In this document: piece by piece, positions 1-64,000 of the stretch | How the letters are laid out: every line of letters starts with the position of its first letter | Numbering within the stretch: the first letter of the stretch is position 1 | NCBI GenBank assembly: GCA_965207785.1 | Contig: CBDBNO010000012.1 | Location: 187,808-251,807, forward strand | Source of the DNA: Alphaproteobacteria bacterium | GTDB taxonomy: Bacteria > Pseudomonadota > Alphaproteobacteria > SP197 | Reading direction: 5' to 3' | Length of the DNA stretch: 64,000 nucleotides | Notes under the pieces: generated by a model | What the model saw: only the letters and a program-made list of their open reading frames with translations | What the model was told of the DNA's origin: nothing | Database searches by the model: none | Translations under genes and position numbers: made by a program

Positions 1-85
1 ACGGTGGTCTTCGGTGCCGGGGGACATGGCCACATCTTCCCGTGTTGGTCCGTGGAAGCTGCGACCTTCGACGGTCCCGAGCCTC

Positions 86-733
86 TCACATAGTGCCGTC
101 GCGTGTTGGCGGCCCCGTCGTGCTCCGGGGACCCCGCGGGTGAACGGCGAATCCAACGGGACAGGGAAGATGGACAAGGTGGTCGCAGCCCAGCTCCCGC
201 ACGCACACAAGCGCCTCGCCGCACGCCAGGTGGCTGCGCAAACCGATCAGGCCCAGACACGTCGTGTCCAGCAGCACCGGGAACAGTCCGGCCAGGATCC
301 GCAGGCTCTGATGAACGCCGACAACCCGGCGGCGCAGCGACCGCCGCGCACTCGTCAGGTCAATCGCCTCGGGATAAAGCACTCGCACGCCCGCCCACAG
401 GCTGCCCGCTTCCTCGACCGCCACAACCTGCGCCTCGCACGAGGCAAGCGTCCCCGCAAGACGCGCCTGAAGACAGCCCGGCAGGGCGCTGAATGACCGG
501 TGGCAGGGGCGGCAATACCAACGCGCCACGCGCATGCCTCGCGGCGTCTTGCGCCCGTAGGTCCCGTTGCGCGTCATCCCGCAGGCCGTCACCGCCAGAC
601 CCCGGCAGCACACAGGAGGGGTTGCGGTGCGCCATGCCTCCTGCGCAACATAGTCCTCGGCGGACAACGTCGTCTCATCCAGATGCTGCAAACCTCCGCC
701 CGTGGCCCGGCGAGCGACAGTCGCGCGGGCCAC
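86..733 (-). other. Long minus-strand ORF of doubtful coding status; possible decayed transposase zinc-ribbon remnant
   Basis: The translation contains WYCRPCHRSFS and an upstream PPVCC motif, which resembles the N-terminal zinc ribbon of IS1595/ISXO2-type transposases. The rest is low-complexity. Three overlapping high-GC frames are open here. Confidence 0.15.
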
Positions 734-913
734 ACTCCTTCATGGACCCGCACCATGGTGCAGCAGAACCGACAGGCGGCCTATGCGGTCACCCGAAAAA
801 CACCCTGCTTGGAAAAGAAGAAGAGACCCTGGAGGCATCCGCACTCTCCCGGTCTCTCCGGGGAATCAGCACGGATCAATGTGGGAAAAGGCGGCCTCGG
901 CCGACCGGAACAA

Positions 914-1193
914 TCAGGGGTTCAACACGCGCGCGGCGAACAGCCACCCGCACAGACACCCCGCCAGCAGGAGCACGGCCGAAGCGAGGGTCGAGTCGGC
1001 GGCTCCCGCACCCGAGATCGCGAGAATGGCGCCGGCGACGAACATCAGGCGCGCAACGGGGAGCCGCCTTGCCTCCAGGGGCGCATTGGACCTTGCGCGG
1101 GCGAGCATCGGATACAGCAGTACCGCCAGCACCACTGCCTGCAAGGCGAACGACCAGAAGGCGAAGCGCCACAGGCCAGCGGTCGCGAACGCG
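914..1193 (-). pseudogene. MFS-type transporter gene, distal fragment (TM6 to about TM8), cut off from its 5' part by the IS
   Basis: The minus-frame translation ...AFATAGLWRFAFWSFALQAVVLAVLLY...AGAILAISGAGA... is made of TM-like helices. It continues in frame from the 4486..5000 fragment once the IS and one TSD copy are removed. The frame stops at 914 after about 270 residues, which is short for an MFS protein. Confidence 0.6.
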
Positions 1194-1262
1194 TGCAATA
1201 TTCCTGCACACTTGACGGTGATTCCTGGAACACTTGACGGCGAATCCTGCCGCACTTGACGG
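1194..1262. repeat. IS right-end (istB-distal) terminal repeat array, 3 copies of CACTTGACGG
   Basis: CACTTGACGG occurs at 1208-1217, 1231-1240 and 1253-1262, spaced about 22 bp apart. Multiple terminal repeats are typical of the IS21 family. Confidence 0.85.
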
Positions 1263-1597
1263 CTGAGGTGGCGCCATCTTCGTTCCCTTGTGCGCGTCTT
1301 GGGAGACCTCCCTGTTGGTTGGTTGGGTTGCTGGCCGGAGGCCAGCCGGGTGCGAGCGTATGCGAGCCATTTCTTCCATTCAACAGCCGGCGAACGCGGC
1401 GGCTGGCCCTTTCCTGAGGCATGGCCGCCGCGCGTTCCGGTCCTGGGAACGGCGCCCAGGCGCCGCAGGCGCCCATGGACCCGGCCGCCAGGCCGGGCTC
1501 GCTTGAGGGACCGTTGTCGGGAGGCGGCAACGCGAGAAGGCCGACCTGATGGTGCCGGGTGCCGGTGACGTTACCGCCCTCAACGGAGTTCTGCGGG

Positions 1598-1888
1598 TCA
1601 TGTGTCACGCCCGTAACCGAGCGGCGGATCGAGGTCCTCGAGGGTCTCGATGTCGGCCTCGGCCATGGCCTGCAGGCGCTCCCCGTAAGGGGTGTCGTGG
1701 AGCGTATCGGGAAGGGCGTCGAGGCAGCGGCGCCAGTGCTCCTGCAGGGCGATGAGTTCGGCCAGAGCATCGCGCCAGCGTTGCGCGCGCGAGCGCCGGT
1801 CCCGGGGCTTTCGGGTGATGACGGGACGGTGCCCGGCCTTGAGCCGTTCGCGGTATCGGCGCTGCTTCTCGGCGGGGGTCAGGGCCAT
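1598..1888 (-). CDS. Passenger ORF inside the IS, 96 aa, basic N-terminus and acidic C-terminus, unknown function
   Basis: The ATG lies 13 nt after the istB TGA, with a GGGGAG ribosome-binding site 7 nt upstream. Translation: MALTPAEKQRRYRERLKAGHRPVITRKPRDRRSRAQRWRDALAELIALQEHWRRCLDALPDTLHDTPYGERLQAMAEADIETLEDLDPPLGYGRDT. Confidence 0.55.
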   Translation of the reverse strand: MALTPAEKQRRYRERLKAGHRPVITRKPRDRRSRAQRWRDALAELIALQEHWRRCLDALPDTLHDTPYGERLQAMAEADIETLEDLDPPLGYGRDT

Positions 1889-1901
1889 GGCGGATCTCCC
1901 C

Positions 1902-2654
1902 TCATGCACCGCCCAGGGGCGGCGGCCGGTTGCGCTTGCGCTGGGATTCGCCGGTGATCTCGATGCGGTAGGCATTGTGGACGATGCGATCGAGGATGGC
2001 GTCGGCGATGGTGGGTTCGGCGATCACCCTGGGCCAGTGCTCCACGGGGATCTGACTGGCGATCAGCAGCGAGGCCCGGGCGTGGCGCTGCTCGACGATC
2101 TCGAGCAGGTCGCGGCGGCTCTCGGCGGAGAAGTTCTGCAGACCCCAGTCGTCGAGCAGCAGCAGCGAGACCCTGGCGAGCCGCCGCATGAGCCGGTAGT
2201 GCGTTCCCCTGTCGCGGGCGCGGGCGAGTTCGGAGACGAGTTCGGGCACGCGCCGGTAGAGCACGGATACCTTCTGGCGGCAGGCCTGATGAGCGAGGGC
2301 ACAGGCCAGGAAGGTCTTTCCGGATCCTGTTGGTCCGACGATGATCAGGTTGAAGGCCTGGCGGATCCAGTCGCCGGCGGCGAGTTCGGTCAGCGTGGTG
2401 CGCGTGATGCCGCGGCCGGCACGGCAGTCGACATCCTGGAGATCGGCGCGGATGCGCAGCTGGGCCTGGCGGAGGTGGCCGAGGTAGCTCTTGTGATCGC
2501 GGTACTGGACCTCGCGTTCGATCATCATGGCGAGGCGGTCGTCGAAGTCGAACTGATCGATGTCGGCGATGTCGCGCTGTTCCTCGAGGGCCTCGACCAT
2601 GCCGACGAAGCCGAGTTGCAGCAGGCGTTCGACATTGGGTTGACGCAGCGTCAT
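1902..2654 (-). CDS. istB: IS21-family helper ATPase IstB
   Basis: 250 aa with Walker A IIVGPTGSGKTFLACALA and Walker B LLLLDDWG. It overlaps the istA stop by 4 nt. Confidence 0.95.
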   Translation of the reverse strand: MTLRQPNVERLLQLGFVGMVEALEEQRDIADIDQFDFDDRLAMMIEREVQYRDHKSYLGHLRQAQLRIRADLQDVDCRAGRGITRTTLTELAAGDWIRQAFNLIIVGPTGSGKTFLACALAHQACRQKVSVLYRRVPELVSELARARDRGTHYRLMRRLARVSLLLLDDWGLQNFSAESRRDLLEIVEQRHARASLLIASQIPVEHWPRVIAEPTIADAILDRIVHNAYRIEITGESQRKRNRPPPLGGA

Positions 2655-4246
2655 GGGGTGTCTCCCTGGTTGTTGTCACGGTAGTAGTCCCCGCCCCTGA
2701 TGTTGCTGTGACGGGGGATGGTCTCGCGGACTTCCGGGCGTGGCGCCGGCGTCGGGATGCCGTTCCTGAGGCGCTCCCGGAGGAAGCCCGAGGCGAGGCG
2801 GTTGAGGTCGAGAGCCTCGCCACAGAGCGCCTCGAGGCGATCGGCGCCGTGGCCGTCGGCGAGACGGATCATGCCCTGCACGGTGGCGAAGGCCTGTTCG
2901 GGGAAGTCGCGGGAAGCGAAGCAGCGCTCGGCCCAGGCGAGGGCATGAGGTCCGATGCGCCGGGCCTGGGAGAGCAGGATGTTGCCCCAGTCGGGCTTGC
3001 GGATGTCGCGCACCGCCCGGAGGCGGTCGGGCATGTGTTCGGGGCTTGTGGCGTACTGGTTGGTGCCGCTCTTGAGACGGTGCACGGCGATGCGTTCGCC
3101 CTCCCTGGCGACGAAGATCTCGACCATGCGTTCGCCGACGCGGACGTCGACTTCGGCGCCGATATGGCGTTCGGGCGCGGAGTAGTGGTTGCTCTGGATT
3201 CGGACATGGCTGTTGGGTCCGACCTTGCGTTCGATCCATTCGCCCCATTCCCAGGGGTCCCGGGGCAGGGGCTTGAGAGCGGCCCGCTCGCTGGCCTCGA
3301 AGAGGTCGCGCCGGGTCGCGCCGCATGCCATCGGCGCCTCGTTCAGCTGTTCGAGCTGGCGCCGGATCGCGGCGTTCATGGCGTCCAGAGAGAAGAAGGT
3401 CTGATGACGCAGCGCGAGCAGGATACGCGTCTGGACGACACCGACGGCGGCCTCGACGGGGCCCTTGTCGGTGGATCGCCCCTTGCGTGCCGGAAGCACG
3501 GCGAGATCGTAGTGTTTGGCGAACTCGCGGAAGCTGGGGTTGAGCTGGGGATCCTCGCGGTCCGCCCTGGTGACGCCGGCCTTGAGGTTGTCGATGACCC
3601 AGCGCTCGGGACAGCCGCCGAACGCCTCCAGCGCCCGGCGGTGGGCCATCGTCCAGTATCGCACGCTCTGGTCGGGCACCGCCTCGGCGTGGATCAAGTT
3701 CGAATGCGCCAGCACGGCCACGAAGATCTCCACATCCTCATCGCCGCGGCCGCTCCTGAGGCTCAGGGTCTTGCCCGAGAAGTCGGACATGCCATAGAGG
3801 CCCGGCGCGTAGTCGAAGCGCGCCTGCGCCTGCCCGGGCCGTTCCTGCCGGCGCTTCTTGAGGAGCCCGCAGAAGCGGCTGTAGGTGTAGGCCCTGCCTC
3901 CTTGAGCCAGGGCCTCGTCGCGGTACTCGGACCACAGCTGACGACGCGTCAGGCGGGCGCGGCGGCGATCGCGCGGCGCCTCGAGTTCCTCGATGATCGC
4001 CTCCCAGTCGGGCTGCACCCGGTCGCTGTCGCGATCCGCCGCCGGATAAAGCCGGGCCCGCAGTGTGCCGTCGTCGAGATCCTCTGGCAGCGGCCAGGAA
4101 AGGCCTGCCGCCTCGCTGCGGGCCAGCACGTGCGAGACGGTTCCCGTGCTCACCCCGACCGCCACGGCGATCTCGTCCCGCGACAGGGCGTGATCGTGAC
4201 GGTGCCGAAGAATGTCCTTGATGTTCATCATGCCGATTCTCTTCAT
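2651..4246 (-). CDS. istA: IS21-family transposase IstA
   Basis: About 530 aa. It has an N-terminal HTH (ISRDEIAVAVGVSTGTVSHVL) and the DDE integrase core (DFSGKT...VLAHSNLIHAE...). The start is taken at MKRIGMMNIKDIL. Confidence 0.9.
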   Translation of the reverse strand: MKRIGMMNIKDILRHRHDHALSRDEIAVAVGVSTGTVSHVLARSEAAGLSWPLPEDLDDGTLRARLYPAADRDSDRVQPDWEAIIEELEAPRDRRRARLTRRQLWSEYRDEALAQGGRAYTYSRFCGLLKKRRQERPGQAQARFDYAPGLYGMSDFSGKTLSLRSGRGDEDVEIFVAVLAHSNLIHAEAVPDQSVRYWTMAHRRALEAFGGCPERWVIDNLKAGVTRADREDPQLNPSFREFAKHYDLAVLPARKGRSTDKGPVEAAVGVVQTRILLALRHQTFFSLDAMNAAIRRQLEQLNEAPMACGATRRDLFEASERAALKPLPRDPWEWGEWIERKVGPNSHVRIQSNHYSAPERHIGAEVDVRVGERMVEIFVAREGERIAVHRLKSGTNQYATSPEHMPDRLRAVRDIRKPDWGNILLSQARRIGPHALAWAERCFASRDFPEQAFATVQGMIRLADGHGADRLEALCGEALDLNRLASGFLRERLRNGIPTPAPRPEVRETIPRHSNIRGGDYYRDNNQGDTP

Positions 4247-4374
4247 CGCGCTCTTGCCTTCCGGTTCGATACGCGAACCGGTCTGACAGGGATGGAAGAG
4301 ACAGGGCACCTCGGAGATCCCGCTGGCCGCCTCGCCACGCCGCTCGGCAGGGCAGGGTCAGGCTCGGACCAGGA

Positions 4375-4485
4375 CCGTCAAATGCTCAGGATTCGCCGTC
4401 AAGTGTCCAGGAATCACCGTCAAGTGTTCCAGGAATCGCCGTCAAATGTCGTAGGAATCGCCGTCAAATGCGCCAGGATTTTGCA
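4375..4485. repeat. IS left-end (istA-proximal) terminal repeat array, 5 copies of CCGTCAA[A/G]TG
   Basis: Copies sit at 4375, 4396, 4417, 4439 and 4461, at 21-22 bp spacing. They are the reverse complement of the 1208..1262 array. Confidence 0.85.
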
Positions 4486-5000
4486 AACGCGCCACCGATG
4501 AGCGGTCCACTGAGCGCGGAGGCCGTCCATGTCAGTGAAAGACATGCAACAACTCTGGGTACGAGTCGATCCGGGAAGAAGCGGTTCTGGGCGATGAAGA
4601 CCAGGGCGACCAACGCTCCGCCGCCGAGTCCCTGCACCGTGCGGCCTGCAAGCAGGACCGGCATCGCCGGCGCCGCCGCGCACGCGATGCATCCGAACGT
4701 GTAAAGCAGCGTCGAAGCCAGCATGGCACGGCGCAGCCCGGCCCGCGCCACGAAGGCGCTCGCCGCCGCTGCGGCCATGACCGAGCCCATCAGGTAAAGG
4801 GCAAATGCCCAGCTGATGAGGCGCAGACCGCCGATATCTCCGATCGCCTCCGGGAGGGTCGTCGCTGCCAGCAACGTGTTGGCCGCATGCAACCAGATCG
4901 CCAGGCACATCACGAGCAGCAGGGGCAGGTGCCGGCGCGCCACCACCTCGCGCCAGCTGACGGACTGCGGATCCGGACCCGGCCGCGCGTTCTCCTGCAT
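4486..5000 (-). pseudogene. MFS-type transporter gene, 5' fragment (TM1-TM5), interrupted by the IS21-family element
   Basis: Translation MQENARPGP...LLLVMCLAIWLHAANTLL... shows MFS motif A-like VARAGLRRAML and TM4 motif RTVQGLGGGAL. It is transcribed divergently from soxR. Confidence 0.7.
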
Positions 5001-5041
5001 GGCGATTCTCCCGTTGCGATGCGCCTGAAGGTGATGCTAGA

Positions 5042-5061
5042 ACTTCAAGTAAACTTGAAGT
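5042..5061. promoter_or_regulatory. SoxR box (8-4-8 palindrome ACTTCAAG-TAAA-CTTGAAGT) in the soxR/transporter divergent promoter
   Basis: This is a perfect inverted repeat in the 68-bp intergenic region. It resembles the canonical CCTCAAG-TTAA-CTTGAGG soxbox. Confidence 0.75.
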
Positions 5062-5068
5062 CAAGCCC

Positions 5069-5551
5069 ATGCAGACCACGCGTTGGCAGAAAACCAGCCT
5101 CTCGATCGGCGACGTCGCCCGACGCACGGGACTCGCCACGTCGGCGCTCCGCTTCTACGAGGAAATGGCGCTGATCGAGTCGCTGCGCACGCCGGGCAAT
5201 CAGAGGCGCTATGCGCGTGACGTGATTCGACGGGTTTCGTTCATCCGTGCCGCGCAACGGGTGGGCCTGACACTCGAGGAGGTGCGCGCAATGCTCGACG
5301 ACCTGCCCGCGGGCCGGTCCCCGACCCGCCGGGACTGGCAGGAGCTTGCAAGACGCTGGAAACCATGGCTCGACGAACGGATCGCCGCCCTCGAACGCTT
5401 GCGGGACCAGCTTTCGTCATGCATCGGTTGCGGCTGCCTGTCGCTCGACAGCTGTGCTCTCTACAACCGCGGTGATGCCGCCGGCCGCCTGGGCCCCGGT
5501 CCGCGTTACCTTCTGGGCGATTCTCCTGAGGATCTCCAGACCCGGAATTGA
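5069..5551 (+). CDS. soxR: Redox-sensitive MerR-family transcriptional activator SoxR
   Basis: It has a MerR HTH (IGDVARRTGLATSALRFYEE) and the C-terminal [2Fe-2S] cysteine motif CIGCGCLSLDSCALYN. Confidence 0.9.
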   Translation: MQTTRWQKTSLSIGDVARRTGLATSALRFYEEMALIESLRTPGNQRRYARDVIRRVSFIRAAQRVGLTLEEVRAMLDDLPAGRSPTRRDWQELARRWKPWLDERIAALERLRDQLSSCIGCGCLSLDSCALYNRGDAAGRLGPGPRYLLGDSPEDLQTRN

Positions 5552-5618
5552 GCGAAAAGTGCATGGTGGAGCCCGCGCCCTCACGGACGACTGTCGCTCT
5601 CATCCTGGTGAGACCGGC

Positions 5619-6008
5619 TCAGGGGTCGGGCGGAAGGAACGAGCTTTCGTCGCGCAGCGAACAGCGGTTTCCGTCCGGGTCGACGAAGTCGCCGACGGTT
5701 CCCCAGGTCTCCCGTCTGACGACGACGCGCACGCCGCGCGCCTCCAAAAGACGGGCGGCAGCATCGACATCGGCAACGTTGAACCTCAGCTTGACCGGGC
5801 TTTGCTCGATGGATCGCCCGCCCGGCATCGCCGTTCCGCCGGTTTCGACCATCAGGTAACTCCCGCCCATGTCCAGGCAGGTCAGCGTGGAATGCTCGTC
5901 ATCGAGCGAGAACATCTCCGGCAGTCCCAGAATCCGGCGGTAGAAGTCGACACACTCTTCGTACTGCTCGGTGAACACGATGACGCCGCTTCGCTTCAGG
6001 TCCATCAT
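5619..6008 (-). CDS. VOC-family protein (glyoxalase / bleomycin-resistance-like), 129 aa
   Basis: The single-domain VOC pattern (...CVDFYRRILGLPE...LRFNVADVDAAARLLEARGVRVV...GDFVDPDGNR...) is present. It lies in the lower-GC islet. Confidence 0.7.
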   Translation of the reverse strand: MMDLKRSGVIVFTEQYEECVDFYRRILGLPEMFSLDDEHSTLTCLDMGGSYLMVETGGTAMPGGRSIEQSPVKLRFNVADVDAAARLLEARGVRVVVRRETWGTVGDFVDPDGNRCSLRDESSFLPPDP

Positions 6009-6234
6009 GGACTTCTCCCTGTCCCCGCCTCCGCCACTCGCCCCTGATTCGTCCGGACGCGGTTGACGCCTCCTGCGTCCCTCAGACGCTCAAGGATCCT
6101 CATCTGCCATCACTGATCCACGACCGCGCCGTTCTGCCGCTGCCGTATGCGAGACTGGCATTCCCCGGCAGACACGGCCCAATTCGCCTCGGGGCGAAAC
6201 CAACTGCGTTTCACCGAAATGAGAAGTGAACGAC

Positions 6235-6636
6235 TCAAGATGGCCGATGGGATGCGGCGCGCCGGACGCGAAAGATCGAATGGGCAGTAGCGGTCCGTAG
6301 CGTGGATACACGTACCCGGCGATCTCGGTGGTGGAAAGTGAAGTCGTCGATGCATGCATGCGAAATGAATCCGCCGTCAATGTCCCCCGCCGTGCCGTCC
6401 CGCATCGCCTGGGACAGGAAACGGGCGATGCGCTGCGTAAGGCTTTGGTTGGTTCCGGTTCCCTCGCCGCCCAAAGGAAGTGTGCGGACAAGATTGTGAT
6501 TCGGATACTCCTCGGCAAAGCGTATGGCGATCTGATACGCAGACATGAACGGGCGGTCGAGAGGGTGATCGGCTTCGTACTCTGGACAGCTCGCCAGAAT
6601 CCGGCGCAGATGATCAATATTGAAGTCGCGTCTCAT
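6235..6636 (-). CDS. Hypothetical protein, about 105-133 aa, no recognisable family
   Basis: The ORF is MRRDFNIDHLRRILASCPEYEADHPLDRPFMSAYQIAIRFAEEYPNHNLVRTLPLGGEGTGTNQSLTQRIARFLSQAMRDGTAGDIDGGFISHACIDDFTFHH... The C-terminal roughly 30 codons are Arg-rich and may not be real. A competing frame (6090..6617) overlaps it. Confidence 0.4.
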   Translation of the reverse strand: MRRDFNIDHLRRILASCPEYEADHPLDRPFMSAYQIAIRFAEEYPNHNLVRTLPLGGEGTGTNQSLTQRIARFLSQAMRDGTAGDIDGGFISHACIDDFTFHHRDRRVRVSTLRTATAHSIFRVRRAASHRPS

Positions 6637-6698
6637 TGGGAGTCAGTCAAGGTTCCTGCGAGGGAGACGCAGTCTACCCGAACGTGTTCTTGAACCGA

Positions 6699-7451
6699 TC
6701 AACGAATAGCGTTCCGGCGACGAGAGCGCTTGCGGAATCTGCACTCCTCGCGGAGAAAGCACCTTCGGCAGTTCGGCTTCGTCTTCTTACAGGTGGACTT
6801 TCCCAAGCGAAAGAGCTGGGCGTCGAGCTTCCATGACCCCTGAGGCATCATCTCCCTTGCGATGTCGAGAGCGGCCTCTGCGGTGACCATGTTGCCGGTG
6901 AAGACGCGGCCCAACACTCTTCGCACATGGATGTCCGCCTTGAGTTCACCGACCCCTTCAATCTGCTTGGTGTCATAGAGTATCCCGGCGGTCATCCGGG
7001 AAATCTGCGGTCCTACCCCCATCCGTTCGAGTCGCTTCTGAGTCACGCACGAGGATTGGTTCGTCCAGATGTTGCGAGCATCACCGCCATATCGCTCTAC
7101 GATTTCCCTGCCGATTCTCTGGACGCGGGCATGTGCAGCAGGGAACCGGTGGAGGTTGTGGCGACGACGTACCGTCAGGGTGTTCCACCTGCGAATTCCA
7201 ACGATCTCATCCCACAGATCACGCGGATCACCAAGATCGTCCTCGGCAAAACGACGGGCATTTTCCCAAACCAGGCCGACCCTCATCTGATAGTCGAGGA
7301 TGCACCCGAGCAAGAACTTGTTGGCTGACCGCTTGTCCGCCCGGCGGCCATTCAGACGGGAGAGGAAACCTGTGTGCATGGGGGGCTGCCTGCGACGCTC
7401 TTTGCGAATCAGCTTGCGAACGCGCTTGCACTTGGGGCTGCTTGGTTTCAT
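6699..7451 (-). CDS. Endonuclease III-like HhH-GPD DNA glycosylase with a [4Fe-4S] cluster loop and a Lys/Arg-rich N-terminal tail
   Basis: The Fe-S cluster loop CKKTKPNCRRCFLREEC has C-x6-C-x2-C-x5-C spacing. The HhH region reads GVGPQISRMTAGIL, and the catalytic Asp is kept in ADIHVRRV. The N-terminal tail is MKPSSPKCKRVRKLIRKERRRQ. The start has a GAAGGAAG ribosome-binding site. Confidence 0.75.
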   Translation of the reverse strand: MKPSSPKCKRVRKLIRKERRRQPPMHTGFLSRLNGRRADKRSANKFLLGCILDYQMRVGLVWENARRFAEDDLGDPRDLWDEIVGIRRWNTLTVRRRHNLHRFPAAHARVQRIGREIVERYGGDARNIWTNQSSCVTQKRLERMGVGPQISRMTAGILYDTKQIEGVGELKADIHVRRVLGRVFTGNMVTAEAALDIAREMMPQGSWKLDAQLFRLGKSTCKKTKPNCRRCFLREECRFRKRSRRRNAIR

Positions 7452-7599
7452 GGTCACTTCCTTCAGTGTGGGCTGCGTGGCACTGCGACCCAAGATGCTG
7501 AGATCCTGGATGACTCACTGTGTAGAAATCTGGATATGGTAGGACGGGGGCGTTCGGGCATGCCAATTCGTCTGGGGGCTGGACGAGGCGTCCCTTCGC

Positions 7600-8058
7600 T
7601 CAGCGTCGCTGATATTCTCTGATCTTGCGGAAGGCCCCGGTCGTGGGGACACGATAGGCGAACCAGTCTGTCCTCATGACTTCGCGTTGTTCATCCCTGT
7701 AAGACTTGCCGTCCCTAACCAGGACGTGGTCGCCTGGGGCTCTTGTCTCCTGCCTGATCACAATGCTGTTCAGCGTCGGAAGACCGTTCACCCGGCAATA
7801 TTCTCCGACGATCCCCAACGGAATCCCCAAGGTGACTCCCGCCTTGGGATCCATTCCCATTCTTTTCGCGAGCTCACCGTAGGTGATGAGCACGTCTTTC
7901 CGTCGGCGAGGTGGCCGGGGTTCGTCTCGCCATTTCCATTCCTTCATGACGTGGGCCGTGAGGATCATCCAGACGCGTTGTGCCTGCACGTGCCGCCGGT
8001 CGCCGATACCAAACTCCTTAGCTTCAGGAACGGTGATGTCTCTCATTGTTTGAGCCAT
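7600..8058 (-). CDS. MGMT/Ogt-fold (alkyltransferase-like) winged-helix protein lacking the PCHR active-site motif, 152 aa
   Basis: ITYGELAKRMGMDPKAGVTLGIPLGIVGEYCRVNGLPTLNSIVIRQETRAPGDHVLVRDG aligns to the MGMT C-terminal domain (VSYGQLA...GAARAVGAA..NPISIVVPCHRV..G..GY). PCHRV is replaced by IRQET. The ribosome-binding site is GGAGAAAG. Confidence 0.55.
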   Translation of the reverse strand: MAQTMRDITVPEAKEFGIGDRRHVQAQRVWMILTAHVMKEWKWRDEPRPPRRRKDVLITYGELAKRMGMDPKAGVTLGIPLGIVGEYCRVNGLPTLNSIVIRQETRAPGDHVLVRDGKSYRDEQREVMRTDWFAYRVPTTGAFRKIREYQRR

Positions 8059-8345
8059 TTTGCTTTCTCCGTGCAATATTGCACATCTTGCGCTACATTG
8101 CACGAAGAATCAACCCATTGGCGTGATCGTCCGATATTCGTCTACCCGGTGGGAGAGACCGCAATACATGGCAGCCGGGTTGGCGGCGATCGGAGCCAGA
8201 CTCTTGATAGCCAAATAGGGCTGCCCTGCAGTCGATGACTATCATCCGGTTCGTGATGTGTTGGGTTCTGTCCGAAGGCCCGGAACAAGGCCAATGGAAC
8301 GGCGGTGCGGCGTGTTGCCGACGACACATCCGGGCCCTGGCCTGA

Positions 8346-11300
8346 TCAACCGGCGCTGCTGACGCGTTGTGGCCGGCGCACGTCTTGAGACGCGGCGCTG
8401 CGGAATGCGACAAGAGCCTCGACCTCGGCGGCGCGGGCCCTGGCGATGGCTTTGGCCTTGACATGACCAAAGCCGCGAATCTGCGAAGGGACGTTGGCAA
8501 GGTCCACGGCGGCGGCATGGTTCGCGGGGGTCAGTGCGACAACAACCTCGTTCATGCGATCGAAGTAGTCGGAAATCAGCCGGCGTTCCTCGCGCCGTTC
8601 GCGCTGCCAGCCAAAGGGATCGAGAACGCTGCCACGCAGCCGCCGCATGGCCGCAAGGCAGCGAAACACCACGAGGATCCAGCCACCGAACGTCCGTTTC
8701 ACCCGGTGGCCGGTCACCGGGTCGCGATGCGAGATCAACGGCGGCGCCAGGTGGAGCTGCAACCTCGGTTTGCCCTCGAAGGTTTCCTGCAGTCTCTTCG
8801 CGAATGTGCCGTCGACATAGAGCCGCGCCACTTCGTACTCGTCCTTGTAGGACATCAGCCTGAAGGCCTGGCGGGCGACGGCATCGGCAAGCTCGTCCCT
8901 GCCCGGCGTCAGCCTGCGTTCGGCATCCGAGACGCGATGGACAAGATCCAGGTACCGCTCGGCCCACGAACGGTCCTGCCAGGACGCGAGGAAGGCGGCG
9001 TAGCGTTCCACGAGCGCCTCACCGGTGTCCTGGTCTTCCTCCGCCGACGCCAGATTGCGGACCGCCGCCATGTCATGGGCCGCATGCCGTCCCAGGAGCA
9101 CGGCCTGCCTGTTGGTCTCGACGGCGACGCCGTTGAGTTCGATGGCCCTGTCGATGGCGTGACCCGGGAGCGGCAGAAGGCCCCTTTGCAGGGCATAGCC
9201 GAGCATGAAGAGATTGGCAGCAATGCCGTCGCCGAGCAGACTTCTGGCGAGGCGTGTGGCATCGACGACGTGCATCGCCGCGCTGCCGACCGCGTCCTCG
9301 AGGGCTTTCTCAAGGGCCTCAAGCGGATACTCGAGATCGGGGTCGAGGGCAAAGGCGCCCGTCATCGTCATCTCGGTGTTGACGACGGCCGTGGTCGTGC
9401 CGGGCGCCAGTTTGCGGAGCGTGTCCGGCGCCGCCGCTGTGACCATGTCGCAGGCCAGCAGCAGGCGGGCCCCGCCGTCGGTGATGCGCGGCGCGTGAAG
9501 CTCGCCGGGAGACCTGGCGATTCGGATGTGACTGACCACAGCACCGCCTTTCTGGGCCATGCCGATCATGTCGAGAACCGTGACACCGTTGCCTGCGACA
9601 TGTGCCGCCATGCCGAGAAGCGCGCCGACCGTGACCACTCCGGTGCCGCCAATGCCCGCGACCACGATGTCCCACGGCCTGTCGAGAGGCGCCATGGCCG
9701 GTTGCGGCAGGTGTCCCGACGCCAGGGAATGGAGCGCATCCTTGTTGCTGCGGCGCGGCCGGACACCGGTGACGGTCACAAGAGCCGGACAGAATCCCTT
9801 GATGCAGGACATGTCCATGTTGCACGACGACTGATCGATTTGCCGCTTGCGGCCGGACGGAGTCGCCACCGGAACGATCGCCACGCAGTTCGACTTGAGG
9901 CCGCAGTCGCCGCACCCTTCGCACACCTCCTCGTTGATGATGACACGCTCCAGAGGAATCGGCAGGGTGCCGCGCTTGCGACGCCGGCGCTTCTCGGCAG
10001 CACAAGTCTGGTCGTAGATGAGAACCGTAAGGCCGGGAACCTTCGCCAGGGCACGCTGGACCAGCTCCAGGTCGTCGCGATGATGCACCGTGCAGCCCTG
10101 TGGCCAGCGCGTCTTCGCCGGGTACTTCGCCGGATCGTCGGTGACGACACGGATCTCCCGTGCCCCCTCCGCCGCCACCTGGCGGGCGATGCGGGGCGGA
10201 CTGACATCAATGTCGGCGCTCTGCCCGCCGGTCATCGCAACGGCATCGTTGCACAGGATCTTGTAGGTCATGTTGACGTTTGCCGCCGCGGCCGCGCGGA
10301 TCGCCAGCAGGCCCGAGTGGCTGTAGGTGCCGTCGCCCAGATTGACGAAGACATGGTCCGTGGCAACGAACGGAGCCTGTCCGATCCACGAGGCGCCTTC
10401 CGCGCCCATGTGCGTGAAGGTTGCGGTGTTCCTCCCCATGCCGAGCGCCAGGTAGTGGCAGCCGATGCCGGCCAGGGCCCGGCTTTCCGGGGGCACCCTG
10501 GTCGACGTGTTGTGCGGGCAGCCGGCGCAGAAATAGGGCGTGCGCTCGAGAGGTGGCGGCTCACCGGCAGGGACTGGCTGATGGCGGGCACGGAACCCTT
10601 CGGTGAAGGTCGTGGAACCGGTGAGCGCGTCGAGACGGGGCGCGATGATGCGGGCGATTGCTGACGGATCCAGCTCGCCATCCGACGCCACGAGAGGTGC
10701 TCCCGCAGGGTCATGCTTGCCGCTCACGCGTGGCCGGTGCGTCGCCGGCAGATGATAGAGAGCCTCCTTGATCTGGGTTTCCATGAGAGCGCGCTTTTCC
10801 TCGATGACGAGGATGTCCTCGAGACCCGTGGCGAACTCTTCGAGACCTTCCGTCTCCAGGGGCCACGTCATGCCCACCTTGTAGAGACGCAGGCCGACAG
10901 CCCCCATGGCGGCATCGTCCAGTCCGAGATCATCCAGCGCCTGGGCCAGATCAAGCCAGGACTTCCCGGCCGCCACGATGCCAAGGCGCGCCTGGTGGCT
11001 GCCTCCGACGATTCGGTCGAGACGGTTCGCCCGGGCAAAGGCCCTGGCGGCGCCGAGCTTGTGGTTCTGCAGGCGCTCTTCCTGGCGCATCGGCTCATCG
11101 GGCCAGCGGATGTTGAGTCCGCCGGCCGCCGGGTCGGCAGAGGGAGGTACGGCAACCGGCCGATCCGGCACGAGTTCGATCGACGAGGATGCATCGAGGT
11201 TGTCGGCCGTCGTCTTGAAGCCGATCCAGCATCCCGAATGGCGGGACATTTCCATGCCGATGATTCCGAAGTCGAGAATCTCCGCCACGCCGGCCGGGTT

Positions 11301-11813
11301 GAGAACCGGAATGCCGGCGGCCACGAAGGCCTGCTCGCTCTGGTGCGGCAGTGTCGAGGACCGGCAGCCGTGATCGTCGCCGGCGATCAGCAGTACTCCG
11401 CCATGCCTCGCCGATCCGGCCAGATTGCCGTGTCTGAAGGCATCGCCGGAACGGTCGACTCCCGGTCCCTTGCCGTACCAGTAGGCGAACACCCCGTCGT
11501 GACGGGCGTCATCGAACAACTGGGCCTGCTGGCTGCCCCAGATGGCCGTCGCCGCGAGATCCTCGTTGATGCCCGGCTGGAAACGGATGCGGTGTTCTTT
11601 CAGGTGTTCCGCGGCGCGCCAGAGCTGCTGGTCATAGCCGCCGAGGGGGGAGCCGCGGTATCCGGAAATGAACCCGGCGGTGTCGAGCCCCGCCCTGGCG
11701 TCGCGCCGGCGCTGCTCCATGGGCAGGCGGACCAGCGCCTGGATGCCCGTCAGGTAGACACGCCCTTCTTCAAGGACGTACTTGTCATCGAGGCTGACCT
11801 CGCCTTGCGGCAT
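8346..11813 (-). CDS. Indolepyruvate ferredoxin oxidoreductase family protein (fused alpha/beta, about 1155 aa)
   Basis: It has the TPP-binding and 2x[4Fe-4S] motifs (CEGCGDCGLKSNC...CIKGFCP) and the N-terminal LDDKYVLEEGRVYLTGIQALVRLP typical of the IOR family. Confidence 0.85.
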   Translation of the reverse strand: MPQGEVSLDDKYVLEEGRVYLTGIQALVRLPMEQRRRDARAGLDTAGFISGYRGSPLGGYDQQLWRAAEHLKEHRIRFQPGINEDLAATAIWGSQQAQLFDDARHDGVFAYWYGKGPGVDRSGDAFRHGNLAGSARHGGVLLIAGDDHGCRSSTLPHQSEQAFVAAGIPVLNPAGVAEILDFGIIGMEMSRHSGCWIGFKTTADNLDASSSIELVPDRPVAVPPSADPAAGGLNIRWPDEPMRQEERLQNHKLGAARAFARANRLDRIVGGSHQARLGIVAAGKSWLDLAQALDDLGLDDAAMGAVGLRLYKVGMTWPLETEGLEEFATGLEDILVIEEKRALMETQIKEALYHLPATHRPRVSGKHDPAGAPLVASDGELDPSAIARIIAPRLDALTGSTTFTEGFRARHQPVPAGEPPPLERTPYFCAGCPHNTSTRVPPESRALAGIGCHYLALGMGRNTATFTHMGAEGASWIGQAPFVATDHVFVNLGDGTYSHSGLLAIRAAAAANVNMTYKILCNDAVAMTGGQSADIDVSPPRIARQVAAEGAREIRVVTDDPAKYPAKTRWPQGCTVHHRDDLELVQRALAKVPGLTVLIYDQTCAAEKRRRRKRGTLPIPLERVIINEEVCEGCGDCGLKSNCVAIVPVATPSGRKRQIDQSSCNMDMSCIKGFCPALVTVTGVRPRRSNKDALHSLASGHLPQPAMAPLDRPWDIVVAGIGGTGVVTVGALLGMAAHVAGNGVTVLDMIGMAQKGGAVVSHIRIARSPGELHAPRITDGGARLLLACDMVTAAAPDTLRKLAPGTTTAVVNTEMTMTGAFALDPDLEYPLEALEKALEDAVGSAAMHVVDATRLARSLLGDGIAANLFMLGYALQRGLLPLPGHAIDRAIELNGVAVETNRQAVLLGRHAAHDMAAVRNLASAEEDQDTGEALVERYAAFLASWQDRSWAERYLDLVHRVSDAERRLTPGRDELADAVARQAFRLMSYKDEYEVARLYVDGTFAKRLQETFEGKPRLQLHLAPPLISHRDPVTGHRVKRTFGGWILVVFRCLAAMRRLRGSVLDPFGWQRERREERRLISDYFDRMNEVVVALTPANHAAAVDLANVPSQIRGFGHVKAKAIARARAAEVEALVAFRSAASQDVRRPQRVSSAG

Positions 11814-11973
11814 GAGTGGAGGACCGCTTGCTTGGAGGGGTGAACGCCGTTCACCATAGCGGCCATGGACCATGCCGGCGAGTCACGATTGACCGTCCCG
11901 GGAGTGTAGCCTTCGGCGGGGAAGTGGACTAAAGAGGCGGGATCAGACCAGACCTGCCTGTGAGGAATCCGCC

Positions 11974-13362
11974 ATGACCGTCATCCCCAACTCTCCCCAC
12001 GCGCGCGATGCCGCAACCCTCATCCACCCCTATTCCAACCTGGTGGTGCACGAGAAGGAAGGTCCTCTCATCATCGAGAAGGGCAACGGCGTCCATGTCG
12101 AGGACCTCGAAGGCAACACCTACATCGAGGGACTCGCCGGCCTGTGGTGCACCTCGCTCGGTTTCAACAACGAACGGCTGGTGGAGGCAGCGGCGGCGCA
12201 GATGCGCAAGCTCCCCTACTACCACGCCTTCTTTCACCGCTCCTCAATGCCGTCCATCGAGCTGGCCGAACGCCTGATCGCCATGTCACCGGCGCCGATG
12301 GCGCGTGTCTGGTTCGCCAATTCCGGTTCCGAGGCCAACGACCATGCAGTGAAGTTCGTCTGGTACTACAACAACGCCCGCGGCAAGCCAGAAAAGAAAA
12401 AGATCATCGCCCGCCTCGGCGGCTATCACGGAATCTGCGTGTCGTCGGGCAGCCTCACCGGCATTCCGCTGATGCACCAGGGCTTCGATCTGCCGATCGC
12501 CAACATCATGCACACCGGGTCACCACACTGGTACCACGAAGGCCTGGAGGGTGAATCGGAAGAGGACTTCGCGACCCGAAGGGCCGAGGAACTCGAGCAG
12601 ATGATCCTTGCCGAGGGACCCGAGACCGTAGCCGCCTTCATCGCCGAGCCCGTCATGGGTGCTGGCGGCGTCATCGTGCCGCCCGCCGGCTACTTCGAGA
12701 AGATCCAGGCCGTCCTGGCGAAGTACGACGTGCTGATGATCGCCGACGAGGTGATCTGCGGATTCCACCGCACCGGCCAGCTGTTCGGTTCCAACACCTA
12801 CGGCATCAAGCCCGACATCATGGTCGTGGCCAAGCAGCTCTCCTCGGCCTACCTGCCGATCAGTGCGGTGATCATCAACGAGAAGGTCTATGGACCGATT
12901 CGCGACTTCTCCGACGACAACGGCGTGTTTGCGACAGGTTTCACCTATTCGGGCCATCCCGTTCCGGCAGCGGTCGCCGTGGAGACCCTGAAGATCTACG
13001 ACGAAATCAACATTGCCGATCATGTCGCCAGGATCGCGCCGGTGATGCAGGAGCGACTCATGGCTCTCGCCGATCATCCGATCGTCGGCGAAGCCAGAGG
13101 CGTTGGTCTCATCGGAGCGGTGGAGCTCGTCAGGGACAAGGGGACCCGGGAGAACTTCCCGCCGGCCATCGCCAACTACTGTGGCGAACGGTGCCTTGCG
13201 CATCGCCTCATCGTGAGGGCGGCCGGGGGGAACTCCGTCGCGGTCTGTCCTCCCCTCATCATCGAGGAAGAGCAGATTCACCAGATCTTCGATCGCCTGA
13301 AAGCGGCACTCGACGACACCCTGGACCACGTCCGCCAGGAGAGCCTGCTCGACGCAGCCTGA
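11974..13362 (+). CDS. Class III (omega) aminotransferase, PLP-dependent
   Basis: 462 aa. The aspartate aminotransferase family class III pattern is present (...AEPVMGAGGVIVPP..., ADEVICGFHRTGQLFG, VAKQLSSAYLPISAV). Confidence 0.85.
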   Translation: MTVIPNSPHARDAATLIHPYSNLVVHEKEGPLIIEKGNGVHVEDLEGNTYIEGLAGLWCTSLGFNNERLVEAAAAQMRKLPYYHAFFHRSSMPSIELAERLIAMSPAPMARVWFANSGSEANDHAVKFVWYYNNARGKPEKKKIIARLGGYHGICVSSGSLTGIPLMHQGFDLPIANIMHTGSPHWYHEGLEGESEEDFATRRAEELEQMILAEGPETVAAFIAEPVMGAGGVIVPPAGYFEKIQAVLAKYDVLMIADEVICGFHRTGQLFGSNTYGIKPDIMVVAKQLSSAYLPISAVIINEKVYGPIRDFSDDNGVFATGFTYSGHPVPAAVAVETLKIYDEINIADHVARIAPVMQERLMALADHPIVGEARGVGLIGAVELVRDKGTRENFPPAIANYCGERCLAHRLIVRAAGGNSVAVCPPLIIEEEQIHQIFDRLKAALDDTLDHVRQESLLDAA

Positions 13363-13374
13363 TCATTTGATCAA

Positions 13375-13412
13375 GGGGCGCCCGCTGCGACCGGAAGGTC
13401 AGCGGGCGCCGC
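13375..13412. terminator. GC-rich hairpin between the convergent aminotransferase and oxidoreductase genes (candidate bidirectional terminator)
   Basis: GGGGCGCCCGCTG-(12 nt loop)-CAGCGGGCGCCGCCC forms a roughly 13-bp stem. It overlaps the last codons of the minus-strand gene. Confidence 0.4.
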
Positions 13413-14532
13413 CCAGTCTTGACGGCGACAGGGTCCCGGGATCCAGACCCGCTTCGACGAGATCCGGCGGCAGGCCTTTGCCGAGCATGACGGCGGCGGC
13501 GTAGGCGGAAAGACCTGTGGACGTTTGGATTCCGGCGCCTCCCTGGCCGACATTCCAGAAAAATCCCTCGCATGCCGGATCGAAACCTGTCACCGGCAGC
13601 CTGTCCGGAACGAAGCTTCGCAATCCCGCCCATCGGCTTTCCATGCGCCTGATGTCGAGAGTCGTCCACTCCATGATCCGGTGAGCGGCAAGGGCGAGGT
13701 CCAGTTCCTCGGGCGCGGCATCACAGGGTTCGCTTGGCTGCTCGTCGGCCAGGGAACCGAGCATCAGTCCGGCCTCGGGCTTGAAGTAGAAGCTCTCGCC
13801 ATCATCGGCCACCAGCGGCCAGGCGCCGTGGTCCATGCCGTCCGGCCCCCGGAAAGTGAAGGCGGTGCGGCGCATCGGCACGAGGCCGACCGGTGCCGCC
13901 CCGGCCATGCGGCCCACCACATCGCCCCAGGCGCCGGCGCAGTTGGCCACGATGGGCGCCTCGAGAGTCCTTCCGGGCACCGACACATGCCAGACACCGT
14001 TGCGGCGTTCCATTCCGGAAACCGGCGCCTTGAGGAGCATGGTGGCGCCGGACGCTCGCGCCGCCCTGAGATAGGCTCCATGGATGGCGTGTACGTCGAT
14101 GTCGCCAGCGGCTGGTTCCCAGAGCCCTGATTCGATCTTCTCCGGCTTGAGGACCGGACACCGCCGGAGACATTCATCACGATCGAGTTCGAAGAGCTGG
14201 TGCCCGATTACATGGCTCAGTCCGCGACGGGTGAACGCCGCGTCCCGGGTTTCGGTTCCGAAGAGAAGGAGAACGGGACGTCTCCTGATCAGGGACACAT
14301 CGGTGAACCCTGGCGGCGGGTCCTCGAGAAAGGGTCTGGTGGCGGCGCTGAGGGTCTTGACGACCCCGCCACCGATCACATCGGTGTAGTGGGCTGCCGA
14401 TCGCCCGGTACTGTGATAGCCCGGCTGGTCCTCCGCCTCGACAACCACCACCCTCGCCGATGGCGCAAGACGCCAGGCAAGGGACGCGCCTACCACCCCT
14501 GCACCAATGATGATGACGTCGAATGCGGCCAT
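13399..14532 (-). CDS. FAD-dependent oxidoreductase (DAO family)
   Basis: It has the N-terminal dinucleotide fold DVIIIGAGVVGASLAWRLA and the general architecture of D-amino-acid/glycine oxidase-like flavoenzymes. Confidence 0.8.
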   Translation of the reverse strand: MAAFDVIIIGAGVVGASLAWRLAPSARVVVVEAEDQPGYHSTGRSAAHYTDVIGGGVVKTLSAATRPFLEDPPPGFTDVSLIRRRPVLLLFGTETRDAAFTRRGLSHVIGHQLFELDRDECLRRCPVLKPEKIESGLWEPAAGDIDVHAIHGAYLRAARASGATMLLKAPVSGMERRNGVWHVSVPGRTLEAPIVANCAGAWGDVVGRMAGAAPVGLVPMRRTAFTFRGPDGMDHGAWPLVADDGESFYFKPEAGLMLGSLADEQPSEPCDAAPEELDLALAAHRIMEWTTLDIRRMESRWAGLRSFVPDRLPVTGFDPACEGFFWNVGQGGAGIQTSTGLSAYAAAVMLGKGLPPDLVEAGLDPGTLSPSRLGGAR

Positions 14533-14557
14533 GGTTCCAAGAAGGGGTCCTGCAGAA

Positions 14558-14633
14558 TGGTGCCGAAGGGGAGATTCGAACTCCCGACCTACTGATTACG
14601 AATCAGTTGCTCTGCCACTGAGCTACTTCGGCT
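14558..14633 (-). tRNA. tRNA-Thr (anticodon CGT)
   Basis: The reverse complement GCCGAAGTAGCTCAGTGGCAGAGCAACTGATTCGTAATCAGTAGGTCGGGAGTTCGAATCTCCCCTTCGGCACCA folds as a cloverleaf with a 7-bp acceptor stem, a T-loop TTCGAAT and an anticodon loop TTCGTAA. The CCA end is encoded. Confidence 0.9.
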
Positions 14634-14695
14634 GGGCCACCCGGTCGGGCGGGGAACCTAGTCGCAAGCCGGCGCCATGGTCAATGGCCCAAAGC

Positions 14696-16042
14696 TCACG
14701 ACAGCGTCACGGGTTCGGCCGGTTCGCGTGTTGCCAGGACCGGAGGACGGGCCTCCTCAACGGTGCCCGGACTGCGCCAGACCATGGAGTCGAAACGTCC
14801 GCATGCGTCACAGACAGCACGCCATGTCCGCGTGATATGGCCGCAGCCGTTGCATTGCCAGGTCCTGTCCGGGCTCGCCTCGATCATGCGGACCTGCCAC
14901 TCGGCAGCCTTTTCGGCGTTGTCTTCGGTGGTCTCGAGGTCGACCCACAGACGGATTTCCCGGGGAGCCAGGCCCGAAGCGCCAATGGCGTTGAGATGGC
15001 GTCGCATCTCTCCTGTCAGCCTCGATTCCATCGCCACCCGCGCCGCGGCCACATGAGCTTCCCGGTCATCCTCGTTGAGGTTGAGCAGACGTTCCATGCG
15101 ACGATAGCGGCTGGCCCCTTCATCACTCCAGGCTTCGATGTAGAGATCGGCCAGTTCCGGATGCGGCGCCATCTTCCAGGTTTTCTCGACGACACGGACG
15201 GCCTGGGTTCCCTTGCCGGAGTCAATGAGAATCCGGGCGAGGATGCAGGCCGCCGGCACCAGGTCCGGCGCCTCGCCGTGAGCCGTGCGGGCGAACTTCA
15301 GGGCCTCGTCGCGGCGTCCTTCCTCGTGGGCCCGCACCGCTTCCTCGACCAGCAGGACAGCATGGCGCCGACGTCCCGGTGCGGCCTCGATGACCTTGCG
15401 ATCGCGAGCGGATTTCAGAGTCTGGCGGGCGGCGGTCCAGTCCGCTGCCCTTGTCTGCAACTCGAAGACGGCTTCGGCCGCCCACGCGGCATCGGGTCTG
15501 AGAGCATGGGCCTTGCGCGCATACTCCGCCGCGGCCTCGTGATCGCCCTTCCTCAGGGCCGCCGCCATCAGGCCGCGAAGGCCCAGAAACTCCGTTTCCG
15601 GGCGCTCCAGCATGGCGCGAAAACGTCGGTCCGCCTCCTTGTCGTCCCCGTCGAGCTGGGCGGCCTGGGCCGTCAGGAGCAGGGTGAGCGGTGGCCGGTC
15701 GAGCAGCCTGTCGGCTCTCCTCGCATGGGCCCGGGCGCCCGGGGCGTCGCCGGCCGCCACCGCCACAAGTCCTGACGTCAACGCCTGCCAGCCTTTCTCC
15801 TTGCGCCGATCGCCCAGGGCGAGCCGGATGCGGCGCGGCCCACGCCAGATCCACTGGAGAAGGAGCACTGCAATCACTGACACGACAACGAGGAGAAGGA
15901 TCCCGAGAATCAGGATCGGCGTGTCGGTCGTCACTTCCCAGACATCCCAGACGAAGGTGACGCTGCCCCCGCGATCGGCAATCCACACGATGCCGCCGAT
16001 CACCGCGGCCATGACAATGACGTAGAAGAAGAGAGCGATCAT
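14696..16042 (-). CDS. hemY: Heme-biosynthesis-associated TPR membrane protein HemY
   Basis: It has an N-terminal TM segment, TPR-like repeats and a C-terminal Cys cluster (CNGCGH...CDACG). It is the last gene of the hemC-hemD-hemX-hemY operon. Confidence 0.8.
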   Translation of the reverse strand: MIALFFYVIVMAAVIGGIVWIADRGGSVTFVWDVWEVTTDTPILILGILLLVVVSVIAVLLLQWIWRGPRRIRLALGDRRKEKGWQALTSGLVAVAAGDAPGARAHARRADRLLDRPPLTLLLTAQAAQLDGDDKEADRRFRAMLERPETEFLGLRGLMAAALRKGDHEAAAEYARKAHALRPDAAWAAEAVFELQTRAADWTAARQTLKSARDRKVIEAAPGRRRHAVLLVEEAVRAHEEGRRDEALKFARTAHGEAPDLVPAACILARILIDSGKGTQAVRVVEKTWKMAPHPELADLYIEAWSDEGASRYRRMERLLNLNEDDREAHVAAARVAMESRLTGEMRRHLNAIGASGLAPREIRLWVDLETTEDNAEKAAEWQVRMIEASPDRTWQCNGCGHITRTWRAVCDACGRFDSMVWRSPGTVEEARPPVLATREPAEPVTLS

Positions 16043-17142
16043 GGTTGCGTGATGCTGGAAATCGCCCGCGCATGGAGACGATCGAGAGCGCCATCGGCCT
16101 CAATGCGGGCCCTCGCCTGCCCGGCCCATTGGGGCATGGTTCCGGCAGTCTGCATGGGAAGGGAGTCGATCTCCCGCAGCGCCGCTTCAAGGTCTCCCGT
16201 GGCCACCGCCGCCTCGATCCTGCGAATCGTCGCCAGACTGCCGGTACCGGCGACCTCCTCGCCGTCGATGCGCCTGACGGTGACCAGACTCTCGATGTGG
16301 GCCAGGGTCTCGTCGACCCACCCGCTGGCCGCCGCCACCTTCAATGCACTGCTGGCGGACGCGAGCACGTGCCCCAGTGATTCCTCGAGCGCGTGATGGG
16401 TGGGAATGCCGGTGCCGGCATGACGGGCGAGGATGTCAAGGTCTGCCTTGATCCCTGGATCATCCGCCTCGAGGACGGCGACGGCCTCGTGTTCCGCGAC
16501 AAACGGCCGGCCGCTGTCGACGGCCTCCCGCAACTGGCCAACCGCGACGACGAACGCCGCACCGTGATCTCCGGACCGGGCGGCGAGGGTGTCCAGCATC
16601 TCGCGAAGGGTCGCCACCTCCCGACGAAGCATGTCGATCAGGCGGTCTCGTTCCCGGTCTGCGACGTCGGGGGGGTCGGTGTCACGGCCAGAATCAATCG
16701 GAGGCGGGGCATCGTTCAGGTCTTCTTCGAAACGCGCGATACGCCGGGCAAGTTCTGCAAGGTCCGTTTCCAGTCCGGCGCGGAACTCGCCTTCAGCGGC
16801 GACAGCGGCTTCCGCCGCATCAAGACGTTCCGCCAGACGCGTCACGGCGGGATCGATATCCGTCTCGCCCTCTTCCGCGGTGAGGTGAAACACACCTTCC
16901 TCGAGATCGGCAAGGCGCGCCGAGGTGTCGCGCATCCCGGACCACAGCCAGGCCAGACCGGCGACAAGGGCCGCCACCACCAGAATGAGAATCCCTGACG
17001 CCAACCATCCGGCGTACCTTGCCAGAGACCTCTTCGCGGCCAGCACCGGCCTCCTGGTCCAGGGAGCGTGGGTGGTACTGTCTCTTGCCGGCTCGCTGCT
17101 GTCGTCAGACGTCATGAATGTTCTCCGGCAAGAACGATGCAC
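16039..17142 (-). CDS. HemX-like membrane protein (COG4223, mitofilin-like), downstream of hemD
   Basis: One N-terminal TM helix is followed by a long Ala/Glu/Arg-rich coiled-coil region. The gene occupies the conserved position between hemD and hemY. Confidence 0.6.
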   Translation of the reverse strand: MHRSCRRTFMTSDDSSEPARDSTTHAPWTRRPVLAAKRSLARYAGWLASGILILVVAALVAGLAWLWSGMRDTSARLADLEEGVFHLTAEEGETDIDPAVTRLAERLDAAEAAVAAEGEFRAGLETDLAELARRIARFEEDLNDAPPPIDSGRDTDPPDVADRERDRLIDMLRREVATLREMLDTLAARSGDHGAAFVVAVGQLREAVDSGRPFVAEHEAVAVLEADDPGIKADLDILARHAGTGIPTHHALEESLGHVLASASSALKVAAASGWVDETLAHIESLVTVRRIDGEEVAGTGSLATIRRIEAAVATGDLEAALREIDSLPMQTAGTMPQWAGQARARIEADGALDRLHARAISSITQP

Positions 17143-17831
17143 TCCGCAAGACTCTCTGCATCACTGCGAGGAGCCACGACAAGATCTTTCCAGCCCGATC
17201 CCTCGAGATTCCGGGCGACGGCATCGCTCAGACAAAACCCGACGAGCGACGGCAAGAGCGTATCGGCGCCCGCCTTGCGAACGAGCGTCATGAAAACGGC
17301 AGCCGTTCTCGGCGAAAAGTGCGCCACACCCAGAAGATTGCCTCCACGAAGCGCGGCCAGCGCCGCCTGCGGAAGGTCACTGGCAGCGTCGGCATGATAG
17401 CCGACAACGCGTTCAACGACGAATCCGTCCCTCGCCAGGAGGCCCGCAAGGTCGCCGGCAACTCTCGAGCCCGACACATGAACCAGCCGCCCGGACGCAG
17501 GCTCGAGGTTCTGGCGGATGAGGACCGCCAGGCTCTCCAGGTCGCCGCCAGCGGCATGGACACCGGTGAAACCGTGTTCCCTGGCCCGGGCTGCAGAAGC
17601 CGTGCCGACAGCAAGAACCGGAACGCAGCGGTTCGCCGTGGCCCGCGCGAGGGCATCGGCGCCGTTGGCGCTCGTCACCACACATCCCTGGACACCGTCA
17701 AGGCCGCCAAGCGTGATGGTGATGTCGACGATCGTCAGCAGCGGAGCAATGAGGGCCTCGATTCCGCGACTCCGGAGAATGGCCGCAAAGGCAAGGGAGT
17801 CCCGCTTCGGCCTTGTGAGGAGAACAGTCAC
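17112..17831 (-). CDS. hemD: Uroporphyrinogen-III synthase
   Basis: 239 aa with a HemD-like fold signature (MTVLLTRP..., ...VAHFSPRTAAVF...). It overlaps the hemC stop by 4 nt. Confidence 0.8.
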   Translation of the reverse strand: MTVLLTRPKRDSLAFAAILRSRGIEALIAPLLTIVDITITLGGLDGVQGCVVTSANGADALARATANRCVPVLAVGTASAARAREHGFTGVHAAGGDLESLAVLIRQNLEPASGRLVHVSGSRVAGDLAGLLARDGFVVERVVGYHADAASDLPQAALAALRGGNLLGVAHFSPRTAAVFMTLVRKAGADTLLPSLVGFCLSDAVARNLEGSGWKDLVVAPRSDAESLAECIVLAGEHS

Positions 17832-18745
17832 GGCATCCGGCTCCCGTAGAGATCCCTGCCGGCACGACTCAACAGCCTCTCGCCGACCGCCCTGCCCACG
17901 GTCTCGGCCACGGCACCCCTGTCTTCACTCATCGTCCACCGGCTGCCATCCTCCGACAGCACCTGGGCACGGACCCGCACATCGCCGCCGGAGAGCGTGG
18001 CGAGGGCGGCGACGGGTGTCCGGCACGATCCATCGAGGACCGCGAGAACGGCGCGTTCCGCCTCGACACATTGTCGGGTAGGCGCATCATCGATGGTCTC
18101 CAGCAGGGCCAGGATTTCCGACTCCCCGGCGCGGCATGTCACGCCGATGGCGCCCTGCCCGGCGGCAGGGAGCAAGTCGTCCGGGTCGAGGAGCGCCGTC
18201 GCCTCGTGGAGAAGGCCCAGACGTTCCAGGCCGGCTGCCGCCAGCAGCGTCGCCGCGGCCTTTCCCGCCTTCAACCGGTCAAGGCGCGTGTCGACGTTGC
18301 CCCGCCAGGTCACGATCTCGAGATCGGGCCGCCGGCTGAGAAGCTGCGCCCGGCGGCGTATCGACGACGTGCCGACCCGGGAGCCCCTGGGAAGATCGCC
18401 AATCGAGGCGGCAATGCTCGAGACGAAGGCATCGCGGGGATCGGCGCGCGGCAGGAAGGCGCCCAGCACAACATCCGCGGTGATGGTGGTCTCCATGTCC
18501 TTCATGGAATGTACGGCAAGATCGGCCTCGCCCCGGGCCACCACCCGATCGATTTCCGCGGTGAAGACTCCCTTGCCCCCCACCTCGGCGAGAGGGCGGT
18601 CCCGAACCCGATCGCCGGTGGTGCGCACGACCACCATTTCCGGCGTTGCGAGATCGGGATGACGCGCCATCAGGGCTTCGCCGACGAGGTTGGCCTGGAA
18701 CCGTGCCAACTGGCTTCCCCGCGTCGCGATTCTCAAGGATTTCAC
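17828..18745 (-). CDS. hemC: Porphobilinogen deaminase (hydroxymethylbilane synthase)
   Basis: Strong HemC motifs are present: IATRGSQLA, GGKGVFTAE, HSMKDM and the cofactor Cys region. Confidence 0.95.
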   Translation of the reverse strand: MKSLRIATRGSQLARFQANLVGEALMARHPDLATPEMVVVRTTGDRVRDRPLAEVGGKGVFTAEIDRVVARGEADLAVHSMKDMETTITADVVLGAFLPRADPRDAFVSSIAASIGDLPRGSRVGTSSIRRRAQLLSRRPDLEIVTWRGNVDTRLDRLKAGKAAATLLAAAGLERLGLLHEATALLDPDDLLPAAGQGAIGVTCRAGESEILALLETIDDAPTRQCVEAERAVLAVLDGSCRTPVAALATLSGGDVRVRAQVLSEDGSRWTMSEDRGAVAETVGRAVGERLLSRAGRDLYGSRMP

Positions 18746-19041
18746 GTTCTATCGTCTCTCAAGGGACCAGGATGTGAACGATGCCGGAGCGCTTGCGACC
18801 ACCTGGAGCGGGTTGGTCGCAATCCTATCACGGCGATGCAAATGCAATCTGCGGTGGTCAAGCGGCGTCCTTTCCATCGCCCATCGCCGCTATCAGAATG
18901 TCTTCCGCCACGCCGACAGCGGATCGCCCAGTTCCGGTCGCTCCACGGCAACGGCCTGTCCTTGCTGAATCAGGCTGCAACAGACGGTGTTCTCCGACTG
19001 AAGGATGACCTTCGATGCCACCACGATCGTGGCGGCGGCGA

Positions 19042-20583
19042 TCAGATCCTGGCTTCGATCAGGAACGGACCCGGTGTCGCAAATCCGGCGGCGAGGGCCT
19101 CGTTGAACTCCTCGGCGGTGTCCGCCCGCCGGGCCTCGACACCCATGGAGTGCGACATCTCGACCCAGTTGATCTCGGGCCGGTCGAGATCGAACATGTC
19201 ATGGGCCTTCGGTCCCGGAGTGGCGCCAACATTCAGAAGTTCCGTGTGGAGAATGGCATAGGTCCGGTTGGCATAGACAACCGTGACGACGTCAAGCCGC
19301 TCACGTGCCTGGGTCCACAGCGCCTGGACCGTGTAGAGCGCACTGCCGTCACCGGTGAGACAGAGCACCTTGCGGTCGGGACAGGCGACCGCCGCGCCCG
19401 TTGCCTCGGGCACGGCGCGGCCGATGGACCCTCCGGTTCCAAACAGCCAGTCATGGTGCGGACATCCCGCGGTGTAGGGATGGAGCATGCGTCCCGATGT
19501 GATCGCCTCGTCGGAGACGATGCACCCTTCAGGCATCAGGTGGCCGATCGCCGCGGCGATCTTGTGGATATCGAGGTCTCCGGATCCAAGGTCCGGCCTC
19601 TTTGCCGCCTCGCGACGGGGCTCGCACCCCATGGCGCCGAGATCGTCTGCGAGGCGTTCGAGCCCATCCATGATGTCGTCCGCGACTCCCGCAAGCTCAA
19701 CCGGGCGGGCGGTCTCGGGAACGAGCAGGCTCGGCTTGCCGGGATAGGCAAAGAAAGCCACCGGCATCTTCGCACCGACGAGAATGACATGACGTACTCC
19801 GGCGGTGGCGGCCAGTGCGACATCAACTACATAGGGCATGCGTTCCGGGTTGACCCGGCCGGCCCCGCGCTCCGTGCGGGCGCCGGCAAACTCGGTCATG
19901 AGGAGAGCGCCGGTGCGCTCCGCGATACGTCCGGCCAACTCGGTTGCATCGGCGCGCAACGCCCGACCGCCAAGCAGGATCAGTGTCGGCTCGCCGGACG
20001 TGAGCGCATCCCGGCATGCCATGACCCGGGCCTCGTCCGCCCGTTGCGGCGCAGGTACAGCCGGAACCGGAGAAGGACCCTCCGCATCGTTCCACGCCGT
20101 GTCCGCCGGAAGAACGAGGGTGGCGATCTGCCCCGGCGGAGTGCGCGCTGCGGCAATCGCCGCCGCCCCGTCGGCGGCGACCGACACCGCGTCCGCGCTG
20201 GTCCTCACCCAGTCGGAAACCGGCCGGGCGATGCCCTCGATATCGGCTGTCAGCGGTGCGTCATGGGCAATGTGGTAGGTCGCGTGTTCGCCGACGATGT
20301 TGACGATGGGTGTTCTCGCCTTTCTGGCATTGTGCAGGTTGGCCAGGCCATTTCCCAGTCCGGGACCCGTATGGAGAAGCGTTGCCGCCGGGCCGTCCTT
20401 CATGCGTCCGTAGCCGTCGGCGGCGCCGGTCACCACGCCCTCGAAGAGGCCCAGGATGCACCGCATGCCGTCGACCTTGTCGAGGGCGGCGCAAAAGTGC
20501 ATTTCCGAGGTGCCGGGGTTGGTGAAACAGGTGTCCACTCCGCCCTTGACGAGCGTGCGCACGAGGCTCTCGGCCCCGTTCAT
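19042..20583 (-). CDS. Thiamine-pyrophosphate-dependent enzyme of the acetolactate synthase-like family
   Basis: It has the ALS-like N-terminal PYR domain (GAESLVRTLVKGGVDTCFTNPGTSEMHF) and the TPP motif GDGSALYTVQALWT. The start is ambiguous between 20583 and 20598. Confidence 0.8.
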   Translation of the reverse strand: MNGAESLVRTLVKGGVDTCFTNPGTSEMHFCAALDKVDGMRCILGLFEGVVTGAADGYGRMKDGPAATLLHTGPGLGNGLANLHNARKARTPIVNIVGEHATYHIAHDAPLTADIEGIARPVSDWVRTSADAVSVAADGAAAIAAARTPPGQIATLVLPADTAWNDAEGPSPVPAVPAPQRADEARVMACRDALTSGEPTLILLGGRALRADATELAGRIAERTGALLMTEFAGARTERGAGRVNPERMPYVVDVALAATAGVRHVILVGAKMPVAFFAYPGKPSLLVPETARPVELAGVADDIMDGLERLADDLGAMGCEPRREAAKRPDLGSGDLDIHKIAAAIGHLMPEGCIVSDEAITSGRMLHPYTAGCPHHDWLFGTGGSIGRAVPEATGAAVACPDRKVLCLTGDGSALYTVQALWTQARERLDVVTVVYANRTYAILHTELLNVGATPGPKAHDMFDLDRPEINWVEMSHSMGVEARRADTAEEFNEALAAGFATPGPFLIEARI

Positions 20584-20619
20584 GACATTGCCTTCCATGG
20601 GATTGGTCACCACTTCCAG

Positions 20620-21366
20620 TCAGGGTTCATCGAGAAAACGGTTGAGCTTGCTGGCAAGATCCTTCACCGACGCGTCCACCAGGCGACGTCCGGCATCGGG
20701 CGTGGAGAGTGACGGCAGGCTGCCGATCCGCCCGTCGGGATAGCGCCTGCGGTAGTCGTCCGAATCGTGGAACCCCGACCAGGCAGGCGCCCTGCCGGCA
20801 AGATTGACCTTCTTGATGTGGTCGGGAAAGGCAAACCAGGTGACCGAGACCTCGCTGCACGTCGCATGCTCGCCCTCGTCGGCCCCATAGAGTTCCTTCG
20901 AAATCGACCGCACGCCCGCCGAATCCCACCAGTTCGACAGCGTGCAGCGCAGAGGCCGTTCCACGGGTCTGGTGCGCATCGAGACCTCGGAATGGATTTC
21001 GGCGATCGCCGCATGGATGGTGGCAATGTTTCCGCCGTGCCCGTTGAGAAAGAAGAACCGGTCGAATCCGTGTCGGGCAAGGGAGACGACGCAGTCCCGG
21101 ATGACGCTCATGAGCGTCGAGGGACGCAGACACATCGACCCGGAAAAGCCGAGATGATGCTGCGCCACCCCGATGCCAAGGGTGGGTGCCACAAGAACGC
21201 CGGTCTCCTCGCCGAGACGACGGGCGACAATCTCCGGACAGATGGCATCGGTTCCGATCAGACCGCCCGGGCCGTGCTGTTCGGTGGAGCCCACCGGCAT
21301 GATGATGCCCGAACGCGACTCCAGGTAGTGTTCCACTTCCTGCCATGTGGAAAGACTGAGCTGCAT
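20620..21366 (-). CDS. Creatininase-family amidohydrolase
   Basis: The creatinine amidohydrolase pattern is present: IIMPVGSTEQHGP...GHGGN. Confidence 0.75.
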   Translation of the reverse strand: MQLSLSTWQEVEHYLESRSGIIMPVGSTEQHGPGGLIGTDAICPEIVARRLGEETGVLVAPTLGIGVAQHHLGFSGSMCLRPSTLMSVIRDCVVSLARHGFDRFFFLNGHGGNIATIHAAIAEIHSEVSMRTRPVERPLRCTLSNWWDSAGVRSISKELYGADEGEHATCSEVSVTWFAFPDHIKKVNLAGRAPAWSGFHDSDDYRRRYPDGRIGSLPSLSTPDAGRRLVDASVKDLASKLNRFLDEP

Positions 21367-21497
21367 GATCCCCCCCGCCACGCTTGCGCCAAGACTATCC
21401 CGCCGTGCCGTCAGGGGACAATGGCGCCGGATGGTGGATTCTTGATTCCAGGAGGCGTGTCGGGCCACACTTCCCGGCGATCAGAGACGAGGTTCCC

Positions 21498-23438
21498 ATG
21501 ACCGACGATGTTGTCCATGGCGTTCCATCGGGATGGGCTTCACGGGCCCACGTCGACAACGATGCCTACCTTGCCATGTACGAGGAGTCGATTCGCGACC
21601 CGGAGGGTTTCTGGGCGCGGCACGGCCTGCGAATCGACTGGATCACGCCCTATTCGAAGGTCAAGAACACGACCTACGACGATGATGTGGAAATCAGGTG
21701 GTTCGAGGACGGCGAACTCAATGTCGCGGCCAACTGCCTCGACCGGCACCTCGCGGCACGCGGCGATCAGGCGGCCATCATCTGGGAGCCGGACGACCCC
21801 GGGGAAGACTCGCGCACGCTGACCTACAGGGAACTCTGCGAAGATGTCTGCCGAATGGCCAACGTCCTCCTCGGGATGGGCGTCGGCCGTGGCGACCGGG
21901 TCACCATCTACATGCCGATGATTCCCGAGGCGGCCTCGGCCATGCTCGCCTGCGCCCGGATCGGTGCCGTCCATTCCGTCGTGTTCGGAGGGTTCTCGCC
22001 GGACGCCCTTGCCAGCCGCATCCACGACTGCGACTCGCGCTTCCTCATCACGGCCGACGAGGGTTTGCGTGGCGGCAGGAAGGTACCACTCAAGAAAAAC
22101 GCTGATCAGGCGCTCGAGGACTGTCCGGATGTCAGCGCCGTCCTGGTGGTCCGCCGCACCGGCGCTGACGTGGCCATGAAGGAGGGTCGCGACCACTGGT
22201 GGCATGACGCAAGACTGTCGGCCAGCGCCGACTGCCCGGCGGCGACCATGGGCGCGGAGGATCCCCTTTTCATCCTCTACACGTCGGGTTCGACCGGCAA
22301 ACCCAAGGGAGTGCTGCACACCTCCGGCGGCTATCTCGTCTATGCTTCCATGACCCACAGTTATGTCTTCGACTATCATGATGGTGACATCTACTGGTGC
22401 ACGGCCGATGTCGGCTGGGTCACCGGTCACAGCTACATCGTCTACGGGCCCCTGGCCAACGGCGCCACCACGTTGATGTTCGAAGGCGTACCGAACTGGC
22501 CCGATGCCAGCCGCCACTGGCAGGTTGTCGACAAGCACTCGGTCAACATCTACTACACGGCGCCGACGGCCATCCGCGCCCTCATGAGGGAGGGTGACGA
22601 ACCGGTCGCATCCACATCACGTGCCAGTCTGCGCCTGCTCGGCTCGGTCGGCGAACCCATCAATCCGGAGGCCTGGGAATGGTACTGGCGCGTCGTCGGC
22701 GACAGCCGCTGTCCGATCGTCGATACCTGGTGGCAGACGGAGACCGGGGGCATCCTGATCACACCCCTGCCCGGCGCCACAGATCTCAAGCCGGGGTCGG
22801 CGACCAGGCCGTTCTTCGGAGTCAGGCCGGCCATTGTCGACAATGACGGTCGAATCCTGGAGGGAGCGGCCACCGGAAATCTCTGCATACTGGATTCCTG
22901 GCCGGGCCAGATGCGGACGGTCTACGGCGATCACGAACGCTTCATCCAGACCTATTTCGCCACCTATCCCGGCAAGTACTTCACTGGTGACGGCGCCAGG
23001 AGGGACGAGGATGGCTACTACTGGATCACCGGCCGTGTGGACGATGTCCTCAATGTCTCCGGTCACCGCATGGGGACCGCCGAGATCGAGAGCGCACTGG
23101 TCGCCCACCCCAGGGTTGCCGAGGCCGCCGTGGTCGGCGCTCCGCACGACATCAAGGGGCAGGGCATCTATGCCTATGTGACGCTCAATGCCGGCGAGGA
23201 GCCTGGCGACGACCTCGCGCGGGAACTCGTTCTGTGGGTGCGCAAGGGGATCGGACCCATCGCCAGCCCCGACTGGCTGCAGTGGGCGCCGGGTCTGCCC
23301 AAGACCCGTTCAGGCAAGATCATGCGGCGCATTCTCCGCAAGATTGCCGAAAACGATTTCGGCAACCTGGGGGACACGTCAACCCTTGCCGAGCCCGGTG
23401 TCGTGGACGATCTCATCGAGAACCGGCAGAACAGGTAG
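21498..23438 (+). CDS. acs: Acetyl-coenzyme A synthetase (AMP-forming)
   Basis: It has the AMP-binding motif [12 protein letters not shown], an ACS-specific N-terminus and the C-terminal [11 protein letters not shown] lysine motif. Confidence 0.95.
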
Positions 23439-23465
23439 TCCCGCCTCGCCCGGAGAACCGGGGCC

Positions 23466-24482
23466 ATGCCAACGCTGGATGCGGATGTCCTGAGGGACTT
23501 TTGCAGGGACATCCTCGTGGCCGCCGGCATGCGCGACGGCGACGCCTGCGCCGTTGCCGCCCATCTCGTTGACGCCGAACTCAAGAATGTGATCTCGCAT
23601 GGCGTCAACAGGATTCCCTACTACCTCTCGTTCTTCGAGAACCGCAGCGCCGAACCGGTTGCCGACATCACCGTGACCCGGCCCGCACATTCGATGGTGC
23701 GTGTCGACGGTGGCAGCGGACTTGGCATTCTCGCCATGGAACGGGCGGTCGATGAGCTGATCGACATGACAAGTCACCAGCCGGTGATGGCGGCGGGTAT
23801 CGTCAATGTCGCCCACACCGGACGCATGGGAGCCTATGCCGAACGCCTGGCCCGGCATGGCTTGCTCGCCATGATCTGCGGGGGTGGCGGGCGGGAGCGC
23901 TGGCGCATGGTGGCAGCCCATGGCGGTCGCGGCGGGATGCTGTCGACCAATCCCTGGGCTCTCGCCATGCCGGCTGGCGAGGACGGTCCCGTGTCGGCGG
24001 ACTTTGCCACCTGTGTCGTGGCAAACGGCAAGATTCGCCTGCGCCGGCAAACCGGTGAGGAGGTTCCTGAAGGCTGGCTGATCGACCGTGACGGCTATCC
24101 CACCACGAAGATCAACGACTATGACAACGGCGGGGCCCTGCTCCCGGCCGGCGGCCACAAGGGTTACGGTCTTGCCGTTATTGGCGAAATTGTCGGCGCC
24201 GCCATGCTCGGTCCGACATTCGAATTCAACTGGTTCGTTGTTGCCATCGCCACCAATGTCTTCTGTTCAGCCGAACACTATGACGAAAACGCACGGGCCG
24301 TTGTCGAAAGCCTGCGTGCTTCACCACCCGCACCCGGTATCGATCGGGTGCGGGTTCCGGGAGATCCCGAAAGGGAAAGCGAACACCGGAAACGGACATC
24401 CGGCATCGAACTTCACTCGGAAGTCTGGCAAGGCCTCGTCGATGCCGCCTGCAAAAACGGGGTGCCGATACCGTCAACCTGA
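23466..24482 (+). CDS. Ldh2 family (malate/L-lactate dehydrogenase-like, type 2) oxidoreductase
   Basis: The Ldh_2 family pattern is present (...NVISHGVNRIPYY..., AHTGRMGAYAE, GGHKGYGLAV). Confidence 0.75.
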   Translation: MPTLDADVLRDFCRDILVAAGMRDGDACAVAAHLVDAELKNVISHGVNRIPYYLSFFENRSAEPVADITVTRPAHSMVRVDGGSGLGILAMERAVDELIDMTSHQPVMAAGIVNVAHTGRMGAYAERLARHGLLAMICGGGGRERWRMVAAHGGRGGMLSTNPWALAMPAGEDGPVSADFATCVVANGKIRLRRQTGEEVPEGWLIDRDGYPTTKINDYDNGGALLPAGGHKGYGLAVIGEIVGAAMLGPTFEFNWFVVAIATNVFCSAEHYDENARAVVESLRASPPAPGIDRVRVPGDPERESEHRKRTSGIELHSEVWQGLVDAACKNGVPIPST

Positions 24483-24504
24483 AAATGCGGCGCCGACCCC
24501 GTTT

Positions 24505-25442
24505 TCAGTTGGCAATGTACCGATACTTGTCGCGACGTAACCTGCCCTCCTGCAGGAGGTCCTTGACAGCCCGTTTCGCGTCGGCGCTGGAAAGCGACAC
24601 ACCGGTCACCTGTTCAACGCCCGCGCGAATGGCGGACATTTTGCAGCCTGTTTCTCCGGCCCGGGCAATGACGCCGGCAACCTCGCCCATCGCCTGCGCA
24701 ACTTCTGCGGAAACGGGCTTGCGGGGCCGCCCACGCCTGCCGCCTCCCGATGGCGCCAACGATGCGGTCGACTCCGGTTCTTCCGTTTCACCTGTCGCCG
24801 GATCTTCCTCGAAGGGAATCGAGTCGTCCTCGGACTGCGCCGCCTCCGATTCCTGACCCCCATCAGATCCGGTTGCCGAATTGTCGACATTCGACGTCAT
24901 GCCGTCATCCAAAGGAGTTTCAGATTCCGCCTGAGCGGCCTCGGACGCGGGTTCCCCGACAGCCACGAAGCGGTAGCCCTCGCGACGAATGCTCATTTCC
25001 GACAGAAGTGACTGAAGAACTTCGTCAAGCGCCTTGCGAGCCGGCTCCTCGCCCTTGCGATTGGCGAGCAATCCGCTCAAGGCTGAACGCTTGATGCCGT
25101 ATTGTCCGGAATTGGAAATCGCGGCGAGCACTTTCTTGGGTGCAACCCTGACATGTCCTCCGGCGGTCCTTCCGGTAGCCTTGCGACCCCGTCCCTTTCC
25201 GGAAGGAGTCTTGCCGGTTTTCCTGGCAGGGCGCCTGCCCCTCCTCGCCGGCTGGCGCTCCGCAACGGCATCACCGATCAGCGCTTCCAGGCTTTGTGCC
25301 GCCTTTTGCATGTCCTCGATCGATTTTCCGACAGTCGCGGCTTCGGCCAGCAATGTCTGGCGCCTTTCCTCTTCGGATGCAATTTCCCTGTTAATCAGCA
25401 CCAGGGCCTCTGCAATCTTGGCGTTGCTCACGTGGATTCCCT
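24505..25442 (-). CDS. Hypothetical DNA-binding protein with an N-terminal coiled coil, AT-hook-like GRGRK / GRPRKP repeats, an acidic linker and a C-terminal winged-helix-like region
   Basis: It has a GTG start with a GGGAAAGGGAA ribosome-binding site. The motifs are RRGRRPARKTGKTPSGKGRGRKATGR and GGGRRGRPRKPV, followed by an acidic stretch DGGQESEAAQSEDDSIPFEEDPATGETEEPE. Confidence 0.55.
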
Positions 25443-25587
25443 TTCCCGGTTTGCCTCGAGATTCCGGTATGTTCCAATATTCACTAAGGCCGGGGTGCCC
25501 AAACGTCAATCCCTTTGTGCAGGAAGAAGGATTTCATTTGGGAAAGTGTGGTAGGTTCCGCATCCAATTGCTGTTGGAGTTCGGCAG

Positions 25588-26325
25588 ATGGCAGACAGTG
25601 ACACCAAGGAAGGCTGGAACGAGGATGATTCACGCCACTTCATCGACTACGGCGCCTATTTTGTGCCCGAGCGGGAGACACAGATTGACACAATTTGCAG
25701 TGTCATTCCCGTGCCGCCGGAAAACTCCCTGATTGTCGACATCTGTTGCGGTGAAGGTCTTCTCGCATCGGCCCTGGCCCGACGATTCAGCCAATGCCAT
25801 ATATTGGCGCTTGATGGCTCATCGGCCATGCTCGAGGCAACAGGCAGGCGCCTCGGCAGGACCGGAACGTCCTGGACAACGTCCTTCATGGACATTTCCG
25901 ATTCGGGCTGGCGGCAATTCGACCGTCCGGTCCATGCCTTCGTGTCATCGCTTGCCGTCCACCACCTCGATGGACCGGGAAAGGCCTCCTTGTTCAGGGA
26001 TCTCGCGGCGGCCCTTGCACCCGGCGGCGTGATCGTCATCTGCGATCTCGTCGAGGCGCGGCGCCGGGAAGGCCTCACTCTGTGGGAGCGTCACTGGGAT
26101 GACGGCGTCAGGGAAAGGGCCATTCGTCTCGATGGCAACGAGAAGATGCTGCACTTCTTCCGCGAGGACGGCTGGAACTATTACAGCGACCCCGAAGCCG
26201 ATCCGGTCGACATGCCATCCGGTCTTTTCGAACAGCTCAAGTGGCTAGAGGAAGCCGGTCTGGTGGATGTCGATCTCCACTGGCTTGTGGCCGGACACGC
26301 GATCTTTTCAGCCCGCAAACCCTGA
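25588..26325 (+). CDS. Class I SAM-dependent methyltransferase
   Basis: It has a Rossmann-like SAM motif (VDICCGEGLLA, ILALDGSSAML) and is 245 aa. Confidence 0.75.
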   Translation: MADSDTKEGWNEDDSRHFIDYGAYFVPERETQIDTICSVIPVPPENSLIVDICCGEGLLASALARRFSQCHILALDGSSAMLEATGRRLGRTGTSWTTSFMDISDSGWRQFDRPVHAFVSSLAVHHLDGPGKASLFRDLAAALAPGGVIVICDLVEARRREGLTLWERHWDDGVRERAIRLDGNEKMLHFFREDGWNYYSDPEADPVDMPSGLFEQLKWLEEAGLVDVDLHWLVAGHAIFSARKP

Positions 26326-26334
26326 GACCTGCCG

Positions 26335-28626
26335 TCAGGCGCATTTGGAGAATCCGCAGGACGTGCAAAGATGGCACCCCTCCTGATGGATGAGACCGGG
26401 AAGGCCGCATCGCGGACAACTGGCGGAGCGGCGATGCGCTTCGCCAGCGGAACCGATGCTCTCTCCCGAATCGCTGATGAAACCGATGTTGGTCATGTGG
26501 GTCTCGAGAACATCGCCGATGGCGGCCAGCAGCGAGGGCACATAACGACCGTCCATCCATGAGCCGCCGCGCGGATCGAACACCGCCTTCAGTTCCTCGA
26601 CCACGAAACTCACGTCGCCACCACGGCGGAACACCGCCGAGATCATCCGGGTGAGACCCAGCGTCCAGGCGTAGTGATCCATGTTCTTCGAATTGATGAA
26701 GACCTCGAACGGCCGCCTCCGGCCATTCCTGACCACATCGTTCACGGTCAGGTAGATCGCATGGTCACTCTCCGGCCAGCGCAGCTTGTAGGTCCTCCCC
26801 GGGAGAACCTCGGGACGGTCGAGGGGCCGGGTCAGGTGAATGACGCCGGCCGTTTCGAACGCATCTCCCGGGGTTTCGGATCCGGGCTCGTCAAGGGGCA
26901 GCAAAGGCTCGGCGTCCGCGGCTGCGGGCGCCTCGAGGACAGCACCCGTGACGTCGTTCGGCCGGTAGGTCGTGCATCCCTTGCATCCCAACCGGTAGGC
27001 CTCGAGATAGACATCCTTGAAGTCCTCGAAGGCAATGTCCTCGGGCACGTTGATGGTCTTGGAGATCGAGCTGTCGATGTACTCCTGGACCGCCGCCTGC
27101 ATGCGGATGTGGTCGGCCGGCCTCAAGCCCTGGGCGTCCACGAAGTAGTCGGGCAAGGGAGCGGACTCGCCTCGCATCCGGCGCCACAGGCGGAGCGCAA
27201 AGTCGGTGACCTCCTCGCTCCTCCTGGTGCCGTCGGGCATCAGCACGTTGCGCGTGTAGGAGAAGGCAAAGACCGGTTCGAGACCAGACGAGATGTTGTC
27301 GGCGAAGAGCGAAATGGTGCCGGTCGGGGCGATCGATGTCAGCAGCGCATTGCGGATGCCGTTGGCGGCGATCGCCTCGCGCACATCCCGGTCGAGTCCG
27401 GCAACGGTGTCGCCCGCCAGATAGGCTTCGGCATCGAAGAGCGGGAAGGGTCCCTTTTCCTTCGCCAGGCGCGTCGATGCCAGATAGGCCTCGCGGCGCA
27501 GGTCTGCAAGCCAGCTGCGGGCCAGCGCGACCGCCCGTTCGCCGCCGTAATGCGCCTTCATCATGATGAGTGCGTCGGCAAGACCGGTGACGCCCAGGCC
27601 GATGCGCCGCTTGGCCACCGCCTCCTGGCGCTGTTCCTCGAGAGGAAAGCGCGAGACGTCGACGACGTTGTCCATCAGCCTCACCGCCGCCGCAACGGTG
27701 CGGGCGAATGCCTCGTGATCGAACCGGGCCTCATCGCCGAAGGGATCGGTGATGAAGCGCGTCAGGTTGAGCGATCCCAGCAGGCAGGCGCCATAGGGCG
27801 GAAGCGGCTGTTCGCCGCACGGGTTGGTGGCGGAAATGGTCTCGCAGTAGTGCAGGTTGTTCCGCCGGTTGATGCGGTCGATGAAGACGACGCCGGGCTC
27901 CGCACAGGCATAGGTGCTGCGCATGATCCGGTCCCACAGGGCACGGGCCGACACCGTTCCATGGACGACCCCGTCAAAGGTCAGCTTCCATGCATCGTCC
28001 TGCCGGACCGCGGTCATGAAGGCATCGCTGACCAGCACCGAGAGATTGAACATGCGCAACCGCCCGGCTTCCTGCTTGGCGTCGATGAAAGCCTCGATGT
28101 CCGGATGGTCGCAGCGCATGGTCGCCATCATCGCGCCGCGCCGATGGCCGGCGCTCATGATGGTGCGGCACATGGAATCCCAGACATCCATGAAGGTCAA
28201 CGGCCCGGAGGCGTCGGCGCCCACGCCACGAACGGCGGCACCCTTCGGCCTCAGAGTCGAGAAGTCGTAGCCGATCCCGCCACCGGCCTGCATGGTGAGT
28301 GCCGCTTCCTTCAGGTGATCGAAGATACCGCCCATGTCATCGGGAATGGTCCCCATGACAAAGCAGTTGAAGAGCGTGACATTCCTCTCGGTGCCCGCAC
28401 CGGCCAGAATCCTGCCGGCAGGCAGGAAGCGGTAGCCCGACATGGCTTGAAGGAACTGTTCCTCGATTCGGCAACGGTTCCCGGCGTCCTCCACCGACGC
28501 GCAGGCATTCGCCACCCGTCGCCAGGTCGCCTCGACATTGTCGTCCACCGGCGTGCCGTCGGGGCCCTTGAGACGGTACTTCATGTCCCAGATCTGCAGG
28601 GCAATGGGGGATTGTGCGTCGCTCAT
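26335..28626 (-). CDS. nrdJ: Adenosylcobalamin-dependent (class II) ribonucleotide reductase NrdJ
   Basis: It has the class II RNR active-site region (..NPCGEQPLPPYGACLLGSLNL..) and a C-terminal zinc ribbon CPRCG...CHLCTSCG. The start is MSDAQSPIALQIWDMKY. A longer ORF to 28713 would overlap plsC. Confidence 0.9.
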   Translation of the reverse strand: MSDAQSPIALQIWDMKYRLKGPDGTPVDDNVEATWRRVANACASVEDAGNRCRIEEQFLQAMSGYRFLPAGRILAGAGTERNVTLFNCFVMGTIPDDMGGIFDHLKEAALTMQAGGGIGYDFSTLRPKGAAVRGVGADASGPLTFMDVWDSMCRTIMSAGHRRGAMMATMRCDHPDIEAFIDAKQEAGRLRMFNLSVLVSDAFMTAVRQDDAWKLTFDGVVHGTVSARALWDRIMRSTYACAEPGVVFIDRINRRNNLHYCETISATNPCGEQPLPPYGACLLGSLNLTRFITDPFGDEARFDHEAFARTVAAAVRLMDNVVDVSRFPLEEQRQEAVAKRRIGLGVTGLADALIMMKAHYGGERAVALARSWLADLRREAYLASTRLAKEKGPFPLFDAEAYLAGDTVAGLDRDVREAIAANGIRNALLTSIAPTGTISLFADNISSGLEPVFAFSYTRNVLMPDGTRRSEEVTDFALRLWRRMRGESAPLPDYFVDAQGLRPADHIRMQAAVQEYIDSSISKTINVPEDIAFEDFKDVYLEAYRLGCKGCTTYRPNDVTGAVLEAPAAADAEPLLPLDEPGSETPGDAFETAGVIHLTRPLDRPEVLPGRTYKLRWPESDHAIYLTVNDVVRNGRRRPFEVFINSKNMDHYAWTLGLTRMISAVFRRGGDVSFVVEELKAVFDPRGGSWMDGRYVPSLLAAIGDVLETHMTNIGFISDSGESIGSAGEAHRRSASCPRCGLPGLIHQEGCHLCTSCGFSKCA

Positions 28627-28678
28627 CAAGGCATCTCTTGCCACTCTCGTGACATCATAACGTTCCTCATATGTACCA

Positions 28679-29407
28679 TCAACTGCGGTTCCCTTTCCTG
28701 GCTTCGGCGACAAGCTCGCTGGTTCCGTTTTCTATCCTTGATTCAAGCTCTTCCATGAATCGTGACCGTGGCAGGGCAGGCGGAATCGCCTCGAGAAACG
28801 CCATGACGGCGCACCCCGGCCTCTTTTTGATCTGCCGGCGCGGCCAGAAGACCCCACAGTTGAGCGCCACCGGAACCACCGGCACCCCCAGCGCGACATA
28901 AAGTCCGGCAACGCCACGCTGGTAGGCAACCCTTTCGCCTGGAGCCGTGCGTGTCCCTTCGGGAAAGATCACGATGCACCTGCCCTCGTCGGTGACCCTT
29001 GCCGCGTGACCCAGGATCCGGCGCAGCGAGGCAAGGCCGGCACGGCGATCAATGGCCAGGCAGTCCATGGCCGAAACGAACCAGCCGACAACCGGAAGAC
29101 GAACGATTTCCTGCTTGATGACGAAACAGGCATCCGGAAACAGCCGCACGAGAGCATAGGCTTCCAGGGCCGACTGATGTTTGACCGCAATCAGTGCCGG
29201 ACCGCACGGCAGGTTGTTCCTGCCCCTCACCTCGAGCCTGAGTCCGGCCACCACGTCGAGGAGAAAGAGTTGCACGCCGGCAAACCAGACAGGAACCCGG
29301 GCGGCCAGGCGGCGCGCAAGGAGCAGTGCCGGCAACATCGTGAGACCCAGAAACACCATGACGCCAAGCGACAGGACGAGAAACGCGCATGATCTGACGG
29401 CGGTCAT
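28679..29407 (-). CDS. plsC: 1-acyl-sn-glycerol-3-phosphate acyltransferase
   Basis: The HxxxxD acyltransferase motif (VKHQSALEAY, within AVKHQSALE) and the FPEGTR motif are present. The ATG overlaps the upstream gene stop (ATGA). Confidence 0.8.
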   Translation of the reverse strand: MTAVRSCAFLVLSLGVMVFLGLTMLPALLLARRLAARVPVWFAGVQLFLLDVVAGLRLEVRGRNNLPCGPALIAVKHQSALEAYALVRLFPDACFVIKQEIVRLPVVGWFVSAMDCLAIDRRAGLASLRRILGHAARVTDEGRCIVIFPEGTRTAPGERVAYQRGVAGLYVALGVPVVPVALNCGVFWPRRQIKKRPGCAVMAFLEAIPPALPRSRFMEELESRIENGTSELVAEARKGNRS

Positions 29408-29979
29408 GCCGGAGGCCAGATCAGGCTGACGAGATACTTGGAGTACTCGCCGGCAAGAAGCAGCAGGGTCCGAGGATGGCGCCACCAGATATCCAGATGC
29501 ACCGCTCCTGACACGACCGGGTAGGGAATGACATCGATCGCCGGCATGATCCTGTGGAAGAGTACAAGACTGCGCGGCATGTGATAATTGGCGGTCACAA
29601 GGATCATGGACGTGCGTCCTCCCGCCGCCATCCAGTTCGCTGTCTCGCGCACATTGCCCACGGTATGACGGGCATCGTGTCCAAGATCGATGCAGCAGGC
29701 CAGGGTTGTAGGCGCCTGACTATTGAGATCGAGGATCTCGGCGACATCGACGCCACTGTGAACACCGGTGACGAAAAGGCGATCCGCCATTCCCTCTTGC
29801 AAGAGTTCGATCCCGGCGGGCAGCCGTTCCCTCCCTCCCGTGAGCACGACGATTGCATCCGCCTTCCGGCTTGCCACCGGCGGCGTTTCCGGGTTGATCT
29901 GCGTGACAAAGCGCATCAGGCCGCCAACCCATATCGCCACCAGAATCGCCACCAGGACGATGACAAGCCGCGCCTTCAA
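29404..29979 (-). CDS. SanA/YdcF-like DUF218 domain membrane protein
   Basis: The C-terminal part of the composite ORF 29404..30573 reads ...RKADAIVVLTGGRERLPAGIELLQEG...LGHDARHTVGNVRETANWM...MILVTANYHMPRSL. A TTG start is assumed at 29979. Confidence 0.55.
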   Translation of the reverse strand: MKARLVIVLVAILVAIWVGGLMRFVTQINPETPPVASRKADAIVVLTGGRERLPAGIELLQEGMADRLFVTGVHSGVDVAEILDLNSQAPTTLACCIDLGHDARHTVGNVRETANWMAAGGRTSMILVTANYHMPRSLVLFHRIMPAIDVIPYPVVSGAVHLDIWWRHPRTLLLLAGEYSKYLVSLIWPPA

Positions 29980-29993
29980 CGCGCTCCTCCGCC

Positions 29994-30881
29994 TCACGGC
30001 ATGCGACCCAGTGAGGTGATCACCGTTACCCGCGCAGCCACCATCGCCACCAGCGCCGCGACGACGGGAAGCGCGCCGAGAAAGATCCACTCGCGGGTCC
30101 CGAGGGAGACCGCCGGCAACAGGGGAGCCTCCACACTGCCGGGCAATTCGCGCATCAAGATCATCATGATGATGATGGCCAGAACGTTGCCGGGTATGCC
30201 TCCCACCAACGCCAGAAGGAGGGACTGGTTCTGGAACTGGATCGCGATGTAGCTGTCCTGGGCTCCGATCTGGTGCATGATCTCGATCGTGTCCTGATGT
30301 ATGGACAGAGCCGTCCGCGTCACGTAGACGATCGAGACAACGGAGATCAGCGCGATGATGACCAGCATCAGGGCGGTCACCAGCTGAACGGTACCGACGG
30401 TGCTGTGCACGGCGAGGAGCCACTGCGGTTCGACATAGACTGTGACGGCGCCGGCGGTCTCTTCGAGAATCTGCTCGATGATGTCGCTTCTCAGGGCGTC
30501 GGCCGACAGGGCTTCGATCTCGATCAGCACCGGCAACGGCAACAGATCCAGGTCGGGCCTGCCACCAGTCCACGCCTCGATGGTCTCGAGAATCTCGTCA
30601 TCGCCGACCAGGCGGACCCGGGTGATTCCAGGCAACTGCGCCAGCACCTCGATGGAGGTGGTGACCGTCTCTTCGCTGGCGCTGTCCCGGGACATCTCGA
30701 TGGTGGCGCGATGCTGCTGACCGGTGATCTGCCACCCGTCGGCGACTTCATCGATGGCCAGCGACGCCCCGAGCACAAGGGTCGACAGGAACACCATGGC
30801 GCCGATGATTGTCGGAACAAAGCTGGACGAGGGATCCGATGCGAGCGGGACCTCCCGCGGTCGCTGTCGCCACCTCACCAT
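29994..30881 (-). CDS. ftsX: Cell division ABC transporter permease FtsX
   Basis: It has 4 TM helices with a large periplasmic loop and a FtsX-like C-terminus. The start overlaps the ftsE stop (ATGGTGA). Confidence 0.85.
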   Translation of the reverse strand: MVRWRQRPREVPLASDPSSSFVPTIIGAMVFLSTLVLGASLAIDEVADGWQITGQQHRATIEMSRDSASEETVTTSIEVLAQLPGITRVRLVGDDEILETIEAWTGGRPDLDLLPLPVLIEIEALSADALRSDIIEQILEETAGAVTVYVEPQWLLAVHSTVGTVQLVTALMLVIIALISVVSIVYVTRTALSIHQDTIEIMHQIGAQDSYIAIQFQNQSLLLALVGGIPGNVLAIIIMMILMRELPGSVEAPLLPAVSLGTREWIFLGALPVVAALVAMVAARVTVITSLGRMP

Positions 30882-31540
30882 GGGCGGCCCGCCTTCAGGA
30901 AGCCTTCCTTGAGGTGGAGGACCGGATGGGGAAACCGCTGCGGAAGTCTGGTGTTGTGGGTGGCGATCACGAGGGTCGTGCCGTGACGATTGAGCTCCAT
31001 GAAGAGCATCATCAGGCGATCTGCCATCGGCTCGTCGAGATTGCCCGTCGGCTCATCGGCGAGCAGCACATCCGGCTGGCCGATCACTGCCCTCGCCACG
31101 GCGACCCGCTGCTTTTCACCACCCGACATGAAGGGCGGCTTCACCTCGGCCATGGTATCGAGGCCCACCCATTCCAGCAGCTGGTGGACGTGATCGCGCA
31201 CCATATCCGGGTCCGTACCGACCAGGCGCAGCGGCAGCGCAACGTTGTCGAATGCGGAGAGATGATCGAGCAGGTTGTAGTCCTGGAAAACGACACCGAT
31301 GCGCCGGCGGAAGCCCGTGAGGGCGCTCCGCGTTGCCGTCGCCACATCCTGTCCGAACATGGTCAGCAGCCCCCGGGTGGGCCGCCGGCCAAGATAGAGC
31401 AGGCTCAAGAGCGAGGTCTTGCCGGCGCCTGTGGGTCCGACGAGATAGTGGCCGGATCCCGATTCCAGGGTGAGATCGATGTCGTGCAGGACTTCCGGTC
31501 CACTGCCATAGCGCAGACCGACGTTTTCAAACCGAATCAC
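30875..31540 (-). CDS. ftsE: Cell division ATP-binding protein FtsE
   Basis: VIRFENVGLRYG... matches E. coli FtsE MIRFEHVSKAY. Walker A GPTGAGKTSLL, the signature SGGEKQRVAVARA and Walker B LLADEPTGNLD are present. A GTG start is assumed. Confidence 0.9.
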   Translation of the reverse strand: MIRFENVGLRYGSGPEVLHDIDLTLESGSGHYLVGPTGAGKTSLLSLLYLGRRPTRGLLTMFGQDVATATRSALTGFRRRIGVVFQDYNLLDHLSAFDNVALPLRLVGTDPDMVRDHVHQLLEWVGLDTMAEVKPPFMSGGEKQRVAVARAVIGQPDVLLADEPTGNLDEPMADRLMMLFMELNRHGTTLVIATHNTRLPQRFPHPVLHLKEGFLKAGRPW

Positions 31541-31636
31541 GTCAACTTTCCCTGCTTCATGCCCGATGAGGAGGCAAGGTCCCCTGGACACTATCACAGT
31601 GCCGGACCCGACTGCATGCCATGAGCGGAAGGGGTG

Positions 31637-34036
31637 TCAGAACCGCCTGAGCAGGCGGCGGAGGTACTCCTGCTCCTCCTGGGGCCTGTGCTGTTCGGCG
31701 GCGCGACGTTTCAACTCCTCAAGTATCTGGCGAACGCGGATGAGGGATCCCTTGTCGGGAATGTTGATATCGTCGGTGGCGGAACCGATTGAGTTGCCGA
31801 GACTGCGGCCAATCGGGTCCCTGGGTGCGGAGAAGAATCCCTGGGAGTCTCCGGCCACGCCTTCCCCGAGGAGATCGAGAATCTGCGCCATCATGTCGCC
31901 GGCGCCTTCCTTGAGGAAATCGACTGCTTCTGTCTGGTGGTCGACCGCATGCCCCGGACGGTTGGCGTCGAGCTGGCGGACAGCGCGGCGCATCGAGCGG
32001 TGGGCCCGGTTGTAGTGGCGGGGCACGTCGTAGCCGAACTCTTCCATGCGCTCCATGAAACTCTCGAGCACATCCCTCACGTCAGCCTGGCGACCGGCCT
32101 GCGAGGTCGTGTCGATGTCCTCTTCGCCGACATCGCGCAGAATCCTGAAACTCTCGTCCAGCAGTTGCTGCTGCTCGCTGATGATCTGACGGATGGTCTG
32201 GATCAGTTCCACGGCTTCGGCAGACGAACTTCCCGAAAGATCGCTGAGATTGCCCACGGAGATGCTTTCCATGATCTCCTGGAGACGCGTCAGCAGGGTC
32301 CGGGCCTGCTGGCGCGAACCGGTGCGCACCAGTTCGGTGATCCTGTCCACGAGATCGGTCAGTTCGCGGCTGCCGACCGCTTTCAACGCCTCGGTGGGGT
32401 CGAACAGCTCTCCTGGATCCGAACGCAGTCTGTTCGAAAGGGCACGCATGTAGTCGTCCATGGCGTTGCGCAGTTCCGCGAGCAGGCGTTCGATCTCTGC
32501 ATCCGGCGCACCGTCGCTGAGGGCCTTGAGAATCTGCTGCTGAAGATCGCGCACCCGCTGCTCGGCGAAAGCCAGCGGACCCTCTTCGATGGCAAGCGCC
32601 GTTTCCCACATCAGTCCGATCACGTCGTCGTCTGTCGATTCCCGACCGGCGCTGTAATCGAGGCGCAGGGCGCCTGTTACCAGCGCCAGGTGAACATCGA
32701 TCTCCGAAAGGTAGGATTCCGGCTCCCTTGAAAGACGGTGCAACACCGAGGCCGTCTCGCCAGCCAGGTCCCGGTCGACCGCGAAGGCCTTGCGCTGCTT
32801 CGCGATCTCGCGCGCCACCGGATGATGGAAAAAGCGCTCCGGCATCTCGAAGGTATGACGGACGCTCGCACTGCTCTGGCCGATTTCGTCCGTGGCGATC
32901 AGAATCAGTTCCACCTCGTGACCCGCCCATGGATGCGCCATGAGATTGTAGAAGGCGGGACCCGACACGGTGCGGATTCCCGGCTGCGCCAGCGGCACGG
33001 ATATCAGCAACACATCATCGTCGGCACCGTCCGGACGGCGTATCTCACCGGTGATGGACATGAGACCGTAATCGTCGCTGGCGGCAACATCGAGACGCAG
33101 CCCGGTCCGCAGTGTCTCGGCAGGCTCCGCCGTGAGGGCGACCTGGGGCGGTTCATCGGCGATGAAGGTGATCGTTCGCCCATCCAGCACGATGCCGGAC
33201 TGGATGATCGAGAACCGCGTTCCGCTGTCCAGCACATGGGTGATCTGCCAGTTCTCTTCTCCGGCGCTGGTGAAGTCGAACGTCCCGTCGTCGACAGTCA
33301 GCACCGGAGTACCGGAGCCGCCGCGGACCTGCACCACCAGTTCGCTGCCGACGGGCACCGCCACCGGGTGGTCCTCTGCGCTCTGCTCGAACCAGATGGG
33401 AGCGACGTCGGTATAGGCCGGAGGCGTGATCCAGAACGTCGCCTCGCCGGCAGCACCGGCGCTTCCGCTCACGGAGTACCCTGGCTGCAGCAAAGCGGAG
33501 AAGTTGGCCCGGGCCTGCGACCAGCCGGCAATCACTCCCCAGGCCAGGACCAGCAGGGCAAGATACCTGAGGGCGAAGCGGTCGCGAGAGGCCACCGCAC
33601 TGAGCGGCCAGCCGACCCGCAGGAGGCGAACGCGCCCGGCTTCCCGCGTCCGGTGCAATTCGAACAGCGCCTGGCTCGCCCCGTCCTGGAGATCGCCCGC
33701 ATAGGCATCGTCGAGCGCCATCAAGGGTCTGTGCGGCACACCACTTCCGGTTTCGAGGCGGCGTCGCACATGCCCTTCCGCAGGCCAGGCAAATCCCCTG
33801 AAATCCCGCCACAGGACCAGAGGTGCGGCAACGCTGAAGAAGACGAGAAGGGCGATGTGGAGGATCCCGGGGAGCGATGACACGACTCCGAGCAGGACGA
33901 GTCCCAGGAAGAGGATGACGAGGGACGCAGCGCGCCAGGACCGGATGACGAGATCCTCCCAGACCAGCGCCAGGCGGGCCAGAACCAGCCGCCGCGCGAT
34001 GAAGGCGGACGCACCGTGGTCAGAGGACCGTGTCAT
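31637..34036 (-). CDS. DUF4175-family large membrane-anchored protein (alphaproteobacterial, about 800 aa)
   Basis: N-terminal TM helices are followed by a long Asp/Glu/Arg-rich helical C-terminal region. It lies at the conserved position next to lysA. Confidence 0.5.
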   Translation of the reverse strand: MTRSSDHGASAFIARRLVLARLALVWEDLVIRSWRAASLVILFLGLVLLGVVSSLPGILHIALLVFFSVAAPLVLWRDFRGFAWPAEGHVRRRLETGSGVPHRPLMALDDAYAGDLQDGASQALFELHRTREAGRVRLLRVGWPLSAVASRDRFALRYLALLVLAWGVIAGWSQARANFSALLQPGYSVSGSAGAAGEATFWITPPAYTDVAPIWFEQSAEDHPVAVPVGSELVVQVRGGSGTPVLTVDDGTFDFTSAGEENWQITHVLDSGTRFSIIQSGIVLDGRTITFIADEPPQVALTAEPAETLRTGLRLDVAASDDYGLMSITGEIRRPDGADDDVLLISVPLAQPGIRTVSGPAFYNLMAHPWAGHEVELILIATDEIGQSSASVRHTFEMPERFFHHPVAREIAKQRKAFAVDRDLAGETASVLHRLSREPESYLSEIDVHLALVTGALRLDYSAGRESTDDDVIGLMWETALAIEEGPLAFAEQRVRDLQQQILKALSDGAPDAEIERLLAELRNAMDDYMRALSNRLRSDPGELFDPTEALKAVGSRELTDLVDRITELVRTGSRQQARTLLTRLQEIMESISVGNLSDLSGSSSAEAVELIQTIRQIISEQQQLLDESFRILRDVGEEDIDTTSQAGRQADVRDVLESFMERMEEFGYDVPRHYNRAHRSMRRAVRQLDANRPGHAVDHQTEAVDFLKEGAGDMMAQILDLLGEGVAGDSQGFFSAPRDPIGRSLGNSIGSATDDINIPDKGSLIRVRQILEELKRRAAEQHRPQEEQEYLRRLLRRF

Positions 34037-35282
34037 GGCTCTGCAGGTCTGGAACTGTCTCCAGCGCCATCATTTCATCATGTCCTGGCCGTCTGCGGAC
34101 CACGGCATGGCGATCTTGGTTCACCATCACCTCCGGTACCAGCAAGCGTCCATTGTAACCCGAGGCCATGACGGCGCCATAGGCACCGGCGTGACCGATG
34201 GCCAGCAGGTCACCGTCTTCGAGAGCGGGCAACATCACGTCCCGGGCCAGCACGTCGCCCGATTCGCAAACCGGCCCTGCCACCACGGATTCGAGCAGCG
34301 GTGCCGCCGCTTCGCGGTGTGGCCAGACCGGATGGCGCGCACCATAGAGTGTCGGCCGCACGAGGTCGTTCATGGCCGCATCGACGATGACGATGCGTTT
34401 CGACCCGGCCTGCTTGACCGTGTTCACCCCGGTTACAAGGACGCCGGCAGACGCGACCAGCCAGCGTCCAGGTTCAATGGCGAGTTCCGCATCCGTCCGG
34501 CAGCGGATATCCGCCAGCAGACGCGCATAACCGTCGAGGTCAATCGACTCTTCCGCGTCGTGGTAGGCGATGCCCAGGCCGCCGCCAAGGTCGAGTGAGG
34601 CCACACCGTCCAGCGAGCCCGCCAGGTTCAGCAGCCTGTCAAAGGCGGTACGGTAGAGTCCGATATCGTGTATCTGGGAGCCGATGTGAACCGCGAGTCC
34701 AACAGGCTGGACCAGGGGATGAGCCAGGGCCCTTGACCACAAGTGACGGATGGTGGCCGCGGGGAGGCCGAACTTGTCGGTCTGCCGCCCGGTGGAGATC
34801 TTCTCGTGCCCGCCTGCATCGACATCCGGATTGAACCGGAATGCCACGGGCGCTTCCTTGCGCAGACTGTCGCAGATCTCCAGGATGCGCTCGAATTCGC
34901 CTTCGCTCTCGACGTTGATCTGCCTGATGCCGTTCTCCAGGGCGAAGACGATCTCGTCGCGGGACTTGCCAACGCCAGAGAAGACAATCGTGCTGCCGTC
35001 GAGTCCCGCGACCAGGCAACGATGGATCTCGCCGGCCGAAACGACATCCGCCCCCGCACCCAGGCCACCGAGGAGATGGACGACCGCGAGATTGCTGTTA
35101 GCCTTGACCGCGTAGAGGACCGATGTGCCGGTCCCGGCCACCGCGTCCCGGAGGCGAAGGAAGCGGTCGCGCAGCGCCGTCGCGCTGTAACAGTAGAAGG
35201 GCGTGCCAACCTCGCGGGCAATGCTTGCGAGATCCACCTCCTCCACATGCAACCGCCCGTTGCGGTACGTGAAGGCGTTCAA
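34020..35282 (-). CDS. lysA: Diaminopimelate decarboxylase
   Basis: The PLP-binding YAVKANSNLAV is present, plus ...GTPFYCYS..., GGGLGIAY and EPGR. The likely TTG start overlaps the stop of the small lipoprotein gene. An alternative GTG lies about 30 nt downstream. Confidence 0.9.
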   Translation of the reverse strand: MNAFTYRNGRLHVEEVDLASIAREVGTPFYCYSATALRDRFLRLRDAVAGTGTSVLYAVKANSNLAVVHLLGGLGAGADVVSAGEIHRCLVAGLDGSTIVFSGVGKSRDEIVFALENGIRQINVESEGEFERILEICDSLRKEAPVAFRFNPDVDAGGHEKISTGRQTDKFGLPAATIRHLWSRALAHPLVQPVGLAVHIGSQIHDIGLYRTAFDRLLNLAGSLDGVASLDLGGGLGIAYHDAEESIDLDGYARLLADIRCRTDAELAIEPGRWLVASAGVLVTGVNTVKQAGSKRIVIVDAAMNDLVRPTLYGARHPVWPHREAAAPLLESVVAGPVCESGDVLARDVMLPALEDGDLLAIGHAGAYGAVMASGYNGRLLVPEVMVNQDRHAVVRRRPGHDEMMALETVPDLQSHDTVL

Positions 35283-35389
35283 CTGTCGCCCGACTCCCCG
35301 TCCGAGCCGGGGCGTGTCAGATCCCCCTTGCGCCCGCATGCGGCTGCAAGGGCTGCAAGCACCAGCATCAGGGCACTGCGTCTGGTCAT
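35279..35389 (-). CDS. Small lipoprotein (36 aa), LptM/YifL-like, between argH and lysA
   Basis: [36 protein letters not shown] has a signal peptide and a lipobox LAAAC. Its ATG overlaps the argH TGA (ATGA), and its TGA overlaps the lysA TTG. It is absent from the ORF track because it is under the length cutoff. Confidence 0.6.
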
Positions 35390-36783
35390 GCAAGATATCT
35401 CCTGCGGGCTTCTTCTACCGCTTCAGCCACCCGTTGTGGCGCCGTGCCGCCCGAACTCGCACGGCTGGCGACCGAAGAATCGACTGTGAGAACGTGGCGT
35501 ACCGAGGCATCGAGACGGTCGTCCACCCGGCGCATCGCGTCAAGCGGCAACGACGCCAGATCGCACCCCTTCTCCTCGGCAAGCGCCACGAGCCGGCCGG
35601 TGGTGCGATGGGCTTCCCGGAACGGAAGGCCCTTCTCGCGAACCAGCCAGTCCGCGAGATCGGTTGCGGTCATGAAACCATCGTCCATGCGCGCCCTCAT
35701 GACTTCCGTGTTGACGGTCATGCCGCGTATCATGGCCGCTGCCGCCGGAATCGCCAGCAGCAGCGTCGCGGCGGCATCGAAGAGCGGTTCCTTGTCTTCC
35801 TGCATGTCCTTGCCGTAGGTCATCGGCAGACCCTTGAGCATGGTCAGAAGCGACATCAGGGCGCCGGTCAGGCGTCCGGCCTTGCCGCGCACCAGTTCGG
35901 CGGCGTCGGCATTGCGTTTCTGGGGCATGATCGACGAGCCCGTGGTCAGACTGTCGGGCAGGCGCACAAATCCGAAGTTCGGACTGGTCCACAGGACGAG
36001 TTCTTCCGCCAGTCGCGACAGGTGCACGCCGATGATGGCGCCGGCAGCGAGAAACTCCAGGCAGAAATCCCGGTCCGACACTGCATCCATGGAATTGGCC
36101 GCCGGCCGGTCGAAGCCCAGCGAGGCGGCCGTCGCTTCCCGGTCTATGGGAAACGATGTCCCGGCCAGCGCCGCGGCCCCCAACGGTGATTCGTTCATTC
36201 TGCGCCGACAGTCCTTCAGCCTGCCTCTATCGCGGCCGAACATCTCGACATAGGCAAGCATGTGATGGCCGAAGGTGACGGGCTGGGCGGGCTGCAGGTG
36301 TGTCATGCCCGGCATGACCGACGCCGCATGCCGGTCCGCCTGGCCAATCAGCGACTCCTGCAGACCGGTGAGCGCCTCATCGAGATGATCGAGGTGATCG
36401 CGCAACCACAGGCGCAGGTCCGTCGCCACCTGGTCGTTGCGCGAACGCGCCGTGTGCAGGCGCCGGGCCGGCTCGCCGATGAGATCGGCAAGACGTGACT
36501 CGATGTTCATGTGGACATCTTCCAGCGCCGGGTCCCAGGTCATGGTCCCGTCCTCGATCTCGCGGGCGATGCGATCGAGTCCCTCCTGAATGGCATCGTT
36601 GTCGGCGGCCGAAATGATGCCCGCGGCTGCCAGCATGGAGGCGTGGGCTCTGGATCCGGTGATGTCGTAGGGCGCCAGCTGGCGGTCAAAATCCACCGAG
36701 GCGTTGATCCGCTCCATGATGGCGGACGGCTCCTCGCGGAAGCGGCCGCCCCGGACAGGGTTGGAGTTGTTCTCTGCTGACAT
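35386..36783 (-). CDS. argH: Argininosuccinate lyase
   Basis: The fumarate lyase signature [10 protein letters not shown] and the ArgH-specific motifs [11 protein letters not shown] and SRNDQVATD are present. Confidence 0.95.
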
Positions 36784-36972
36784 GCCAATCAGGCGCCGGA
36801 GCGGATTGTCGATGCTGGTACCGGCCTGCCGACGCATGCCATGAGGCCGGAACGCGCCGCGGAGTGTAGCGGGCGCCGGCAACCGTGTCCAAAGACTGCC
36901 GGAAGAGGTCACGGACGCAGACGTGGCGTTTGCGTTTCAACCGGGTATTCTCCGCATCTCCTCGATACCGCG

Positions 36973-38226
36973 ATGGCGATCCCCCTAGTGATGAATGCTC
37001 CCGAGGCGCCGGCCCGCAGCTTGTTGTTCCTGGCGTGCCGCGTCTTCCTTCCCTTCGCAGCGGGTTACTTCCTCTCCTATCTCTTCCGGACCGTGAACGC
37101 CGTTCTCGGACCGGTTCTCGGCGAGGAACTGGCCCTGGATGCCGCTGCCATCGGCCTGATGACAAGTGCCTTCTTCCTCGCCTTTGCCGGCATCCAGATT
37201 CCTCTCGGCATGGCGCTCGACAGGTTCGGACCCAGGCGCACGCATGCGGTGCTGCTTGTCATCGCCGCCGCGGGTGCGGTCCTGTTCAGCCAGGGTGACG
37301 GCACCCTCGTCCTCACCCTGGCGCGCGCCATCATCGGCCTCGGCATGGCCGGGGGCCTTCTGGCCGCCATGAAGATGTTTGCACTGTGGTTTCCCGGGCA
37401 AAAGCTGCCCCTGGTCAACGGCCTGGTCCTGGCCGCGGGCGGGGCTGGAGCCATGGCCGCATCCGCTCCGGTTCACGCCATGATCGATCTCATCGGCTGG
37501 CGGCATCTGTTTGTCGTACTCGCTGCCGTGACCCTGCTGGTGGCGGTGGTCATCCACGTCGTCGTACCGGAGCGACGGGTGGCAGGCACTCCGGTAACAC
37601 TGACGGACCAGTTGAAGGGGCTCCGGCTCATCCAGCGTTCGCCGGCCTTCCGGGCTGTCGCGCCGCTGGTGATGACGACCCAGGCGGCGTGGCTGTCGAC
37701 CCAGGCGCTGTGGTTCGGACCATGGCTGCGCGACATGGCCGGCCTCGACGCCGGCCACGCGGCCCAGGCCCTCTTCATCGGCGGCCTGGCCATGATCGCC
37801 GGGTATGCCTTCCTCGGCTGGCTTGCCGAACGGCTGAGCCGCATCGGAATCCCGATCTCCCTCGTCGCGGCCCCGGTCACTTTGGTGTTCATTGCGGTAC
37901 AGGCGATGCTGGCGCTGGGCAGCAGTCTGCCTGCATGGGTGCTGACCGCGGCGTTCTCCGCGACCGGGGGCGCGGTCATCATCTACTATGCCGACATGAC
38001 CCAGAGGTTCCCGCCGGCCATGGCCGGCAGGGTCAATACCACGCTCGCCCTCTACACATTCGCCCTTGGCGGCGCTCTCCAGATCCTTGTCGGTCTCGTC
38101 CTCAATCTCTTCCCGGCGCCCGAGGGCGGCTATGCGCCTTCAGGCTACCTTGCCGCCTTCGGCGGCTGGGTCCTGGTCCAGCTCGCCTGCTTTGCCTGGT
38201 ACCTCGCCCGCCGGCGTCACTGCTGA
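36973..38226 (+). CDS. MFS transporter
   Basis: 12 predicted TM helices, with MFS motif A (LDRFGPRRT) and a second-half repeat. Confidence 0.8.
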   Translation: MAIPLVMNAPEAPARSLLFLACRVFLPFAAGYFLSYLFRTVNAVLGPVLGEELALDAAAIGLMTSAFFLAFAGIQIPLGMALDRFGPRRTHAVLLVIAAAGAVLFSQGDGTLVLTLARAIIGLGMAGGLLAAMKMFALWFPGQKLPLVNGLVLAAGGAGAMAASAPVHAMIDLIGWRHLFVVLAAVTLLVAVVIHVVVPERRVAGTPVTLTDQLKGLRLIQRSPAFRAVAPLVMTTQAAWLSTQALWFGPWLRDMAGLDAGHAAQALFIGGLAMIAGYAFLGWLAERLSRIGIPISLVAAPVTLVFIAVQAMLALGSSLPAWVLTAAFSATGGAVIIYYADMTQRFPPAMAGRVNTTLALYTFALGGALQILVGLVLNLFPAPEGGYAPSGYLAAFGGWVLVQLACFAWYLARRRHC

Positions 38227-38400
38227 CGCCGGACCCAGACCCCGTACTCCAGCAGGCGGCTGTGGAACAGCGCCTCACCCCAGAGCGAACCGGAAGTCTG
38301 GCGTCCGCAGGTCACCGGTGGCGCCGGCTCTCGTCGAGATCGGCCAGAATTTCGTCGGGCGTGGCGACGGGCGCGGGCTTGAGCGGCGACCCCGAGGTGG
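38217..38400 (-). pseudogene. Remnant of a phd/yefM-vapC toxin-antitoxin module (antitoxin C-terminus plus first about 25 codons of the PIN toxin)
   Basis: ...PAPVATPDEILADLDESRRHR followed by ...WGEALFHSRLLEYGVWV is co-linear with the 3' end of the antitoxin at 45140..45433 and the 5' end of the vapC at 45143. The DNA is about 75-80% identical by eye. The antitoxin N-terminus and most of the toxin are missing. Confidence 0.6.
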
Positions 38401-38442
38401 CCAGCGTCGGCGCGCCGGGTACTGGAAGCGGAGCGCCTTGGT

Positions 38443-39111
38443 TCAGGCAGTCTTGACGTTGTCCGGATGGGCGGCCGCAAAGTCTGGCAATCCTTTGCAA
38501 TACTCATTGATTCTTCGAATGTTCGGCCACGCCGCGACGTCGAGTTCCCAGCGCTCCGCGTTGTAGACCTGCGGAACCAAACAGCAATCCGCCAGACCCG
38601 GCGTGTCGGCGTTGCAGCTTCGTCCCGATCGCGGGTCATTCAGCAACGCCTCGACTGCGTCCAGTCCGCGACGCATGAAATGCTGCATCCACGCAATCCT
38701 TGTCGCGTCATCGCCATCACAGACCGTCTGCAGATGATTGACGACGTGCAGATTGCAGATCGGATGAATGTCCATCGCGATGGCATAGGCGATGGTTCTG
38801 ATGCGGGCCCGATCCGCAGGGGCGCTCGGGAGCAAGGGCATGCCTGGCCGCGTTTCATCCAGGTACTCCAATGCGGCCAATGACTGGGTGAATCGCTGTC
38901 CGTCGATGACGAGGACCGGCACGAAGCCCTGAGGATTGCGTTCGATATGGTCGGCGTTTCTGTGAGCTCCGGTTCTCAGGTCAACGTCAAGACTCGTACT
39001 CTCGATGCCCTTCAGTCGCAGGCCAATCCGCAATCGATAACTGGCCGAAGAACGCCAGTAATCGTAGAGCACGGCCTGCGTTGGCGGACCCTCGGCCACG
39101 CTGCCGCTCAT
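38443..39111 (-). CDS. maiA: Maleylacetoacetate isomerase (GST zeta class)
   Basis: It has the N-terminal GST fold LYDYWRSSASYRLRIGLRLKGI and the zeta-class motif. fahA lies in the same cluster. Confidence 0.85.
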   Translation of the reverse strand: MSGSVAEGPPTQAVLYDYWRSSASYRLRIGLRLKGIESTSLDVDLRTGAHRNADHIERNPQGFVPVLVIDGQRFTQSLAALEYLDETRPGMPLLPSAPADRARIRTIAYAIAMDIHPICNLHVVNHLQTVCDGDDATRIAWMQHFMRRGLDAVEALLNDPRSGRSCNADTPGLADCCLVPQVYNAERWELDVAAWPNIRRINEYCKGLPDFAAAHPDNVKTA

Positions 39112-39650
39112 GCGCCCGAGAGCTGCGATTCATGCAGCCATTCGGCGTGTTTCGGCGCGCGCTTTGTCCTCGACCATTCCTCGAGCATGTCCCACTTCAC
39201 CGCGTCGAGGCGCTTCAGCTTCTCGTCTTCATCCGGGTCCGGGCAGGCAAGTTCCAATCGATGACCGTTGGGATCGAAGAAGTAGATCGAGTGAAAGATC
39301 GAATGATCCGTTACACCGAGGACATTGACACCGTTTGCTTCCAGCCGCGCACGGTACGCGAGCAGCGTTTCGCGATCCCTGACCCTGAAGGCGATGTGCT
39401 GGACCCATTCGGGCGTGTTCGGATCCTTCTCCATTTCGGGTTTGGTCGGCAGTTCGAAGAACGCCAGAATGTTGCCGTTTCCCGCATCCAGGAAGATGTG
39501 CATGTAGGGATCGGGTTCGCCGGTCGATGGCACACGGTCTTCGGCAATCGCCAGCACGAAGTCCATGCCGAGGTTGTCGCGATACCACTCGACCGTCTCC
39601 TTGGCGTCCCTGCACCGGTAAGCGACATGATGAATTCGGTCGATGTTCAT
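39108..39650 (-). CDS. VOC-family (glyoxalase / extradiol dioxygenase-like) protein
   Basis: A two-module VOC fold is present (HHVAYRCRDAKETVEWY...HIAFRVRD...). Confidence 0.7.
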   Translation of the reverse strand: MNIDRIHHVAYRCRDAKETVEWYRDNLGMDFVLAIAEDRVPSTGEPDPYMHIFLDAGNGNILAFFELPTKPEMEKDPNTPEWVQHIAFRVRDRETLLAYRARLEANGVNVLGVTDHSIFHSIYFFDPNGHRLELACPDPDEDEKLKRLDAVKWDMLEEWSRTKRAPKHAEWLHESQLSGA

Positions 39651-39886
39651 GAGGATTTCCTTTCCGATGCTGCTTCTTTGGCCTTGTGCCCCGAACCGGC
39701 CGCAACCGAAAGTTCGAACGCCTGGCGCAAAACGGATCGATCACCTATGTGGTTGGCCAGTATGAGAACGAGCCTGGCGTTCAATGCGTCGCTTTCGTCG
39801 TCGCTTCGACCCTCGTGAAGCTCCAGAAGTTCGGCATAGAAGCCGTCCGGGTCGTCGATGTTCGGTTCGACAATCAGGGAGTTCAC
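39647..39886 (-). CDS. DUF2783-like small protein (79 aa)
   Basis: A short acidic ORF that overlaps the VOC gene start by 4 nt. The family assignment is tentative. Confidence 0.4.
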   Translation of the reverse strand: MNSLIVEPNIDDPDGFYAELLELHEGRSDDESDALNARLVLILANHIGDRSVLRQAFELSVAAGSGHKAKEAASERKSS

Positions 39887-39904
39887 CGTCTTGATCCTTC
39901 CCGC

Positions 39905-41539
39905 TCAGTTCTCAAGTTTTCCGACTGCCCGGCGGACGGCACGGGTTACGATGGCCGCATCGAAACTCGGCCACCGTGCAGCGACATGCTGGTCCGGCCT
40001 CATCAGATAACAGGCGGTCCGTTCAGCGCCCAGGTATCGCCGGCCCAGGTGGCTGTCGGCGTCGCATCGCAGAGCAACGAACTCGACAGGAATGCGATCC
40101 ACGACAAGGTTCCCGACGGGGCTTTCCAGATTGAACAAGACGACCTGGAACCGACCGCCCAGGCGGTCCAGCAACCATCCGTCGGAAATGGGGGCGTCGA
40201 CGGCCGGGGCCCCGGGACGCGTATGGTCCGGGAACACATCGGCGTCCAGGGTGTTCAGGGGCGAACCGTCGTACACTGCCGGAACCGAAAGTCGTCCCGA
40301 GTTCACGAGCGGTCGCGCGAACGTTGCGATCTCCGACAAGTCGAGAACCGCGTCGCGAAACAGGCGGCTGACACGTGACTTGGGCGTTATGAAGTCGGAC
40401 GAGCGCGATGAATTGAGGATGTTCTCATCGGCCGCATGAATGCGTTCGATGTCGTACGTCTCCAGGAGCGACTCGGGCGCCAAATCGTCAATGACCAGTT
40501 TCAACTTCCAGATCAGGTTGTCCGTGTCCTGAAGGCCGCTGTTGGCGCCGCGCGCCCCGAAGGGCGATACCTGGTGTGCCGCATCACCGCAAAAGATAAC
40601 GCGCCCGTGGCGGAACTTCTCCATGCGGCGGCACTGGAACGTATAGATCGACGTCCATTCCAGATCGAACACCACATCGTCGCCCAGCATGGATTTCAGG
40701 CGCGGAATGACGTTTTCCGGCCTCTTTTCCCTTTCCTTGTCGACATCCCAACCGAGTTGAAGGTCAATCCGCCACAGATTGTCCGGTTGCTTGTGCAGCA
40801 ACGCCGACTGGTTGCGGTTGAATGGCGGATCGAACCAGAACCATCGTTCCGTGGGAAACTCCGCCGCCATGACCACGTCGGCGATCAGGAAATTGTCCTC
40901 GAACACGCGTCCGACGAAATCCAGTCCCAACATTGATCGGACGGGCGAATTGGCACCATCGCAAGCCAAGACCCAATCGGCGCAAAGGCGGTATGGACCC
41001 TCGGGCGTCTCAACCGTGAGGTCTACACCGTCCCCGTCCAGTTCAACCGCCGTCACACGGTTTCCGCCGCGTATCTCGATGGACAGGCCATCCGACGCCA
41101 AGACCTCGCAGTGTTCGACCAGATACTGCTCGAAGTAGTACTGCTGAAGATTGATGAATGCCGGGCGGCGATGGCCGTCCTCGGGTAGAAGATCGAACTG
41201 GTACACCCTGCGTTCGTTGAAAAAGACCTTACCCCTGTTCCAGACGACACCCTTGTCGACAAATCGGTCGCCGCATCCGAGGCGGTCCAGGATCTCCAAC
41301 AGTCTCTTTGCGAAACAGATCGCCCGCGATCCGTAACTGACCTTGTCGGCGTCGTCCAGGACCAGGACAGGCACTCCATGCTGCGCCAGATCGACGGCCG
41401 CCGCCAACCCGACCGGACCCGCGCCGATGACGATGACCTCGTGGCGGACAGGCGCCTCGGAATCCTGGTCCGGTGCGCGCCGATACGAATACAGCGGCGT
41501 TTCGAAGATCCGAGGTTCCGGGCATTGCGCTGCGATCAT
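39905..41539 (-). CDS. FAD-dependent aromatic-ring monooxygenase (MhpA/PheA-type hydroxylase)
   Basis: The FAD fold VIVIGAGPVGL, the DG motif CDGANSPVR and FCGDAAHQVSPFGARGANSGLQD are present. The start is taken at MIAAQCPEPRIF. Confidence 0.8.
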   Translation of the reverse strand: MIAAQCPEPRIFETPLYSYRRAPDQDSEAPVRHEVIVIGAGPVGLAAAVDLAQHGVPVLVLDDADKVSYGSRAICFAKRLLEILDRLGCGDRFVDKGVVWNRGKVFFNERRVYQFDLLPEDGHRRPAFINLQQYYFEQYLVEHCEVLASDGLSIEIRGGNRVTAVELDGDGVDLTVETPEGPYRLCADWVLACDGANSPVRSMLGLDFVGRVFEDNFLIADVVMAAEFPTERWFWFDPPFNRNQSALLHKQPDNLWRIDLQLGWDVDKEREKRPENVIPRLKSMLGDDVVFDLEWTSIYTFQCRRMEKFRHGRVIFCGDAAHQVSPFGARGANSGLQDTDNLIWKLKLVIDDLAPESLLETYDIERIHAADENILNSSRSSDFITPKSRVSRLFRDAVLDLSEIATFARPLVNSGRLSVPAVYDGSPLNTLDADVFPDHTRPGAPAVDAPISDGWLLDRLGGRFQVVLFNLESPVGNLVVDRIPVEFVALRCDADSHLGRRYLGAERTACYLMRPDQHVAARWPSFDAAIVTRAVRRAVGKLEN

Positions 41540-41555
41540 GGTCACGTCCGCCGAC

Positions 41556-42506
41556 TCAATCTTGCAGCGCCTTCCACATTTCACGGTCCCGTTTGGCCGT
41601 CCAGATACGCGGCGTGTCGATTCCCATCGCCTCGTCGTAGGCTCGGGCCACGTTGAACGGCAAACAGTGTTCGTAGATTGCAAAGCTCTCGAACTTCGGA
41701 TCACAGACTTCGCGGCACGCCGCCATGGCGTCCTTGAGCGGCCGGCCGGCCGCTGCCGCAGCAGCGACCGGACGATAGGTGCTGGCGACAAAATCCCGAG
41801 TCAGCGCAACGGCTTCCCTGACTTGATCGGGTGTTCTCAGCGCGTCGCCGCGCCCCGGTGCCAGCGCCCTCGGAGCGAATGCTCCGATCTTGTCCAATGT
41901 AACGGGCCAGTCGTGAAAGTGACCGTCGCCGCAGTAGCACGCCGAATGGAATTCAACCTGATCGCCGGAGAACATGACGCTGGAGTCGGGAACCCAGGCG
42001 ACAATGTCGCCGGCAGTGTGGGCCCGCCCGAGGTGCATGAGGTCAACGCGCCGCTTGCCGAGATAAACGGTCATCGAATTGCGGAACGTCATGGTTGGCC
42101 ATGTCAGTCCCGGAATGCTTCCCGCGTTTTCGAACAGACGGGGAAACCGTTCATACTCGCTGTCCCAGTCTTCCTGTCCTCTTTCGTGGATCATCGCGCG
42201 ACACATGTCCGAGGCGATCACCTGTTCGGCCCCGTAAGCGGATGCGCCGAGAACCCGCACGGCGTGGTAGTGGCTCAAGACGACGTACTTGACGGGCTTG
42301 TCCGTGACGCCTCGGATCCGCTCGATGACCTGCTGCGCCATGACGGGCGTTGCCTGGGTATCGATGACCATGACGCCGTCGTCGCCGACGATGACGCCGG
42401 TGTTCGGATCGCCCTCGGCTGTGAAGGCATAGAGATCGGGTCCGACCTCGGTGAACGAGATCGTTTTTTCTTCAGTATCGCCGGTCGATGCGAAGGAATT
42501 GGACAT
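41556..42506 (-). CDS. MBL-fold metallo-hydrolase
   Basis: The HxHxDH-type motif LSHYHAVRV, ...HTAGD... and the C-terminal His are present. Confidence 0.7.
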   Translation of the reverse strand: MSNSFASTGDTEEKTISFTEVGPDLYAFTAEGDPNTGVIVGDDGVMVIDTQATPVMAQQVIERIRGVTDKPVKYVVLSHYHAVRVLGASAYGAEQVIASDMCRAMIHERGQEDWDSEYERFPRLFENAGSIPGLTWPTMTFRNSMTVYLGKRRVDLMHLGRAHTAGDIVAWVPDSSVMFSGDQVEFHSACYCGDGHFHDWPVTLDKIGAFAPRALAPGRGDALRTPDQVREAVALTRDFVASTYRPVAAAAAAGRPLKDAMAACREVCDPKFESFAIYEHCLPFNVARAYDEAMGIDTPRIWTAKRDREMWKALQD

Positions 42507-42527
42507 GCGTGTGAACTCCAGCTCTGG

Positions 42528-43805
42528 TCAGGTCCAGGTACGGGCCGGATGGGCGGGCAGTACGGTCCCGCTGCACTCGCCGAACCCGATGCGATAGCCA
42601 TCACCCTGCGCCCAGCCGGTCATCACCACCGTGTCGCCATCCTCAAGGAACGTGCGGGTCTCACCGGTCTTCAGGATGAGTGGGGTCTTGCCGCCCCAGG
42701 CGATCTCGAGAAGAGAGCCGAACTGATCGCGCTCGGGGCCGGAAATCGTTCCAGATCCCAGGAGATCACCGGTTCGCATGCGGCACCCACCGTTGGCATG
42801 ATGGGCCAACTGCTGGGCGGAGGAGTAATACATGTGCCGGTAGTTGGTGCGACAGATCGTGGTCGCGGCGTGAGCGTTCTCCGGCTGAAGATCGACCTGG
42901 AGTTCAATGTCGTACAGCGATGGCGCCGACTCGACCAGATAAGGCAGCAGCGCGACTTCGCGTTCGGGCGCCGGCGTGCGAAACGGTTCCAGCGCCGCCG
43001 CCGTCACGACCCACGGACTGATGGACGTCGCGAACGCCTTCGACTGAAATGGGCCGAGCGGTTGGTACTCCCAGGCTTGAATGTCTCGCGCCGACCAGTC
43101 GTTGAGCAGCACGTAACCAAATATCATCTCATCGGCTTCGGTAACGCTGACCTGCTCACCCAAGGCACTGGACAGTCCAACGACAGCCCCGATCTCGAGC
43201 TCGATGTCGAGACGGCGGCTCGGGTGGTAGACGGGGGCGTCAGCGTCCGGCGATTTCAGCTGCCCCCAGGGTCGGCGGATGCCTGTTCCGCTGACAACGA
43301 CGGTGGAGGACCGTCCGTTGTATCCGATCGGAATGTGCAGCCAGTTCGGCGGCAGGGCATTTTCAGCTCCCCGAAACATGGTCCCAACGTTGAAGGCATG
43401 CTGCCGTCCGGCATAGAAATCAGTGTATTCGGACACGTTGAACGGCAGACGCGGCGTGACGTTCGCCATCGAAAGCAGCGCAGCGTCGCGCAGACGCGAA
43501 TCGTCGCGCAGGCGCCGCTCCTCGCCATCCACGGACAAGAGATCGGTCAACTGTTCCCGGACAGAACGCCAAGACTGCGTGCCGCATGCCATGAAGGCAT
43601 TCAGCGATGCCCCTTCGAACACCGGCCTATCCGCATCGACGTCGATGAGGCCTTCCTGCTCCAGCAAGCGCAGGTCGAGCGCACAATCACCAATGGCAAC
43701 AGCGCAGCGCGGGTCACCATCAGTTGCGGAGACGACCCCGTAGGGGAGATTCTCCAGCGGGAAACCGCAGCCTTCCGAATTCGCACTGCCGAGCCAACTG
43801 TCCAT
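42528..43805 (-). CDS. fahA: Fumarylacetoacetase
   Basis: It has the FAH N-terminal domain (ENLPYGVV) and the catalytic region (IFGYVLLNDWSARDIQAWEYQPLGPF). It sits in the homogentisate-pathway context with maiA. Confidence 0.9.
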   Translation of the reverse strand: MDSWLGSANSEGCGFPLENLPYGVVSATDGDPRCAVAIGDCALDLRLLEQEGLIDVDADRPVFEGASLNAFMACGTQSWRSVREQLTDLLSVDGEERRLRDDSRLRDAALLSMANVTPRLPFNVSEYTDFYAGRQHAFNVGTMFRGAENALPPNWLHIPIGYNGRSSTVVVSGTGIRRPWGQLKSPDADAPVYHPSRRLDIELEIGAVVGLSSALGEQVSVTEADEMIFGYVLLNDWSARDIQAWEYQPLGPFQSKAFATSISPWVVTAAALEPFRTPAPEREVALLPYLVESAPSLYDIELQVDLQPENAHAATTICRTNYRHMYYSSAQQLAHHANGGCRMRTGDLLGSGTISGPERDQFGSLLEIAWGGKTPLILKTGETRTFLEDGDTVVMTGWAQGDGYRIGFGECSGTVLPAHPARTWT

Positions 43806-43847
43806 ATCGCGGGATCCTCCTGGCTTCGCGGGTGACCGAAACCGAAC

Positions 43848-44513
43848 TCAATCGGCCAAGACTGCCGGAAGCGGCACGTCGAGCGCGGTGACCACGGCCC
43901 AGGGAATCGTATCGGCCTGGTTCCGGTCGAGAAGCAATGCTGGCGACACGATGACGTTGTCGGCATTGATCCTGGCCGGGACCCCCTGCCCATGGAACGG
44001 GTCGTAGACGCGGCGCATTTCCGGCGTTGTTTCCGGTTTCCTGGTTTCGCGGCTGAAGACCGGCTCGATGGCCAGTATCAGACCGCGCCCTCCAATGTCC
44101 CCGACCCGGGGGCTGGTCGTTTTCAACGCCTCCAACACGCGCATGAGGTGATCACCGACCTGCCTGACGTTCCAGGCCACGTTCAACCGCATGGCTTCAT
44201 TCATTGCGACCAGGATCGCCGCGGCTCCGACAAGGCGGCCCGAGCAGGTGTAGCCATGCCCGATCAAACCGTCAACATCGCACGCAGCTTCGAACGCCCC
44301 CGCGACCTTGGCGGAGATCGTCGCCGCACCGAACGGGACGTAACCGTTCGTGATCGCCCTGGCGGTGCACATCATGTGCGACCGAACTCCAGACAAACGC
44401 GCACCCGTCCAGGCGCCAGTTCGCCCAAGGGCGGTCATGACGTCATCCGTGATCGGCAGAACGCCGCGCCGCGAACAGGGGAATCGCCGGGAATTGGAGT
44501 GTTTCACGCGCAT
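43848..44513 (-). pseudogene. Truncated class III aminotransferase (C-terminal about 200 codons only)
   Basis: PITDDVMTALGRTGAWTG...GYVPFGAATIS...HGYTCSG... corresponds to residues about 250-450 of an omega-aminotransferase. No N-terminal half lies upstream; the hbd-3' copy and vapC follow instead. Confidence 0.7.
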
Positions 44514-44617
44514 GGCAGGACCGTCGTCCTGATCCGTACCGGGCAGCGGGTCTCTCGAGCGGACAAGCCGTGACGACGCTTATCGTTCCTCAAGGTCCAC
44601 TTCACGCGACGTGCAAC

Positions 44618-44717
44618 CGGGGTTTCGCCTGAGTCGTCGTGGAAGCCACGGCCGCTCCTGCGACCGAACCAGCCCGCCTCGACATCCTTGGCGAGCAATG
44701 GACACGGACGGTACTTC
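44618..44717. repeat. About 100-bp imperfect duplicate of the hbd 3' end (second copy at 45621..45720)
   Basis: cggggtttcgcctga...gacat[c/a]cttggcgagca[a/g][t/g]ggacacgg[a/g]cggtactt. It would encode ...LAKDVEAGWFGRRSGRGFHDDSGETP, compared with the Hbd C-terminus [26 protein letters not shown]. Confidence 0.8.
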
Positions 44718-44731
44718 TCGCGGGCCGCCGA

Positions 44732-45143
44732 TCAGGCGGTTCGGGACACTTCCAGGTCGAACAGCAGAATATCCATCGCGCGGGCGACAGCGTTCTTCCG
44801 CCGGTCGTAGCTCGCGAGCATGACTCCCTGGCCCTGTTCGGCCAGATACGAACACGACGCCAGATGCAGGGCGTCGAGGGTGCGCACCGCAGCGGGGGCG
44901 GGAAAGGCATCCAGCGCCCGCGCCATCACCGACGCAGACAGTTCCAGCATCGCTACACGGCGCGGTCAGCCAGCGTGCTGCCTCGCCATAAACATCCGCC
45001 AGCCCGCGCGCATGCAGCCGGGCCCAGATCTCGTACTCCAGCAGGCGGCTGGAAAGCAGGGTCTCTTCCCAGAGCCAGCCGGGGGGCTGGCGGTCCTCGG
45101 CGAGAAGATGCGCGAGCGCGACGGACGTGTCGATGTAGATCAC
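44732..45143 (-). pseudogene. vapC: PIN-domain toxin VapC, interrupted by a single frameshift
   Basis: The N-terminal frame reads MIYIDTSVALAHLLAEDRQP...GEAARWL. The C-terminal part, in a +1 frame, reads MLELSASVMARALDAFPAPAAVRTLDALHLASCSYLAEQGQGVMLASYDRR... The two frames switch near 44950-44965. Confidence 0.7.
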
Positions 45144-45433
45144 CGATCGCGCCGGCTCTCGTCCAGATCGGCCAGCACTTCGTCGAGCGTGGCTACGGGT
45201 GGGGGTTTGGGCGGCGGACCCGAAGCGGCCAGCCTCGGCGGCGTCAGCACGCCGGACCGCACCGCCTCGGCCAAAAGGGCGTCGGCGACAATCGGGCTCC
45301 GGGTTTCCCGCAGCGGGCCGAGTTCCGCCACGACCCGATCGCGATCAGTCACGAGAATGGTTTCGCCGGAGGCAGCCAGCCGGACGTACTCGCTCAGCTT
45401 GCTGTTCAGAACCTTGATACCCACCGATCGCAT
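45140..45433 (-). CDS. Phd/YefM-family type II antitoxin
   Basis: 97 aa: MRSVGIKVLNSKLSEYVRLAASGETILVTDRDRVVAELGPL... It overlaps the vapC start by 4 nt. Confidence 0.8.
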   Translation of the reverse strand: MRSVGIKVLNSKLSEYVRLAASGETILVTDRDRVVAELGPLRETRSPIVADALLAEAVRSGVLTPPRLAASGPPPKPPPVATLDEVLADLDESRRDR

Positions 45434-45605
45434 GTGAGCAAGGTAGCGACGGATGGCTACTTCGCCAGCCACGCGGGCCGACCGATCGCGGACGTTGCAA
45501 CAGGAAGGACAGCGACTCATTCGCATCCTCGTCCGGCAGCACCCATGCGGTTGCCGTCGGGCGAAGTGCATGATCGGCGCCAGCGAACCTGGACACCGAT
45601 GAGTA

Positions 45606-46481
45606 CTATCTCGTCGGGATCGGGGTTTCGCCTGAATAGTCGTAGAAGCCGCGGCCGGACTTGCGGCCGAGCCAGCCGGCCTCGACATACTTGGCGAGCA
45701 GGGGACACGGGCGGTACTTGGTGTCCGCGAGGCCGTCATAGAGCACCTGCATGACGGAATAGCAGACATCGAGGCCGATGAAGTCGGCGAGTTCGAGCGG
45801 GCCCATGGGATGGTTGGCGCCGAGCCGCATCGCCGTATCGATGGAGTCGACGGTGCCGACGCCTTCGTAGAGGGCGTAGACCGCTTCATTGATCATCGGC
45901 AGCAGGATGCGGTTGACGATGAAGGCCGGGAAATCTTCGGCGTTGGCCGGCACCTTGCCGAGTTCCAGCGTCAGCTCGCGGATGGTATCGAAGGTCTCGC
46001 CGTCGGTGGCCAGTCCGCGGATCAGCTCCACCAGGTTCATCATCGGCACCGGGTTCATGAAGTGCATGCCCATGAACTTCTCCGGCCGGTCGGTGGCCGC
46101 CGCGAGACGCGTGATGGGAATCGACGACGTGTTGGTGCAGATGATGGCGTCCGCCTTGAGGGACGCTGTCAGTTCGGCAAGAATCTCCTTCTTGACCTTC
46201 TCGTTCTCGCTAGCAGCCTCGATGACGCAGTCGCAGTCAGCCAGTCCGGCATAGGAGTCGACCACGGCAATGCGGCCGAGCGCGGCATCCATCTGTTCCT
46301 GATCGATGACACCACGCCGCCGCTGACGCTCCATGTTGGAGCGCACCACCTCGACGCCGGCTTCCGCGAGATCCCGCGACATGTCGATAACCAGGATGTC
46401 GTATCCCGCCAGGGCGCAGACGTGGGCGATTCCCGACCCCATCTGACCGGCGCCGATCACGCCAATGCTCCTGATCTCCAT
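45606..46481 (-). CDS. hbd: 3-hydroxybutyryl-CoA dehydrogenase
   Basis: The NAD fold [14 protein letters not shown], the 3HCDH signature region and the C-terminal domain are present. Confidence 0.9.
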
Positions 46482-46502
46482 GCCCAATAGCCTATCTCCC
46501 GG

Positions 46503-47456
46503 TCACCGCGGCTGGATGCCTCTCTCTTCCAACTCGGCCTTCAGTTCGGGAACGGCATCGAAGAGGTCCGCAACCAGACCGAAATCGGCCACCTGGAAGA
46601 TCGGCGCCTCCTCGTCCTTGTTGATGCAGGCGATGACCTTGCTGTCCTTCATGCCGGCCAGATGCTGGATGGCGCCCGAGATGCCGACGGCAAGATAGAG
46701 TTCCGGCGCCACCACCTTTCCGGTCTGTCCCACCTGGTAGTCGTTGGGCACGTAGCCGGCATCGACAGCGGCCCGGCTGGCGCCGACGGCCGCTCCGAGA
46801 ATGTCCGCCACCTCCTCGAGCATGGCGAAGTTGTCACCGGATTTCATGCCACGGCCGCCTGAAATGACCACGCGGGCCGTGGTCAGTTCCGGGCGTTCGC
46901 TGCCGGAAAGCGCGGCGCCCTCGAAGCTGGAGAGACCGGCATCGGCCGCACCCGCCACCGCCTCGACGGGAACCGCCGTGTCGCTCTCCTCGGCGGCGTC
47001 AAAGGCCGTCGTGCGAACCGTGACAAACACGATGTCGTCGGTCGACTGGACGGTGGCCATGGCGTTTCCGGCGTAGATCGGGCGCACGAAGGTATCGGCA
47101 GCGACCACCTCGGTGATGTCCGAGACCTGCTGCTTGTCGAGAAGCGCTGCGGCCCGCGGCATGATGTTCTTGCCGGTGGTAGTGGCCGGCGCCACGACAT
47201 GGCTGTAGTCCGGCGCCAGCCCGACGATGAGCGGGGCAACGTTCTCGGCGAGCTGCGCCTCGAGCGGCGCCTCGTCGGCAAGAAGAACCCGGGCAATGCC
47301 GGCCAAACGGGAAGCGGTTTCAGCCACCGCACCGCAGCCGCTGCCCGCCACCAGAACGGTGATGTCGCCGCCCATTTCCCGGGCGGCCGTCACGGCACTC
47401 CCGGTGGCCGCCGCAAGTTCCTGATTGTCGTGTTCCGCATAGACCAGTATCGCCAT
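46503..47456 (-). CDS. etfA: Electron transfer flavoprotein alpha subunit
   Basis: It has the EtfA FAD-binding C-terminal domain ([35 protein letters not shown]). Confidence 0.9.
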
Positions 47457-47457
47457 G

Positions 47458-48207
47458 TCAGATCGCTCCGGCGTCGTTCTGCAGCTTGTCCACCAGTTCC
47501 CCGACGGAACCGACCTTGATGCCGGCCTTGCGGCGCGGCGGTTCCTCGACACTGACCACCTTCAGGCGGGGTGTCACGTCGATCCCGAGTTCGTCGGGCG
47601 TACGCTTGGCAATTTCCTTCTTGCGCGCCTTCATGATGTTGGGAAGTGACGCGTATCGCGGATCATTGAGCCTGAGGTCCACGGTGATGATGGCCGGCAG
47701 CGTCAGCATCACCGACTCGAGCCCGCCATCGACTTCGCGCACGACCTTCAGAGAACCGTTCGCAGCCTCGACCTTCGAGACGAATGTGCCCTGGGCCCAG
47801 CCCAGCAGCCCGGCGAGCATCTGACCGGTCTGGTTGGCATCGTCATCAATTGCCTGCTTGCCGAGGATGACCACATCGGGCGACTCCTCGGCAACGATAC
47901 GGGCAATCATCTTGGCCACGGCAAGCGGCTCAAGATCATCGTCGTGAACGACATGAATGGCCCGATCGGCGCCCATGGCCAACGCCGTGCGCAGGGTTTC
48001 CTGACTCTGGGTCGGTCCGAGCGAGAGAGCGATCACCTCGGTGGCGGATCCTGCCTCCTTCATGCGGATCGCCTCCTCGACGGCAATCTCGTCGAAGGGA
48101 TTCATCGACATCTTGACGTTGGCAAGATCGACTCCCGAACGGTCGGCCTTGACGCGCACTTTCACGTTGTAATCAATGACCCGTTTGACCGGGACGAGCA
48201 CTTTCAT
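47458..48207 (-). CDS. etfB: Electron transfer flavoprotein beta subunit
   Basis: [19 protein letters not shown]... and the EtfB signature are present. It lies immediately upstream of etfA. Confidence 0.9.
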
Positions 48208-48326
48208 GGCGTGCCTCTCCAGGCGCTTGTTGTGACAGGGATGAGCCGGAATCCGCGGCAGGATTTCGCCGGGCACACTAAGGCCGCTCGATTGCCGGAG
48301 TCAACGCAACGTCGGCGCATGCCGGC

Positions 48327-48896
48327 TCACCCGTCCCGGGTGGCGCCGGGAGCCCACAGATGATCGGCGCGGCCGTTGTCGTTGAGACGGCGCGCCATCA
48401 CGAAGAGGTGATCGGAGAGCCGGTTGGTGTACTCGAGAGCCGCCGGATTGACGGTCTCGTCGAGGGAAAGCGCGGTGATCAGGCGTTCGGCCCGGCGGAC
48501 CACCGTGCGCGCCAGGTGAAGCCATGCCGAAACATCGGATCCTCCCGGCAGGATGAATGAGGTCAGCGGCTCGAGGCTGGCGTTCATGGCATCGATTTCA
48601 CCTTCGAGACGCGCCACCTGGGCGGGAATGATGCGCAGCGCACCCGCACCGCGGCGGCCCTCCTCGGGAACGGCGAGATCGGCTCCGAGATCGAAGAGAT
48701 CGTTCTGGATACGCGCCAGCATCGCGTCGCAATCCCCGTCCGCGTGCACCCTGGCAAGGCCGATCACCGAGTTCGCCTCATCCACGGTGCCGAAGGCCTC
48801 GATCCTGAGAGCGTGCTTGGCCACCCGGCTGCCATCGCCCAGGGACGTCTCGCCCCGGTCTCCACCGCGGGTATAGATCCTGTCCAGCTTGACGAT
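48327..48896 (-). CDS. PduO-type ATP:cob(I)alamin adenosyltransferase; apparent non-canonical ATC start
   Basis: (I)VKLDRIYTRGGDRGETSLGDGSRVAKHALRIEAFGTVDEANS... matches the PduO-type N-terminus MVKLNKIYTRTGDxGxT. No in-frame ATG, GTG or TTG lies between the upstream gene stop and this motif. GGAGG sits 8 nt before the ATC at 48894..48896. Confidence 0.7.
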   Translation of the reverse strand: MVKLDRIYTRGGDRGETSLGDGSRVAKHALRIEAFGTVDEANSVIGLARVHADGDCDAMLARIQNDLFDLGADLAVPEEGRRGAGALRIIPAQVARLEGEIDAMNASLEPLTSFILPGGSDVSAWLHLARTVVRRAERLITALSLDETVNPAALEYTNRLSDHLFVMARRLNDNGRADHLWAPGATRDG

Positions 48897-48900
48897 GGTT

Positions 48901-49098
48901 CTAACCTCCCTGCATGACGAGAAACATGATGGCGAGAAGGACCAGAGCAGCCAGCTGAAATCCCACGCGAAAGCGCATCATGCGGTTGCCGTGACGCCGG
49001 TTGAACTCGCCTCCGCGGGCAAACCCGCCAATGCCGACAAAGAGAGCGATGAGGGTGAGGGCGACAAAGCCCAGAATCGCATAGCCAATCCAGTTCAT
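48901..49098 (-). CDS. Twin-transmembrane-helix small protein (66 aa)
   Basis: MNWIGYAILGFVALTLIALFVGIGGFARGG...FQLAALVLLAIMFLVMQGG has two TM helices. Confidence 0.55.
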   Translation of the reverse strand: MNWIGYAILGFVALTLIALFVGIGGFARGGEFNRRHGNRMMRFRVGFQLAALVLLAIMFLVMQGG

Positions 49099-49126
49099 GG
49101 CGTCACCTCGCGCCGTCCCGCCATGG

Positions 49127-50773
49127 TCAGTTCGCCGCGGCAAGCAGACGCCTGGCGATCACCTGCGCCTGGATTTCCGCCGCGCCTTCGAAGATGTTGA
49201 GGATACGGGCGTCGCACAGCAGCCGGCTTGCCTCGTACTCGAGGGCGTAGCCGTTGCCGCCATGGATCTGCAGGGTGTTGTCGGCCGCCGACCAGGCCAC
49301 CCGGGCGCCGAGAAGCTTGGCCATGCCCGCCTCGAGATCGCAGCGCCGGCCGGAGTCCTTGCGGCGCGCCGCGTACCAGCACAGCTGACGGGACATCATC
49401 GTCTCGACGGCCATCCATGCGAGCTTGTTGGCAACCCGCGGGAAACCGGCGATGGCGCGGCCGAACTGGTGACGCTCCAGGGCATAGGCCAGACCCGCTT
49501 CAAGAGCGGCCTGCGCCACCCCGGTGGCCCGGGCCGCGGTCTGGATGCGCGCCGATTCGAACGTCGCCATGAGTTGCTTGAACCCCTTGCCCTCTTCGCC
49601 GCCAAGCAGGTTCCCGGCCGGAACCTCGAAACGGTCGAAACCGATCTCGTACTCCTTCATGCCACGATAGCCGAGAACGCCGATCTCGCCACCCGACATG
49701 CCGGGAGAGGGAAACGGGTCGTCCTCGGTGCCACGCGGCTTTTCGGCCAGAAACATGCTCAAGCCCCGGTAACCCGGTTCGTCCCCGTCGGTGCGCGCCA
49801 GGAGAGTCATGAGATCGGCGCGGGCGGCATGGGTGATCCAGGTCTTGTTGCCGGTGACGTGGTAGCGATCGCCGTCGCGCACCGCGCGCGTGGCGAGGCT
49901 GCCGAGATCCGAGCCCGTGCCGGGTTCCGTGAAGACCGCGGTCGGGATGATGTCCCCGGAAACGATCCCCGGGAGCCATCGCTGCTGCTGTTCCGGCGTG
50001 CCGCCGGTGATGATGAGTTCGGCAGCAATCTCGGTGCGCGTGCCAAGCGAACCGACGCCGATGTAACCGCGCGAGAGTTCCTCGGTGACCACGCACATCG
50101 CCACCTTGGAAAGACCCAGACCGCCGTGCTCGGCAGGCACGGACAGACCGAAGACGCCAAGATCGGCGAGTTCCCGGAGAATCTCGAGGGGAATCAGCTC
50201 GTCGCCAAGATGCCAGGCGTGCGCCCTGGGCCTGATGCGCTCATCGGCATAGCGGCGGAACTGGTCGCGGACCATGACCAGATCGCCTTCGAGTCCGGTG
50301 TCGGCGACGCGCCCTTCGCCGAGAAGGAGGGCAAGCCGGGAAAGGCTTTCCTTCGTCGATCCGCGGTTGATCAGATCCACTACGTCTTCGGTCCACAAGG
50401 CATGGTGGTCGTCGCCGCCGACCGCAAGGTCACGCAGGCGCACGATTTCCCCCTGGCTCATGGCGATGCCGCCGGTCAGTTGGGCGAGGAACTCCTGAAA
50501 GGCGCAGTCGAGGACAAGCTGTTCCGTTTCGCCGAACCGCCCTTCCGGCTCCAGGGATTCGGCCCAGCGGAGCATCTGGCGCAGGCTCTCGACACAGGTC
50601 GCCACCCAGGCAAGGCCATGCACCGCATGCTGGCATGAATCGAGACGCCGGGAATCAATGGCGTCGCCGTCGTCAGCCACCATGCCCCTGACCCCTGCGC
50701 GGGCGGAGCCGAGAACCCGGTCGGCGGCGTCAAGGGCGCCACGGCAGCGTGAGAGAAGAGCGTTGGCGTTCAT
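49127..50773 (-). CDS. Acyl-CoA dehydrogenase family protein (long form, about 548 aa)
   Basis: The ACAD middle and C-terminal domains are present (...TEPGTGSDLGSL..., ...IHGGNGYALEY...), with an N-terminal extension. Confidence 0.8.
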   Translation of the reverse strand: MNANALLSRCRGALDAADRVLGSARAGVRGMVADDGDAIDSRRLDSCQHAVHGLAWVATCVESLRQMLRWAESLEPEGRFGETEQLVLDCAFQEFLAQLTGGIAMSQGEIVRLRDLAVGGDDHHALWTEDVVDLINRGSTKESLSRLALLLGEGRVADTGLEGDLVMVRDQFRRYADERIRPRAHAWHLGDELIPLEILRELADLGVFGLSVPAEHGGLGLSKVAMCVVTEELSRGYIGVGSLGTRTEIAAELIITGGTPEQQQRWLPGIVSGDIIPTAVFTEPGTGSDLGSLATRAVRDGDRYHVTGNKTWITHAARADLMTLLARTDGDEPGYRGLSMFLAEKPRGTEDDPFPSPGMSGGEIGVLGYRGMKEYEIGFDRFEVPAGNLLGGEEGKGFKQLMATFESARIQTAARATGVAQAALEAGLAYALERHQFGRAIAGFPRVANKLAWMAVETMMSRQLCWYAARRKDSGRRCDLEAGMAKLLGARVAWSAADNTLQIHGGNGYALEYEASRLLCDARILNIFEGAAEIQAQVIARRLLAAAN

Positions 50774-50780
50774 CCGGACC

Positions 50781-52067
50781 CTAGCCTTCGAGGACGTCCT
50801 CGAGGGTGCGCAAGCCTGGTCGCGGAGACTGCACGAGAACCGCCATGTTGCCCGGCTTGTGCTCGTTGGCGCGCATCTTCATGTGGGCGCGGGGAATGTC
50901 ATCCCACGAGAAGACTTCCGACATGCAGGGGTCGAGACGGCGTTCCAGCATCAGCCGGTTCGCCTGTGCCGCCTGCATGAGGTTGGCGAAATGGCTGCCC
51001 TGGATGCGCTTCTGGCGCATCCACACGAAGCGGGCATCGAAGGTGATGTTGTATCCGGTGGTCCCGGCGCAGAACACCACCATGCCACCGCGCTTGACGA
51101 CAAAACACGAGACCGGGAACGTCGACTCGCCCGGGTGTTCGAAGACGAAGTCGACATCGTTGCCCTTGCCGGTGAAGGACCAGATGGCCTTGCCGAACTC
51201 CCGGCACTTCTTCATGTAGGCGGCATAGGCTTCCGTGTCCGAAACCTCCGGCAGCCGCCCCCAGCAGTCGTAGTCCTTCCGGTTGATGACGCCGCGCGCA
51301 CCGAGCGACAGCACGAAGTCGGCCTTCTCATCGTCACTGATGACGCCGATGGCATTGGCGCCGGCGGTGGCGATCAACTGGACGGCATAGGATCCAAGGC
51401 CTCCCGAGGCGCCCCACACCAGGACATTGTGGCCGGGCCTGAGGATATGCGGCCGGTGACCGAACAGCATGCGGTAGGCCGTCGCCAGGGTGAGGGTATA
51501 GCAGGCCGACTCTTCCCAGGTGAGGTGGCGCGGACGGGCCATGAGCTGCTGGGCCTGGACGCGGGTGAACTGGGCAAAGCTGCCATCACCGGTCTCGTAG
51601 CCCCAGATGCGCTGGCTGGTGGAGTACATCGGATCGCCACCGTTGCATTCCTCGTCGTCGCCATCGTCCTGGTTGCAGTGGATGACGACCTCGTCACCAA
51701 CCTTCCAGCGCTTCACCCTGGAGCCGACGGCCCAGACAATTCCCGAGGCGTCGGACCCGGCAATGTGAACGTCACCCTTGTGAACGTCGAAGGGGCTGAT
51801 GGGAACGCCGAGAGAGGCCCACACACCGTTGTAGTTGACACCCGCCGCCATCACGAGAACCAGGGCCTCGTTGCTGTCGATCTCGTGCGTTGGCAGCACC
51901 TCCACCTGCATCGCCGTCGAGGGTTCGCCGTGGCGTTCGCGGCGGATCGCCCACGCATACATGTTGGCCGGAACATGTCCCAGAGGGGGGATCTCGCCAA
52001 GTTCGTAGAGATCCTTGATCGGCGCCTCGTACTCTCCGGACGGCGCATCGGCTGCCATGACCATCAT
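50781..52067 (-). CDS. ccr: Crotonyl-CoA carboxylase/reductase
   Basis: It has the Ccr-specific N-terminus KDLYELGEIPPLGHVP, the MDR fold and GASGGLGSYAVQL. It is divergent from ecm. Confidence 0.85.
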   Translation of the reverse strand: MMVMAADAPSGEYEAPIKDLYELGEIPPLGHVPANMYAWAIRRERHGEPSTAMQVEVLPTHEIDSNEALVLVMAAGVNYNGVWASLGVPISPFDVHKGDVHIAGSDASGIVWAVGSRVKRWKVGDEVVIHCNQDDGDDEECNGGDPMYSTSQRIWGYETGDGSFAQFTRVQAQQLMARPRHLTWEESACYTLTLATAYRMLFGHRPHILRPGHNVLVWGASGGLGSYAVQLIATAGANAIGVISDDEKADFVLSLGARGVINRKDYDCWGRLPEVSDTEAYAAYMKKCREFGKAIWSFTGKGNDVDFVFEHPGESTFPVSCFVVKRGGMVVFCAGTTGYNITFDARFVWMRQKRIQGSHFANLMQAAQANRLMLERRLDPCMSEVFSWDDIPRAHMKMRANEHKPGNMAVLVQSPRPGLRTLEDVLEG

Positions 52068-52222
52068 CTGCTCCTGTCGGTTTCAACACAGTCAATCCAT
52101 GTTGCATTGCAACATGTCAACGGGGAAGCGGCTGCAATCCCATTGTTTTTGGCCTGCCGGGCATTTGCAACGTTTATTGCATCGCAGCATGATTGGCCGG
52201 CGACCGTACGTGGATGGATGTC

Positions 52223-54205
52223 ATGACAAGCTCGTCCCCTCCCAGTCCCGACCGGTGCAGGGATCGTCCGTGGCTCATGCGGACCTATTCCGGCCACAGT
52301 ACGGCACGGGACTCCAACCGGCTCTATCGCACGAACCTGGAGCGCGGACAGACGGGACTGTCGGTGGCCTTTGATCTGCCGACCCAGACGGGCCACGACG
52401 CCGACGAGGCCATCGCCCGCGGCGAGGTCGGGCGGGTCGGCGTGCCGGTCTCCCATCTCGGCGACATGGAAGCGCTGTTCGACGGCATCCCTCTCGAGCG
52501 CATGAACACGTCGATGACGATCAACGCCACCGCGCCGTGGCTCTTCGCCCTCTACATCGCGCTTGCCGACCGGCGCGGTGTGGCTCGAAAGGCGCTCCAG
52601 GGGACCATCCAGAACGACATCGTCAAGGAGTACCTGTCGCGCGGCACCTACATTTTCCCGCCCGGACCTTCTCTCAGGCTGACGACGGACACGATCCTCT
52701 TCTCGGTTCGCGAAACACCCGCCTGGAACCCTGTCAATGTCTGCCCCTATCACCTGCAGGAAGCGGGAGCGACGCCGGTTCAGGAGATTGCCTTCTCGCT
52801 GGCCAACGCCATCGCCATCCTCGATGCGATCAGGGAATCGGGCGAGGTAACGGAGGAGGGCTTCGCCCGGGTCGTGGGACGCGTCAGCTTCTTCGTCAAC
52901 GCCGGCATCCGGTTCATCACGGAAATGTGCAAGATGCGGGCCTTCACCGAGCTGTGGGACGACATCACGCTCAAGCGTTACGGCATCGAGGACGCGAGGT
53001 TCCGCCGCTTCCGCTACGGCGTCCAGGTCAACTCCCTGGGACTGACGGAACAGCAGCCGGAGAACAATGTCTACCGCATTCTCCTCGAGATGCTCGCGGT
53101 GACCCTGTCAAGAAAGGCGAGGGCCCGCGCGGTCCAGTTGCCGGCATGGAACGAGGCCCTCGGTCTGCCACGGCCTTGGGACCAGCAGTGGAGCCTGCGC
53201 CTGCAGCAGATCGTCGCCATGGAAACCGACCTCCTGGAGTTCGACGACATCTTCGACGGCAACGCCGCCATCGAAGCGAAGGTCGAGGACCTGAAGCGGG
53301 CCGCCCTGGACGAACTCGATGTCATCAACAGGGCCGGTGGCGCCCTCATGGCAGTTGAATCAGGCTACATGAAACAGCGTCTGGTCGAATCGAACGCAAG
53401 GAGACTTGCCGCCATCGAATCAGGCGAAACGCCCGTCGTCGGCGTCAACGTGTTCACCGAATCGGCACCTTCGCCGCTCTCCGGCAACGAGTTCATGACT
53501 GTTTCGCTTGACGCCGAAGAGTCACAGATCGCCGGCCTGTCGGCATGGCGCGCCAGCCGCGATGACAGTGCGGCAAGCGCAGCCCTCGATGACCTGAAGG
53601 CGGCTGCCCGCGAGGGCCGCAACATCATGGAGCCCTCCATCGCCTGCGCCGGGGCGGGGGTGACAACCGGAGAGTGGGGCGGAGCCCTGCGCGAGGTCTT
53701 CGGGGGCTACCGGGCACCCACCGGACTGACGGCGGCACCTGCGGTGTCCGGCGGTGACCTTGCCACTGCCCGGCGCCACGTGGAACACGCGTCGCAGGTC
53801 CTGGGTCGCAGGCTGAAGCTCCTTGTCGGCAAGCCCGGGCTTGACGGTCACTCCAATGGCGCCGAGCAGATTGCCCTGCGCGCCCGCGACTGCGGTGTCG
53901 AGGTGGTTTATCAGGGAATCAGGCTGTCGCCCGAGCAGATCGCCTCATCCGCTCTCGAGGAGAGCGTGCACGTGGTCGGACTCTCCATTCTCTCTGGCGC
54001 CCACATCCGCCTCGTGACGGAGATCCGGCGTCTCATGGACGAGGAAGGTTGCGAGGCCGTTCCCATCGTCGTCGGCGGCATCATTCCCGATGCCGACATC
54101 CCGCTCCTGAAACATGCCGGGGTGGCACGAACCTACTCGCCACGTGACTACGACATTACGGCCATCATCCGCGACATCGCCGATATCGCCGCCGGAACAC
54201 CGTAG
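52223..54205 (+). CDS. ecm: Ethylmalonyl-CoA mutase (adenosylcobalamin-dependent, methylmalonyl-CoA mutase family)
   Basis: It has the MCM-family TIM-barrel domain and the C-terminal B12-binding domain (DGHSNGAEQIA...VVGLSILSGAH). The ccr-ecm arrangement is classic. Confidence 0.85.
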   Translation: MTSSSPPSPDRCRDRPWLMRTYSGHSTARDSNRLYRTNLERGQTGLSVAFDLPTQTGHDADEAIARGEVGRVGVPVSHLGDMEALFDGIPLERMNTSMTINATAPWLFALYIALADRRGVARKALQGTIQNDIVKEYLSRGTYIFPPGPSLRLTTDTILFSVRETPAWNPVNVCPYHLQEAGATPVQEIAFSLANAIAILDAIRESGEVTEEGFARVVGRVSFFVNAGIRFITEMCKMRAFTELWDDITLKRYGIEDARFRRFRYGVQVNSLGLTEQQPENNVYRILLEMLAVTLSRKARARAVQLPAWNEALGLPRPWDQQWSLRLQQIVAMETDLLEFDDIFDGNAAIEAKVEDLKRAALDELDVINRAGGALMAVESGYMKQRLVESNARRLAAIESGETPVVGVNVFTESAPSPLSGNEFMTVSLDAEESQIAGLSAWRASRDDSAASAALDDLKAAAREGRNIMEPSIACAGAGVTTGEWGGALREVFGGYRAPTGLTAAPAVSGGDLATARRHVEHASQVLGRRLKLLVGKPGLDGHSNGAEQIALRARDCGVEVVYQGIRLSPEQIASSALEESVHVVGLSILSGAHIRLVTEIRRLMDEEGCEAVPIVVGGIIPDADIPLLKHAGVARTYSPRDYDITAIIRDIADIAAGTP

Positions 54206-54298
54206 GGCCGGCCTTCCTTCCCCCGGGGAGATTCCGGCGGCGCCATCCCTGCCCGGCAAAGCCGCGCTTCCCCGGCGCCGGACGGGCGGGCCATCGCC

Positions 54299-57200
54299 TT
54301 ATCGGAAGTCGCGTGATTTCGGGATCGTGCGCACGTTCCGCGGATGGCGCGAGGGGAAGGCAACGGGGCCAGGCGGCGGCGCGGGTCCCTCGTCCGGCGT
54401 CAGCAGGTCGAGCCAGCCGGTCAGGTCCTCCAGCCGGTCGGCGACGAGATGGACGATGTCGCCGGCGCGCTGGATGCGTCCCCGGACCAGGACGAGGCGT
54501 GCGCCCAGCACCGCCCTGCGGAAACTCTCCAGTACCCTGGGCCAGACCACGATGTTCACGACCCCGGTTTCATCTTCCAGTGTCATGAAGATGACACCGC
54601 TGGCGCTGCCCGGGCGTTGGCGGACCAGGACGAGACCCGCGGCGGCGGTATGCTCCTTGTCGCGAGCGGCGGCGATGGCTTCGGCTGCCAGTGCACCCCG
54701 GTTTGCCAGACGCGCGCGCAGGAAGGCGAGCGGATGCGCCCGGAGTGAAAGCCTGAGTGTGCGGTAGTCCTCAATGACCTCCTCGCCAGCCGCCATGGCA
54801 GGCAGCGCGGCCGGCGCTTCTGTACCCTCGGTCGGCCCGTTTGCCGCCTCGAACAGTGGCAGCGGCTGTCCTTTCGGCAAGGCTCGAGCCTGCCAGAGGG
54901 CCTGACGCCGGTCGAGCCCCATGGAGCCGAAGGCATCGGCGGCAGCCAGCGTCTCGATGGCGGCGGCACCGATCCCGGTCTCGCGCTGCAACACGGCGAT
55001 ATCCCTCCAGGGCCTGCCGTCGCATGCCTTTATGATGCGCTCCGCATCCTCCTTGCCGAAGCCGGTGATCTGACGGAAGCCAAGCCTGAGCGCGTGGCGT
55101 CCGTCCGCCATGCGCTCCAGGTTGTTGTCCCAGCCGCTCGCATGGACATCGACCGGGAGCGCCTCGACCCCGTGTTCGCGTGCATCGCGCACGATCTGGG
55201 CGGGAGCGTAGAAGCCCATCGGCTGGGAATTGAGCAGCGCACAGGCAAAGACCTCCGGATGGTGGCACTTGAGCCAGGAGGAGACCCAGGCCAGCAGCGC
55301 AAAGCTCGCGGCATGGGACTCCGGGAAGCCGTAGTCCCCGAAGCCCTCGATCTGGCGAAAGCATCGCGCCGCGAGTTCCGGGTCGTAGCCGCGAGCGGTC
55401 ATCCGGTCCACCATCCGGTCCCGCAAGGAGCTGAGTGTGCCACGCTTGCGGAAGGTCGCCATGGCATGGCGCAACGCATTGGCCTCATCCGGCGTGAACC
55501 GGGCGGCTTCCATGGCGATGCGCATCGCCTGTTCCTGGAAGAGCGGCACGCCGAGTGTCTTCTCCAGCACCTTGCGCAACTCGTCCGGCGGCCCGTGCTC
55601 GGGCGCGGGCTCAGGATAGACCACGTTCTCCAGCCCGTCCCGCCGACGCAGAAAGGGATGCACCATGTCGCCCTGGATCGGGCCCGGCCGCACGATCGCC
55701 ACCTCGATCACCAGGTCGTAGTAGCAGCGCGGCTTCAGTCGCGGCAGCATGTTCATCTGCGCCCTGCTCTCGACCTGGAAGACGCCTATCGTGTCGGCCC
55801 GGCAGAGCATGTCATAGACTTGCTCGTCCTCCATCGGCACGGTGGGGAGCGTGAGGTCGAGGCCCTTGTGCGCAGCCAGCAGTTCGAAGGCCTTGCGGAT
55901 GCAGGTCAGCATGCCGAGGCCCAGCACATCGACCTTCATCAGGCCAAGCGCCTCGAGGTCGTCCTTGTCCCACTCGATGAAGGTGCGGTCCTTCATCCCC
56001 GCATTGCCGATGGGCACGGTCTCATCGAGGCGGTCGCGCGTCAGCACGAAGCCGCCGACATGCTGCGAGAGATGGCGGGGGAAGCCCTGCAGTTCCGTCG
56101 CGAGGGCGACGGTCCGCCGCAGCAGCGGATCGGCAGGGTCAAGTCCCGCCTCGCGGAGGCGCTGTTCGGGCACGCCCTCACGGTGCATGTCACGGACAGC
56201 GGCAGCCAGCGCCGCGGCGGTGTCTTCGGAGAGTCCCATCGCCTTGCCCACATCACGCACGGCGCTGCGGGCGCGGTAGGAGATGACGGTGGCGGCGATC
56301 CCGGCGCGTTCGCGACCATAGCGCCCGTAGATGTACTGGATCACCTCCTCGCGTCGCTCATGCTCGAAATCGATGTCGATATCGGGTGGCTCGCGGCGTT
56401 CGCGGGAGACGAACCGCTCGAACAGAAGGTCGATTTGCTCCGGATCGACGGCGGTGATGCCGAGGCAGTAGCAGACGGCCGAGTTCGCCGCCGAGCCCCG
56501 CCCCTGGCAGAGGATGCCGTTCTCCCTGGCGAAGCGCACGATGTCGTGGACGGTGAGGAAGTAGGGTGCGTAGTCCAGCTCGTCGATCAACTCGAGCTCG
56601 TGACGGAGCGCGGCGCAGACCTTCTCCGGAATGCCATCCGGATAACACCGGACCGCGCCCTTGCGGACGAGCGCCTCCAGATGACGCTGCGGCGACGAGT
56701 CGGGTGGCACCGGCTCATCGGGATATTCATAGGCGATCTCGTCGAGGCTGAAACTGCAATGGGAGACGGCCTCGAGGCTCCGCTCCACCGCCTCTTCATG
56801 ACCGCGGAAGAGGCGCGCCATCTCGATTCCATCCTTGAGGTGACGCTCGGCATTGGCGGCAAGGCGCCAGCCCGCCTGCGCCACGGTGACATGTTCGCGA
56901 ATCGCCGTCAGCACGTCCTGAAGGGGACGTCGCCCGGACCGGTGGTAATGGACGTCGTTGGTGGCCAGCAGTGGCGTGCCAGTGCGCTCCGCAAGCGCCG
57001 CCAGACGATGGAGGCGGGCGCGGTCGTCGCCTCGATGGAGCATGTGCGCGGCGAGATAGAGCGGCCCGTCATGCGCGTGGCGGAACCTGGAGAGTTCCGT
57101 CCCGAAACCCTCGACGCTGCCGTCTTCCGGGGGCAGCGCAATCAGCAGCTGCCCCTCGGCATGGGCAAGCAGATCCTCCCGGTAGAGCAGGCACTTGCCC

Positions 57201-57511
57201 TTGGTCTCACGCCGCTGACCGAGGGTAAGCAGCCGGCAGAGGCGGCCCCAGGCGGCGCGGTCGCGGGGGTAGCAGAGCAGCGAGGCGCCGTCGGCGAGGT
57301 CGAGCCGCGCGCCGGTCAGGAGTCGGATGCCGGCCCGCTTTGCCGCCACGTGGGCGCGCACCGCGCCGGCAAGCGTGTTGCGGTCGGCAATGCCGATGGC
57401 CGCGAGTCCGAGACGCGCAGCCTCCTCCACCAGTTCTTCCGCATGGGAGGCGCCGCGCAGGAAGCTGAAATTGCTGCTCGCCTGCAGTTCCGCATAAGCG
57501 GCGCCGCTCAT
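54299..57511 (-). CDS. dnaE2: Error-prone DNA polymerase (DnaE2/ImuC)
   Basis: It has a PHP domain N-terminus (FSFLRGASHAEELVEEAARLGLAAIGIADRNTLAG) and the Pol III alpha core. It lies downstream of imuA-imuB. Confidence 0.95.
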   Translation of the reverse strand: MSGAAYAELQASSNFSFLRGASHAEELVEEAARLGLAAIGIADRNTLAGAVRAHVAAKRAGIRLLTGARLDLADGASLLCYPRDRAAWGRLCRLLTLGQRRETKGKCLLYREDLLAHAEGQLLIALPPEDGSVEGFGTELSRFRHAHDGPLYLAAHMLHRGDDRARLHRLAALAERTGTPLLATNDVHYHRSGRRPLQDVLTAIREHVTVAQAGWRLAANAERHLKDGIEMARLFRGHEEAVERSLEAVSHCSFSLDEIAYEYPDEPVPPDSSPQRHLEALVRKGAVRCYPDGIPEKVCAALRHELELIDELDYAPYFLTVHDIVRFARENGILCQGRGSAANSAVCYCLGITAVDPEQIDLLFERFVSRERREPPDIDIDFEHERREEVIQYIYGRYGRERAGIAATVISYRARSAVRDVGKAMGLSEDTAAALAAAVRDMHREGVPEQRLREAGLDPADPLLRRTVALATELQGFPRHLSQHVGGFVLTRDRLDETVPIGNAGMKDRTFIEWDKDDLEALGLMKVDVLGLGMLTCIRKAFELLAAHKGLDLTLPTVPMEDEQVYDMLCRADTIGVFQVESRAQMNMLPRLKPRCYYDLVIEVAIVRPGPIQGDMVHPFLRRRDGLENVVYPEPAPEHGPPDELRKVLEKTLGVPLFQEQAMRIAMEAARFTPDEANALRHAMATFRKRGTLSSLRDRMVDRMTARGYDPELAARCFRQIEGFGDYGFPESHAASFALLAWVSSWLKCHHPEVFACALLNSQPMGFYAPAQIVRDAREHGVEALPVDVHASGWDNNLERMADGRHALRLGFRQITGFGKEDAERIIKACDGRPWRDIAVLQRETGIGAAAIETLAAADAFGSMGLDRRQALWQARALPKGQPLPLFEAANGPTEGTEAPAALPAMAAGEEVIEDYRTLRLSLRAHPLAFLRARLANRGALAAEAIAAARDKEHTAAAGLVLVRQRPGSASGVIFMTLEDETGVVNIVVWPRVLESFRRAVLGARLVLVRGRIQRAGDIVHLVADRLEDLTGWLDLLTPDEGPAPPPGPVAFPSRHPRNVRTIPKSRDFR

Positions 57512-59085
57512 CCGTATAGCCCGTGGATGTACCAGCGGGGCGATCCCTTGCCCCCGGCGTCCCGGTAGAGCCCGGCCCGGAAGAGCCAGTAGCGGCGACC
57601 CTCCCGATCCTCAACACGGTAATAGTCGCGCGGTCTCGCCTCCGGCCCGCCGGCCCACCATTCCGGCTCAATGCGCTCAGGCCCCTCGGCGCGGACGATG
57701 CGGCGGCGGAGTCGACGCCAGGTGAACAGCGCCGGCGGCCCGTCCGGTACCTCCGCTACGGCATCCACCGGCTCGGGCCGGTCGAACAGGCGCAAGGGTC
57801 GTTGCGGCATCCCTGGCTGCGCGGGCCGTATCGCGCCCTTGCCATCGGGGTCCATCCGCCGCTCGGCACGCTCCGGCAGGTGACTTGCGACCGGTTCGAG
57901 GCGAAAGACGGATTCTTTCCCGAGACGGGCCTGCAGGCGGTCGATCAGGCGGACAAGTTCACCACTGCCTCCCCTGCCCTCCAGTCCGTCAGCCGCCAGC
58001 CGGTACTGCTCCGACGCAAGCGGCTCGGTGCGGACCGCGTGGAGCACCACGACGTCAATCCCGAAGCCGGGGTCCACGGTCTCGATCTTTCCGGCGAAGA
58101 GACCTGCAAGATGTGCGCCATCGCGGGTGGCGCGGACAGTGGAAACACGGCGTCGCGCCGTGCCGCCATCCACCCGGAAGAACAGGAGCACAAGATCCCG
58201 CACGCCCAGTCCTCTGCGTTCCAGCGAGGCAGAGAGATTGTCCAGCAGGCGGGCAAGCGCCGCCTCCAGCGCCGCGAGGTCGATCAGCGGTTCCGGAAAG
58301 GCAAGGCGCGCAAGACAGGCGGGCGGCGGCGGCAGGGACACGACAGGGTCGGTACGGCGCCCGAATGCGCAGTCGAGACGGTGCAGCACGGCGCCGCTGT
58401 GCCGGCCGAAGCGGCGGGCAAGCGCCGCGCGCGGCAAGGATTCCACCGCACCGACGGTCGCAAGGCCGAGGCGGCGCAACAGGCGGCTGTCTTCGGGTGC
58501 AAGCCTGAGCGCCTCGACCGGCAACGGCGCCAGCACGGTCAGGGTCCGGCCGGGTTCGGCGATACGCCGGCCCTTGTCGCCGAAGCGGGCGAGCGCCCAG
58601 GCGGCAGCAGGGGTGTCGGCAAGCCCGGCCCGCGCCTCGAAGCCAAGCCCTGCAAGGCGCACCTCCACCTCCACCGCCATCGCCGTTTCGCCGCCGAAGA
58701 GATGGGCACAGCCCGTGATGTCGAGCAGCAGGCCGTCCGCACCGTCGACCGCGCTCGAGGGCGTGAAACGGTGGCACCACAGTGCGAGGCGTTCGAGACC
58801 CCGCTGGTCTTCTTCAGGCCGGAATCCGGCAGTGACGAGGCGGGGCAGTAGCGCGCGGGCGTCCGCAAGCCGCATGCCGGACACGAGTCCTCCCGCTTCG
58901 GCCTGCCGGTTGACCGCCGCCAGCACCACGCCGTGCCGTCCCGGCGCGGTGAGCGCGAACGGAACCGGCTCAGCCGGCAGCCCGCTCGAGGGCCGGACGA
59001 CGGACCGCCGTGCGCGACGCAGCCGGTCGATCGGCCAGCGCGGCAGCCATATCGAAATGACCCGTCTCACGGTTCCACTCCACAA
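57508..59085 (-). CDS. imuB: Y-family polymerase-like protein ImuB
   Basis: It has an UmuC-like N-terminus (ISIWLPRWPIDRL) and ImuB architecture. It sits between imuA and dnaE2. Confidence 0.85.
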   Translation of the reverse strand: MWSGTVRRVISIWLPRWPIDRLRRARRSVVRPSSGLPAEPVPFALTAPGRHGVVLAAVNRQAEAGGLVSGMRLADARALLPRLVTAGFRPEEDQRGLERLALWCHRFTPSSAVDGADGLLLDITGCAHLFGGETAMAVEVEVRLAGLGFEARAGLADTPAAAWALARFGDKGRRIAEPGRTLTVLAPLPVEALRLAPEDSRLLRRLGLATVGAVESLPRAALARRFGRHSGAVLHRLDCAFGRRTDPVVSLPPPPACLARLAFPEPLIDLAALEAALARLLDNLSASLERRGLGVRDLVLLFFRVDGGTARRRVSTVRATRDGAHLAGLFAGKIETVDPGFGIDVVVLHAVRTEPLASEQYRLAADGLEGRGGSGELVRLIDRLQARLGKESVFRLEPVASHLPERAERRMDPDGKGAIRPAQPGMPQRPLRLFDRPEPVDAVAEVPDGPPALFTWRRLRRRIVRAEGPERIEPEWWAGGPEARPRDYYRVEDREGRRYWLFRAGLYRDAGGKGSPRWYIHGLYG

Positions 59086-59836
59086 TGCAGGTCACGGGCC
59101 GTCCGCCCCGGCAGCGCGTCAGTTCCAGGCGCCAGCGAGGCAGGCCGGGAGCGGCCTCATCGAACGGCGAGGCAGAACCTGGCCACGCCGCAACACGCCA
59201 ACGCGAAAAGGCGGCGCTTGCCGGGGCAAGCCCGTCGCCGCGCAACAGCAGCAAGGGGGTCCCGCTCTCGCGCGCGGCCAGCGCCAGACGGCGGCTGGCG
59301 ACGAAGGCAAGCTGTTCCGTCTCGCCCAGAACTGCCGCAGCGGCGCCACTGCGCAGACTCTCCTCCATCGCCCACAGCGCATCCCGTTCGTGCCGGGTCT
59401 CGACGATCACCAGGTCCGCCGGATCCGCGCCGAGATCCCGCCAGCCCGGTCCGTAGAGCCGGCCCAGCCGGGCGACGCTGCCGGGACCCTGGCAGACCGC
59501 CACCGGACCGTGCCGGCCGAGTCGGGCCAGCAGGGCGGCAAGAAAGGCCAGGGCCGCCGGTCGGTCGGCCGGGGATGCGCCGGCCGCCTCGTGCACCCCG
59601 CCCAAGGCCAACCCGGCAGACGCCGGTTCCGGTCCCCGATCCGCCGGCAGCGCCCCGTCCAGCGCCTCGATCCCGGTTCGCCAGGGTCGTGGCAGGTCAA
59701 CGGGATTCGCCGCTCCCGGCGAGCGCCGCTCCAGCACCGCGATCTGCCGGCGCAGCGCCGCAAGGCCGGCATCCTTCGAGACGGCAGATGCACCAGGGCA
59801 GGCGCTCACTTTTTCGGGAGAACAGGAAGAGATCAT
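58970..59836 (-). CDS. imuA: SOS cell-division-inhibitor-like / RecA-fold protein ImuA
   Basis: It is the first gene of the cassette and an ImuA-like Ala/Arg-rich protein with a degenerate RecA-like fold. The annotated ORF overlaps imuB by 116 bp. Confidence 0.7.
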   Translation of the reverse strand: MISSCSPEKVSACPGASAVSKDAGLAALRRQIAVLERRSPGAANPVDLPRPWRTGIEALDGALPADRGPEPASAGLALGGVHEAAGASPADRPAALAFLAALLARLGRHGPVAVCQGPGSVARLGRLYGPGWRDLGADPADLVIVETRHERDALWAMEESLRSGAAAAVLGETEQLAFVASRRLALAARESGTPLLLLRGDGLAPASAAFSRWRVAAWPGSASPFDEAAPGLPRWRLELTRCRGGRPVTCIVEWNRETGHFDMAAALADRPAASRTAVRRPALERAAG

Positions 59837-59840
59837 GTTT

Positions 59841-59855
59841 GTTCTTTATTTGTTC
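59841..59855. promoter_or_regulatory. Alphaproteobacterial LexA box GTTC-N7-GTTC upstream of imuA
   Basis: GTTCTTTATTTGTTC lies 5 nt upstream of the imuA ATG. Confidence 0.75.
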
Positions 59856-60149
59856 TCCTATGGCATGTCAAGAGGCACAGGGACCGGCGCCACCACGCCA
59901 GCCACCGCATGAGTTGCCTGCGCTCAATGCATGCTACGGCAGGGGTTCCTCTCCGGAGCGACTTCGAAGCTGTCTCAATGGGGCTGGGATATCAGGCGGA
60001 TTTCCAGTTCCCGCTGGCGGCGTGAAGGGAATTCCGGTGCCAGCCTTGGCTCCGGTCATCCACCGGTCAACGGGCGCCTGCGCTTCCATCGCTGTCCGGA
60101 AGGAAGAGAAAGGCGAAAGACGCCTTCTCAAACGGCATGGCAACCGGGA

Positions 60150-61097
60150 TCATGACCGGTCAAGGGACGGAGATGCTGCAACGAGACGCATGCCCTCGAG
60201 CATGACGCAACCGGCGAGGTAGGCGGTCATGCCACCCACGTCGTGGGGCGGCGAAACCGTGTTGACATCGACCGCGACGATGTCGAGGCCGGCCAGCGAG
60301 CGCAGGAAACCCAGCCCCTCGGCGGCACTGAGGCCCTCCCAGGTCGGCGTGGCGACTCCGGGAGCGCAGGACGGATCGAAGACGTCCATGTCCCAGCACA
60401 GGTAGACCTTGCGGCCGGCAAGGCGCTCCTGCAGCAGGGAAGCGGTGGCCTCGAGGCCCTGTCGCCGCATCTCGATATCGGGGATGAGGTGATAGCCGAT
60501 GCCCTTCGTGTGCTCGAACACGCCCCCCATGAATACCGGGCCGCGGGCGCCGACGTGGAATGTGGACGCGGCGTCGATCAGGCCTTCCTCGGCGGCAATG
60601 GTGAACGTGGTGGCCGGCGAGATGCGATCCTGGCCGGTGGCCGGATAGGCATCGGTGTGGGCATCGACATGAATGACGCAGAGATCGTCATGGACCCGGC
60701 GCCATGCGCGCAACTGTGGCAGCGTGACGAGGCCGTCACCTCCCATCGTCAGGGTCGCCACACCCTCGCGGGCGATCCGCCATACCGCTTCCTCCATGAC
60801 CTCGAAGGAAGGTTCGGGGCGGCCAGGTGTCACCAGGGCATCGCCGCAGTCGATGACGCCAAGTTCGTCGAGCGGGTTGGTGTCATCGAGAGGGGGGTGA
60901 TAGGGACGCACGAGTCCGGACTGCTCGCGAATGGATGCCGGTCCCAGTCGGGATCCGATGCGTGTCGGATGAATCCCGCAATCAAAGGGCATGCCGACGA
61001 TCGCCAGACGGCAGCCGCCGAGATTCCAGGTGACGGGCGCGTCCATGAAACCGGCAGTGGGGCGGTAGACCCTGGAATCGAAAATCGACGTCTCCAT
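60150..61097 (-). CDS. Agmatinase/arginase-family ureohydrolase
   Basis: The Mn-binding motifs are present: VHVDAHTD, DMDVFDP and SGGD-like GDGL. Confidence 0.85.
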   Translation of the reverse strand: METSIFDSRVYRPTAGFMDAPVTWNLGGCRLAIVGMPFDCGIHPTRIGSRLGPASIREQSGLVRPYHPPLDDTNPLDELGVIDCGDALVTPGRPEPSFEVMEEAVWRIAREGVATLTMGGDGLVTLPQLRAWRRVHDDLCVIHVDAHTDAYPATGQDRISPATTFTIAAEEGLIDAASTFHVGARGPVFMGGVFEHTKGIGYHLIPDIEMRRQGLEATASLLQERLAGRKVYLCWDMDVFDPSCAPGVATPTWEGLSAAEGLGFLRSLAGLDIVAVDVNTVSPPHDVGGMTAYLAGCVMLEGMRLVAASPSLDRS

Positions 61098-61123
61098 GAC
61101 GGATCCCTATCCTCCTTGACGGG

Positions 61124-61320
61124 GTGTGCACGGCAGATACTCGCTGATCGGTCCTGATGGCGCCATTGAAGACCGGCCGGGTCTGGAGAGACTTCCCGAC
61201 CTGGCGCCGCGATACAACACTGCGCCGACACAAGGAACTCCCTTGGTTCGCCTGGAGCACGATCGTCCGGACTTCACATCTATGCTCCGGGGCCTGGTCC
61301 CGTTCATCACCGGATGCCGG
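61124..61320 (+). pseudogene. SRAP/YedK-family (SOS response-associated peptidase) N-terminal remnant with a 2-bp insertion at codon 2-3 and a truncation
   Basis: The ORF MHGRYSLIGPDG...PRYNTAPTQGTPLVR...MLRGLVPF matches the SRAP N-terminal consensus MCGR[YF]...PRYNIAPTQ...WGLIP. The DNA gtgtgCAcggcagatac reads GTG TGC GGC AGA TAC (M-C-G-R-Y) if CA is removed. The similarity ends after about 65 codons. Confidence 0.6.
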
Positions 61321-61378
61321 CGATTCTCGAAGATGACGCCATCAAACGATGGCTGCGCTCCGGGCCCCGGCAAGGCGA

Positions 61379-62218
61379 TCAGGGATGCGCCATGGCGAGC
61401 ACGTCTTCGGGCGCCAGGCCCGCCTCGCGCAACGACCGGATCGTCACCGAGCGGTCGCGCTTGGCATGACGCCGGCCGTCCTCTCGAAGAAGCAGCCGAT
61501 GGTGGTGATGGAGAGGTTCCTTCCAGCCCATGAGCCGGCGGATCAGGCAATGGACATGGGTGGCGGGAGCGAGGTCGCACCCCCGCGTGACCACCGTCAC
61601 GCCCTGGACATGATCGTCATGGGTGACAGCAAGGTGGTAGCTGGTGGGAATGTCCTTGCGCGCCAGAACCACGTCACCGGCTATGTCGATGTCGACCGGA
61701 ATTGTCCTGCCGTCGAGCGTGCGCCACGCCAACGGACCCGACTCGTTCATTGCCCTGGCAACGTCGAGTCGCCAGGCATGATGCTCACCGGCCTCCATCC
61801 TCGCCTCGGCTTCGGCGGGGCAGAGCGTGCGACAGGTTCCAGGATAGACGAGACCCAGCGGGCCATGGGGCGCCGCTGACGCCAGTTCGACCTCCCGGAC
61901 GATCTGGCGTCGGGTGCAGAAACACGGGTAGACAAGCCGGCGCGCCCGCAGTTCGGCAAGGACCGAGGCGTAGGCGTCAAGATGGTCCGACTGGAGCCGA
62001 ACCTCTCCGTCCCAGTCAAGACCGAGCCAGTCAAGGTCCTCCAGGATGGCTTTTGCGAACGCGTCGCGACAGCGTGCCCGATCGATGTCCTCGATGCGCA
62101 AGAGAAACCGCCCTCCGTTGTCGCGAGCCAGGCGCCAGCCCTCGAGAGCCGAGAAGACGTGGCCGATGTGCAGCAACCCGGTGGGAGAGGGCGCGAAACG
62201 CGTGACGATAACGGACAT
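61379..62218 (-). CDS. gluQ: Glutamyl-Q tRNA(Asp) synthetase
   Basis: It has a truncated GluRS catalytic domain with the HIGH-like TRFAPSPTGLLHIGHV and is 279 aa. Confidence 0.9.
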   Translation of the reverse strand: MSVIVTRFAPSPTGLLHIGHVFSALEGWRLARDNGGRFLLRIEDIDRARCRDAFAKAILEDLDWLGLDWDGEVRLQSDHLDAYASVLAELRARRLVYPCFCTRRQIVREVELASAAPHGPLGLVYPGTCRTLCPAEAEARMEAGEHHAWRLDVARAMNESGPLAWRTLDGRTIPVDIDIAGDVVLARKDIPTSYHLAVTHDDHVQGVTVVTRGCDLAPATHVHCLIRRLMGWKEPLHHHHRLLLREDGRRHAKRDRSVTIRSLREAGLAPEDVLAMAHP

Positions 62219-62335
62219 GGGCGGAACCTCTCGTCAACGATACAGCCTCCGGGCCGGCATGGAAGGTCTGGACAACGACGAGGAAGAGGACCGATCTTTG
62301 GGCAGATGACCGAACGTCTTGGGGAGTTGATTGCC

Positions 62336-62986
62336 ATGCCATTGTCAGGACCTGCCGTGCCACCCCGAAAGGGGCAAACACGCCAGCTTGTCGTGCTGCT
62401 GCACGGCTGGGGTGCGAACGGCAATGACCTGATCAGTCTTGCCGGGCCCCTGCAGACAACCCTTCCCCAGGCCCGGATCAGCAGCCCCGATGCTCCCGAC
62501 CGGTGTGATCAAAACCCGGCCGGCCGCCAGTGGTATTCCCTGATGGAGCGACGTCCCGAACACGCACGACAGGGAATCGACCGGGCCAGCGACATGATCA
62601 ACGCCTGGGTCGATGCGGAACTCGAGCGCCTCAGTCTCGACGACCGGGCGCTTGCCTTTCTGGGATTCAGCCAGGGTTGCATGATGGCGCTCCACGTGGC
62701 GCTGCGTCGACGGCAACCGGCCGCCGCCGTGGCGGGGTTTTCCGGCATGCTGATCGAAGAAGAAAGTCTGGGTCGGGAGATCGTCAGCCGACCGCCGGTC
62801 TTCCTGTGTCACGGCGATGCCGACGAGGTCGTTCCCTTCTCCATGCTGCACAGCGCGGTCGACACGCTCGGCCAGCACGACGTGCCCGTCCAGTGGCATG
62901 TCTGCAGGGGCATTGGACATGGCATCGACCCCGAATCCCTGGGCTTCGCCGCCCTCTTCATGAAGAACGCGTTGCGGAACAGCTGA
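62336..62986 (+). CDS. Alpha/beta-hydrolase (phospholipase/carboxylesterase family)
   Basis: LVVLLHGWGANGND, the nucleophile elbow GFSQGCMMAL and the catalytic HG at the C-terminus are present. Confidence 0.8.
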   Translation: MPLSGPAVPPRKGQTRQLVVLLHGWGANGNDLISLAGPLQTTLPQARISSPDAPDRCDQNPAGRQWYSLMERRPEHARQGIDRASDMINAWVDAELERLSLDDRALAFLGFSQGCMMALHVALRRRQPAAAVAGFSGMLIEEESLGREIVSRPPVFLCHGDADEVVPFSMLHSAVDTLGQHDVPVQWHVCRGIGHGIDPESLGFAALFMKNALRNS

Positions 62987-63135
62987 CAGCGCGACCATGT
63001 TTCGGCTCATTCATGACGAACCACCGGGCTTGCGGAGTTGCGGATCGGACACTTCCCTGGAGTCGGACGTTCGACCCGAATGCCGTATGCGTGCCCAGCA
63101 TTGATTTGCTTCCTCTATGCACCTATGTTTGCATC

Positions 63136-63339
63136 ATGAAAACCACTATTGATATTCCGGATTCCGAGCTTGAGGATGCAATCCGCTTCACGAACGCACG
63201 GACGAAGCGCGAGGCCGTTGTCAGCGCCATCGCGGACTTCAACCGCCGCATGCGCATGGCCAAGCTGGTCGACTATGCGGGGACGTGGGAGAATCTCATG
63301 ACCCCGGAGGAACTTCAGGCCCAGCGTCGTCGGCGCTAA
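63136..63339 (+). CDS. vapB: Type II antitoxin (VapB-like), 67 aa
   Basis: MKTTIDIPDSELEDAIRFTNARTKREAVVSAIADF... It is followed 3 nt later by a PIN toxin gene. Confidence 0.75.
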   Translation: MKTTIDIPDSELEDAIRFTNARTKREAVVSAIADFNRRMRMAKLVDYAGTWENLMTPEELQAQRRRR

Positions 63340-63342
63340 TCC

Positions 63343-63717
63343 GTGATTCTGATCGATACATCAAGCTGGATCCACATGCTCCGGACTGGCGGAGATCCGG
63401 TCGTGCGGGAGCGCGTCATTGCCGCGCTCACCGGAGGTCTCGCCTGCTGGTGCCCACCGGTGCAGCTCGAGTTGTGGATCGGCGCCCGCGGAGAACGGGA
63501 GCGCGAAGAGCTTCGGGAGTTCGCAACGGCACTGCCCAGCCTCGACGTGGACGACCGGGTCTGGACCATGGCCTACGATATGGCCCGGCGAGCCAGGGCG
63601 CATGGAGTCACCGTACCTGCTGCGGACATCCTAATCGCTGCCTGTGCCCGGTCTCACGGGGCCGCTCTCGAGACATCGGACAGCGACTTCGCACTCCTGG
63701 CAGCAACCTGGCATTGA
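63343..63717 (+). CDS. vapC: PIN-domain ribonuclease toxin VapC (GTG start)
   Basis: (M)ILIDTSSWIHML...TVPAADILIAACARSHGAALETSDSDF shows the conserved acidic PIN residues D5 and D/E, with a C-terminal D-x-D. Confidence 0.8.
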   Translation: MILIDTSSWIHMLRTGGDPVVRERVIAALTGGLACWCPPVQLELWIGARGEREREELREFATALPSLDVDDRVWTMAYDMARRARAHGVTVPAADILIAACARSHGAALETSDSDFALLAATWH

Positions 63718-63805
63718 CTGCCGAAGCTGCGTGACGGACGGCGCCGGAACCAAGGGTCCAGGCGTGAGCCCACGCCAGTCCGGTTCCGGGTTCGCCGGAT
63801 AGCGG

Positions 63806-64000
63806 CTACACGACGCCGCCTGCCCTGAGATCCGCGATTTCGTCCTCCGACTTGCCGAGCAGGTTGCCGAGGACGGCGTCCGTGTGTTCGCCCAGAAGCG
63901 GTGGCGGGCGGCGATAGTCGGGAGGCGAGCCCTCTAGATTGACCGGACAGCGGACCAGGGGAACCGTGCCGGCCAGCGGGTGATCCATGTCAAACTGCAT
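63806..64000 (-). CDS. CoA-transferase family III (CaiB/BaiF) protein, 3' end only (gene runs off the window)
   Basis: The C-terminal ...LLGEHTDAVLGNLLGKSEDEIADLRAGGVV is the typical family III CoA-transferase tail. Confidence 0.6.
   Translation of the reverse strand: MQFDMDHPLAGTVPLVRCPVNLEGSPPDYRRPPPLLGEHTDAVLGNLLGKSEDEIADLRAGGVV

Follow-up and report, generated by a model that had tools for sequence, protein, structure and literature searches.

The window analyzed here, a stretch of 64,000 nucleotides, carries a complete insertion sequence (IS) of 3,292 bp at positions 1194..4485, with its genes on the minus strand. The element lies within an MFS efflux-type gene divergent from soxR, and it is delimited by its termini, its inverted repeats, a target duplication and an empty site in a relative. 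Both termini are of the TG...CA type, with TGCA at each end. The end that is on the left in the numbering of the window reads TGCAATATTCCTGCACACTTGACGG from position 1194, and the opposite end, taken as the reverse complement from position 4485, reads TGCAAAATCCTGGCGCATTTGACGG. The terminal inverted-repeat arms (1194-1262 and 4417-4485) are 69 nt long and imperfect, with 78% complementarity. The motif CAYTTGACGG occurs eight times in the 64-kb window, where 0.24 occurrences would be expected by chance, and all eight copies lie inside the element: three on the plus strand (1209, 1231 and 1253) and five on the minus strand (4375, 4396, 4417, 4439 and 4461), spaced 21-22 bp apart within each group. 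The right terminal inverted repeat (1194..1262, minus strand) contains three CACTTGACGG at 22-bp spacing. The left, istA-proximal, terminal inverted repeat region (4375..4485, minus strand), whose arm proper is 4417-4485, contains the other five, which are presumed IstA binding sites. The original prediction had counted three and five copies of a single sub-terminal repeat; the counts stand, and the wording of the repeat has to be corrected, as the five-repeat end is composed of two exact CACTTGACGG and three CATTTGACGG.

The first gene of the element, istA (2651..4246, minus strand), encodes a DDE transposase of 531 amino acids from the ATG at 4246, the frame being open up to a GTG at 4309; the length is identical to that of its relatives. 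The predicted protein scores 241.3 bits against NF033546 (transpos_IS21, cut-off 160) and contains the Pfam domains rve and Mu-transpos_C_2. Compared with the IstA of IS5376 (8q4d/8b4h), to which the similarity is local (44 bits), it has SDF, IDN and GPVE at the catalytic positions. The second gene, istB (1902..2654, minus strand), encodes an AAA+ helper ATPase of 250 amino acids (NF038214, 243.4 bits with a cut-off of 200; PF01695, E 9.8e-62), which matches the IS5376 IstB structure 8q3w and has the Walker A motif GPTGSGKT and the Walker B motif LLLLDD. The istB start codon overlaps the istA stop codon in an ATGA at 2651-2654. Both genes can be regarded as intact, as had been proposed, given their full length and the retained DDE and Walker motifs.

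On these sequence features the element is assigned to the IS21 family: both proteins exceed the NCBIfam cut-offs, and the ATGA overlap, the TG...CA ends and the multi-repeat inverted repeats agree with the family proposed originally. Target-site duplications of the IS21 family are 4-8 bp long, and those found here (6 bp) and in sister copies (5-7 bp) are of this short type. The organization with istA and istB as the only two ORFs was not found, a conserved third gene, orf3, being located within the inverted repeats. Since the two-ORF layout is a description of the prototypes and not a catalytic criterion, the assignment to IS21 is kept, with the element as a variant of the family. A megablast search of PLSDB for plasmid relatives of the IS returned only istB patches of 50-70 bp and no close relative, and a promoter and terminator scan gave nothing above chance.

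The host gene is divided into a 5' fragment (codons 1-172; 4486..5000, minus strand), which matches PF07690 (MFS_1) and is colinear with its orthologues, and a 3' fragment (914..1193, minus strand); the insertion point is thus between codons 172 and 173. When the IS and one AACGCG hexamer are removed, ...SGPLIGGAF|ATAGLWRFAFW... is restored in one frame. The continuous frame originally predicted is supported by 11 orthologues, which are colinear across the junction and in which this stretch is invariant. The neighboring gene (5069..5551, plus strand) was confirmed by TIGR01950 (201.8 bits, cut-off 116.9) as soxR, encoding the redox-sensing MerR-family activator, with the CX2CXCX5C [2Fe-2S] motif CIGCGCLSLDSC; the inserted gene is therefore, as had been stated, an MFS efflux-type gene divergent from soxR. 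In the intergenic region between the two genes, a palindrome ACTTCAAGT-AA-ACTTGAAGT (5042..5061) appears to resemble the SoxR-box consensus, CCTCAAGTTAACTTGAGG, and is likely a SoxR box. The features of a SoxR regulon locus are hence present, namely the SoxR motif, a divergent target gene and a palindromic candidate box. The IS has the same orientation as the presumed SoxR-activated promoter of the MFS gene, and it may be speculated that transcription induced by redox stress could run on into istA.

The MFS gene is a truncated remnant. It ends at about codon 258 of ~450, at a second junction near 930; the homology to the orthologues stops at ~934, and the reading frame closes with four foreign codons (VLNP) and a foreign stop codon. 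The rejoined ORF would encode 262 amino acids, compared with ~450 in the orthologues, so that the 3' 40% is missing, and instead of a full MFS fold of 12-14 TM helices only MFS_1 positions 1-150 and about two more helices are covered. This 3' truncation is additional to the earlier account and does not overturn it.

The truncated gene abuts a foreign segment (1..933, minus strand) that contains an ORF of 215 amino acids (86..733). Homologues of this ORF are located immediately upstream of the tyrosine-recombinase trios of RIT (recombinase-in-trio) elements (PMC3414803), and it is 33-39% identical to the ORFs directly upstream of ritA-ritB-ritC in pMLa and pANTQ-1. The second junction thus adjoins what looks like the end of a RIT element; in contrast to the known RIT elements, only the homologue of the accessory ORF is seen here, and the trio would fall past the left edge of the window. 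Repeats of the left 940 bp were found neither in the rest of the window nor in any of the other loci compared.

The truncation bears on what the insertion did to its host. The IS may have entered an already dead gene, in which case the event was neutral and no working SoxR-controlled efflux pump was inactivated. We consider the chances of this to be about even. The shortened reading frame left by the second junction speaks for it, and so do the nearest orthologues, each broken independently: that of the syntenic relative L001 is interrupted by a stop where codon 327 would be, that of L127 by a stop at codon 262 and a frameshift, and that of L126 by an extra DUF772 IS. The independent nonsense and frameshift mutations in the closest orthologues indicate a locus under relaxed selection. 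However, both MFS fragments in the window are in frame and have kept all the invariant residues, which argues that decay is not advanced.

The third gene of the element, orf3 (1598..1888, minus strand), begins 14 nt past the istB stop codon, is preceded by a strong Shine-Dalgarno sequence (GGGGAGA) and encodes a conserved small protein of 96 amino acids; it is probably co-transcribed with istAB. Together with the conserved non-coding tail that follows it, orf3 accounts for ~0.7 kb of the element, which is absent from the earlier account. The Orf3 family has more than 348 homologues, and 2,043 clusters at 50% identity. In the predicted protein the N-terminus is basic, the helical core is acidic, and a PPxGYGRD peptide at the C-terminus is invariant. 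Searches of Pfam, NCBIfam and PADLOC gave no match for it, no homology or fold match to anything characterized was obtained, and no description of the family, or of a third ORF or passenger in IS21, was found in the literature. The dN/dS values of 0.36-0.44 are consistent with orf3 being a genuine gene under selection, either a passenger or an accessory of the element. Sister copies without orf3 still transposed, and orf3 is therefore not needed in cis for transposition. A possible fourth ORF (1380..1601), which overlaps the orf3 stop codon in an ATGA, was rejected; it is rich in Pro, Arg and Ala, and L002, a locus that also carries orf3, has an insertion of ~47 nt there.

The non-coding tail (1263..1515, minus strand), which extends from orf3 to the right inverted repeat, is conserved over ~250 bp in IS relatives that are otherwise 73-93% identical, and it contains several nearly invariant GC hairpins. 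A structured RNA was considered for this region and is unsupported, as the hairpins show almost no covariation. An Rfam scan of positions 1..5200 yielded only a sub-threshold mir-941 chance match.

The distribution of orf3 extends well beyond this element. The gene is present inside the inverted repeats of the distant IS21 elements L104, L121 and L098, members of the family also follow the transposase genes of IS110, IS66, IS3 and IS256 elements, and others are carried by large-serine-recombinase elements and by phages. The upstream neighbors encode mobile-DNA enzymes in 47 of the 72 cases, from at least six families, and an IS3-type unit with orf3 was found with at least eight different flanks. 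A tblastn search of Orf3 against plasmids found nothing. A remnant of a larger passenger was also considered and rejected: the gene of 252 amino acids that follows orf3 in the IS3-type element has left no trace in the IS of the window.

Because one protein family occurs on ISs of unrelated chemistry and on phages, the most likely target of Orf3 would, tentatively, be the host or nucleic acids at large, and direct involvement in the chemistry of transposition seems less probable. We tentatively propose, as a possibility short of an even chance, that orf3 represents an undescribed and very widespread small-protein family associated with mobile DNA, which transposable elements have repeatedly recruited as a chemistry-independent, host-directed accessory factor. 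The invariant C-terminal PPxG(Y/F)GRD could serve as a docking peptide for a replication or repair factor of the host; alternatively, Orf3 could counteract a response that the host mounts to mobile DNA. In the phages, temperate or lytic, orf3 is located in modules for replication and recombination.

It is also conceivable, and in our opinion rather unlikely, that orf3 is a random passenger, or a self-contained cassette of selfish DNA, inserted or recombined downstream of transposase genes with no benefit to the element. Such behavior would suit the element of L002, in which orf3 is 85-88% identical to that of the window at the nucleotide level even though it follows a second, unrelated istB (40% amino acid identity), the homology being limited almost exactly to the ORF. 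It would also suit the lack of any trace of orf3 in IS relatives 80% identical, together with the transposition of copies without it. Most of the close IS relatives lack orf3, which is a point against the accessory gene. On the other hand, recombinase activity is implausible for an all-helical protein of 96 amino acids, and flanking repeats or recombination sites were looked for around orf3 and none were seen. Moreover, purifying selection and the repeated presence of orf3 on many kinds of element suggest that it is worth its cost, and we retain a selected passenger or accessory gene as the preferred, though tentative, reading.

Recent mobility of the lineage can be deduced from related genomes. 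In OY763008.1 there are three 100% identical copies of 3,339 bp with the duplications AGGGG, CGCAGCC and CCCAGGA, and in CBDCRU01 three orf3-deleted copies of 2,948 bp, 99.93-99.97% identical, with the duplications ACGGAT, TGTGGG and TACATC. Near-identical copies with different duplications of 5-7 bp indicate that the lineage was active recently. Additionally, a copy of the element with 99.2% identity is present in another metagenome, and the exact IstB sequence is found on six contigs in public assemblies. The proposal that the insertion is recent and the element probably still active is thus supported indirectly, given also the full-length ORFs. That the element is instead a recently immobilized fossil, whose ORFs look intact while transposition has been lost, seems improbable to us. 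Such a fossil would agree with the single copy in the 64-kb window, the imperfect (78%) inverted repeats and the occurrence of the exact IstA sequence on only two contigs. Imperfect multi-repeat inverted repeats are, however, normal for IS21, and the presence of the catalytic motifs, the perfect target duplication, the exact Orf3 sequence on six contigs, as for IstB, and the identical copies at different sites in sister lineages all argue against it.

The hexamer AACGCG is present at 1188..1193 and at 4486..4491, directly outside the element, and had been proposed as a target duplication, for which an uninterrupted site was to be sought in relatives. This site was found in L001, a syntenic relative of ~90% nucleotide identity, with one AACGCG (1639-1644). 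Positions 1..1644 of L001 align with 6131..4486 of the window and positions 1639..1898 with 1193..934, and the overlap of the two alignments is exactly the one hexamer. The empty site proves that the 6-bp duplication is genuine, and the ends, the repeats and L001 agree on boundaries exact to the base. A chance match between the flanking hexamers, with the real IS ends elsewhere, would have a probability of ~1e-3 to 1e-4 for a 6-bp identity in GC-rich DNA at one fixed position pair and was rejected as practically impossible, because L001 has exactly one copy with its alignments meeting at the predicted bases, and the IS relatives share the TGCA termini, each with its own repeats of 5-7 bp.

Taken together, we conclude with a probability of roughly 0.9 that a complete, apparently functional three-gene IS21 element was inserted in the SoxR-linked MFS gene, duplicating AACGCG. 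The steps of the insertion can be proposed from the IS21/IS5376 model, for which the mechanism and the multi-repeat terminal inverted repeats as a family feature are described in PMC10122671 and the mechanism also in PMC11208146. IstA tetramers would bind the 22-bp-spaced CAYTTGACGG repeats in both terminal inverted repeats and bring the two ends together in a synapse, and IstA would then cut at the terminal CA-3'. The target DNA would be captured and bent by the AAA+ ATPase IstB, and a strand transfer staggered by six bases, followed by repair, would give the 6-bp duplication.

The closest reference is IS21/IS5376, with its cryo-EM structures of IstA-DNA and IstA-IstB (8b4h, 8q4d and 8q3w). 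The element shares with it the order of the istA DDE transposase and istB AAA+ genes with overlapping stop and start codons, the TG...CA ends, the inverted repeats built from direct repeats and a short duplication. It differs in having five and three terminal repeats, compared with L1/L2 and R1/R2 in the prototypes (PMC10122671), and in its length of 3.29 kb, owing to the third gene and the conserved tail. ISMyo2 (2,387 bp) and the other two-gene IS21 members (~2.4 kb) have the same gene order, istA/istB overlap and multiple inverted-repeat copies; whereas these carry two ORFs, the present element, ~0.7-0.9 kb longer, also has orf3 inside the inverted repeats. A non-transposase gene within the IS ends is known from passenger-carrying ISs (tIS) and from three-gene ISs such as IS66 (tnpA-tnpB-tnpC). 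The element resembles these in this respect; in contrast to them, the gene belongs here to one small protein family common to IS21, IS110, IS66, IS3, IS256 and large-serine-recombinase elements and to phages.

As an IS insertion the event is ordinary and routine, and orf3 is its only unusual point. The analysis adds to the IS21 family a new, well-delimited element with a proven empty site, and it documents a SoxR-linked efflux gene that has decayed repeatedly within the clade. Should Orf3 influence the host or help determine how long the element persists, then mobile DNA of several kinds would share an accessory module hitherto annotated only as 'hypothetical'. The question is open to experiment, since two natural elements that are 93% identical differ in the presence of orf3.

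We consider it about 90% probable that the element at 1194..4485 is an IS21-family insertion sequence with a true 6-bp target duplication, belonging to a recent and probably active lineage. The original prediction had placed the boundaries of this 3,292-bp IS to the base, and all coordinates agree on re-reading window positions 1..5400: the IS starts at 1194 with TGCAATATTCCTGCACACTTGACGG and ends at 4485 with ...CCGTCAAATGCGCCAGGATTTTGCA (reverse complement, TGCAAAATCCTGGCGCATTTGACGG). A repeat search identified inverted-repeat arms of 69 nt at 1194-1262 and 4417-4485, which are 78% complementary. The motif CAYTTGACGG has eight matches in the 64-kb window, every one inside the IS; in shuffled sequences the mean was 0.24 matches, and eight were reached in none. 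The copies are spaced at intervals of 21-22 bp, three on the + strand at one end (1209, 1231 and 1253) and five on the - strand at the other (4375, 4396, 4417, 4439 and 4461). The predicted numbers of sub-terminal repeats were thus right, and only the wording of the five-copy end had to be corrected, as it is composed of CACTTGACGG (two copies) and CATTTGACGG (three copies).

The predicted AACGCG is present on both sides of the IS, at 1188-1193 and 4486-4491. Removal of 1194..4491 leaves a 262-aa ORF on the - strand, reading ...SGPLIGGAF/ATAGLWRFAFW.... A protein search with the MFS product gave 115 relatives, and in an alignment with 11 of these GPLIGGAFATAGLWRFAFW crosses the IS junction ungapped and is almost invariant; the two halves therefore rejoin, as proposed, into one continuous frame colinear with these relatives. 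The best relative (P0001, 89% identity) is encoded on a 57.7-kb metagenome scaffold, L001, which has the same glyoxalase-soxR-MFS synteny as the window. Window 6131..4486 aligns with L001 1..1644 at 90.7% DNA identity, window 1193..934 matches L001 1639..1898 at the DNA level, and the alignments of the two IS flanks share exactly six bases. In a three-way alignment, L001 has one CGCGTT (AACGCG on the opposite strand). The uninterrupted empty site sought in relatives is thus present in this scaffold, and its single AACGCG excludes a chance duplication.

Assignment to the IS21 family and the intactness of both transposition genes were also upheld. The istA gene (2651..4246, - strand) encodes 531 aa from an ATG behind GGAAGG; its product scores 241 bits against NCBIfam NF033546 "IS21 family transposase" (cut-off 160), contains the Pfam domains rve and Mu-transpos_C_2 and, aligned to the solved structures of IS5376 IstA (8q4d, 8b4h), places SDF, IDN and GPVE at the positions of the catalytic residue groups VDW, FDN and GKVE. 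The istB gene (1902..2654, - strand, 250 aa), whose start overlaps the istA stop in the sequence ATGA, encodes a protein that scores 243 bits against NF038214 "IstB helper ATPase" (cut-off 200), matches IS5376 IstB (8q3w) and carries GPTGSGKT and LLLLDD. The IS21 family is characterized by two consecutive overlapping ORFs, inverted repeats made of several repeats and a terminal CA (PMC10122671, PMC4608216), and the window IS has all the catalytic and architectural features of the family. By analogy with IS5376, an IstA tetramer would synapse the repeat-bearing inverted repeats, IstB decamers would capture and bend the target DNA, and strand transfer with a six-base stagger would produce the 6-bp duplication. 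At the IstA N-terminus, MKRIGMMNIKD (4228-4246, - strand), residues 1, 6 and 7 are all encoded by in-frame Met codons, which is reminiscent of the alternative in-frame starts through which IS21 yields two forms of IstA.

The neighbouring gene (5069..5551) encodes a bona fide SoxR protein (TIGR01950, 201.8 bits versus a cut-off of 116.9; CIGCGCLSLDSC motif). The soxR-MFS intergenic region contains a palindrome, ACTTCAAGT-AA-ACTTGAAGT, at 5042-5061, which by resemblance we take to be a putative SoxR box. A SoxR-controlled promoter here would be co-oriented with the IS, and it may be speculated from the sequence that redox stress might read into istA. The rejoined MFS product has 262 aa, whereas full-length orthologues have approximately 450 aa; DNA homology of the gene to L001 ends at window position ~934, beyond which foreign sequence supplies the final codons (VLNP) and the stop. 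Window 1..933, for which no match was found in any other fetched sequence, encodes a 215-aa Cys-rich protein (ORF 86..733, - strand) with 33-39% aa identity to unannotated or hypothetical ORFs of plasmids pMLa and pANTQ-1. In both plasmids the homologue is followed directly by three tyrosine recombinase genes in tandem, which is the organisation of recombinase-in-trio (RIT) elements; two RIT copies are listed for M. loti MAFF303099 (PMC3414803). Given this position of the homologues, the segment at the window's left edge probably represents one end of a RIT-type element, truncating the MFS gene, whose 3' 40% is missing or displaced.

The closest MFS orthologues are independently broken. The L001 gene (1130-2540) is interrupted by a stop at the position equivalent to W327 of orthologues, the frame being otherwise open; a second gene (L127, 5001-6471) has a stop at the W262 position and a frameshift; and the third locus (L126, 5001-7266) has an additional DUF772 (IS5-like) transposase gene. 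The soxR-linked MFS locus is decaying across the clade, and the independent pseudogenes suggest relaxed selection on the efflux pump; the target gene may well have been dispensable or dead when the IS arrived. We give even odds to a neutral insertion into an already dead gene, a reading that is compatible with the core IS21 claim.

Ordinary IS21 members, for example ISMyo2 (2,387 bp), are 0.7-0.9 kb shorter than the window IS, whose additional length consists of a third gene, orf3, and a conserved tail of ~250 bp. The orf3 gene (1598..1888, - strand, 96 aa) starts 14 nt past the istB stop, with GGGGAGA ahead. More than 348 homologues were found, mostly of 93-107 aa, and a profile search of 1.84 billion representatives gave 2,043 clusters at E <= 1e-3, almost all of them short stand-alone proteins. 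In the alignment AE.Q.RYR, DRRSRPQRWRDAV and, at the C-terminus, PPxGYGRD are invariant; copies of the gene compared with one another give a dN/dS of 0.36-0.44, and the AlphaFold model is all-helical and confident (pLDDT 85). We conclude that orf3 is a real gene. Fold and family searches with Orf3 gave no informative match, and no description of a third IS21 gene or of the Orf3 family was found in the literature, ISfinder lying outside the scope of that search.

Additionally, three more, distant IS21-type elements (L104, L121 and L098) enclose an orf3 between their terminal inverted repeats. In L002, a locus of the related genome record OY763008.1, a second orf3 copy has 85-88% nt identity to the window orf3 but follows an istB of only 40% identity, which points to exchange between elements. 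At 72 of 80 metagenome loci a same-strand upstream neighbour of orf3 could be extracted: IstB (24), IS110 transposase (9), IS66 TnpB (4), IS3 OrfB (3), an HTH_29 protein of ~450 aa (3), IS256/Mutator (2), a resolvase (1) and an HNH nuclease (1), these eight kinds accounting for 47 of the 72. One identical Orf3 is found in an IS3-type orfA-orfB-orf3-252-aa unit (L161-L168) with at least eight different flanks, where the 252-aa gene overlaps the preceding gene and has a faint HTH_36 match. Another occurs in a multi-copy unit (L158-L160) composed of a 120-aa ORF, orf3, a 54-aa ORF and a 740-aa large serine recombinase, orf3 lying just upstream of the recombinase gene. Distant relatives of 75-258 aa in large phage contigs from IMG/VR (L134-L157) share a core ...EY.EW.DNLPENL..S.LGEKL... 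and an invariant terminal LPLGFGRD; their genes lie among replication and recombination genes (clamp-loader, exonuclease, Sak4, topoisomerase, HNH), and no constant partner gene was found among the neighbours.

Since phages carry orf3, as do DDE, DEDD and serine-recombinase elements, it is best read as an accessory or passenger gene that is under selection and functions independently of transposition chemistry. Orf3 has a basic N-terminus, acidic helices and an invariant C-terminal peptide, and a host-directed or nucleic-acid-binding role would be plausible. We regard as unlikely the alternative of a selfish orf3 cassette from which the IS gains nothing.

The claim that the IS is recent and probably still active is supported by near-identical sister copies at different sites, each with its own duplication. 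When one genome per species was scanned, IstA relatives were found at 41 loci, nearly all from long-read MAGs labelled "Alphaproteobacteria bacterium". Three 3,339-bp copies in OY763008.1 are 100% identical to one another and 93% identical to the window IS, with different duplications (AGGGG, CGCAGCC and CCCAGGA), and three 2,948-bp copies in another related record, CBDCRU01, are 99.93-99.97% identical to one another, with the duplications ACGGAT, TGTGGG and TACATC. The exact window IstB is on six recorded contigs, the exact Orf3 likewise on six and the exact IstA on two; one contig with an exact window-IS protein match (1.10 Mb) also has the window's SoxR, and a fragment 99.2% identical to the window IS is present in a different metagenome. 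At the sequence level, continued activity of the window IS is thus well supported and probable, and an immobilised fossil is improbable. In L002 (2707-8633), one window-type IS is nested in another IS21-family element, between the latter's istA and istB; this host element also has an orf3 copy, located behind its own istB.

The conserved non-coding tail (1263-1515, - strand) is situated between istB/orf3 and the right inverted repeat. In a comparison with L002, L005, L006, L008, L011, L025, L031 and L033, several of its GC hairpins, e.g. CCCGGCCTGGCGGCCGGG, GGCGCCTGCGGCGCC and GCTGGCCTCCGGCCAGC, are almost invariant while the remaining IS falls to 73-80%; these hairpins showed no covariation and no Rfam match. 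Within this IS lineage, orf3 is carried only by the window IS and the OY763008.1 copies, and no trace of it was found in IS relatives of 80% identity. The CBDCRU01 copies (L005, L007 and L029, ~6355-6395) have kept the orf3 SD and first 32 nt, followed by a ~350-bp deletion. This sister type, at 93% nt identity, has in effect lost orf3 by a natural knock-out and yet has transposed. As the deleted copies reached three sites, transposition does not need orf3 in cis; they may be served by orf3 in trans. The IS finding of the original prediction is correct but ordinary; it gains modestly from the third gene, which is conserved and recurs on mobile elements of unrelated kinds, and from the natural pair of elements with and without this gene.

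Follow-up and report, generated by a model that had tools for sequence, protein, structure and literature searches.

The gene under study lies in a complete insertion sequence (IS) of the IS21 family, which occupies positions 1194-4485 on the minus strand of the window, i.e., of the whole 64-kb stretch of DNA that was analysed, and is 3,292 bp long. The element begins with TGCAAT... at 1194 and ends with ...ATTTTGCA at 4485. Its TG...CA inverted-repeat arms span 1194-1262 and 4417-4485, and each end additionally holds several 22-nt subterminal repeats (1208-1262 and 4385-4471, respectively). The same hexamer, AACGCG, is found on both sides of the IS, as an istB-distal (right) copy at 1188-1193 and an istA-proximal (left) copy at 4486-4491, and in silico removal of the IS together with one of these copies leaves a single uninterrupted host ORF. 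The product of this restored ORF is, judging from its sequence, hydrophobic and multi-pass (transporter-like). Because of this 6-bp target-site duplication and of the host ORF that is recovered when the IS is taken out, the element is a bona fide single insertion. The artefact considered in the earlier note, a misjoined IS end, is thereby ruled out, and three cassette-bearing relatives described below each have a duplication of their own, giving target duplications at four independent insertions.

The first two genes of the element are those expected for the family. The istA transposase gene (2651-4249, minus strand) encodes a protein of about 532 aa when the MKRIG start, at about 4249, is taken instead of the upstream limit of the mechanically called ORF (4309). 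IstA matches the Pfam domains rve (E=1.3e-9) and Mu-transpos_C_2 (E=2e-16), and its residues 31-70 give sub-threshold matches to Pfam helix-turn-helix (HTH) domains, the best being HTH_23 (E=0.004). The TGA of istA overlaps the ATG of istB as ATGA (2651-2654). The istB gene (1902-2654, minus strand, with its TGA at 1904-1902) encodes a 250-aa AAA+ helper ATPase (Pfam IstB_IS21, E=9.8e-62). The window element thus encodes a DDE transposase whose rve core is preceded by an N-terminal HTH, a translationally coupled AAA+ helper directly downstream, and TG...CA ends with subterminal repeats and a short target duplication. IS21 elements usually have two genes only and measure roughly 2-2.7 kb, whereas this one has three genes in 3,292 bp. 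An Rfam scan of the IS gave no relevant match, and a megablast search of plasmids with the whole IS returned short istB fragments only.

The third gene, ORF3, occupies 1598-1888 on the minus strand. Its ATG (1888-1886) lies 13 nt past the istB TGA, its own TGA is at 1600-1598, and the istB-ORF3 spacer (1889-1901), which reads GGGGAGATCCGCC, carries a GGGGAG ribosome-binding site (RBS) 7 nt ahead of the ATG. The 96-codon frame, its distance to istB and its RBS had all been noted before and are borne out here. The same is true of the composition of the 96-aa product, whose N-terminal half is basic and whose C-terminal half is acidic; it has ALTPAEKQRRYRER in its N-terminal part and carries PPxGYGRD at its C-terminus. 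The mechanical ORF list contains a longer, 125-aa version starting within istB, but the 96-aa start is the correct one, since the close homologues are all 95-96 aa long and begin with MALTPAEKQ. This start is suitably placed for translational coupling to istB, as the earlier note had proposed for what it called a passenger gene. Elsewhere in the window, the search for a second ORF3 copy yielded just a resemblance over 16 aa, attributed to chance, within a larger ORF (16678-16725).

Long spurious ORFs are common in all frames of the GC-rich DNA found here, and ORF3 could in principle be a chance frame in non-coding DNA at the 3' end of the IS, or the product of a misassembled end. We consider this extremely improbable, given the hundreds of full-length homologues with identities down to 47%, a confidently predicted fold (see below), and a coding GC pattern that is the same as that of istA and istB (GC at codon positions 1/2/3 of 0.78/0.50/0.84 for ORF3 versus 0.72/0.43/0.87 for istB). 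In addition, pairwise dN/dS between ORF3 copies residing in different carriers is well below 1, ranging from 0.07 to 0.45, for dS values of 0.4-0.8. ORF3 is a real gene under purifying selection, and it has the looks of an expressed one.

A first, word-indexed search identified 348 homologues of ORF3 at E<=1e-3, nearly all of 93-107 aa, none of which has a Pfam domain and whose sole names are "hypothetical protein". When 1.84 billion cluster representatives were then searched with a profile, 2,066 clusters at 50% identity were obtained with E<=1e-3, 774 of them at E<=1e-10. The homologues known are kept in bacteria of several phyla and come almost all from metagenome-assembled genomes and metagenomes; a few family matches are also found on IMG/VR contigs. 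Searches with tblastn of 72,556 plasmid records and 50,697 phage records returned no match for ORF3, and a distant homologue gave none in the plasmid records either. ORF3 has no match in Pfam, NCBIfam, PHROG, PADLOC or PDB; for PADLOC, no defence component matched ORF3 or two of its homologues. The literature searched for a third IS21 gene or for an IS-wide accessory small protein does not describe the family. ORF3 therefore belongs to a large, undescribed protein family with more than 2,000 clusters at 50% identity, which is absent from Pfam, NCBIfam, PHROGs and PDB.

In an alignment of 111 sequences, six positions are invariant (A6, R13, W38, G91, G93, and D95), and two motifs are nearly so, the N-terminal A-E-x-Q-x-R-Y-R and the C-terminal P-P-x-G-Y-G-R-D. 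The family can be defined by a length of about 95-107 aa together with these two motifs and, as a second feature, by an ACGT-core palindrome (of GTWACGTWAC type) that is no more than about 100 nt away from the gene; the window protein, which was the query, and its surroundings display all of them. Structure prediction, which had been recommended for the 96-aa product, was carried out with AlphaFold2 and the family alignment as input. It gave a confident, all-helical model (mean pLDDT 87) with helices at residues 5-17, 34-57, 67-77, and 81-84 and a less ordered C-terminal tail, and this model has no match in PDB or among known families. A basic stretch containing RRSRA leads into a long amphipathic helix, in which L45, Y/W52, and L59 are conserved. 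No sequence or structural similarity to known DNA- or RNA-binding folds was detected in the libraries searched. A ribbon-helix-helix (RHH) repressor of Arc/CopG type was considered and rejected, as the model has no strand and no RHH or Arc match was obtained in Pfam, NCBIfam or PDB. The PPxGYGRD tail is the most conserved part of the protein, which leads us to speculate that it contacts a conserved partner.

How ORF3 came to lie behind istB can be read from a comparison with L093, the closest IS21 relative found (89% DNA identity across istA and istB), which is devoid of ORF3. In blastn alignments, window positions 3596 down to 1898 correspond to positions 127-1821 of L093, and window positions 1498 down to 1194 to its positions 1822-2128. 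Because homology jumps from 1898 to 1498, window 1499-1897 (minus strand) is an exact presence/absence difference of 399 bp. This accessory cassette is inserted 4 nt past the istB stop and comprises part of the RBS, ORF3 and a two-armed inverted repeat around the 12-mer GGTAACGTCACC. At its 5' end, read on the minus strand, the sequence is AGATCCGCC-ATG, so that the GGGG of the RBS is supplied by the IS backbone; its 3' end is ...CCCTCAAGCGA, 12 nt beyond the second arm of the inverted repeat. What follows (1194-1498, minus strand) is the native 3' region of the IS21 element with its right-end repeats, 77% identical to L093 1822-2128 and ending in ...ATTTTGCA. The right junction of the cassette is identical in L003, a cassette-bearing relative whose IstA and IstB are 90% and 97% identical to those of the window. 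In the carriers, IS110-borne copies among them, with which window DNA was compared, homology starts at 1889-1899 and stops at about 1563-1569.

These data qualify the earlier account of the element. It is indeed unusually long at 3,292 bp, but the excess is only partly due to the ORF3 cassette, since without it the IS would still measure about 2.9 kb. A regulator that originated in IS21, or is specific to it, is not supported, given that L093 lacks the cassette exactly, that no ORF3 homologue was found in any of the 25 metagenomic IS21 relatives collected by an IstB scan of metagenome contigs (IstB 37-90% identical), and that the gene is also found with IS110 elements, plasmids, serine recombinases and an island. 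ORF3 is, from these comparisons, best described as the gene of a discrete portable cassette. Its presence does not prevent movement: because L003, L004, and L005, three cassette-bearing IS copies of 3,339 bp in another genome, are 99.9-100% identical and are each flanked by a separate duplication of 5-7 bp, the cassette-bearing IS can be regarded as active.

The range of carriers was determined by a genome scan with the ORF3 family alignment, which yielded 314 confirmed matches; the 80 that were retained correspond to 77 distinct loci, many of them multi-copy within one genome; neighbouring genes were classed by tblastn, Pfam and precomputed annotation. Many divergent IS21 lineages, with an IstB only 25-50% identical to that of the window, carry ORF3 on the same strand just past istB. 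One IS21 of 5.3 kb (L013) has a DUF3991-Toprim gene between istB and ORF3. In IS110 carriers, ORF3 lies 13-36 nt past the gene for the IS110-family RNA-guided transposase, and a second IS110 lineage, with a transposase of roughly 405 aa, also precedes ORF3; repeat boundaries place the gene inside repeated IS110 units of 1.77-1.84 kb and not at their edge. ORF3 is also found just before or just after genes for large serine recombinases, and at some loci a 260-aa protein of no known family starts 4 nt after it. One copy belongs to an integrative island with integrase, PrimPol and D5-type genes. Finally, in several contigs a unit of 7.8 kb or of about 10.9 kb that includes relaxase and MobC genes is repeated in tandem, and we read these contigs as small circular mobilisable plasmids. 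In these, ORF3 is divergent from a 396-aa gene without family match that is conserved between two plasmids; one of the plasmids also encodes, behind ORF3, a 78-aa protein whose C-terminal segment is hydrophobic. For 11 of the 67 unique ORF3 proteins, no identified carrier gene adjoins ORF3. Two general roles were dismissed on the basis of this survey: toxin-antitoxin pairing, as IS copies have no downstream partner gene, and that of a recombination directionality factor for serine recombinases, as most copies are found with IS21 or IS110.

In a neighbour-joining tree of the 67 unique ORF3 proteins, carrier types are interleaved and the window-type IS21 copies are nested within an IS110-borne clade. 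Because the window copy nests among IS110-borne ones, the tree suggests that its cassette was captured from an IS110-type element.

The second component of the cassette is the 12-bp near-palindrome GGTAACGTCACC (minus-strand reading) at 1564-1575, 26 nt past the ORF3 stop. It corresponds to the GGTAACGTTACC type with one mismatch and is the sole match in 64 kb, for 0.02 expected. It is duplicated as two inverted arms (about 1562-1588 and 1511-1533), which make up a two-armed inverted repeat (1511-1588, minus strand, from predicted folds). In relatives, the 12-mer is found 15-27 nt downstream of the gene and often again at +78, and it is present four times in L010 and L012. In other carriers, it lies 33-59 nt upstream of ORF3, and in plasmids on both sides of the gene. 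Homologues with less than about 52% identity have a different half-site order, CGTTACGTAACG and variants, ending inside their own GGAG RBS. Overall, GT[ATC]ACGT[ATG]AC occurs within -100 to +110 nt of 47 of the 69 unique ORF variants, and most of the others have one-mismatch versions. The background, counted over 1.23 Mb of flanking sequence, is 12 sites, or 0.002 per 210 nt, so that the motif is enriched several hundred-fold near ORF3.

The palindrome is part of a larger unit, made asymmetric by a flank that is conserved on the 5' side, CCAYTGTA.... Both the window and IS110 elements have two such units in facing orientation, separated by about 40 nt and predicted to fold into a long stem-loop, so that an equivalent two-armed structure is a feature of the IS110-borne cassettes. 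In some copies, the palindrome is lengthened into long hairpins whose arms are complementary but not conserved, up to a perfect 38-nt hairpin in L049, whereas plasmid copies keep the sequence of the extended flank, without complementarity. Covariation between the arms is sparse, with double changes in only 3 of 18 pairs, and G-U-type and C-A-type mismatches are equally frequent, with no strand bias. Copy number of the palindrome varies from 1 to 4 per locus, apparently through recombination between copies.

From these observations, window 1499-1897 is a portable accessory cassette inserted behind istB of an otherwise ordinary IS21, and we think it rather probable that it consists of a sequence-specific nucleic-acid-binding protein, ORF3, and its cognate site. 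The protein would probably act as a dimer recognising its own palindrome, because of the symmetry of the site, the basic region leading into an amphipathic helix, and the change in half-site order that accompanies distant homologues. Its target would most likely be double-stranded DNA, possibly an RNA hairpin. The earlier idea of a small nucleic-acid-binding regulator is in this respect indirectly strengthened by the ACGT-core palindrome that accompanies the gene in nearly all contexts, while nothing in the data speaks for the chaperone-like function proposed alongside it.

ORF3 and palindrome would together form a self-contained regulatory unit. Where the site overlaps the RBS of the gene, it could allow autoregulation of ORF3; where it lies downstream, as in the window, the bound protein could block or regulate transcription from the transposase operon towards the right end. 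In the window IS, ORF3 would be made, by coupling, only upon translation of istA and istB. Direct control of transposase expression is not indicated, because no second palindrome was found near the istA promoter, at the IS ends or elsewhere in the IS, and no promoter-like or terminator-like signal was found around the window site. With no further site at the istA promoter or at either end, any benefit to the window IS is conjecture.

The nature of the target is central to a variant of this reading, in which the arginine-rich N-terminus binds a hairpin in the transcript and either represses translation of ORF3 at its RBS or, when the hairpin lies past the stop, stabilises or terminates the transposase mRNA. 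The site is always on the transcript side of the ORF, the two site classes would present the same ACGU tetraloop on different stems, and in distant homologues the palindrome ends in the GGAG RBS and leaves no room for a promoter before the start codon. Moreover, the extended hairpins, with their complementary but non-conserved arms culminating in that of L049, are no less compatible with a site made of folded RNA or single-stranded DNA than with a duplex operator. We nonetheless hold this variant to be quite unlikely, as the core stem has only 4-5 bp, the CCAYTGTA... flank is kept in plasmids as sequence and not as complementarity, G-U pairs are not in excess over C-A mismatches, and folding of the 3' region is not significant when compared with shuffled sequences (z = -1.8), with no Rfam match.

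A different possibility is that the cassette serves itself and not its carriers. ORF3 and its inverted repeat would then be a selfish hitchhiker that parasitises transposons and is moved via its hairpin, by a recombinase acting in trans (e.g., a serine recombinase or the RNA-guided enzyme of IS110) or with ORF3 itself assisting, and with no gain for the IS21 that carries it. The sharp ends of the 399-bp indel, within the RBS on the 5' side and, on the 3' side, 12 nt beyond the second arm, would be accounted for in this way, as would the identical limits of the homology shared with other carriers, the incongruence between gene tree and carrier type, the position of the window copy inside an IS110 clade and the variation in palindrome number. 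An ORF followed by a 3' imperfect inverted repeat also recalls integron cassettes, and there is a precedent in ssr9, which lies downstream of the transposase gene of ISPpu9, an IS110-family element, and is reported to form circles of its own (PMC12288879). The dS of 0.4-0.8 between carriers indicates, on the other hand, that transfers are old and rare and not ongoing. The junctions inspected showed neither a clean target duplication nor a cassette circularised on its own, and among the loci collected, of which only L093 was close enough for such a comparison, there was no second empty/filled pair. Hitchhiking alone furthermore leaves unexplained the purifying selection inside IS lineages, and the plasmid-borne ORF3 is in a regulator-like position, divergent from a conserved gene without family match. 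Overall, we see this explanation as unlikely, if worth keeping in mind.

In a more daring model, which we regard as a long shot, the ORF-plus-hairpin unit is a new type of mobile gene cassette or a tethering module for elements with circular double-stranded DNA forms, i.e., IS21, IS110, serine-recombinase elements and small plasmids. The protein would sit on the palindrome while its PPxGYGRD tail recruits a highly conserved host machine, for instance the replisome, RNA polymerase, or the segregation or repair apparatus, and the circular intermediate would thereby be better retained, targeted or expressed. The hairpin would at the same time be the recombination site that the cassette uses to pass from one carrier to another.

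Under the reading that we prefer, a portable gene with its cognate site, the cassette is of interest beyond this locus. Insertion sequences are usually seen as carrying only what they need to move, and the ORF3 cassette departs from that picture: one small gene with its palindrome has been recruited repeatedly, by elements relying on a DDE transposase and AAA+ helper, on RNA-guided DEDD recombinases or on serine recombinases, as well as by mobilisable plasmids. The family thus offers a protein-plus-cognate-site hypothesis and a natural with/without pair of IS21 elements, the window IS and L093. Should transposition intermediates turn out to be regulated or stabilised by the module, it would represent a general and overlooked accessory function of mobile DNA. 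Accessory regulators on transposons are already known; the gene-plus-palindrome cassettes of this family are shared by mechanistically unrelated mobile elements.

With regard to known systems, the window element resembles other IS21 members in its IstA and IstB domains, ATGA overlap, TG...CA ends, subterminal repeats and short target duplication, and it differs from them by the third gene and palindrome in a 399-bp insert after istB and by its length of 3,292 bp. The cassette itself calls to mind integron gene cassettes, in which a promoterless ORF is followed by attC, an imperfect inverted repeat with RYYYAAC/GTTRRRY core sites. Like them, the ORF3 unit begins at the RBS, ends just past an imperfect inverted repeat that lies on the 3' side, measures about 80-100 nt and has a variable centre, and needs upstream expression signals. 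The attC core sites are lacking: the arms in the window read CCGTTGAGGGCGGTAACG... and ...CGTTGCCGCC...CAACGG, those of its relatives have CCATTG...CAATGG ends around GGTAACGTTACC, and neither conforms to RYYYAAC/GTTRRRY. In contrast to integron cassettes, moreover, it is always the same gene that accompanies the repeat, and no integron integrase or cassette array was noticed with the carriers seen, which are IS21, IS110, serine-recombinase elements and plasmids.

ACGT-core palindromes are also the sites of eukaryotic-type bZIP proteins, namely the T-box AACGTT, the A-box TACGTA, and the PAR site RTTACGTAAY, and the bZIP domain combines a basic-region signature, N-x7-R, with a heptad leucine zipper. 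The RRSRA basic stretch of ORF3 running into an amphipathic helix and its ACGT-core sites are reminiscent of this arrangement by analogy only, and homology was rejected, since hhalign against six bZIP domains gave a profile-profile probability of 0.4% and no bZIP_1 or bZIP_2 match was obtained in Pfam at E<=1.

Among modules borne by IS elements, ssr9 of ISPpu9 is likewise found downstream of the transposase gene and has been proposed to be a selfish passenger (PMC12288879). As with ssr9, the ORF3 cassette is optional and just downstream of a transposase gene, and many ORF3 copies are so placed in IS110 elements. While ssr9 is reported to be a small RNA gene of one IS only, the ORF3 cassette codes for a protein and occurs in at least five kinds of carriers.

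Another comparison is offered by Arc, an RHH repressor that is carried by IS605-family transposons and is reported to bind sites within the transposon (bioRxiv 10.64898/2026.09.24.754181). ORF3 is unrelated to Arc in sequence and predicted fold, being all helical with no N-terminal strand and no RHH or Arc Pfam match, and its site is away from the transposase promoter, repression by ORF3 being hypothetical. Like Arc, ORF3 is a small accessory protein inside a compact transposon with homologues on other mobile elements, and it would follow the same protein-plus-cognate-site logic. By analogy, the cassette would thus be closest in function to the small accessory DNA-binding proteins of transposons, such as Arc.

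The 399-bp cassette (window 1499-1897) that combines ORF3, the 96-aa gene downstream of istB, with its hairpin is bordered at both edges by short, imperfect direct repeats, in the window (1895-1905 and 1499-1507; TGAGGGGA...TCAAGCGA) as well as in L003, a close cassette-bearing IS21 relative (5975-5990 and 6420-6434; TGAAAGG...TGAGGAA). In IS110 carriers, the sequence directly 5' of the cassette is TGAGCGA-AGGAGAC. The edge repeats may be a remnant of the mechanism by which the cassette was joined. In L093, the IS21 relative devoid of the cassette, the right end is intact and istB (1066-1814) lies in two frames, with a break at about residue 203, which could mean either that this copy is decaying or that the break is a sequencing error.

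ORF3 is also found in a 5.3-kb IS21-family element (L013-L026 and L031, OZ219747.1/OZ219746.1; element at 1916-7245), of which more than 15 copies are present within one alphaproteobacterial genome. There, a DUF3991-Toprim (primase-like) gene sits between istB and ORF3, and most copies display a 346-bp tandem duplication that generates an extra, partial ORF3. As for the ORF3-bearing IS110 elements (L037-L042 and L080; ends at 4720-4730 and 6490-6496), their target takes the form TTGnTGGnC-CT-TGATCn; in related copies, the ORF3 hairpin has outer arms (CCATTGATCA...TGATCAATGG) to which this TTGATCA-like target is similar.

ORF3 occurs as well in a repeated ~2.7-kb element (L034-L036, L043, and L083-L086). 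There, a gene for a 260-aa protein without any family match (6292-7074) starts 4 nt past the 3' end of ORF3, and the palindrome is located 48-59 nt upstream of ORF3. Of note, in the MAG loci L081-L085, Pfam DruA (DUF4338) domains adjoin, or are fused to, IS66-type and Tn5-type transposase genes at several positions (e.g., L083 3005-5724 and L082 11412-12291); DruA appears to be a further accessory domain that recurs with transposons. Further contigs (L118-L122; 22-23 kb) consist of tandem repeats of 7.8-kb and ~10.9-kb units that include relaxase and MobC genes, and our reading is that these are small, mobilisable plasmids, circular in form, that the assembly rendered as concatemers. Two copies of CCACTGTAnnnGGTAACGTTACCG flank ORF3 in these contigs, and a divergent gene of 396-399 aa, conserved between the two plasmids, has no family match.

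Within the window, the IS splits a host gene on the minus strand (850-1193 and 4492-5010). When the IS is taken out along with one of the AACGCG copies, the two parts join into one unbroken ORF of about 270 aa, whose predicted product is hydrophobic and multi-pass and looks like a membrane transporter. A 160-aa MerR-type regulator is encoded divergently from it (5069-5551, plus strand). The IS may have inactivated a redox-regulated efflux gene, since the C-terminal end of this regulator is the motif CIGCGCLSLDSC, which we take to resemble the [2Fe-2S] cluster signature of SoxR.

Follow-up and report, generated by a model that had tools for sequence, protein, structure and literature searches.

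We propose that positions 6159..8215 of the window, the whole 64,000-nucleotide stretch of alphaproteobacterial DNA analysed here, hold an acquired cassette of three uncharacterised genes, P4, GLY and P2, which are independent and separately mobile and which are joined by one recent linkage, not by an obligate system. On balance we favour this reading, and the genes are taken as independent because each of the three occurs without the others in most loci. There is no good evidence for a demonstrable or described multi-gene system; the islet is mobile-element cargo of DNA-binding and base-excision genes.

The initial annotation described a lower-GC acquired islet of four genes. All four minus-strand open reading frames, VOC, P2, GLY and P4, were confirmed in place, with their gene starts fixed by exact-sequence look-ups, and the acquired origin stands; however, the islet is smaller (about 6159-8215, ~2.06 kb) and holds three genes. 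The GC content of 55-58% first given applies roughly to 6159-8215 only, the full span 5552-8345 having 59.6%. The 2,057-bp stretch 6159-8215, at 58.0% GC, is the lowest of 620 same-size sliding windows (mean 64.8%, s.d. 2.5). GC runs at 0.57-0.59 across about 6200-8400 against 0.65-0.70 in the flanks, and GC3 is 0.64-0.70 in the islet genes against 0.76-0.86 in the flanking genes. Two relatives about 90% identical in nucleotide sequence, L118 (GCA_028821455.1) and L119, show the empty site, in which the oxidoreductase gene is followed by ~450 bp and then by VOC-SoxR-MFS; their identity to the window is 93.7% and 92.9% towards the oxidoreductase gene and ~89% towards VOC. With blastn, window positions 4483-6152 and 8215-16000 align to these two relatives and 6153-8214 is without a match, its place being taken by ~160 unrelated bases that the islet replaces. 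A third relative, L117, has the filled site with the same layout at the same place, and its divergence from the window is comparable to that of L118 and L119. The islet DNA recurs in L001, L006 and L115 (78-84% identity, window 6218/6668-8041/8213) in unrelated contexts, and the cassette forms a GC trough in L006 too. The islet is horizontally acquired, as established by the empty site in L118 and L119, the filled site in L117 and the deviant GC and GC3.

The cassette is most likely a cargo fragment of a serine-recombinase-type integrative element; it would have entered, by recombination, the intergenic DNA that separates the oxidoreductase gene from the ancestral VOC-soxR-MFS cluster. In L004, L006, L014, L016, L018 and L115, P4 has a serine recombinase or resolvase gene in its vicinity. 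Within 6159-8215 there is no integrase or transposase, and inspection of the junctions by eye revealed neither a target-site duplication nor terminal or flanking repeats at the islet ends. A promoter scan did not find a sigma-70 consensus promoter, and terminator-like sites showed no excess over the shuffle expectation. The sole Rfam match, Glutamine-II at 6183-6235, fell below threshold (21.8 versus 33 bits, E 0.035) and was treated as chance. A tie between the islet and the IS21 copy at 1194-4482 was rejected; the latter is a separate insertion splitting the MFS gene.

VOC and soxR pre-date the cassette. The VOC/glyoxalase-family gene (5619..6008, minus strand; 129 aa) lies outside the islet, and its Pfam Glyoxalase match (PF00903, E 1.8e-10) reaches 41.7 bits against a gathering cut-off of 20.6, with the FosA and YaeR models matching only far below their cut-offs. 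It had been counted as the fourth islet gene, which is not borne out: VOC adjoins soxR at the empty site in both L118 and L119 and has a flank-like GC3 of 0.81, thus it is ancestral and not islet cargo. The neighbouring soxR gene (5069..5551, plus strand; MerR family; Pfam MerR, MerR_1 and MerR-DNA-bind) is ancestral too. A SoxR-box-like palindrome, ACTTCAAGTAAACTTGAAGT, is found at 5042-5061 on the side of the divergent MFS gene, and the soxR-MFS arrangement is kept in L117 and L118. Since both genes are older than the cassette, their adjacency to it is accidental, and the islet's apparent link to bleomycin resistance and to SoxR comes only from where the insertion happened to fall. The right flank, an indolepyruvate/2-oxoacid:ferredoxin oxidoreductase-type gene (8346..11873, minus strand; Pfam POR, DUF6537 and TPP_enzyme_C), is likewise ancestral and is syntenic in L117, L118 and L119.

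P4 (7600..8058, minus strand; 152 aa), the first cassette gene, encodes a stand-alone protein whose winged-helix core is MGMT/ATL-like and lacks a Cys acceptor. MGMT C-domains match it best, by structure as well as by profile, and it has the fold of the AGT/MGMT C-terminal winged-helix/HTH domain; PF01035 (DNA_binding_1) matches 2 of 31 P4 members, with a best E of 0.09 and below the gathering score. The nucleophilic-Cys motif of AGTs, defined as (I/V)PCHR(V/I)(V/I) (PMC10779285), is missing, the candidate positions reading LPTLNSIV or PGDHV, and the sole invariant Cys, C88, is located in the recognition helix. Missing as well is PWHRV, the ATL pocket motif in which the Cys is replaced, usually by Trp. 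ATL proteins bind O6-alkylguanine DNA and recruit nucleotide excision repair. At the Arg-finger position, distant P4 members have Arg and the clade of the window has Ile/Pro (LGIPLGIVG); Y60 of the I-T-Y-G-x-L-A motif is invariant and is aligned by hhalign to Tyr114 of human AGT, the base-flipping Tyr. Relative to MGMT, Ogt, Ada-C and ATL, a further helix is present at the N terminus of P4, and its C-terminal segment RVPTTGTFRKVW is conserved. The P4-like family is large (~980 clusters at 50% identity), and its small, cysteine-less members are found on plasmids and integrative elements, including 4.8-kb ColE1-type Klebsiella plasmids. Among 10 longer P4 proteins, an extra domain is detectable in two only, HARE-HTH at E ~8e-4, below the Pfam cut-off; the lineage fused to this domain adjoins an Mrr-type nuclease gene, which hints at DNA-modification biology.

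The palindrome GTGCAATATTGCAC (8071..8084), a candidate operator, sits between a putative promoter and the ribosome-binding site of P4. It is the only copy of TGCA-N4-TGCA in the 64-kb window, and in 12 of 29 non-redundant loci the same pattern occurs no more than 100 bp upstream of P4, the expectation derived from the remainder of these 29 loci being 0.03. The palindrome is kept where the P4 upstream flanks diverge, and enterobacterial P4 loci have GAACA-N3-TGTTC in its place, which means that its sequence varies with the P4 lineage. The MGMT-fold protein without catalytic residues had been proposed as a lesion-recognition scaffold; the enrichment and conservation of the operator-like palindrome instead favour a regulator. 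Taken as sequence evidence, they suggest that P4 is an autoregulated, sequence-specific DNA binder, although a host factor, and not P4, could be what recognises the palindrome. Helix-turn-helix motifs of the AGT type usually contact the minor groove in a way that is not sequence-specific (PMC10779285); thus, the sequence-specific binding to which the lineage-specific palindrome points would depart from the norm of the fold. We propose that P4 acts by itself as a DNA-binding protein, its core being cysteine-less and remotely related to the MGMT/ATL winged helix, and that it most likely binds TGCA-N4-TGCA before its own gene, thereby repressing its own expression and probably also read-through into whichever gene follows.

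The alternative that survives best, though we consider it unlikely, is that P4 acts as a C-protein- or antitoxin-like repressor of a harmful downstream gene, here GLY, the P4-GLY coupling being regulatory only. The position of the palindrome ahead of this first gene would fit such a controller, as would the diverse genes that P4 precedes in different lineages and the L004 locus, which retains P4 and the entire spacer up to the GLY start codon with GLY itself replaced; however, the 148-bp gap between P4 and GLY leaves co-transcription putative, and several P4 loci have no plausible same-strand gene downstream. In addition, GLY stands alone without P4 in most genomes, where no controller is needed.

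GLY (6699..7451, minus strand) encodes a divergent HhH-GPD DNA glycosylase with a [4Fe-4S] cluster, and its 250-aa sequence is present exactly in the sequence collection. The initial annotation of an EndoIII-like glycosylase with an unusual basic tail holds with respect to the Asp, HhH and Fe-S motifs, and basic tails are present at both the N and the C terminus. GVGPQISRM...KAD173IHVRRV aligns with LPGVGRKTA...VDTHVERV of EndoIII; in sequence alignments with EndoIII and MutY from the PDB, KAD(173)IHV pairs with the catalytic Asp, and Met153 falls at the Nth Lys position. D173 is invariant among 35 GLY-family sequences, and Met153 is nearly so. Because Met153 replaces Lys120 (Nth numbering), the lyase residue needed for glycosylase/AP-lyase bifunctionality, a monofunctional, MutY-like activity is predicted for GLY. 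The [4Fe-4S] loop, C-x6-C-x2-C-x5-C, is CKKTKPNCRRCFLREEC, with C221, C228, C231 and C237 nearly invariant, and PF10576 is matched weakly by four family members. GLY thus has the HhH motif, the catalytic Asp and the Fe-S loop in common with the EndoIII/MutY branch; unlike EndoIII, it has Met for Lys120 and, in the close GLY clade, basic tails at both ends. It falls in the Nth/MutY/TIGR03252 branch, not with AlkA. TIGR03252, of which no mention was found in the literature, gives the top NCBIfam match to 34 of the 35 members, far below its cut-off (32 versus 136.5 bits). PF00730 gave no match to GLY at E<=0.1, no curated cut-off was reached (PF00730, TIGR01083, TIGR01084 and TIGR03252), and for the N-terminal half no sequence match exists in the PDB. 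The family ranges over Acidobacteriota, Nitrospirota, Clostridia and Methanococcoides. As predicted, GLY would flip out and excise a base that is damaged or modified, and the abasic site left behind would be repaired by way of host AP endonuclease.

P2 (6235..6636, minus strand) belongs to an unnamed family and would be a generic winged-helix protein, with a small beta-sheet also predicted. Of the protein initially described as unplaceable and 105-133 aa long, the 133-aa form is real, and it is indeed unplaceable by sequence; a match to HEC-01B (PADLOC) is at chance level (E 0.031 over 19 residues). In L116, P2 lies by itself beside an integrase gene and toxin-antitoxin genes, and in L120-L123 too it occurs alone. 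A second P4-GLY-P2 arrangement, suggested by P0240, P0079 and P0291, each listing a 6,619-bp contig, was rejected, the P0240 contig (L120) having P2 alone.

The P4-GLY pair is confined to a narrow clade, with 78-92% nucleotide identity in four genomic contexts (L117, L001, L006 and L115), and the order P4-GLY-P2 recurs in L115 at 78.6%. Movement as a unit among four contexts, together with the L115 order, is compatible with some functional coupling. Neighbourhood conservation of the glycosylase and the MGMT-like gene, which had been put forward as a check, largely fails: the pair is syntenic only among close relatives of one cassette and is unpaired elsewhere. GLY is absent at ~24 other distinct P4 loci (L004, L005 and ~22 genome loci from L008-L032), among them sphingomonads, Photorhabdus/Xenorhabdus and Erwinia, and P4, P2 and VOC are absent at 80 of 80 metagenomic GLY loci. 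By ORF clustering over 5-6 kb, the 80 GLY loci have no recurrent neighbours, and 30 P4 loci have no conserved neighbours beyond serine recombinases (5 loci) and antisense shadow ORFs. P4 has no conserved downstream partner, the following genes differing from locus to locus. That P4, GLY and P2 reside together would reflect a single recent linkage within one element lineage.

A mobile repair cassette for alkylation or genotoxin damage, by analogy with alkA-ogt/ada or ATL systems, is improbable. P4 would flag adducts, GLY would remove alkylated or bulky bases, and VOC and SoxR would add tolerance to bleomycin-type or redox-active drugs. HhH-GPD enzymes do include AlkA-type alkylpurine glycosylases. 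The MGMT C-domain matches of P4 and its invariant Tyr114 equivalent agree with this proposal, and AGT/ATL-EndoV fusions couple the fold to excision enzymes (PMC10779285); against this, P4 has neither PCHRV nor PWHRV, does not reach PF01035, lacks a conserved Arg finger in the window's clade, and carries an operator-like palindrome with usually unrelated genes downstream. GLY is also outside the AlkA branch, and VOC and SoxR are older than the cassette.

Base-excision restriction is quite improbable. Here P4, perhaps with P2, would recognise a modified phage or plasmid base and GLY would excise it, the abasic sites blocking replication; such a type-IV-like system would be an analogue of Brig1-3 built on HhH-GPD. 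The cassette is mobile, some loci adjoin recombinases, toxin-antitoxin genes, a WYL regulator or the Mrr-type nuclease, one P4 lineage is fused to HARE-HTH, the missing lyase Lys means that GLY would leave abasic sites intact, and glycosylase-only defence exists in Brig1/2/3 (PMC13160076), although the Brig fold is UDG, not HhH-GPD. However, PADLOC-DB 2.0 gave no significant match for VOC, P2, GLY or P4 at E<=0.1, and PADLOC matches among the neighbour genes were generic (WYL domain, AAA domain). At 80 loci GLY occurs by itself and no mobile or defence gene recurs beside it, its spread over bacteria and archaea resembles a housekeeping repair family, and P4 pairing is limited to one clade. The islet proteins have no phage-family match in PHROGs and no relatives in phage records by tblastn, which speaks neither for nor against defence; IMG/VR scans returned nothing but one match, a duplicate of the Photorhabdus locus L022. 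The defence or genotoxin-tolerance module first suggested thus has no positive support, with no PADLOC or phage-family match and the pair in one clade. A bolder version, to which we assign a low probability, is that P4 is a cysteine-less MGMT-fold sensor recruited on mobile elements to control or guide the Fe-S HhH-GPD glycosylase; in that case P4-GLY(-P2) would represent the first HhH-GPD base-excision restriction cassette against modified foreign DNA, and in other lineages P4 by itself would serve different effectors as a portable regulator or sensor. Finally, that the four genes all belong to the ancestral core, with the GC dip no more than local compositional noise, is hardly credible and is refuted for P4, GLY and P2, being true of VOC alone: L117 does share the layout, but the site is empty of the three genes in L118 and L119 at equal or closer relatedness, the same cassette occurs in unrelated contexts elsewhere, and GC3 lies 10-20 points under that of the neighbours.

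The preferred reading, a cassette of independent genes, concerns a small acquired islet with three unnamed protein families and opens no long-standing question. It draws attention to an Fe-S HhH-GPD glycosylase family, nearest to TIGR03252, that is uncharacterised yet widespread in bacteria and archaea. The conserved palindrome before the MGMT-like P4 genes, if confirmed, would show the MGMT fold in a sequence-specific role that is unusual for it. If GLY targets modified phage DNA, glycosylase-based immunity would extend beyond the UDG fold.

Among known systems, the alkA-ogt/ada adaptive-response operons place an HhH-GPD glycosylase beside an MGMT-fold protein. In contrast, the MGMT-like P4 is predicted to be catalytically dead, GLY is Nth/MutY-like and not AlkA-like, and their adjacency is limited to one narrow cassette lineage. 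Brig1/2/3 demonstrate that one glycosylase encoded on mobile DNA can work through the abasic sites it makes, and Brig3 has an accessory gene as partner in the same operon (PMC13160076); the Brig enzymes belong to the uracil-DNA-glycosylase superfamily, whereas GLY is an HhH-GPD protein with an Fe-S cluster, with no PADLOC match and no defence-island enrichment around its 80 loci. The fold of P4 is MGMT-like, not the Xre HTH or wHTH-WYL of the C proteins of restriction-modification systems and the BrxR/CapW-type regulators, its regulation is putative, and many P4 genes stand without an obvious partner. Like these regulators, however, P4 is a small DNA-binding protein, encoded first on mobile DNA, with a palindromic box ahead of its gene and a variable gene downstream.

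The islet is acquired and is smaller than first reported. The stretch 5552-8345 holds four ORFs, all on the minus strand, whose starts were set by exact-sequence look-up of annotated products in a collection of 15 billion proteins: the glyoxalase/bleomycin-resistance-type gene VOC (5619-6008, 129 aa), the winged-helix protein P2 (6235-6636, 133 aa), the HhH-GPD glycosylase GLY (6699-7451, 250 aa, where the maximal ORF would be 264 aa) and the MGMT/ATL-like protein P4 (7600-8058, 152 aa rather than 167). A close relative, L117 (Logan SRR23258159), shows 92% DNA identity to window 4483-11580 and has the same gene order as the window, namely oxidoreductase, P4, GLY, P2, VOC, soxR and MFS. P4, GLY and P2 are absent from two equally close relatives, L118 (GCA_028821455.1, JAPPGE010000023.1) and L119, in which the oxidoreductase gene is followed by ~450 bp and then VOC-soxR-MFS; blastn against L118 matched 8215-16000 at 93.7% and 4483-6152 at 89%, and left 6153-8214 without a match, with ~160 unrelated bases at the empty site instead. 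An ancestral origin of the islet genes is refuted for P4, GLY and P2 by this empty site. The composition is in agreement: GC is 0.57-0.59 across ~6200-8400 versus 0.65-0.70 on either side, and the 2,057 bases of the islet, at 58.0% GC, are the lowest among 620 same-size sliding windows of the 64-kb window (mean 64.8%, sd 2.5). GC3 is 0.64 in P2, 0.70 in GLY and 0.67 in P4, and 0.81 in VOC, 0.80 in the oxidoreductase and 0.76 in SoxR. Because VOC is kept at the empty site and is flank-like in GC3, it is ancestral and of native composition; thus, of the four acquired genes proposed by the initial annotation, three remain, and a bleomycin-resistance-type gene and soxR lie near a glycosylase only because of where the islet happened to insert. 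The junctions were placed by eye at ~6159 and 8215, and inspection of these and of the 2,057 bases revealed no target-site duplication, terminal repeat or internal mobility gene. At the left islet edge, directly after P2 ends, the Rfam model of the Glutamine-II riboswitch gives a match below its threshold (6183-6235, minus; 21.8 bits, E 0.035, gathering score 33), which we regard as a probable chance hairpin.

Within the 68-bp divergent intergenic region between soxR and the MFS gene lies a perfect, SoxR-box-like palindrome, ACTTCAAGTAAACTTGAAGT (5042-5061), which is consistent with an ancestral SoxR-MFS(-VOC) unit responding to redox-active compounds. The MFS gene, which probably encodes a SoxR-controlled pump, is disrupted in this genome, since an IS21-family element (1194-4482; IstA 2651-4309 and IstB 1902-2654, both minus) sits inside it and separates two halves, 928-1193 and 4483-5000, that match the intact copy (503-506 aa) in L117 and L118. 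The stretch 38443-41791 ranks second-lowest in GC within the window (about 59%) and looks like an aromatic-catabolism cluster, its ORFs resembling, by eye from their translations, GST-zeta/maleylacetoacetate-isomerase, a VOC-type ring-cleavage dioxygenase and an FAD monooxygenase.

We lean, by a modest measure, to the following reading of the cassette: it would be integrative-element cargo that entered an intergenic region by recombination, encoding P4 as a predicted autoregulated, MGMT-like DNA-binding protein, GLY as a predicted monofunctional Fe-S HhH-GPD glycosylase, and P2 as a predicted second winged-helix protein.

P4 had no match in Pfam, NCBIfam, PADLOC or PDB sequences. Its initial description as an MGMT fold without catalytic residues is reasonable: hhalign against a small, approximate MGMT/ATL alignment gave 79.6% probability and E 1.5e-5, Y60, the equivalent of Tyr114, is invariant, and the 31-sequence family alignment has neither a PCHRV nor a PWHRV motif and no conserved Cys there. 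The Arg finger is not retained by P4 of the window's clade; judged against the defining features of AGT and ATL (PMC10779285), P4 belongs to neither family. Strongly conserved in the alignment are VQAQQVW, ITYGxLA, LGIVGxYC, LPTLNSIVV, PG and RVPTTGTFRKVW. At E<=1e-3 an exhaustive HMM search gave 980 representative clusters, almost all of them stand-alone proteins of 110-170 aa, and the sole detectable fusion, seen in two proteins, is to a weakly matching HARE-HTH domain. The match lies in a C-terminal extension of one lineage (P0035, at L005 8001-8714, and P0025; E ~8e-4, under the Pfam cut-off), and in L005 the extended gene adjoins an Mrr_cat nuclease gene, the only hint of a link between P4 and DNA-modification-dependent restriction. 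Klebsiella plasmids of 4.8 kb and ColE1 type also bear a P4 homologue; in one of them (L124, NZ_CP084821.1, 4,773 bp; plasmid features at 2774-3064 and 1349-2239), a 96-aa protein just downstream consists of five tandem copies of DDRLRTLATFDGKTLK, and the opposite strand has a gene for a radical SAM protein; the two could be a RiPP-like repeat-peptide precursor and the enzyme that matures it.

Immediately 5' of the P4 ribosome-binding site, at 8071-8084, lies the palindrome GTGCAATATTGCAC, which is retained in L001, L004, L006, L115 and L117 even where the further-upstream sequence is unrelated. The 64-kb window has a single copy of the motif TGCA-N4-TGCA, and within 100 bp upstream of P4 it is found in 12 of 29 non-redundant loci (L001, L004, L006, L008-L010, L014, L015, L018, L021, L025 and L032) versus 0.03 expected, given that the other 401 kb of these loci contains only four copies; the P4 homologues that share it are 40-90% identical. 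The enterobacterial loci L026 (Scandinavium) and L031 (Erwinia) have GAACA-N3-TGTTC-type palindromes instead. Since P4 is the sole constant gene there and the motif varies with the P4 lineage, we infer a candidate operator, for which autoregulation by P4 would be the simplest reading. Such autoregulation would depart from the AGTs, which bind the minor groove non-specifically (PMC10779285). The palindrome is a new observation in a family that is otherwise unstudied. Beside this candidate operator, a coupling of P4 to GLY that would be purely regulatory may be considered, and it is unlikely.

GLY matches PDB EndoIII/MutY chains weakly and in its C-terminal half only (E 7e-5 as a single sequence, 4e-6 as a family profile). 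The best NCBIfam match, TIGR03252, an uncharacterised HhH-GPD family, was obtained for 34 of 35 family members at ~32 bits versus a cut-off of 136.5, and the Pfam HhH-GPD threshold was not attained by the family. GLY is predicted to be a monofunctional Fe-S glycosylase of an unnamed subfamily, because in the alignment with Bacillus EndoIII the catalytic Asp falls on KAD173IHV and Met153 occupies the lyase Lys position, and because C-x6-C-x2-C-x5-C is present. The family has >200 members at E<=1e-3; Acidobacteriota, Nitrospirota, Clostridia and Methanococcoides account for the few named ones. The basic tail noted initially is present at the C-terminus, and is confined in the family alignment to the close clade. 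P2 is a real gene with 86 homologues, one of them identical; family searches gave no assignment, and its predicted model (pLDDT 89) shows a winged helix of generic type together with a small sheet.

P4 and GLY are adjacent in the window and L117, in L001-3/L007 (a Defluviicoccus MAG), in L006 (an alphaproteobacterial MAG chromosome) and in L115, which also has P2 (P4-GLY-P2, 78.6% nt identity over window 6218-8041). In these loci P4 is at least 78% identical to that of the window and the DNA 78-84% identical (92% in L117), and all of them are one lineage of one cassette. The flanks of the pair are different in every paired locus; therefore, P4-GLY moves as a unit. In L115 (9331-10621) the gene caller divides GLY into a 79-aa fragment and a rest fused into a 206-aa P2 call, and tblastn with the window's GLY aligns 9331-10092 unbroken; the split is either a frameshift or stop in a long-read assembly or a decaying copy. 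P4 occurs without GLY in L004, L005 and ~22 distinct genome loci from L008-L032 (40-57% identity), including sphingomonads, Devosia, Rhizobium, Photorhabdus, Xenorhabdus and Erwinia; its only recurrent neighbour is a large serine recombinase (5 loci), and the gene downstream of it varies in almost every lineage. L004 (8001-8640 on a 169-kb contig) retains P4 and the entire P4-GLY spacer at 79% nt identity to window 7441-8209; homology stops no more than ~10 bases from the GLY start codon, and the next gene, on the opposite strand, is of AraC type, so that the break in the cassette coincides exactly with a gene boundary. In 80/80 metagenomic loci (33-55% identity) GLY occurs without P4, P2 or VOC, and no neighbour recurs among them; P2 is alone in L116, with an integrase and two toxin-antitoxin pairs alongside, and in L120-L123. 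In the synteny test that the initial annotation had proposed, the glycosylase/MGMT-like pair recurs within one lineage only. Because the pairing is limited to this lineage and the genes are found apart elsewhere, P4, GLY and P2, each mobile on its own, were brought together recently and in a single event, and there is no evidence for an obligate system.

New here are only the P4 palindrome and proteins that are unnamed within superfamilies already known. Against this background two functional readings can be compared with known systems. First, a mobile alkylation or genotoxin repair cassette would have a formal analogue in the alkA-ogt pairing; unlike alkA-ogt, however, the pair combines a catalytically dead P4 with an Nth/MutY-like GLY and lacks conservation, and we consider this reading quite unlikely. 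Second, a base-excision restriction module is about equally unlikely. Some P4/P2 neighbourhoods do contain a WYL regulator with an AAA ATPase, an Mrr-type nuclease, HepT/MNT, BrnT, HigB or integrases, which is typical of mobile or defence-type islands; however, PADLOC models gave no match for VOC, P2, GLY or P4 and generic domains only among the neighbours, PHROGs none for P4, GLY or P2, and phage records none for P4. Viral-contig scans yielded one match for P4, a duplicate of L022, and none for GLY. Compared with the defence glycosylases Brig1-3, which belong to the UDG superfamily (PMC13160076), GLY would be an analogue at most and no relative.

What the first reader, a model, noticed from the sequence alone, without database searches (positions are those of the whole stretch)
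6699..7451. An EndoIII-family glycosylase with a complete Fe-S loop but no catalytic lysine, and a Lys/Arg-rich N-terminal tail
The C-x6-C-x2-C-x5-C loop (CKKTKPNCRRCFLREEC) and the catalytic Asp (ADIHVRRV) are conserved. The HhH segment reads GVGPQISRMTA with a 3-residue insertion and Gln/Arg where Nth has the Schiff-base Lys. This predicts a monofunctional glycosylase of the MutY or MIG type, or a binding-only protein. The 25-residue tail (MKPSSPKCKRVRKLIRKERRRQPP) is atypical for bacterial Nth or MutY and suggests extra DNA contacts or partner recruitment.
Basis: partly seen in the sequence, partly recalled or inferred. Interest (0 to 1): 0.55.

Follow-up and report, generated by a model that had tools for sequence, protein, structure and literature searches.

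The report
Mobile Fe-S DNA glycosylase, relocated lysine
This gene encodes a real but uncharacterised relative of the DNA-repair enzyme endonuclease III. It sits on a small horizontally acquired DNA block, and its family keeps an essential-looking lysine at one of two alternative positions, so it is probably an active DNA base-excision enzyme and possibly an anti-phage one.

Summary

- The basic "tail" is coding. It has a Shine-Dalgarno site, is conserved across the family, and is modelled as a confident helix, probably EndoIII helix alpha-A.
- "No catalytic lysine" is true only for the canonical slot. Of 278 distinct family members, 94.6% carry Lys at exactly one of positions 149 or 171 (Asp minus 2), and the swap recurred in at least 3, and up to 8, lineages. 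This protein has K171, so a bifunctional enzyme is plausible.

The gene lies in a 2-kb low-GC block shared with an integrative element elsewhere. The family has no fixed partner gene, often neighbours mobile or defence genes, and fuses to Sel1, TPR, WD40 and toxin domains. A role like the defence glycosylases (Dag) is plausible but untested.

The parts
6699..7451 (-). Coding sequence of the 250-aa HhH-GPD/[4Fe-4S] glycosylase-like protein (stop codon included)
   Evidence: ORF listing and translation. 203 homologues at E<=1e-3 in the word-indexed search, none with a Pfam domain. AlphaFold2 model pLDDT 94.3, pTM 0.88.
7457..7463 (-). Shine-Dalgarno-like AAGGAAG, 5 nt upstream of the ATG at 7451
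   Evidence: Read directly from the sequence. Supports the ATG at 7451 rather than an internal start or the TTG at 7493.
7389..7436 (-).
7287..7325 (-). Residues 43-55 (ANKFLLGCILDYQ): nearly invariant helix and loop matching the Nth LLIAVLLSAQ segment; Q55 sits at the Nth Gln41 wedge slot and C50 at the MutY Glu37 slot
   Evidence: Conservation: K45 invariant; N44, F46, L48, I51, D53, Y54, Q55 at 90% or more. The placement rests on a weak HMM alignment to EndoIII 9nzc (domain 1) and on manual alignment, so it is an inference.
6972..7052 (-). Residues 134-160: helix-hairpin-helix (helix 134-143, hairpin MGVG 144-147, helix 148-160)
   Evidence: DSSP of the model. hhalign aligns GVG 145-147 with Nth GVG 116-118. 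G147, R152, M153 and G156 are invariant.
7005..7007 (-). Codon of Q149, the slot of the Nth Schiff-base Lys120
   Evidence: hhalign local alignment. It is the second residue of the second HhH helix, as in Nth. Across the 322 family sequences that cover this region the column is mostly Q, with K in 33 and otherwise mainly A, E, N or T.
6933..6971 (-). Residues 161-173 (TKQIEGVGELKAD): enlarged Gly-rich loop ending in K171 (nt 6939-6941) and the catalytic Asp D173 (nt 6933-6935)
   Evidence: D173 aligns with Nth D138 and is Asp in nearly every member. K171 is present in 238 of 278 distinct members and absent in 28 of the 31 that have K149.
6741..6791 (-). Residues 221-237: [4Fe-4S] cluster loop C221-x6-C228-x2-C231-x5-C237
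   Evidence: Aligned to Nth C187/C194/C197/C203. All four Cys are present in 306 of 322 family sequences.
6191..8212 (.). Low-GC (58-59% against about 67% in the flanks) horizontally acquired block carrying the glycosylase and two unannotated genes
   Evidence: Composition profile. 85.7% DNA identity over 2,055 nt to L001 7213-9262, which lies inside an element with a TrwC relaxase, a resolvase and an integrase.
7600..8058 (-). Upstream neighbour, 152 aa, unannotated. Linked to the glycosylase only in the closest relatives, so not an obligate partner.
   Evidence: 79-82% identical copies beside the glycosylase in L001 and L002. 76 homologues, none annotated. No Pfam, NCBIfam, PHROG, PADLOC or PDB hit.
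6235..6636 (-). Downstream neighbour, 133 aa, unannotated. Also occurs without the glycosylase.
   Evidence: 88-89% identical copies in L001 and L003. 86 homologues. A homologue in L006 sits in an integrase/toxin-antitoxin island where no ORF matched the glycosylase family.

Best explanation
The gene encodes a folded, probably catalytically competent member of an undescribed, sparsely distributed branch of the [4Fe-4S]-containing HhH-GPD DNA glycosylases. This is the branch that holds EndoIII/Nth, MutY and MIG.

Shown:
- the HhH-GPD fold;
- the four-Cys cluster loop;
- the invariant Asp173 at the N-cap of its helix;
- Gln149 at the canonical lysine slot;
- a conserved N-terminal helix;
- acquisition on a 2-kb low-GC block also found inside an integrative/conjugative-type element;
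- no conserved partner gene across the family.

Inferred mechanism: the enzyme binds duplex DNA through the HhH and the cluster loop, flips a target base into a pocket bordered by the enlarged 161-172 loop, and cleaves the N-glycosidic bond with Asp173. Lys171, two residues before the Asp and expected to point the same way on an extended segment, takes over the job that Lys120 does in Nth. In about 10% of family members the lysine sits at the canonical position 149 and residue 171 is Ala, Ser or Glu. The enzyme is therefore more likely a bifunctional glycosylase/AP-lyase than a MutY-type monofunctional one.

Inferred biology: it is an accessory, horizontally moving gene. The most likely job is attack on non-canonical (modified) bases in invading DNA, like the Dag defence glycosylases, rather than housekeeping repair.

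Rough sub-confidences: active glycosylase of a distinct Fe-S HhH-GPD branch 0.8; Lys171 as functional substitute for the canonical Lys 0.5; defence role 0.35. The overall confidence of 0.55 is for the statement as a whole.
For: Fold and motifs:
- Foldseek TM 0.62-0.66 to the same set.
- hhalign to a verified E. coli Nth sequence aligns the GVG hairpin, D173 with D138 and all four Cys.
- Model pLDDT 94.3.

Distinct family:
- No Pfam hit.
- NCBIfam nth scores 21.7 bits against a 211.7 cut-off and mutY 24.5 against 286.5.
- 159 clusters at E<=1e-30 among 1.84 billion representatives.

Lysine swap:
- Of 278 distinct sequences, 235 have K171 only, 28 have K149 only, 3 have both and 12 have neither. 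Fisher p = 1e-25, ignoring phylogeny.
- It is the only Lys column pair, and the top pair for any residue type, with this pattern.
- K149-only sequences fall in 8 separate NJ clades.
- Three clades are clearly closer to K171-type relatives than to any other K149 clade: 83% against 51%, 78% against 63%, and 70% against 63% identity.

Start and tail: SD site, conservation, helix.

Mobility:
- GC dip.
- Shared block inside a TrwC/integrase element.
- Other members sit next to an integrase plus DDE transposase, ICE-like genes, and SIR2 plus AbiEii.
- Among 118 immediate neighbours from 36 loci there are integrase, transposase, HNH, PIN, Cas1, Schlafen-like helicase and NADAR-DarT1 hits, plus PADLOC hits to mad2 x3, MTase/PglX and several PDC candidates.

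Fusions: 11 of 20 long members carry Sel1, TPR or WD40 repeats. Others carry an ADP-ribosyltransferase toxin domain or a HerA-type ATPase.

Precedent: Dag1-17 are unannotated, mobile HhH-fold glycosylases in locally AT-rich DNA that defend against 7-deazaguanine phages. Dag1 is bifunctional and needs a Lys and an Asp (bioRxiv 10.1101/2025.10.29.685425).
Against: - No biochemical data exist for any member.
- I could not obtain model coordinates, so the proximity of K171 to D173 and to the flipped sugar is argued from sequence geometry and co-variation, not measured.
- In about 6 of the roughly 15 divergent members lacking both lysines, residue 171 is Arg. That fits a charge or phosphate-contact role better than a Schiff-base nucleophile.
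- The two sequence alignments disagree on the register of the HhH.
- The defence context is suggestive only. No background rate was computed, many neighbours are housekeeping genes, PADLOC does not hit the protein, and no homologue was found in the phage or plasmid collections.
- In the window the block has no integrase, att repeat or adjacent tRNA.
Confidence: 0.55

Rival explanations
1. One reading: a monofunctional glycosylase of the MutY or MIG type. Asp173 activates water, there is no amine nucleophile, and K171 only contacts DNA or the base.
For: No Lys at the canonical slot in this protein. MIG and MutY are as close structurally as Nth. Arg replaces K171 in a few divergent members, which is compatible with a non-nucleophilic role. 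The second-best NCBIfam hit is a model named 'monofunctional DNA glycosylase' (DR2438), although far below its cut-off: 28.3 against 400 bits.
Against: The strict either/or placement of Lys at 149, the bifunctional slot, or at 171, recurring in several lineages, is hard to explain if the lysine were a dispensable contact. There is no MutY C-terminal 8-oxoG-recognition domain, because the protein ends 13 residues after the last Cys. The slot of MutY Glu37 holds Cys, Ala or Ser (weak alignment). mutY model score is 24.5 against 286.5.
Confidence: 0.25
2. A binding-only sensor of odd bases. This would be an inactivated EndoIII-like domain, as in END nucleases, that recruits or regulates a partner.
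For: END nucleases use a catalytically dead EndoIII/OGG-like domain to sense hypermodified phage DNA (PMC12191111). One family member fused to a HerA-type ATPase (P0303) has lost the Asp and both Lys. Many members are fused to protein-interaction repeats.
Against: This protein and nearly all of the family keep Asp173; about 95% keep one active-site Lys, and 306 of 322 keep the four Cys. It stands alone with no conserved nuclease or other partner next to it. The two flanking genes are linked only in its closest relatives.
Confidence: 0.07
3. An ordinary housekeeping base-excision-repair paralogue, an Nth-like enzyme for oxidised or alkylated bases, that merely looks divergent.
For: Same fold and cluster as Nth. 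Some members sit among metabolic genes. Deinococcus carries three divergent EndoIII paralogues (PDB 4unf, 4uob, 8a5g).
Against: The distribution is very sparse and patchy: 159 clusters at 50% identity, scattered over Acidobacteriota, Nitrospirota, Chloroflexi, Clostridia and Alphaproteobacteria. There is a local GC dip and a shared mobile block. Synteny is not conserved. Fusions to toxin and repeat domains are not seen in repair glycosylases.
Confidence: 0.13

Closest known systems
Endonuclease III (Nth; E. coli 2abk, G. stearothermophilus 1p59/1orn, human NTHL1)
   Different: About 17% identity. Gln instead of Lys120. Six extra residues between the hairpin and the Asp. Lys at Asp-2. Fails TIGR01083 (21.7 against 211.7 bits) and has no PF00730 hit. 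It is a mobile accessory gene rather than a core gene.
MutY and MIG (Mth TDG, 1kea): Fe-S HhH-GPD monofunctional glycosylases
   Different: No MutY C-terminal domain. The MutY Glu37 slot is Cys, Ala or Ser. The family conserves a Lys that alternates between the bifunctional slot and Asp-2, which MutY and MIG are not known to do.
Dag defence-associated glycosylases (Dag1-Dag17; bioRxiv 10.1101/2025.10.29.685425)
   Same: HhH-superfamily fold invisible to sequence annotation. Single-gene. Encoded in mobile, locally AT-rich DNA near integrases, transposases or defence genes. Dag1 is bifunctional with an essential Lys and Asp.
   Different: The Dags were found in Vibrio integrons. The paper's main text contains neither 'iron-sulfur' nor 'Fe-S', and most Dags cluster in a branch apart from housekeeping enzymes, with some near Tag and AGOG. 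No Dag sequences were available for comparison. No phage phenotype is known for this family.
END nucleases with an inactivated EndoIII domain (PMC12191111)
   Same: An EndoIII/OGG-like domain recruited into conflict with modified-base phages.
   Different: There the domain has lost its catalytic residues and is fused to a PLD nuclease. Here the catalytic residues are kept and the protein stands alone.
TIGR03252 (HhH-GPD-type base excision DNA repair protein, hypothetical equivalog)
   Same: Best NCBIfam hit, over residues 46-154, the six-helix barrel half.
   Different: 32.3 bits against a 136.5 cut-off. The match does not cover the Asp or the Fe-S half. That family is itself uncharacterised.

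Membership tests
HhH-GPD superfamily | Helix-hairpin-helix with a Gly-containing hairpin | tested here: met
   Model helices 134-143 and 148-160 flank MGVG 144-147. hhalign aligns GVG with GVG of Nth. G147 is invariant.
HhH-GPD superfamily | Gly/Pro-rich loop followed by a conserved catalytic Asp | tested here: met
   The IEGVGELKAD loop ends in D173, aligned to Nth D138. Asp is present in nearly all of 322 sequences.
HhH-GPD superfamily | Overall fold | tested here: met
HhH-GPD superfamily | Pfam PF00730 (HhH-GPD) at gathering threshold | tested here: not met
   No PF00730 hit even at E<=1. Precomputed Pfam is '-' for all 120 listed homologues.
Endonuclease III (Nth) | [4Fe-4S] loop C-x6-C-x2-C-x5-C | tested here: met
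   C221/228/231/237, aligned to Nth C187/194/197/203.
Endonuclease III (Nth) | Schiff-base Lys in the HhH (K120) | tested here: not met
   Q149 or M153 occupies the slot.
Endonuclease III (Nth) | Scores above the curated equivalog cut-off (TIGR01083, NF007978) | tested here: not met
   21.7 against 211.7 bits, and 15.5 against 405 bits.
Endonuclease III (Nth) | Excision of oxidised pyrimidines with beta-lyase activity | not testable with these tools
   Needs enzyme assays.
MutY | C-terminal NUDIX-like 8-oxoG recognition domain | tested here: not met
   The protein ends at residue 250, 13 residues after the last Cys.
MutY | Catalytic Glu (E. coli E37) in the first barrel helix | tested here: inconclusive
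   By weak HMM alignment and manual alignment the slot is C50, which is Cys, Ala or Ser across the family. The N-terminal half cannot be aligned with significance.
MutY | TIGR01084 / NF008132 cut-off | tested here: not met
   24.5 against 286.5 bits, and 13 against 427 bits.
MIG / Mth thymine-DNA glycosylase | Fe-S HhH-GPD enzyme with Tyr at the Lys slot and T:G/U:G specificity | tested here: inconclusive
Dag defence-associated glycosylases | HhH-superfamily fold in a stand-alone small protein | tested here: met
   No conserved partner.
Dag defence-associated glycosylases | Location in mobile or defence-rich, compositionally atypical DNA | tested here: met
   GC 58-59% against about 67%. The block is shared with a TrwC/integrase element. 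Mobile or defence neighbours occur in several other loci. No background rate was computed.
Dag defence-associated glycosylases | Sequence or profile relationship to Dag1-Dag17 | not testable with these tools
   The supplement lists locus tags only. Family motifs were not found in it.
Dag defence-associated glycosylases | Protection against phages with modified (7-deazaguanine) DNA | not testable with these tools
   Needs plaque assays.
END-nuclease inactivated EndoIII sensor domain | Loss of catalytic residues and fusion to a nuclease | tested here: not met
   D173 and K171 are retained. It is a single-domain protein.

The most novel reading that the evidence does not exclude
This is the founding example of a new family of mobile, iron-sulfur-cluster HhH-GPD glycosylases in which the Schiff-base lysine has repeatedly hopped between the canonical HhH slot and the Asp-2 position. 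The family would act as a single-gene, or repeat- or toxin-fused, immune effector that excises modified bases from invading DNA and nicks it. That would extend glycosylase-based immunity to the EndoIII/MutY branch and far beyond Vibrio integrons.
Probability: 0.3. Interest if true: 0.7.

Novelty: new variant of a known kind. Interest (0 to 1): 0.5.

Why it matters
If the lysine at Asp-2 really replaces the canonical HhH lysine, the usual rule of thumb would misclassify this family and perhaps others. That rule reads [quoted passage not shown]. The natural swap also offers a clean test of how the nucleophile can be repositioned in the HhH-GPD active site.

If the family is a defence glycosylase, it adds an Fe-S-cluster lineage, spread over many phyla and fused to Sel1, TPR, WD40, toxin and ATPase modules, to the newly recognised glycosylase arm of prokaryotic immunity. 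It would also give a possible new reagent for detecting modified bases.

If neither holds, it is simply one more divergent EndoIII paralogue on a small genomic island.

Tried and rejected
1. Internal start or non-coding tail: rejected. There is an SD site 5 nt upstream of the ATG at 7451, and the N-terminal residues are conserved and modelled as a helix.

2. A three-gene system with the two flanking genes: rejected as a family trait.
 - The 2-kb block is shared only with relatives of about 80% identity or more.
 - L002 has genes 1+2 and L003 has genes 2+3.
 - The gene-3 family occurs without the glycosylase.
 - Among 86 loci no neighbour cluster is shared beyond close synteny groups. An apparent 11-locus neighbour cluster is a surface-protein gene pair in one set of closely related contigs.
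 - A single-linkage artefact through antisense ORFs over BrnT/BrnA in L001 and L006 was recognised and discarded.

3. Phage or plasmid origin: no relative in IMG/VR, in PLSDB by tblastn or in PHROGs. The best BFVD structural match is only a haloarchaeal virus EndoIII at E = 3.6e-4.

4. Known defence family: no PADLOC hit.

5. Annotation of the neighbours: Pfam, NCBIfam, PHROGs, PADLOC and PDB sequence searches all came back empty.

6. Sequence proof that the N-terminal helix equals Nth alpha-A: not significant (hhalign E = 0.46). The claim rests on the fold match and on knowledge of the EndoIII structure.

7. Island boundaries: no att-like direct repeats, no nearby tRNA, and no promoter or terminator signal above shuffled controls.

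8. Comparison with Dag sequences: the supplement holds no sequences.

9. The afdb50 fold library was unavailable. The exact protein and P0121 were not retrievable by exact look-up.
Full report
**1. What is there**

The minus strand of window 6699-7451 holds a 250-codon ORF starting at the ATG at 7451. AAGGAAG lies 5 nt upstream. A longer TTG start at 7493 is possible on paper, but homologues begin at the ATG position.
- CKKTKPNCRRCFLREEC, residues 221-237;
- ADIHVRRV, residues 172-179;
- GVGPQISRMTA, residues 145-155;
- the basic N-terminus, which is 24 residues with 11 K/R.

The whole protein is very basic, with 59 K+R against 25 D+E.

**2. Is it an EndoIII relative?**

Yes, but a distant one.
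- Pfam gives no hit at all.
- NCBIfam gives only far-sub-threshold hits: TIGR03252 HhH-GPD (32 bits against a 136.5 cut-off), a Deinococcus 'monofunctional DNA glycosylase' model, mutY and nth.
- phmmer against PDB sequences finds G. stearothermophilus EndoIII at E = 6.5e-5. A family profile finds EndoIII chains at 6e-7, covering only the Asp-to-cluster half.
- An AlphaFold2 model built on a 79-sequence alignment is confident throughout: pLDDT 94.3, pTM 0.88.
- Foldseek agrees, with TM 0.62-0.66.

The protein therefore belongs to the Fe-S branch of the HhH-GPD superfamily but is equidistant from its named families.

**3. The family**

The word-indexed search found 203 homologues. All are unannotated and without Pfam domains, mostly 240-250 aa. 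They come from metagenomes and MAGs labelled Acidobacteriota, Nitrospirota, Chloroflexi and Clostridia. An 83%-identical copy sits in a Defluviicoccus MAG.

An exhaustive profile search of 1.84 billion cluster representatives found 159 at E<=1e-30 and 623 at E<=1e-10. This is a small, patchy family.

In the 79-sequence alignment:
- invariant residues are K45, P76, L79, H101, R109, I113, D124, R126, G147, R152, M153, G156, D160, D173, V179, G181, R182, W207, D210, G217, P226, C228, C231 and C237;
- C221 is nearly invariant (90% or more).

**4. The lysine question**

The alignment register at the HhH is ambiguous by sequence.
- phmmer and global hhalign align PQISRMTA with PGVGRKTA, which puts M153 at the Lys slot.
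- Local hhalign against E. coli Nth aligns GVG with GVG, which puts Q149 at K120, followed by a 4-residue and a 2-residue insertion. I verified that Nth sequence as identical to 2abk.

The model supports the second register. Helix 134-143, the four-residue hairpin 144-147 and helix 148-160 make Q149 the second residue of the second HhH helix, as K120 is in Nth. S151 falls on the small residue of the GhGxxxA consensus (the consensus is established knowledge).

Column 149 is Lys in about 10% of members. Those members, and essentially only those, lack the otherwise conserved Lys at column 171, two residues before the catalytic Asp (LKAD becomes LAPD or LAVD).

Counts:
- Over 322 sequences: K171 without K149 about 275; K149 without K171 29; both 4; neither about 15, mostly the most divergent members, about six of which have Arg171.
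- Over 278 distinct sequences: 235, 28, 3 and 12. That is 94.6% with exactly one Lys, Fisher p = 1e-25 ignoring phylogeny.

Controls and independence:
- A blind scan of all column pairs and 13 residue types returns K149/K171 as the top pair and the only Lys pair. The only other pair, W89/W91, looks like a register shift.
- In an NJ tree the K149-only state falls in 8 separate clades.
- For three clades the nearest relative is clearly a K171-type sequence rather than another K149 clade: 83% against 51%, 78% against 63%, and 70% against 63% identity. The swap therefore happened at least three times independently.

My reading is an inference. One lysine is needed in the active site and can be supplied from either backbone position. 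On an extended segment the Asp-2 side chain points the same way as the Asp. In hOGG1 the equivalent residue, Pro266, lines the base pocket (from my memory of Bruner et al. 2000, not checked here).

This protein has Q149, K171 and D173. The deduction 'no Lys, therefore MutY/MIG-type monofunctional or binding-only' is therefore unsafe, and a bifunctional enzyme with a relocated nucleophile is at least as likely. The Arg171 variants and the lack of coordinates to measure distances keep this at about 50%.

**5. The N-terminal 'tail'**

It is translated: there is an SD site, and K7, R10, V11, L14, L15 and R19 are conserved in about 85% of members. It is modelled as a confident helix over residues 6-21.

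I conclude that the 'tail' is most likely the normal alpha-A helix. It is more basic in this clade but is not an unusual appendage. The C-terminus is equally basic.

**6. Genomic setting**

GC drops from about 67% to 58-59% between about 6000 and 8500, one of three dips in the window.

Window 6191-8212 is 85.7% identical in DNA to a segment of a 94-kb metagenomic contig. That segment lies between a BrnT/BrnA pair and unknown genes, inside an element with a TrwC relaxase, a resolvase and an integrase. In the window the block sits between a glyoxalase-family gene and an 1175-aa gene (8346-11873, minus strand) that I read as indolepyruvate ferredoxin oxidoreductase from its translation, without a family search. 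It has no integrase, att repeats or nearby tRNA.

The block carries two further same-strand genes:
- 7600-8058, 152 aa;
- 6235-6636, 133 aa.

Both families are unannotated and give no hit in any library. They are not obligate partners. Other relatives carry only one of them, the 133-aa family occurs alone in another integrase/toxin-antitoxin island, and more distant glycosylase homologues share no neighbour.

**7. Hints to function**

Across 36 non-redundant loci the 118 nearest ORFs are a mixture. Housekeeping genes are present. So are two integrases, two DDE transposases, two HNH and two PIN proteins, Cas1, a Schlafen-type helicase and a DarT1-associated NADAR. PADLOC hits among them include mad2 x3, type II MTase/PglX, DolB and several PDC candidates.

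Individual loci show:
- an integrase plus transposase directly upstream;
- ICE-type genes;
- an overlapping Fer4-glycosylase-SIR2 string next to AbiEii.

Of 20 long family members examined:
- 11 are fused to Sel1, TPR or WD40 repeats;
- one is fused to an ADP-ribosyltransferase toxin domain;
- one is fused to a HerA-type ATPase, and that one has lost the Asp and the lysines.

In my experience, enzymatic domains fused to such repeats and toxins are typical of prokaryotic conflict systems. The searches did not turn up a description of this particular domain.

Recent work gives precedent. HhH-fold glycosylases that annotation does not recognise (Dag1-17) are encoded in mobile, locally AT-rich DNA and defend against 7-deazaguanine phages, and Dag1 behaves as a bifunctional Lys/Asp enzyme. 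EndoIII-like domains also serve as sensors of hypermodified DNA in END nucleases.

The present family fits the Dag profile in fold, stand-alone architecture and context. However, it has an Fe-S cluster, which the Dag paper never mentions, and I could not compare sequences. No relative was found in the phage or plasmid collections.

**8. Verdict**

- It is partly wrong: a compensating lysine exists, and the tail is a conserved structural helix.
- The thing itself is a new, uncharacterised variant of a known kind of enzyme, carried on mobile DNA.
- The most interesting testable points are the recurrent Lys149/Lys171 exchange and a possible role as a defence glycosylase. Neither is established, so interest is moderate.

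Noticed in passing
window 7600-8058 (-): 152-aa gene upstream of the glycosylase with its own SD (GGAGA). It belongs to a family of 76 unannotated proteins with no hit in Pfam, NCBIfam, PHROGs, PADLOC or PDB. The stretch ITYGELAKRMG...GLPTLNSIVIRQETRAPG looks to me like a winged-helix DNA-binding module, but this was not tested.
   Followed up: partly
window 6235-6636 (-); L001 8817-9218; L003 6820-7221: 133-aa gene downstream, from a family of 86 unannotated proteins. Public gene calls in L001 and L003 place a gene on the opposite strand here, but the same-strand frame is better conserved (88.7% against 85.7% aa identity). The family also occurs without the glycosylase in an integrase/BrnT/HigB island (L006).
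   Followed up: partly
P0303 (783 aa), P0211 (659 aa), P0223 (462 aa): Unusual family members. P0303 is fused to a HerA/DUF87 ATPase and has lost Asp173 (now Glu) and both lysines, so it may be a sensor-only derivative. P0211 matches the family profile in four stretches and carries DUF7891. P0223 carries a C-terminal ADP-ribosyltransferase exoenzyme domain.
   Followed up: partly
L088 9210-11433: In a 2.9-Mb contig the family member is packed end to end between a 4Fe-4S ferredoxin-domain gene and a SIR2-family gene, sharing or overlapping gene boundaries. An AbiEii toxin gene lies 1.5 kb downstream.
   Followed up: no
L003 1-786 and 11038-11955: The island carrying the glycosylase in this 2.6-Mb contig is flanked on both sides by genes with the same Glu_synthase/FMN_dh domains. 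This suggests insertion into, or next to, a duplicated glutamate-synthase-like locus. A HepT/MNT toxin-antitoxin pair is inside the island.
   Followed up: no
family alignment, query positions 89 and 91: The only other column pair with an 'exactly one of two' pattern is Trp at 89 or 91 (92.8% of sequences). It is probably a one-turn register shift or an alignment slip rather than a functional swap.
   Followed up: no
window 24485-25732: A second GC dip (57.8-61.5%) whose ORFs of 110 aa or more have no Pfam hit. It lies beside a SAM-dependent methyltransferase (25588-26325) and a ribonucleotide reductase with a TSCPD domain (26335-28713). It may be another acquired segment.
   Followed up: partly
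window 4464-5000 (-): This 178-aa ORF matches only the first 150 of 347 positions of the MFS_1 transporter profile. The gene may be truncated, or it may continue in another frame next to the MerR regulator gene at 5069-5551.
   Followed up: no
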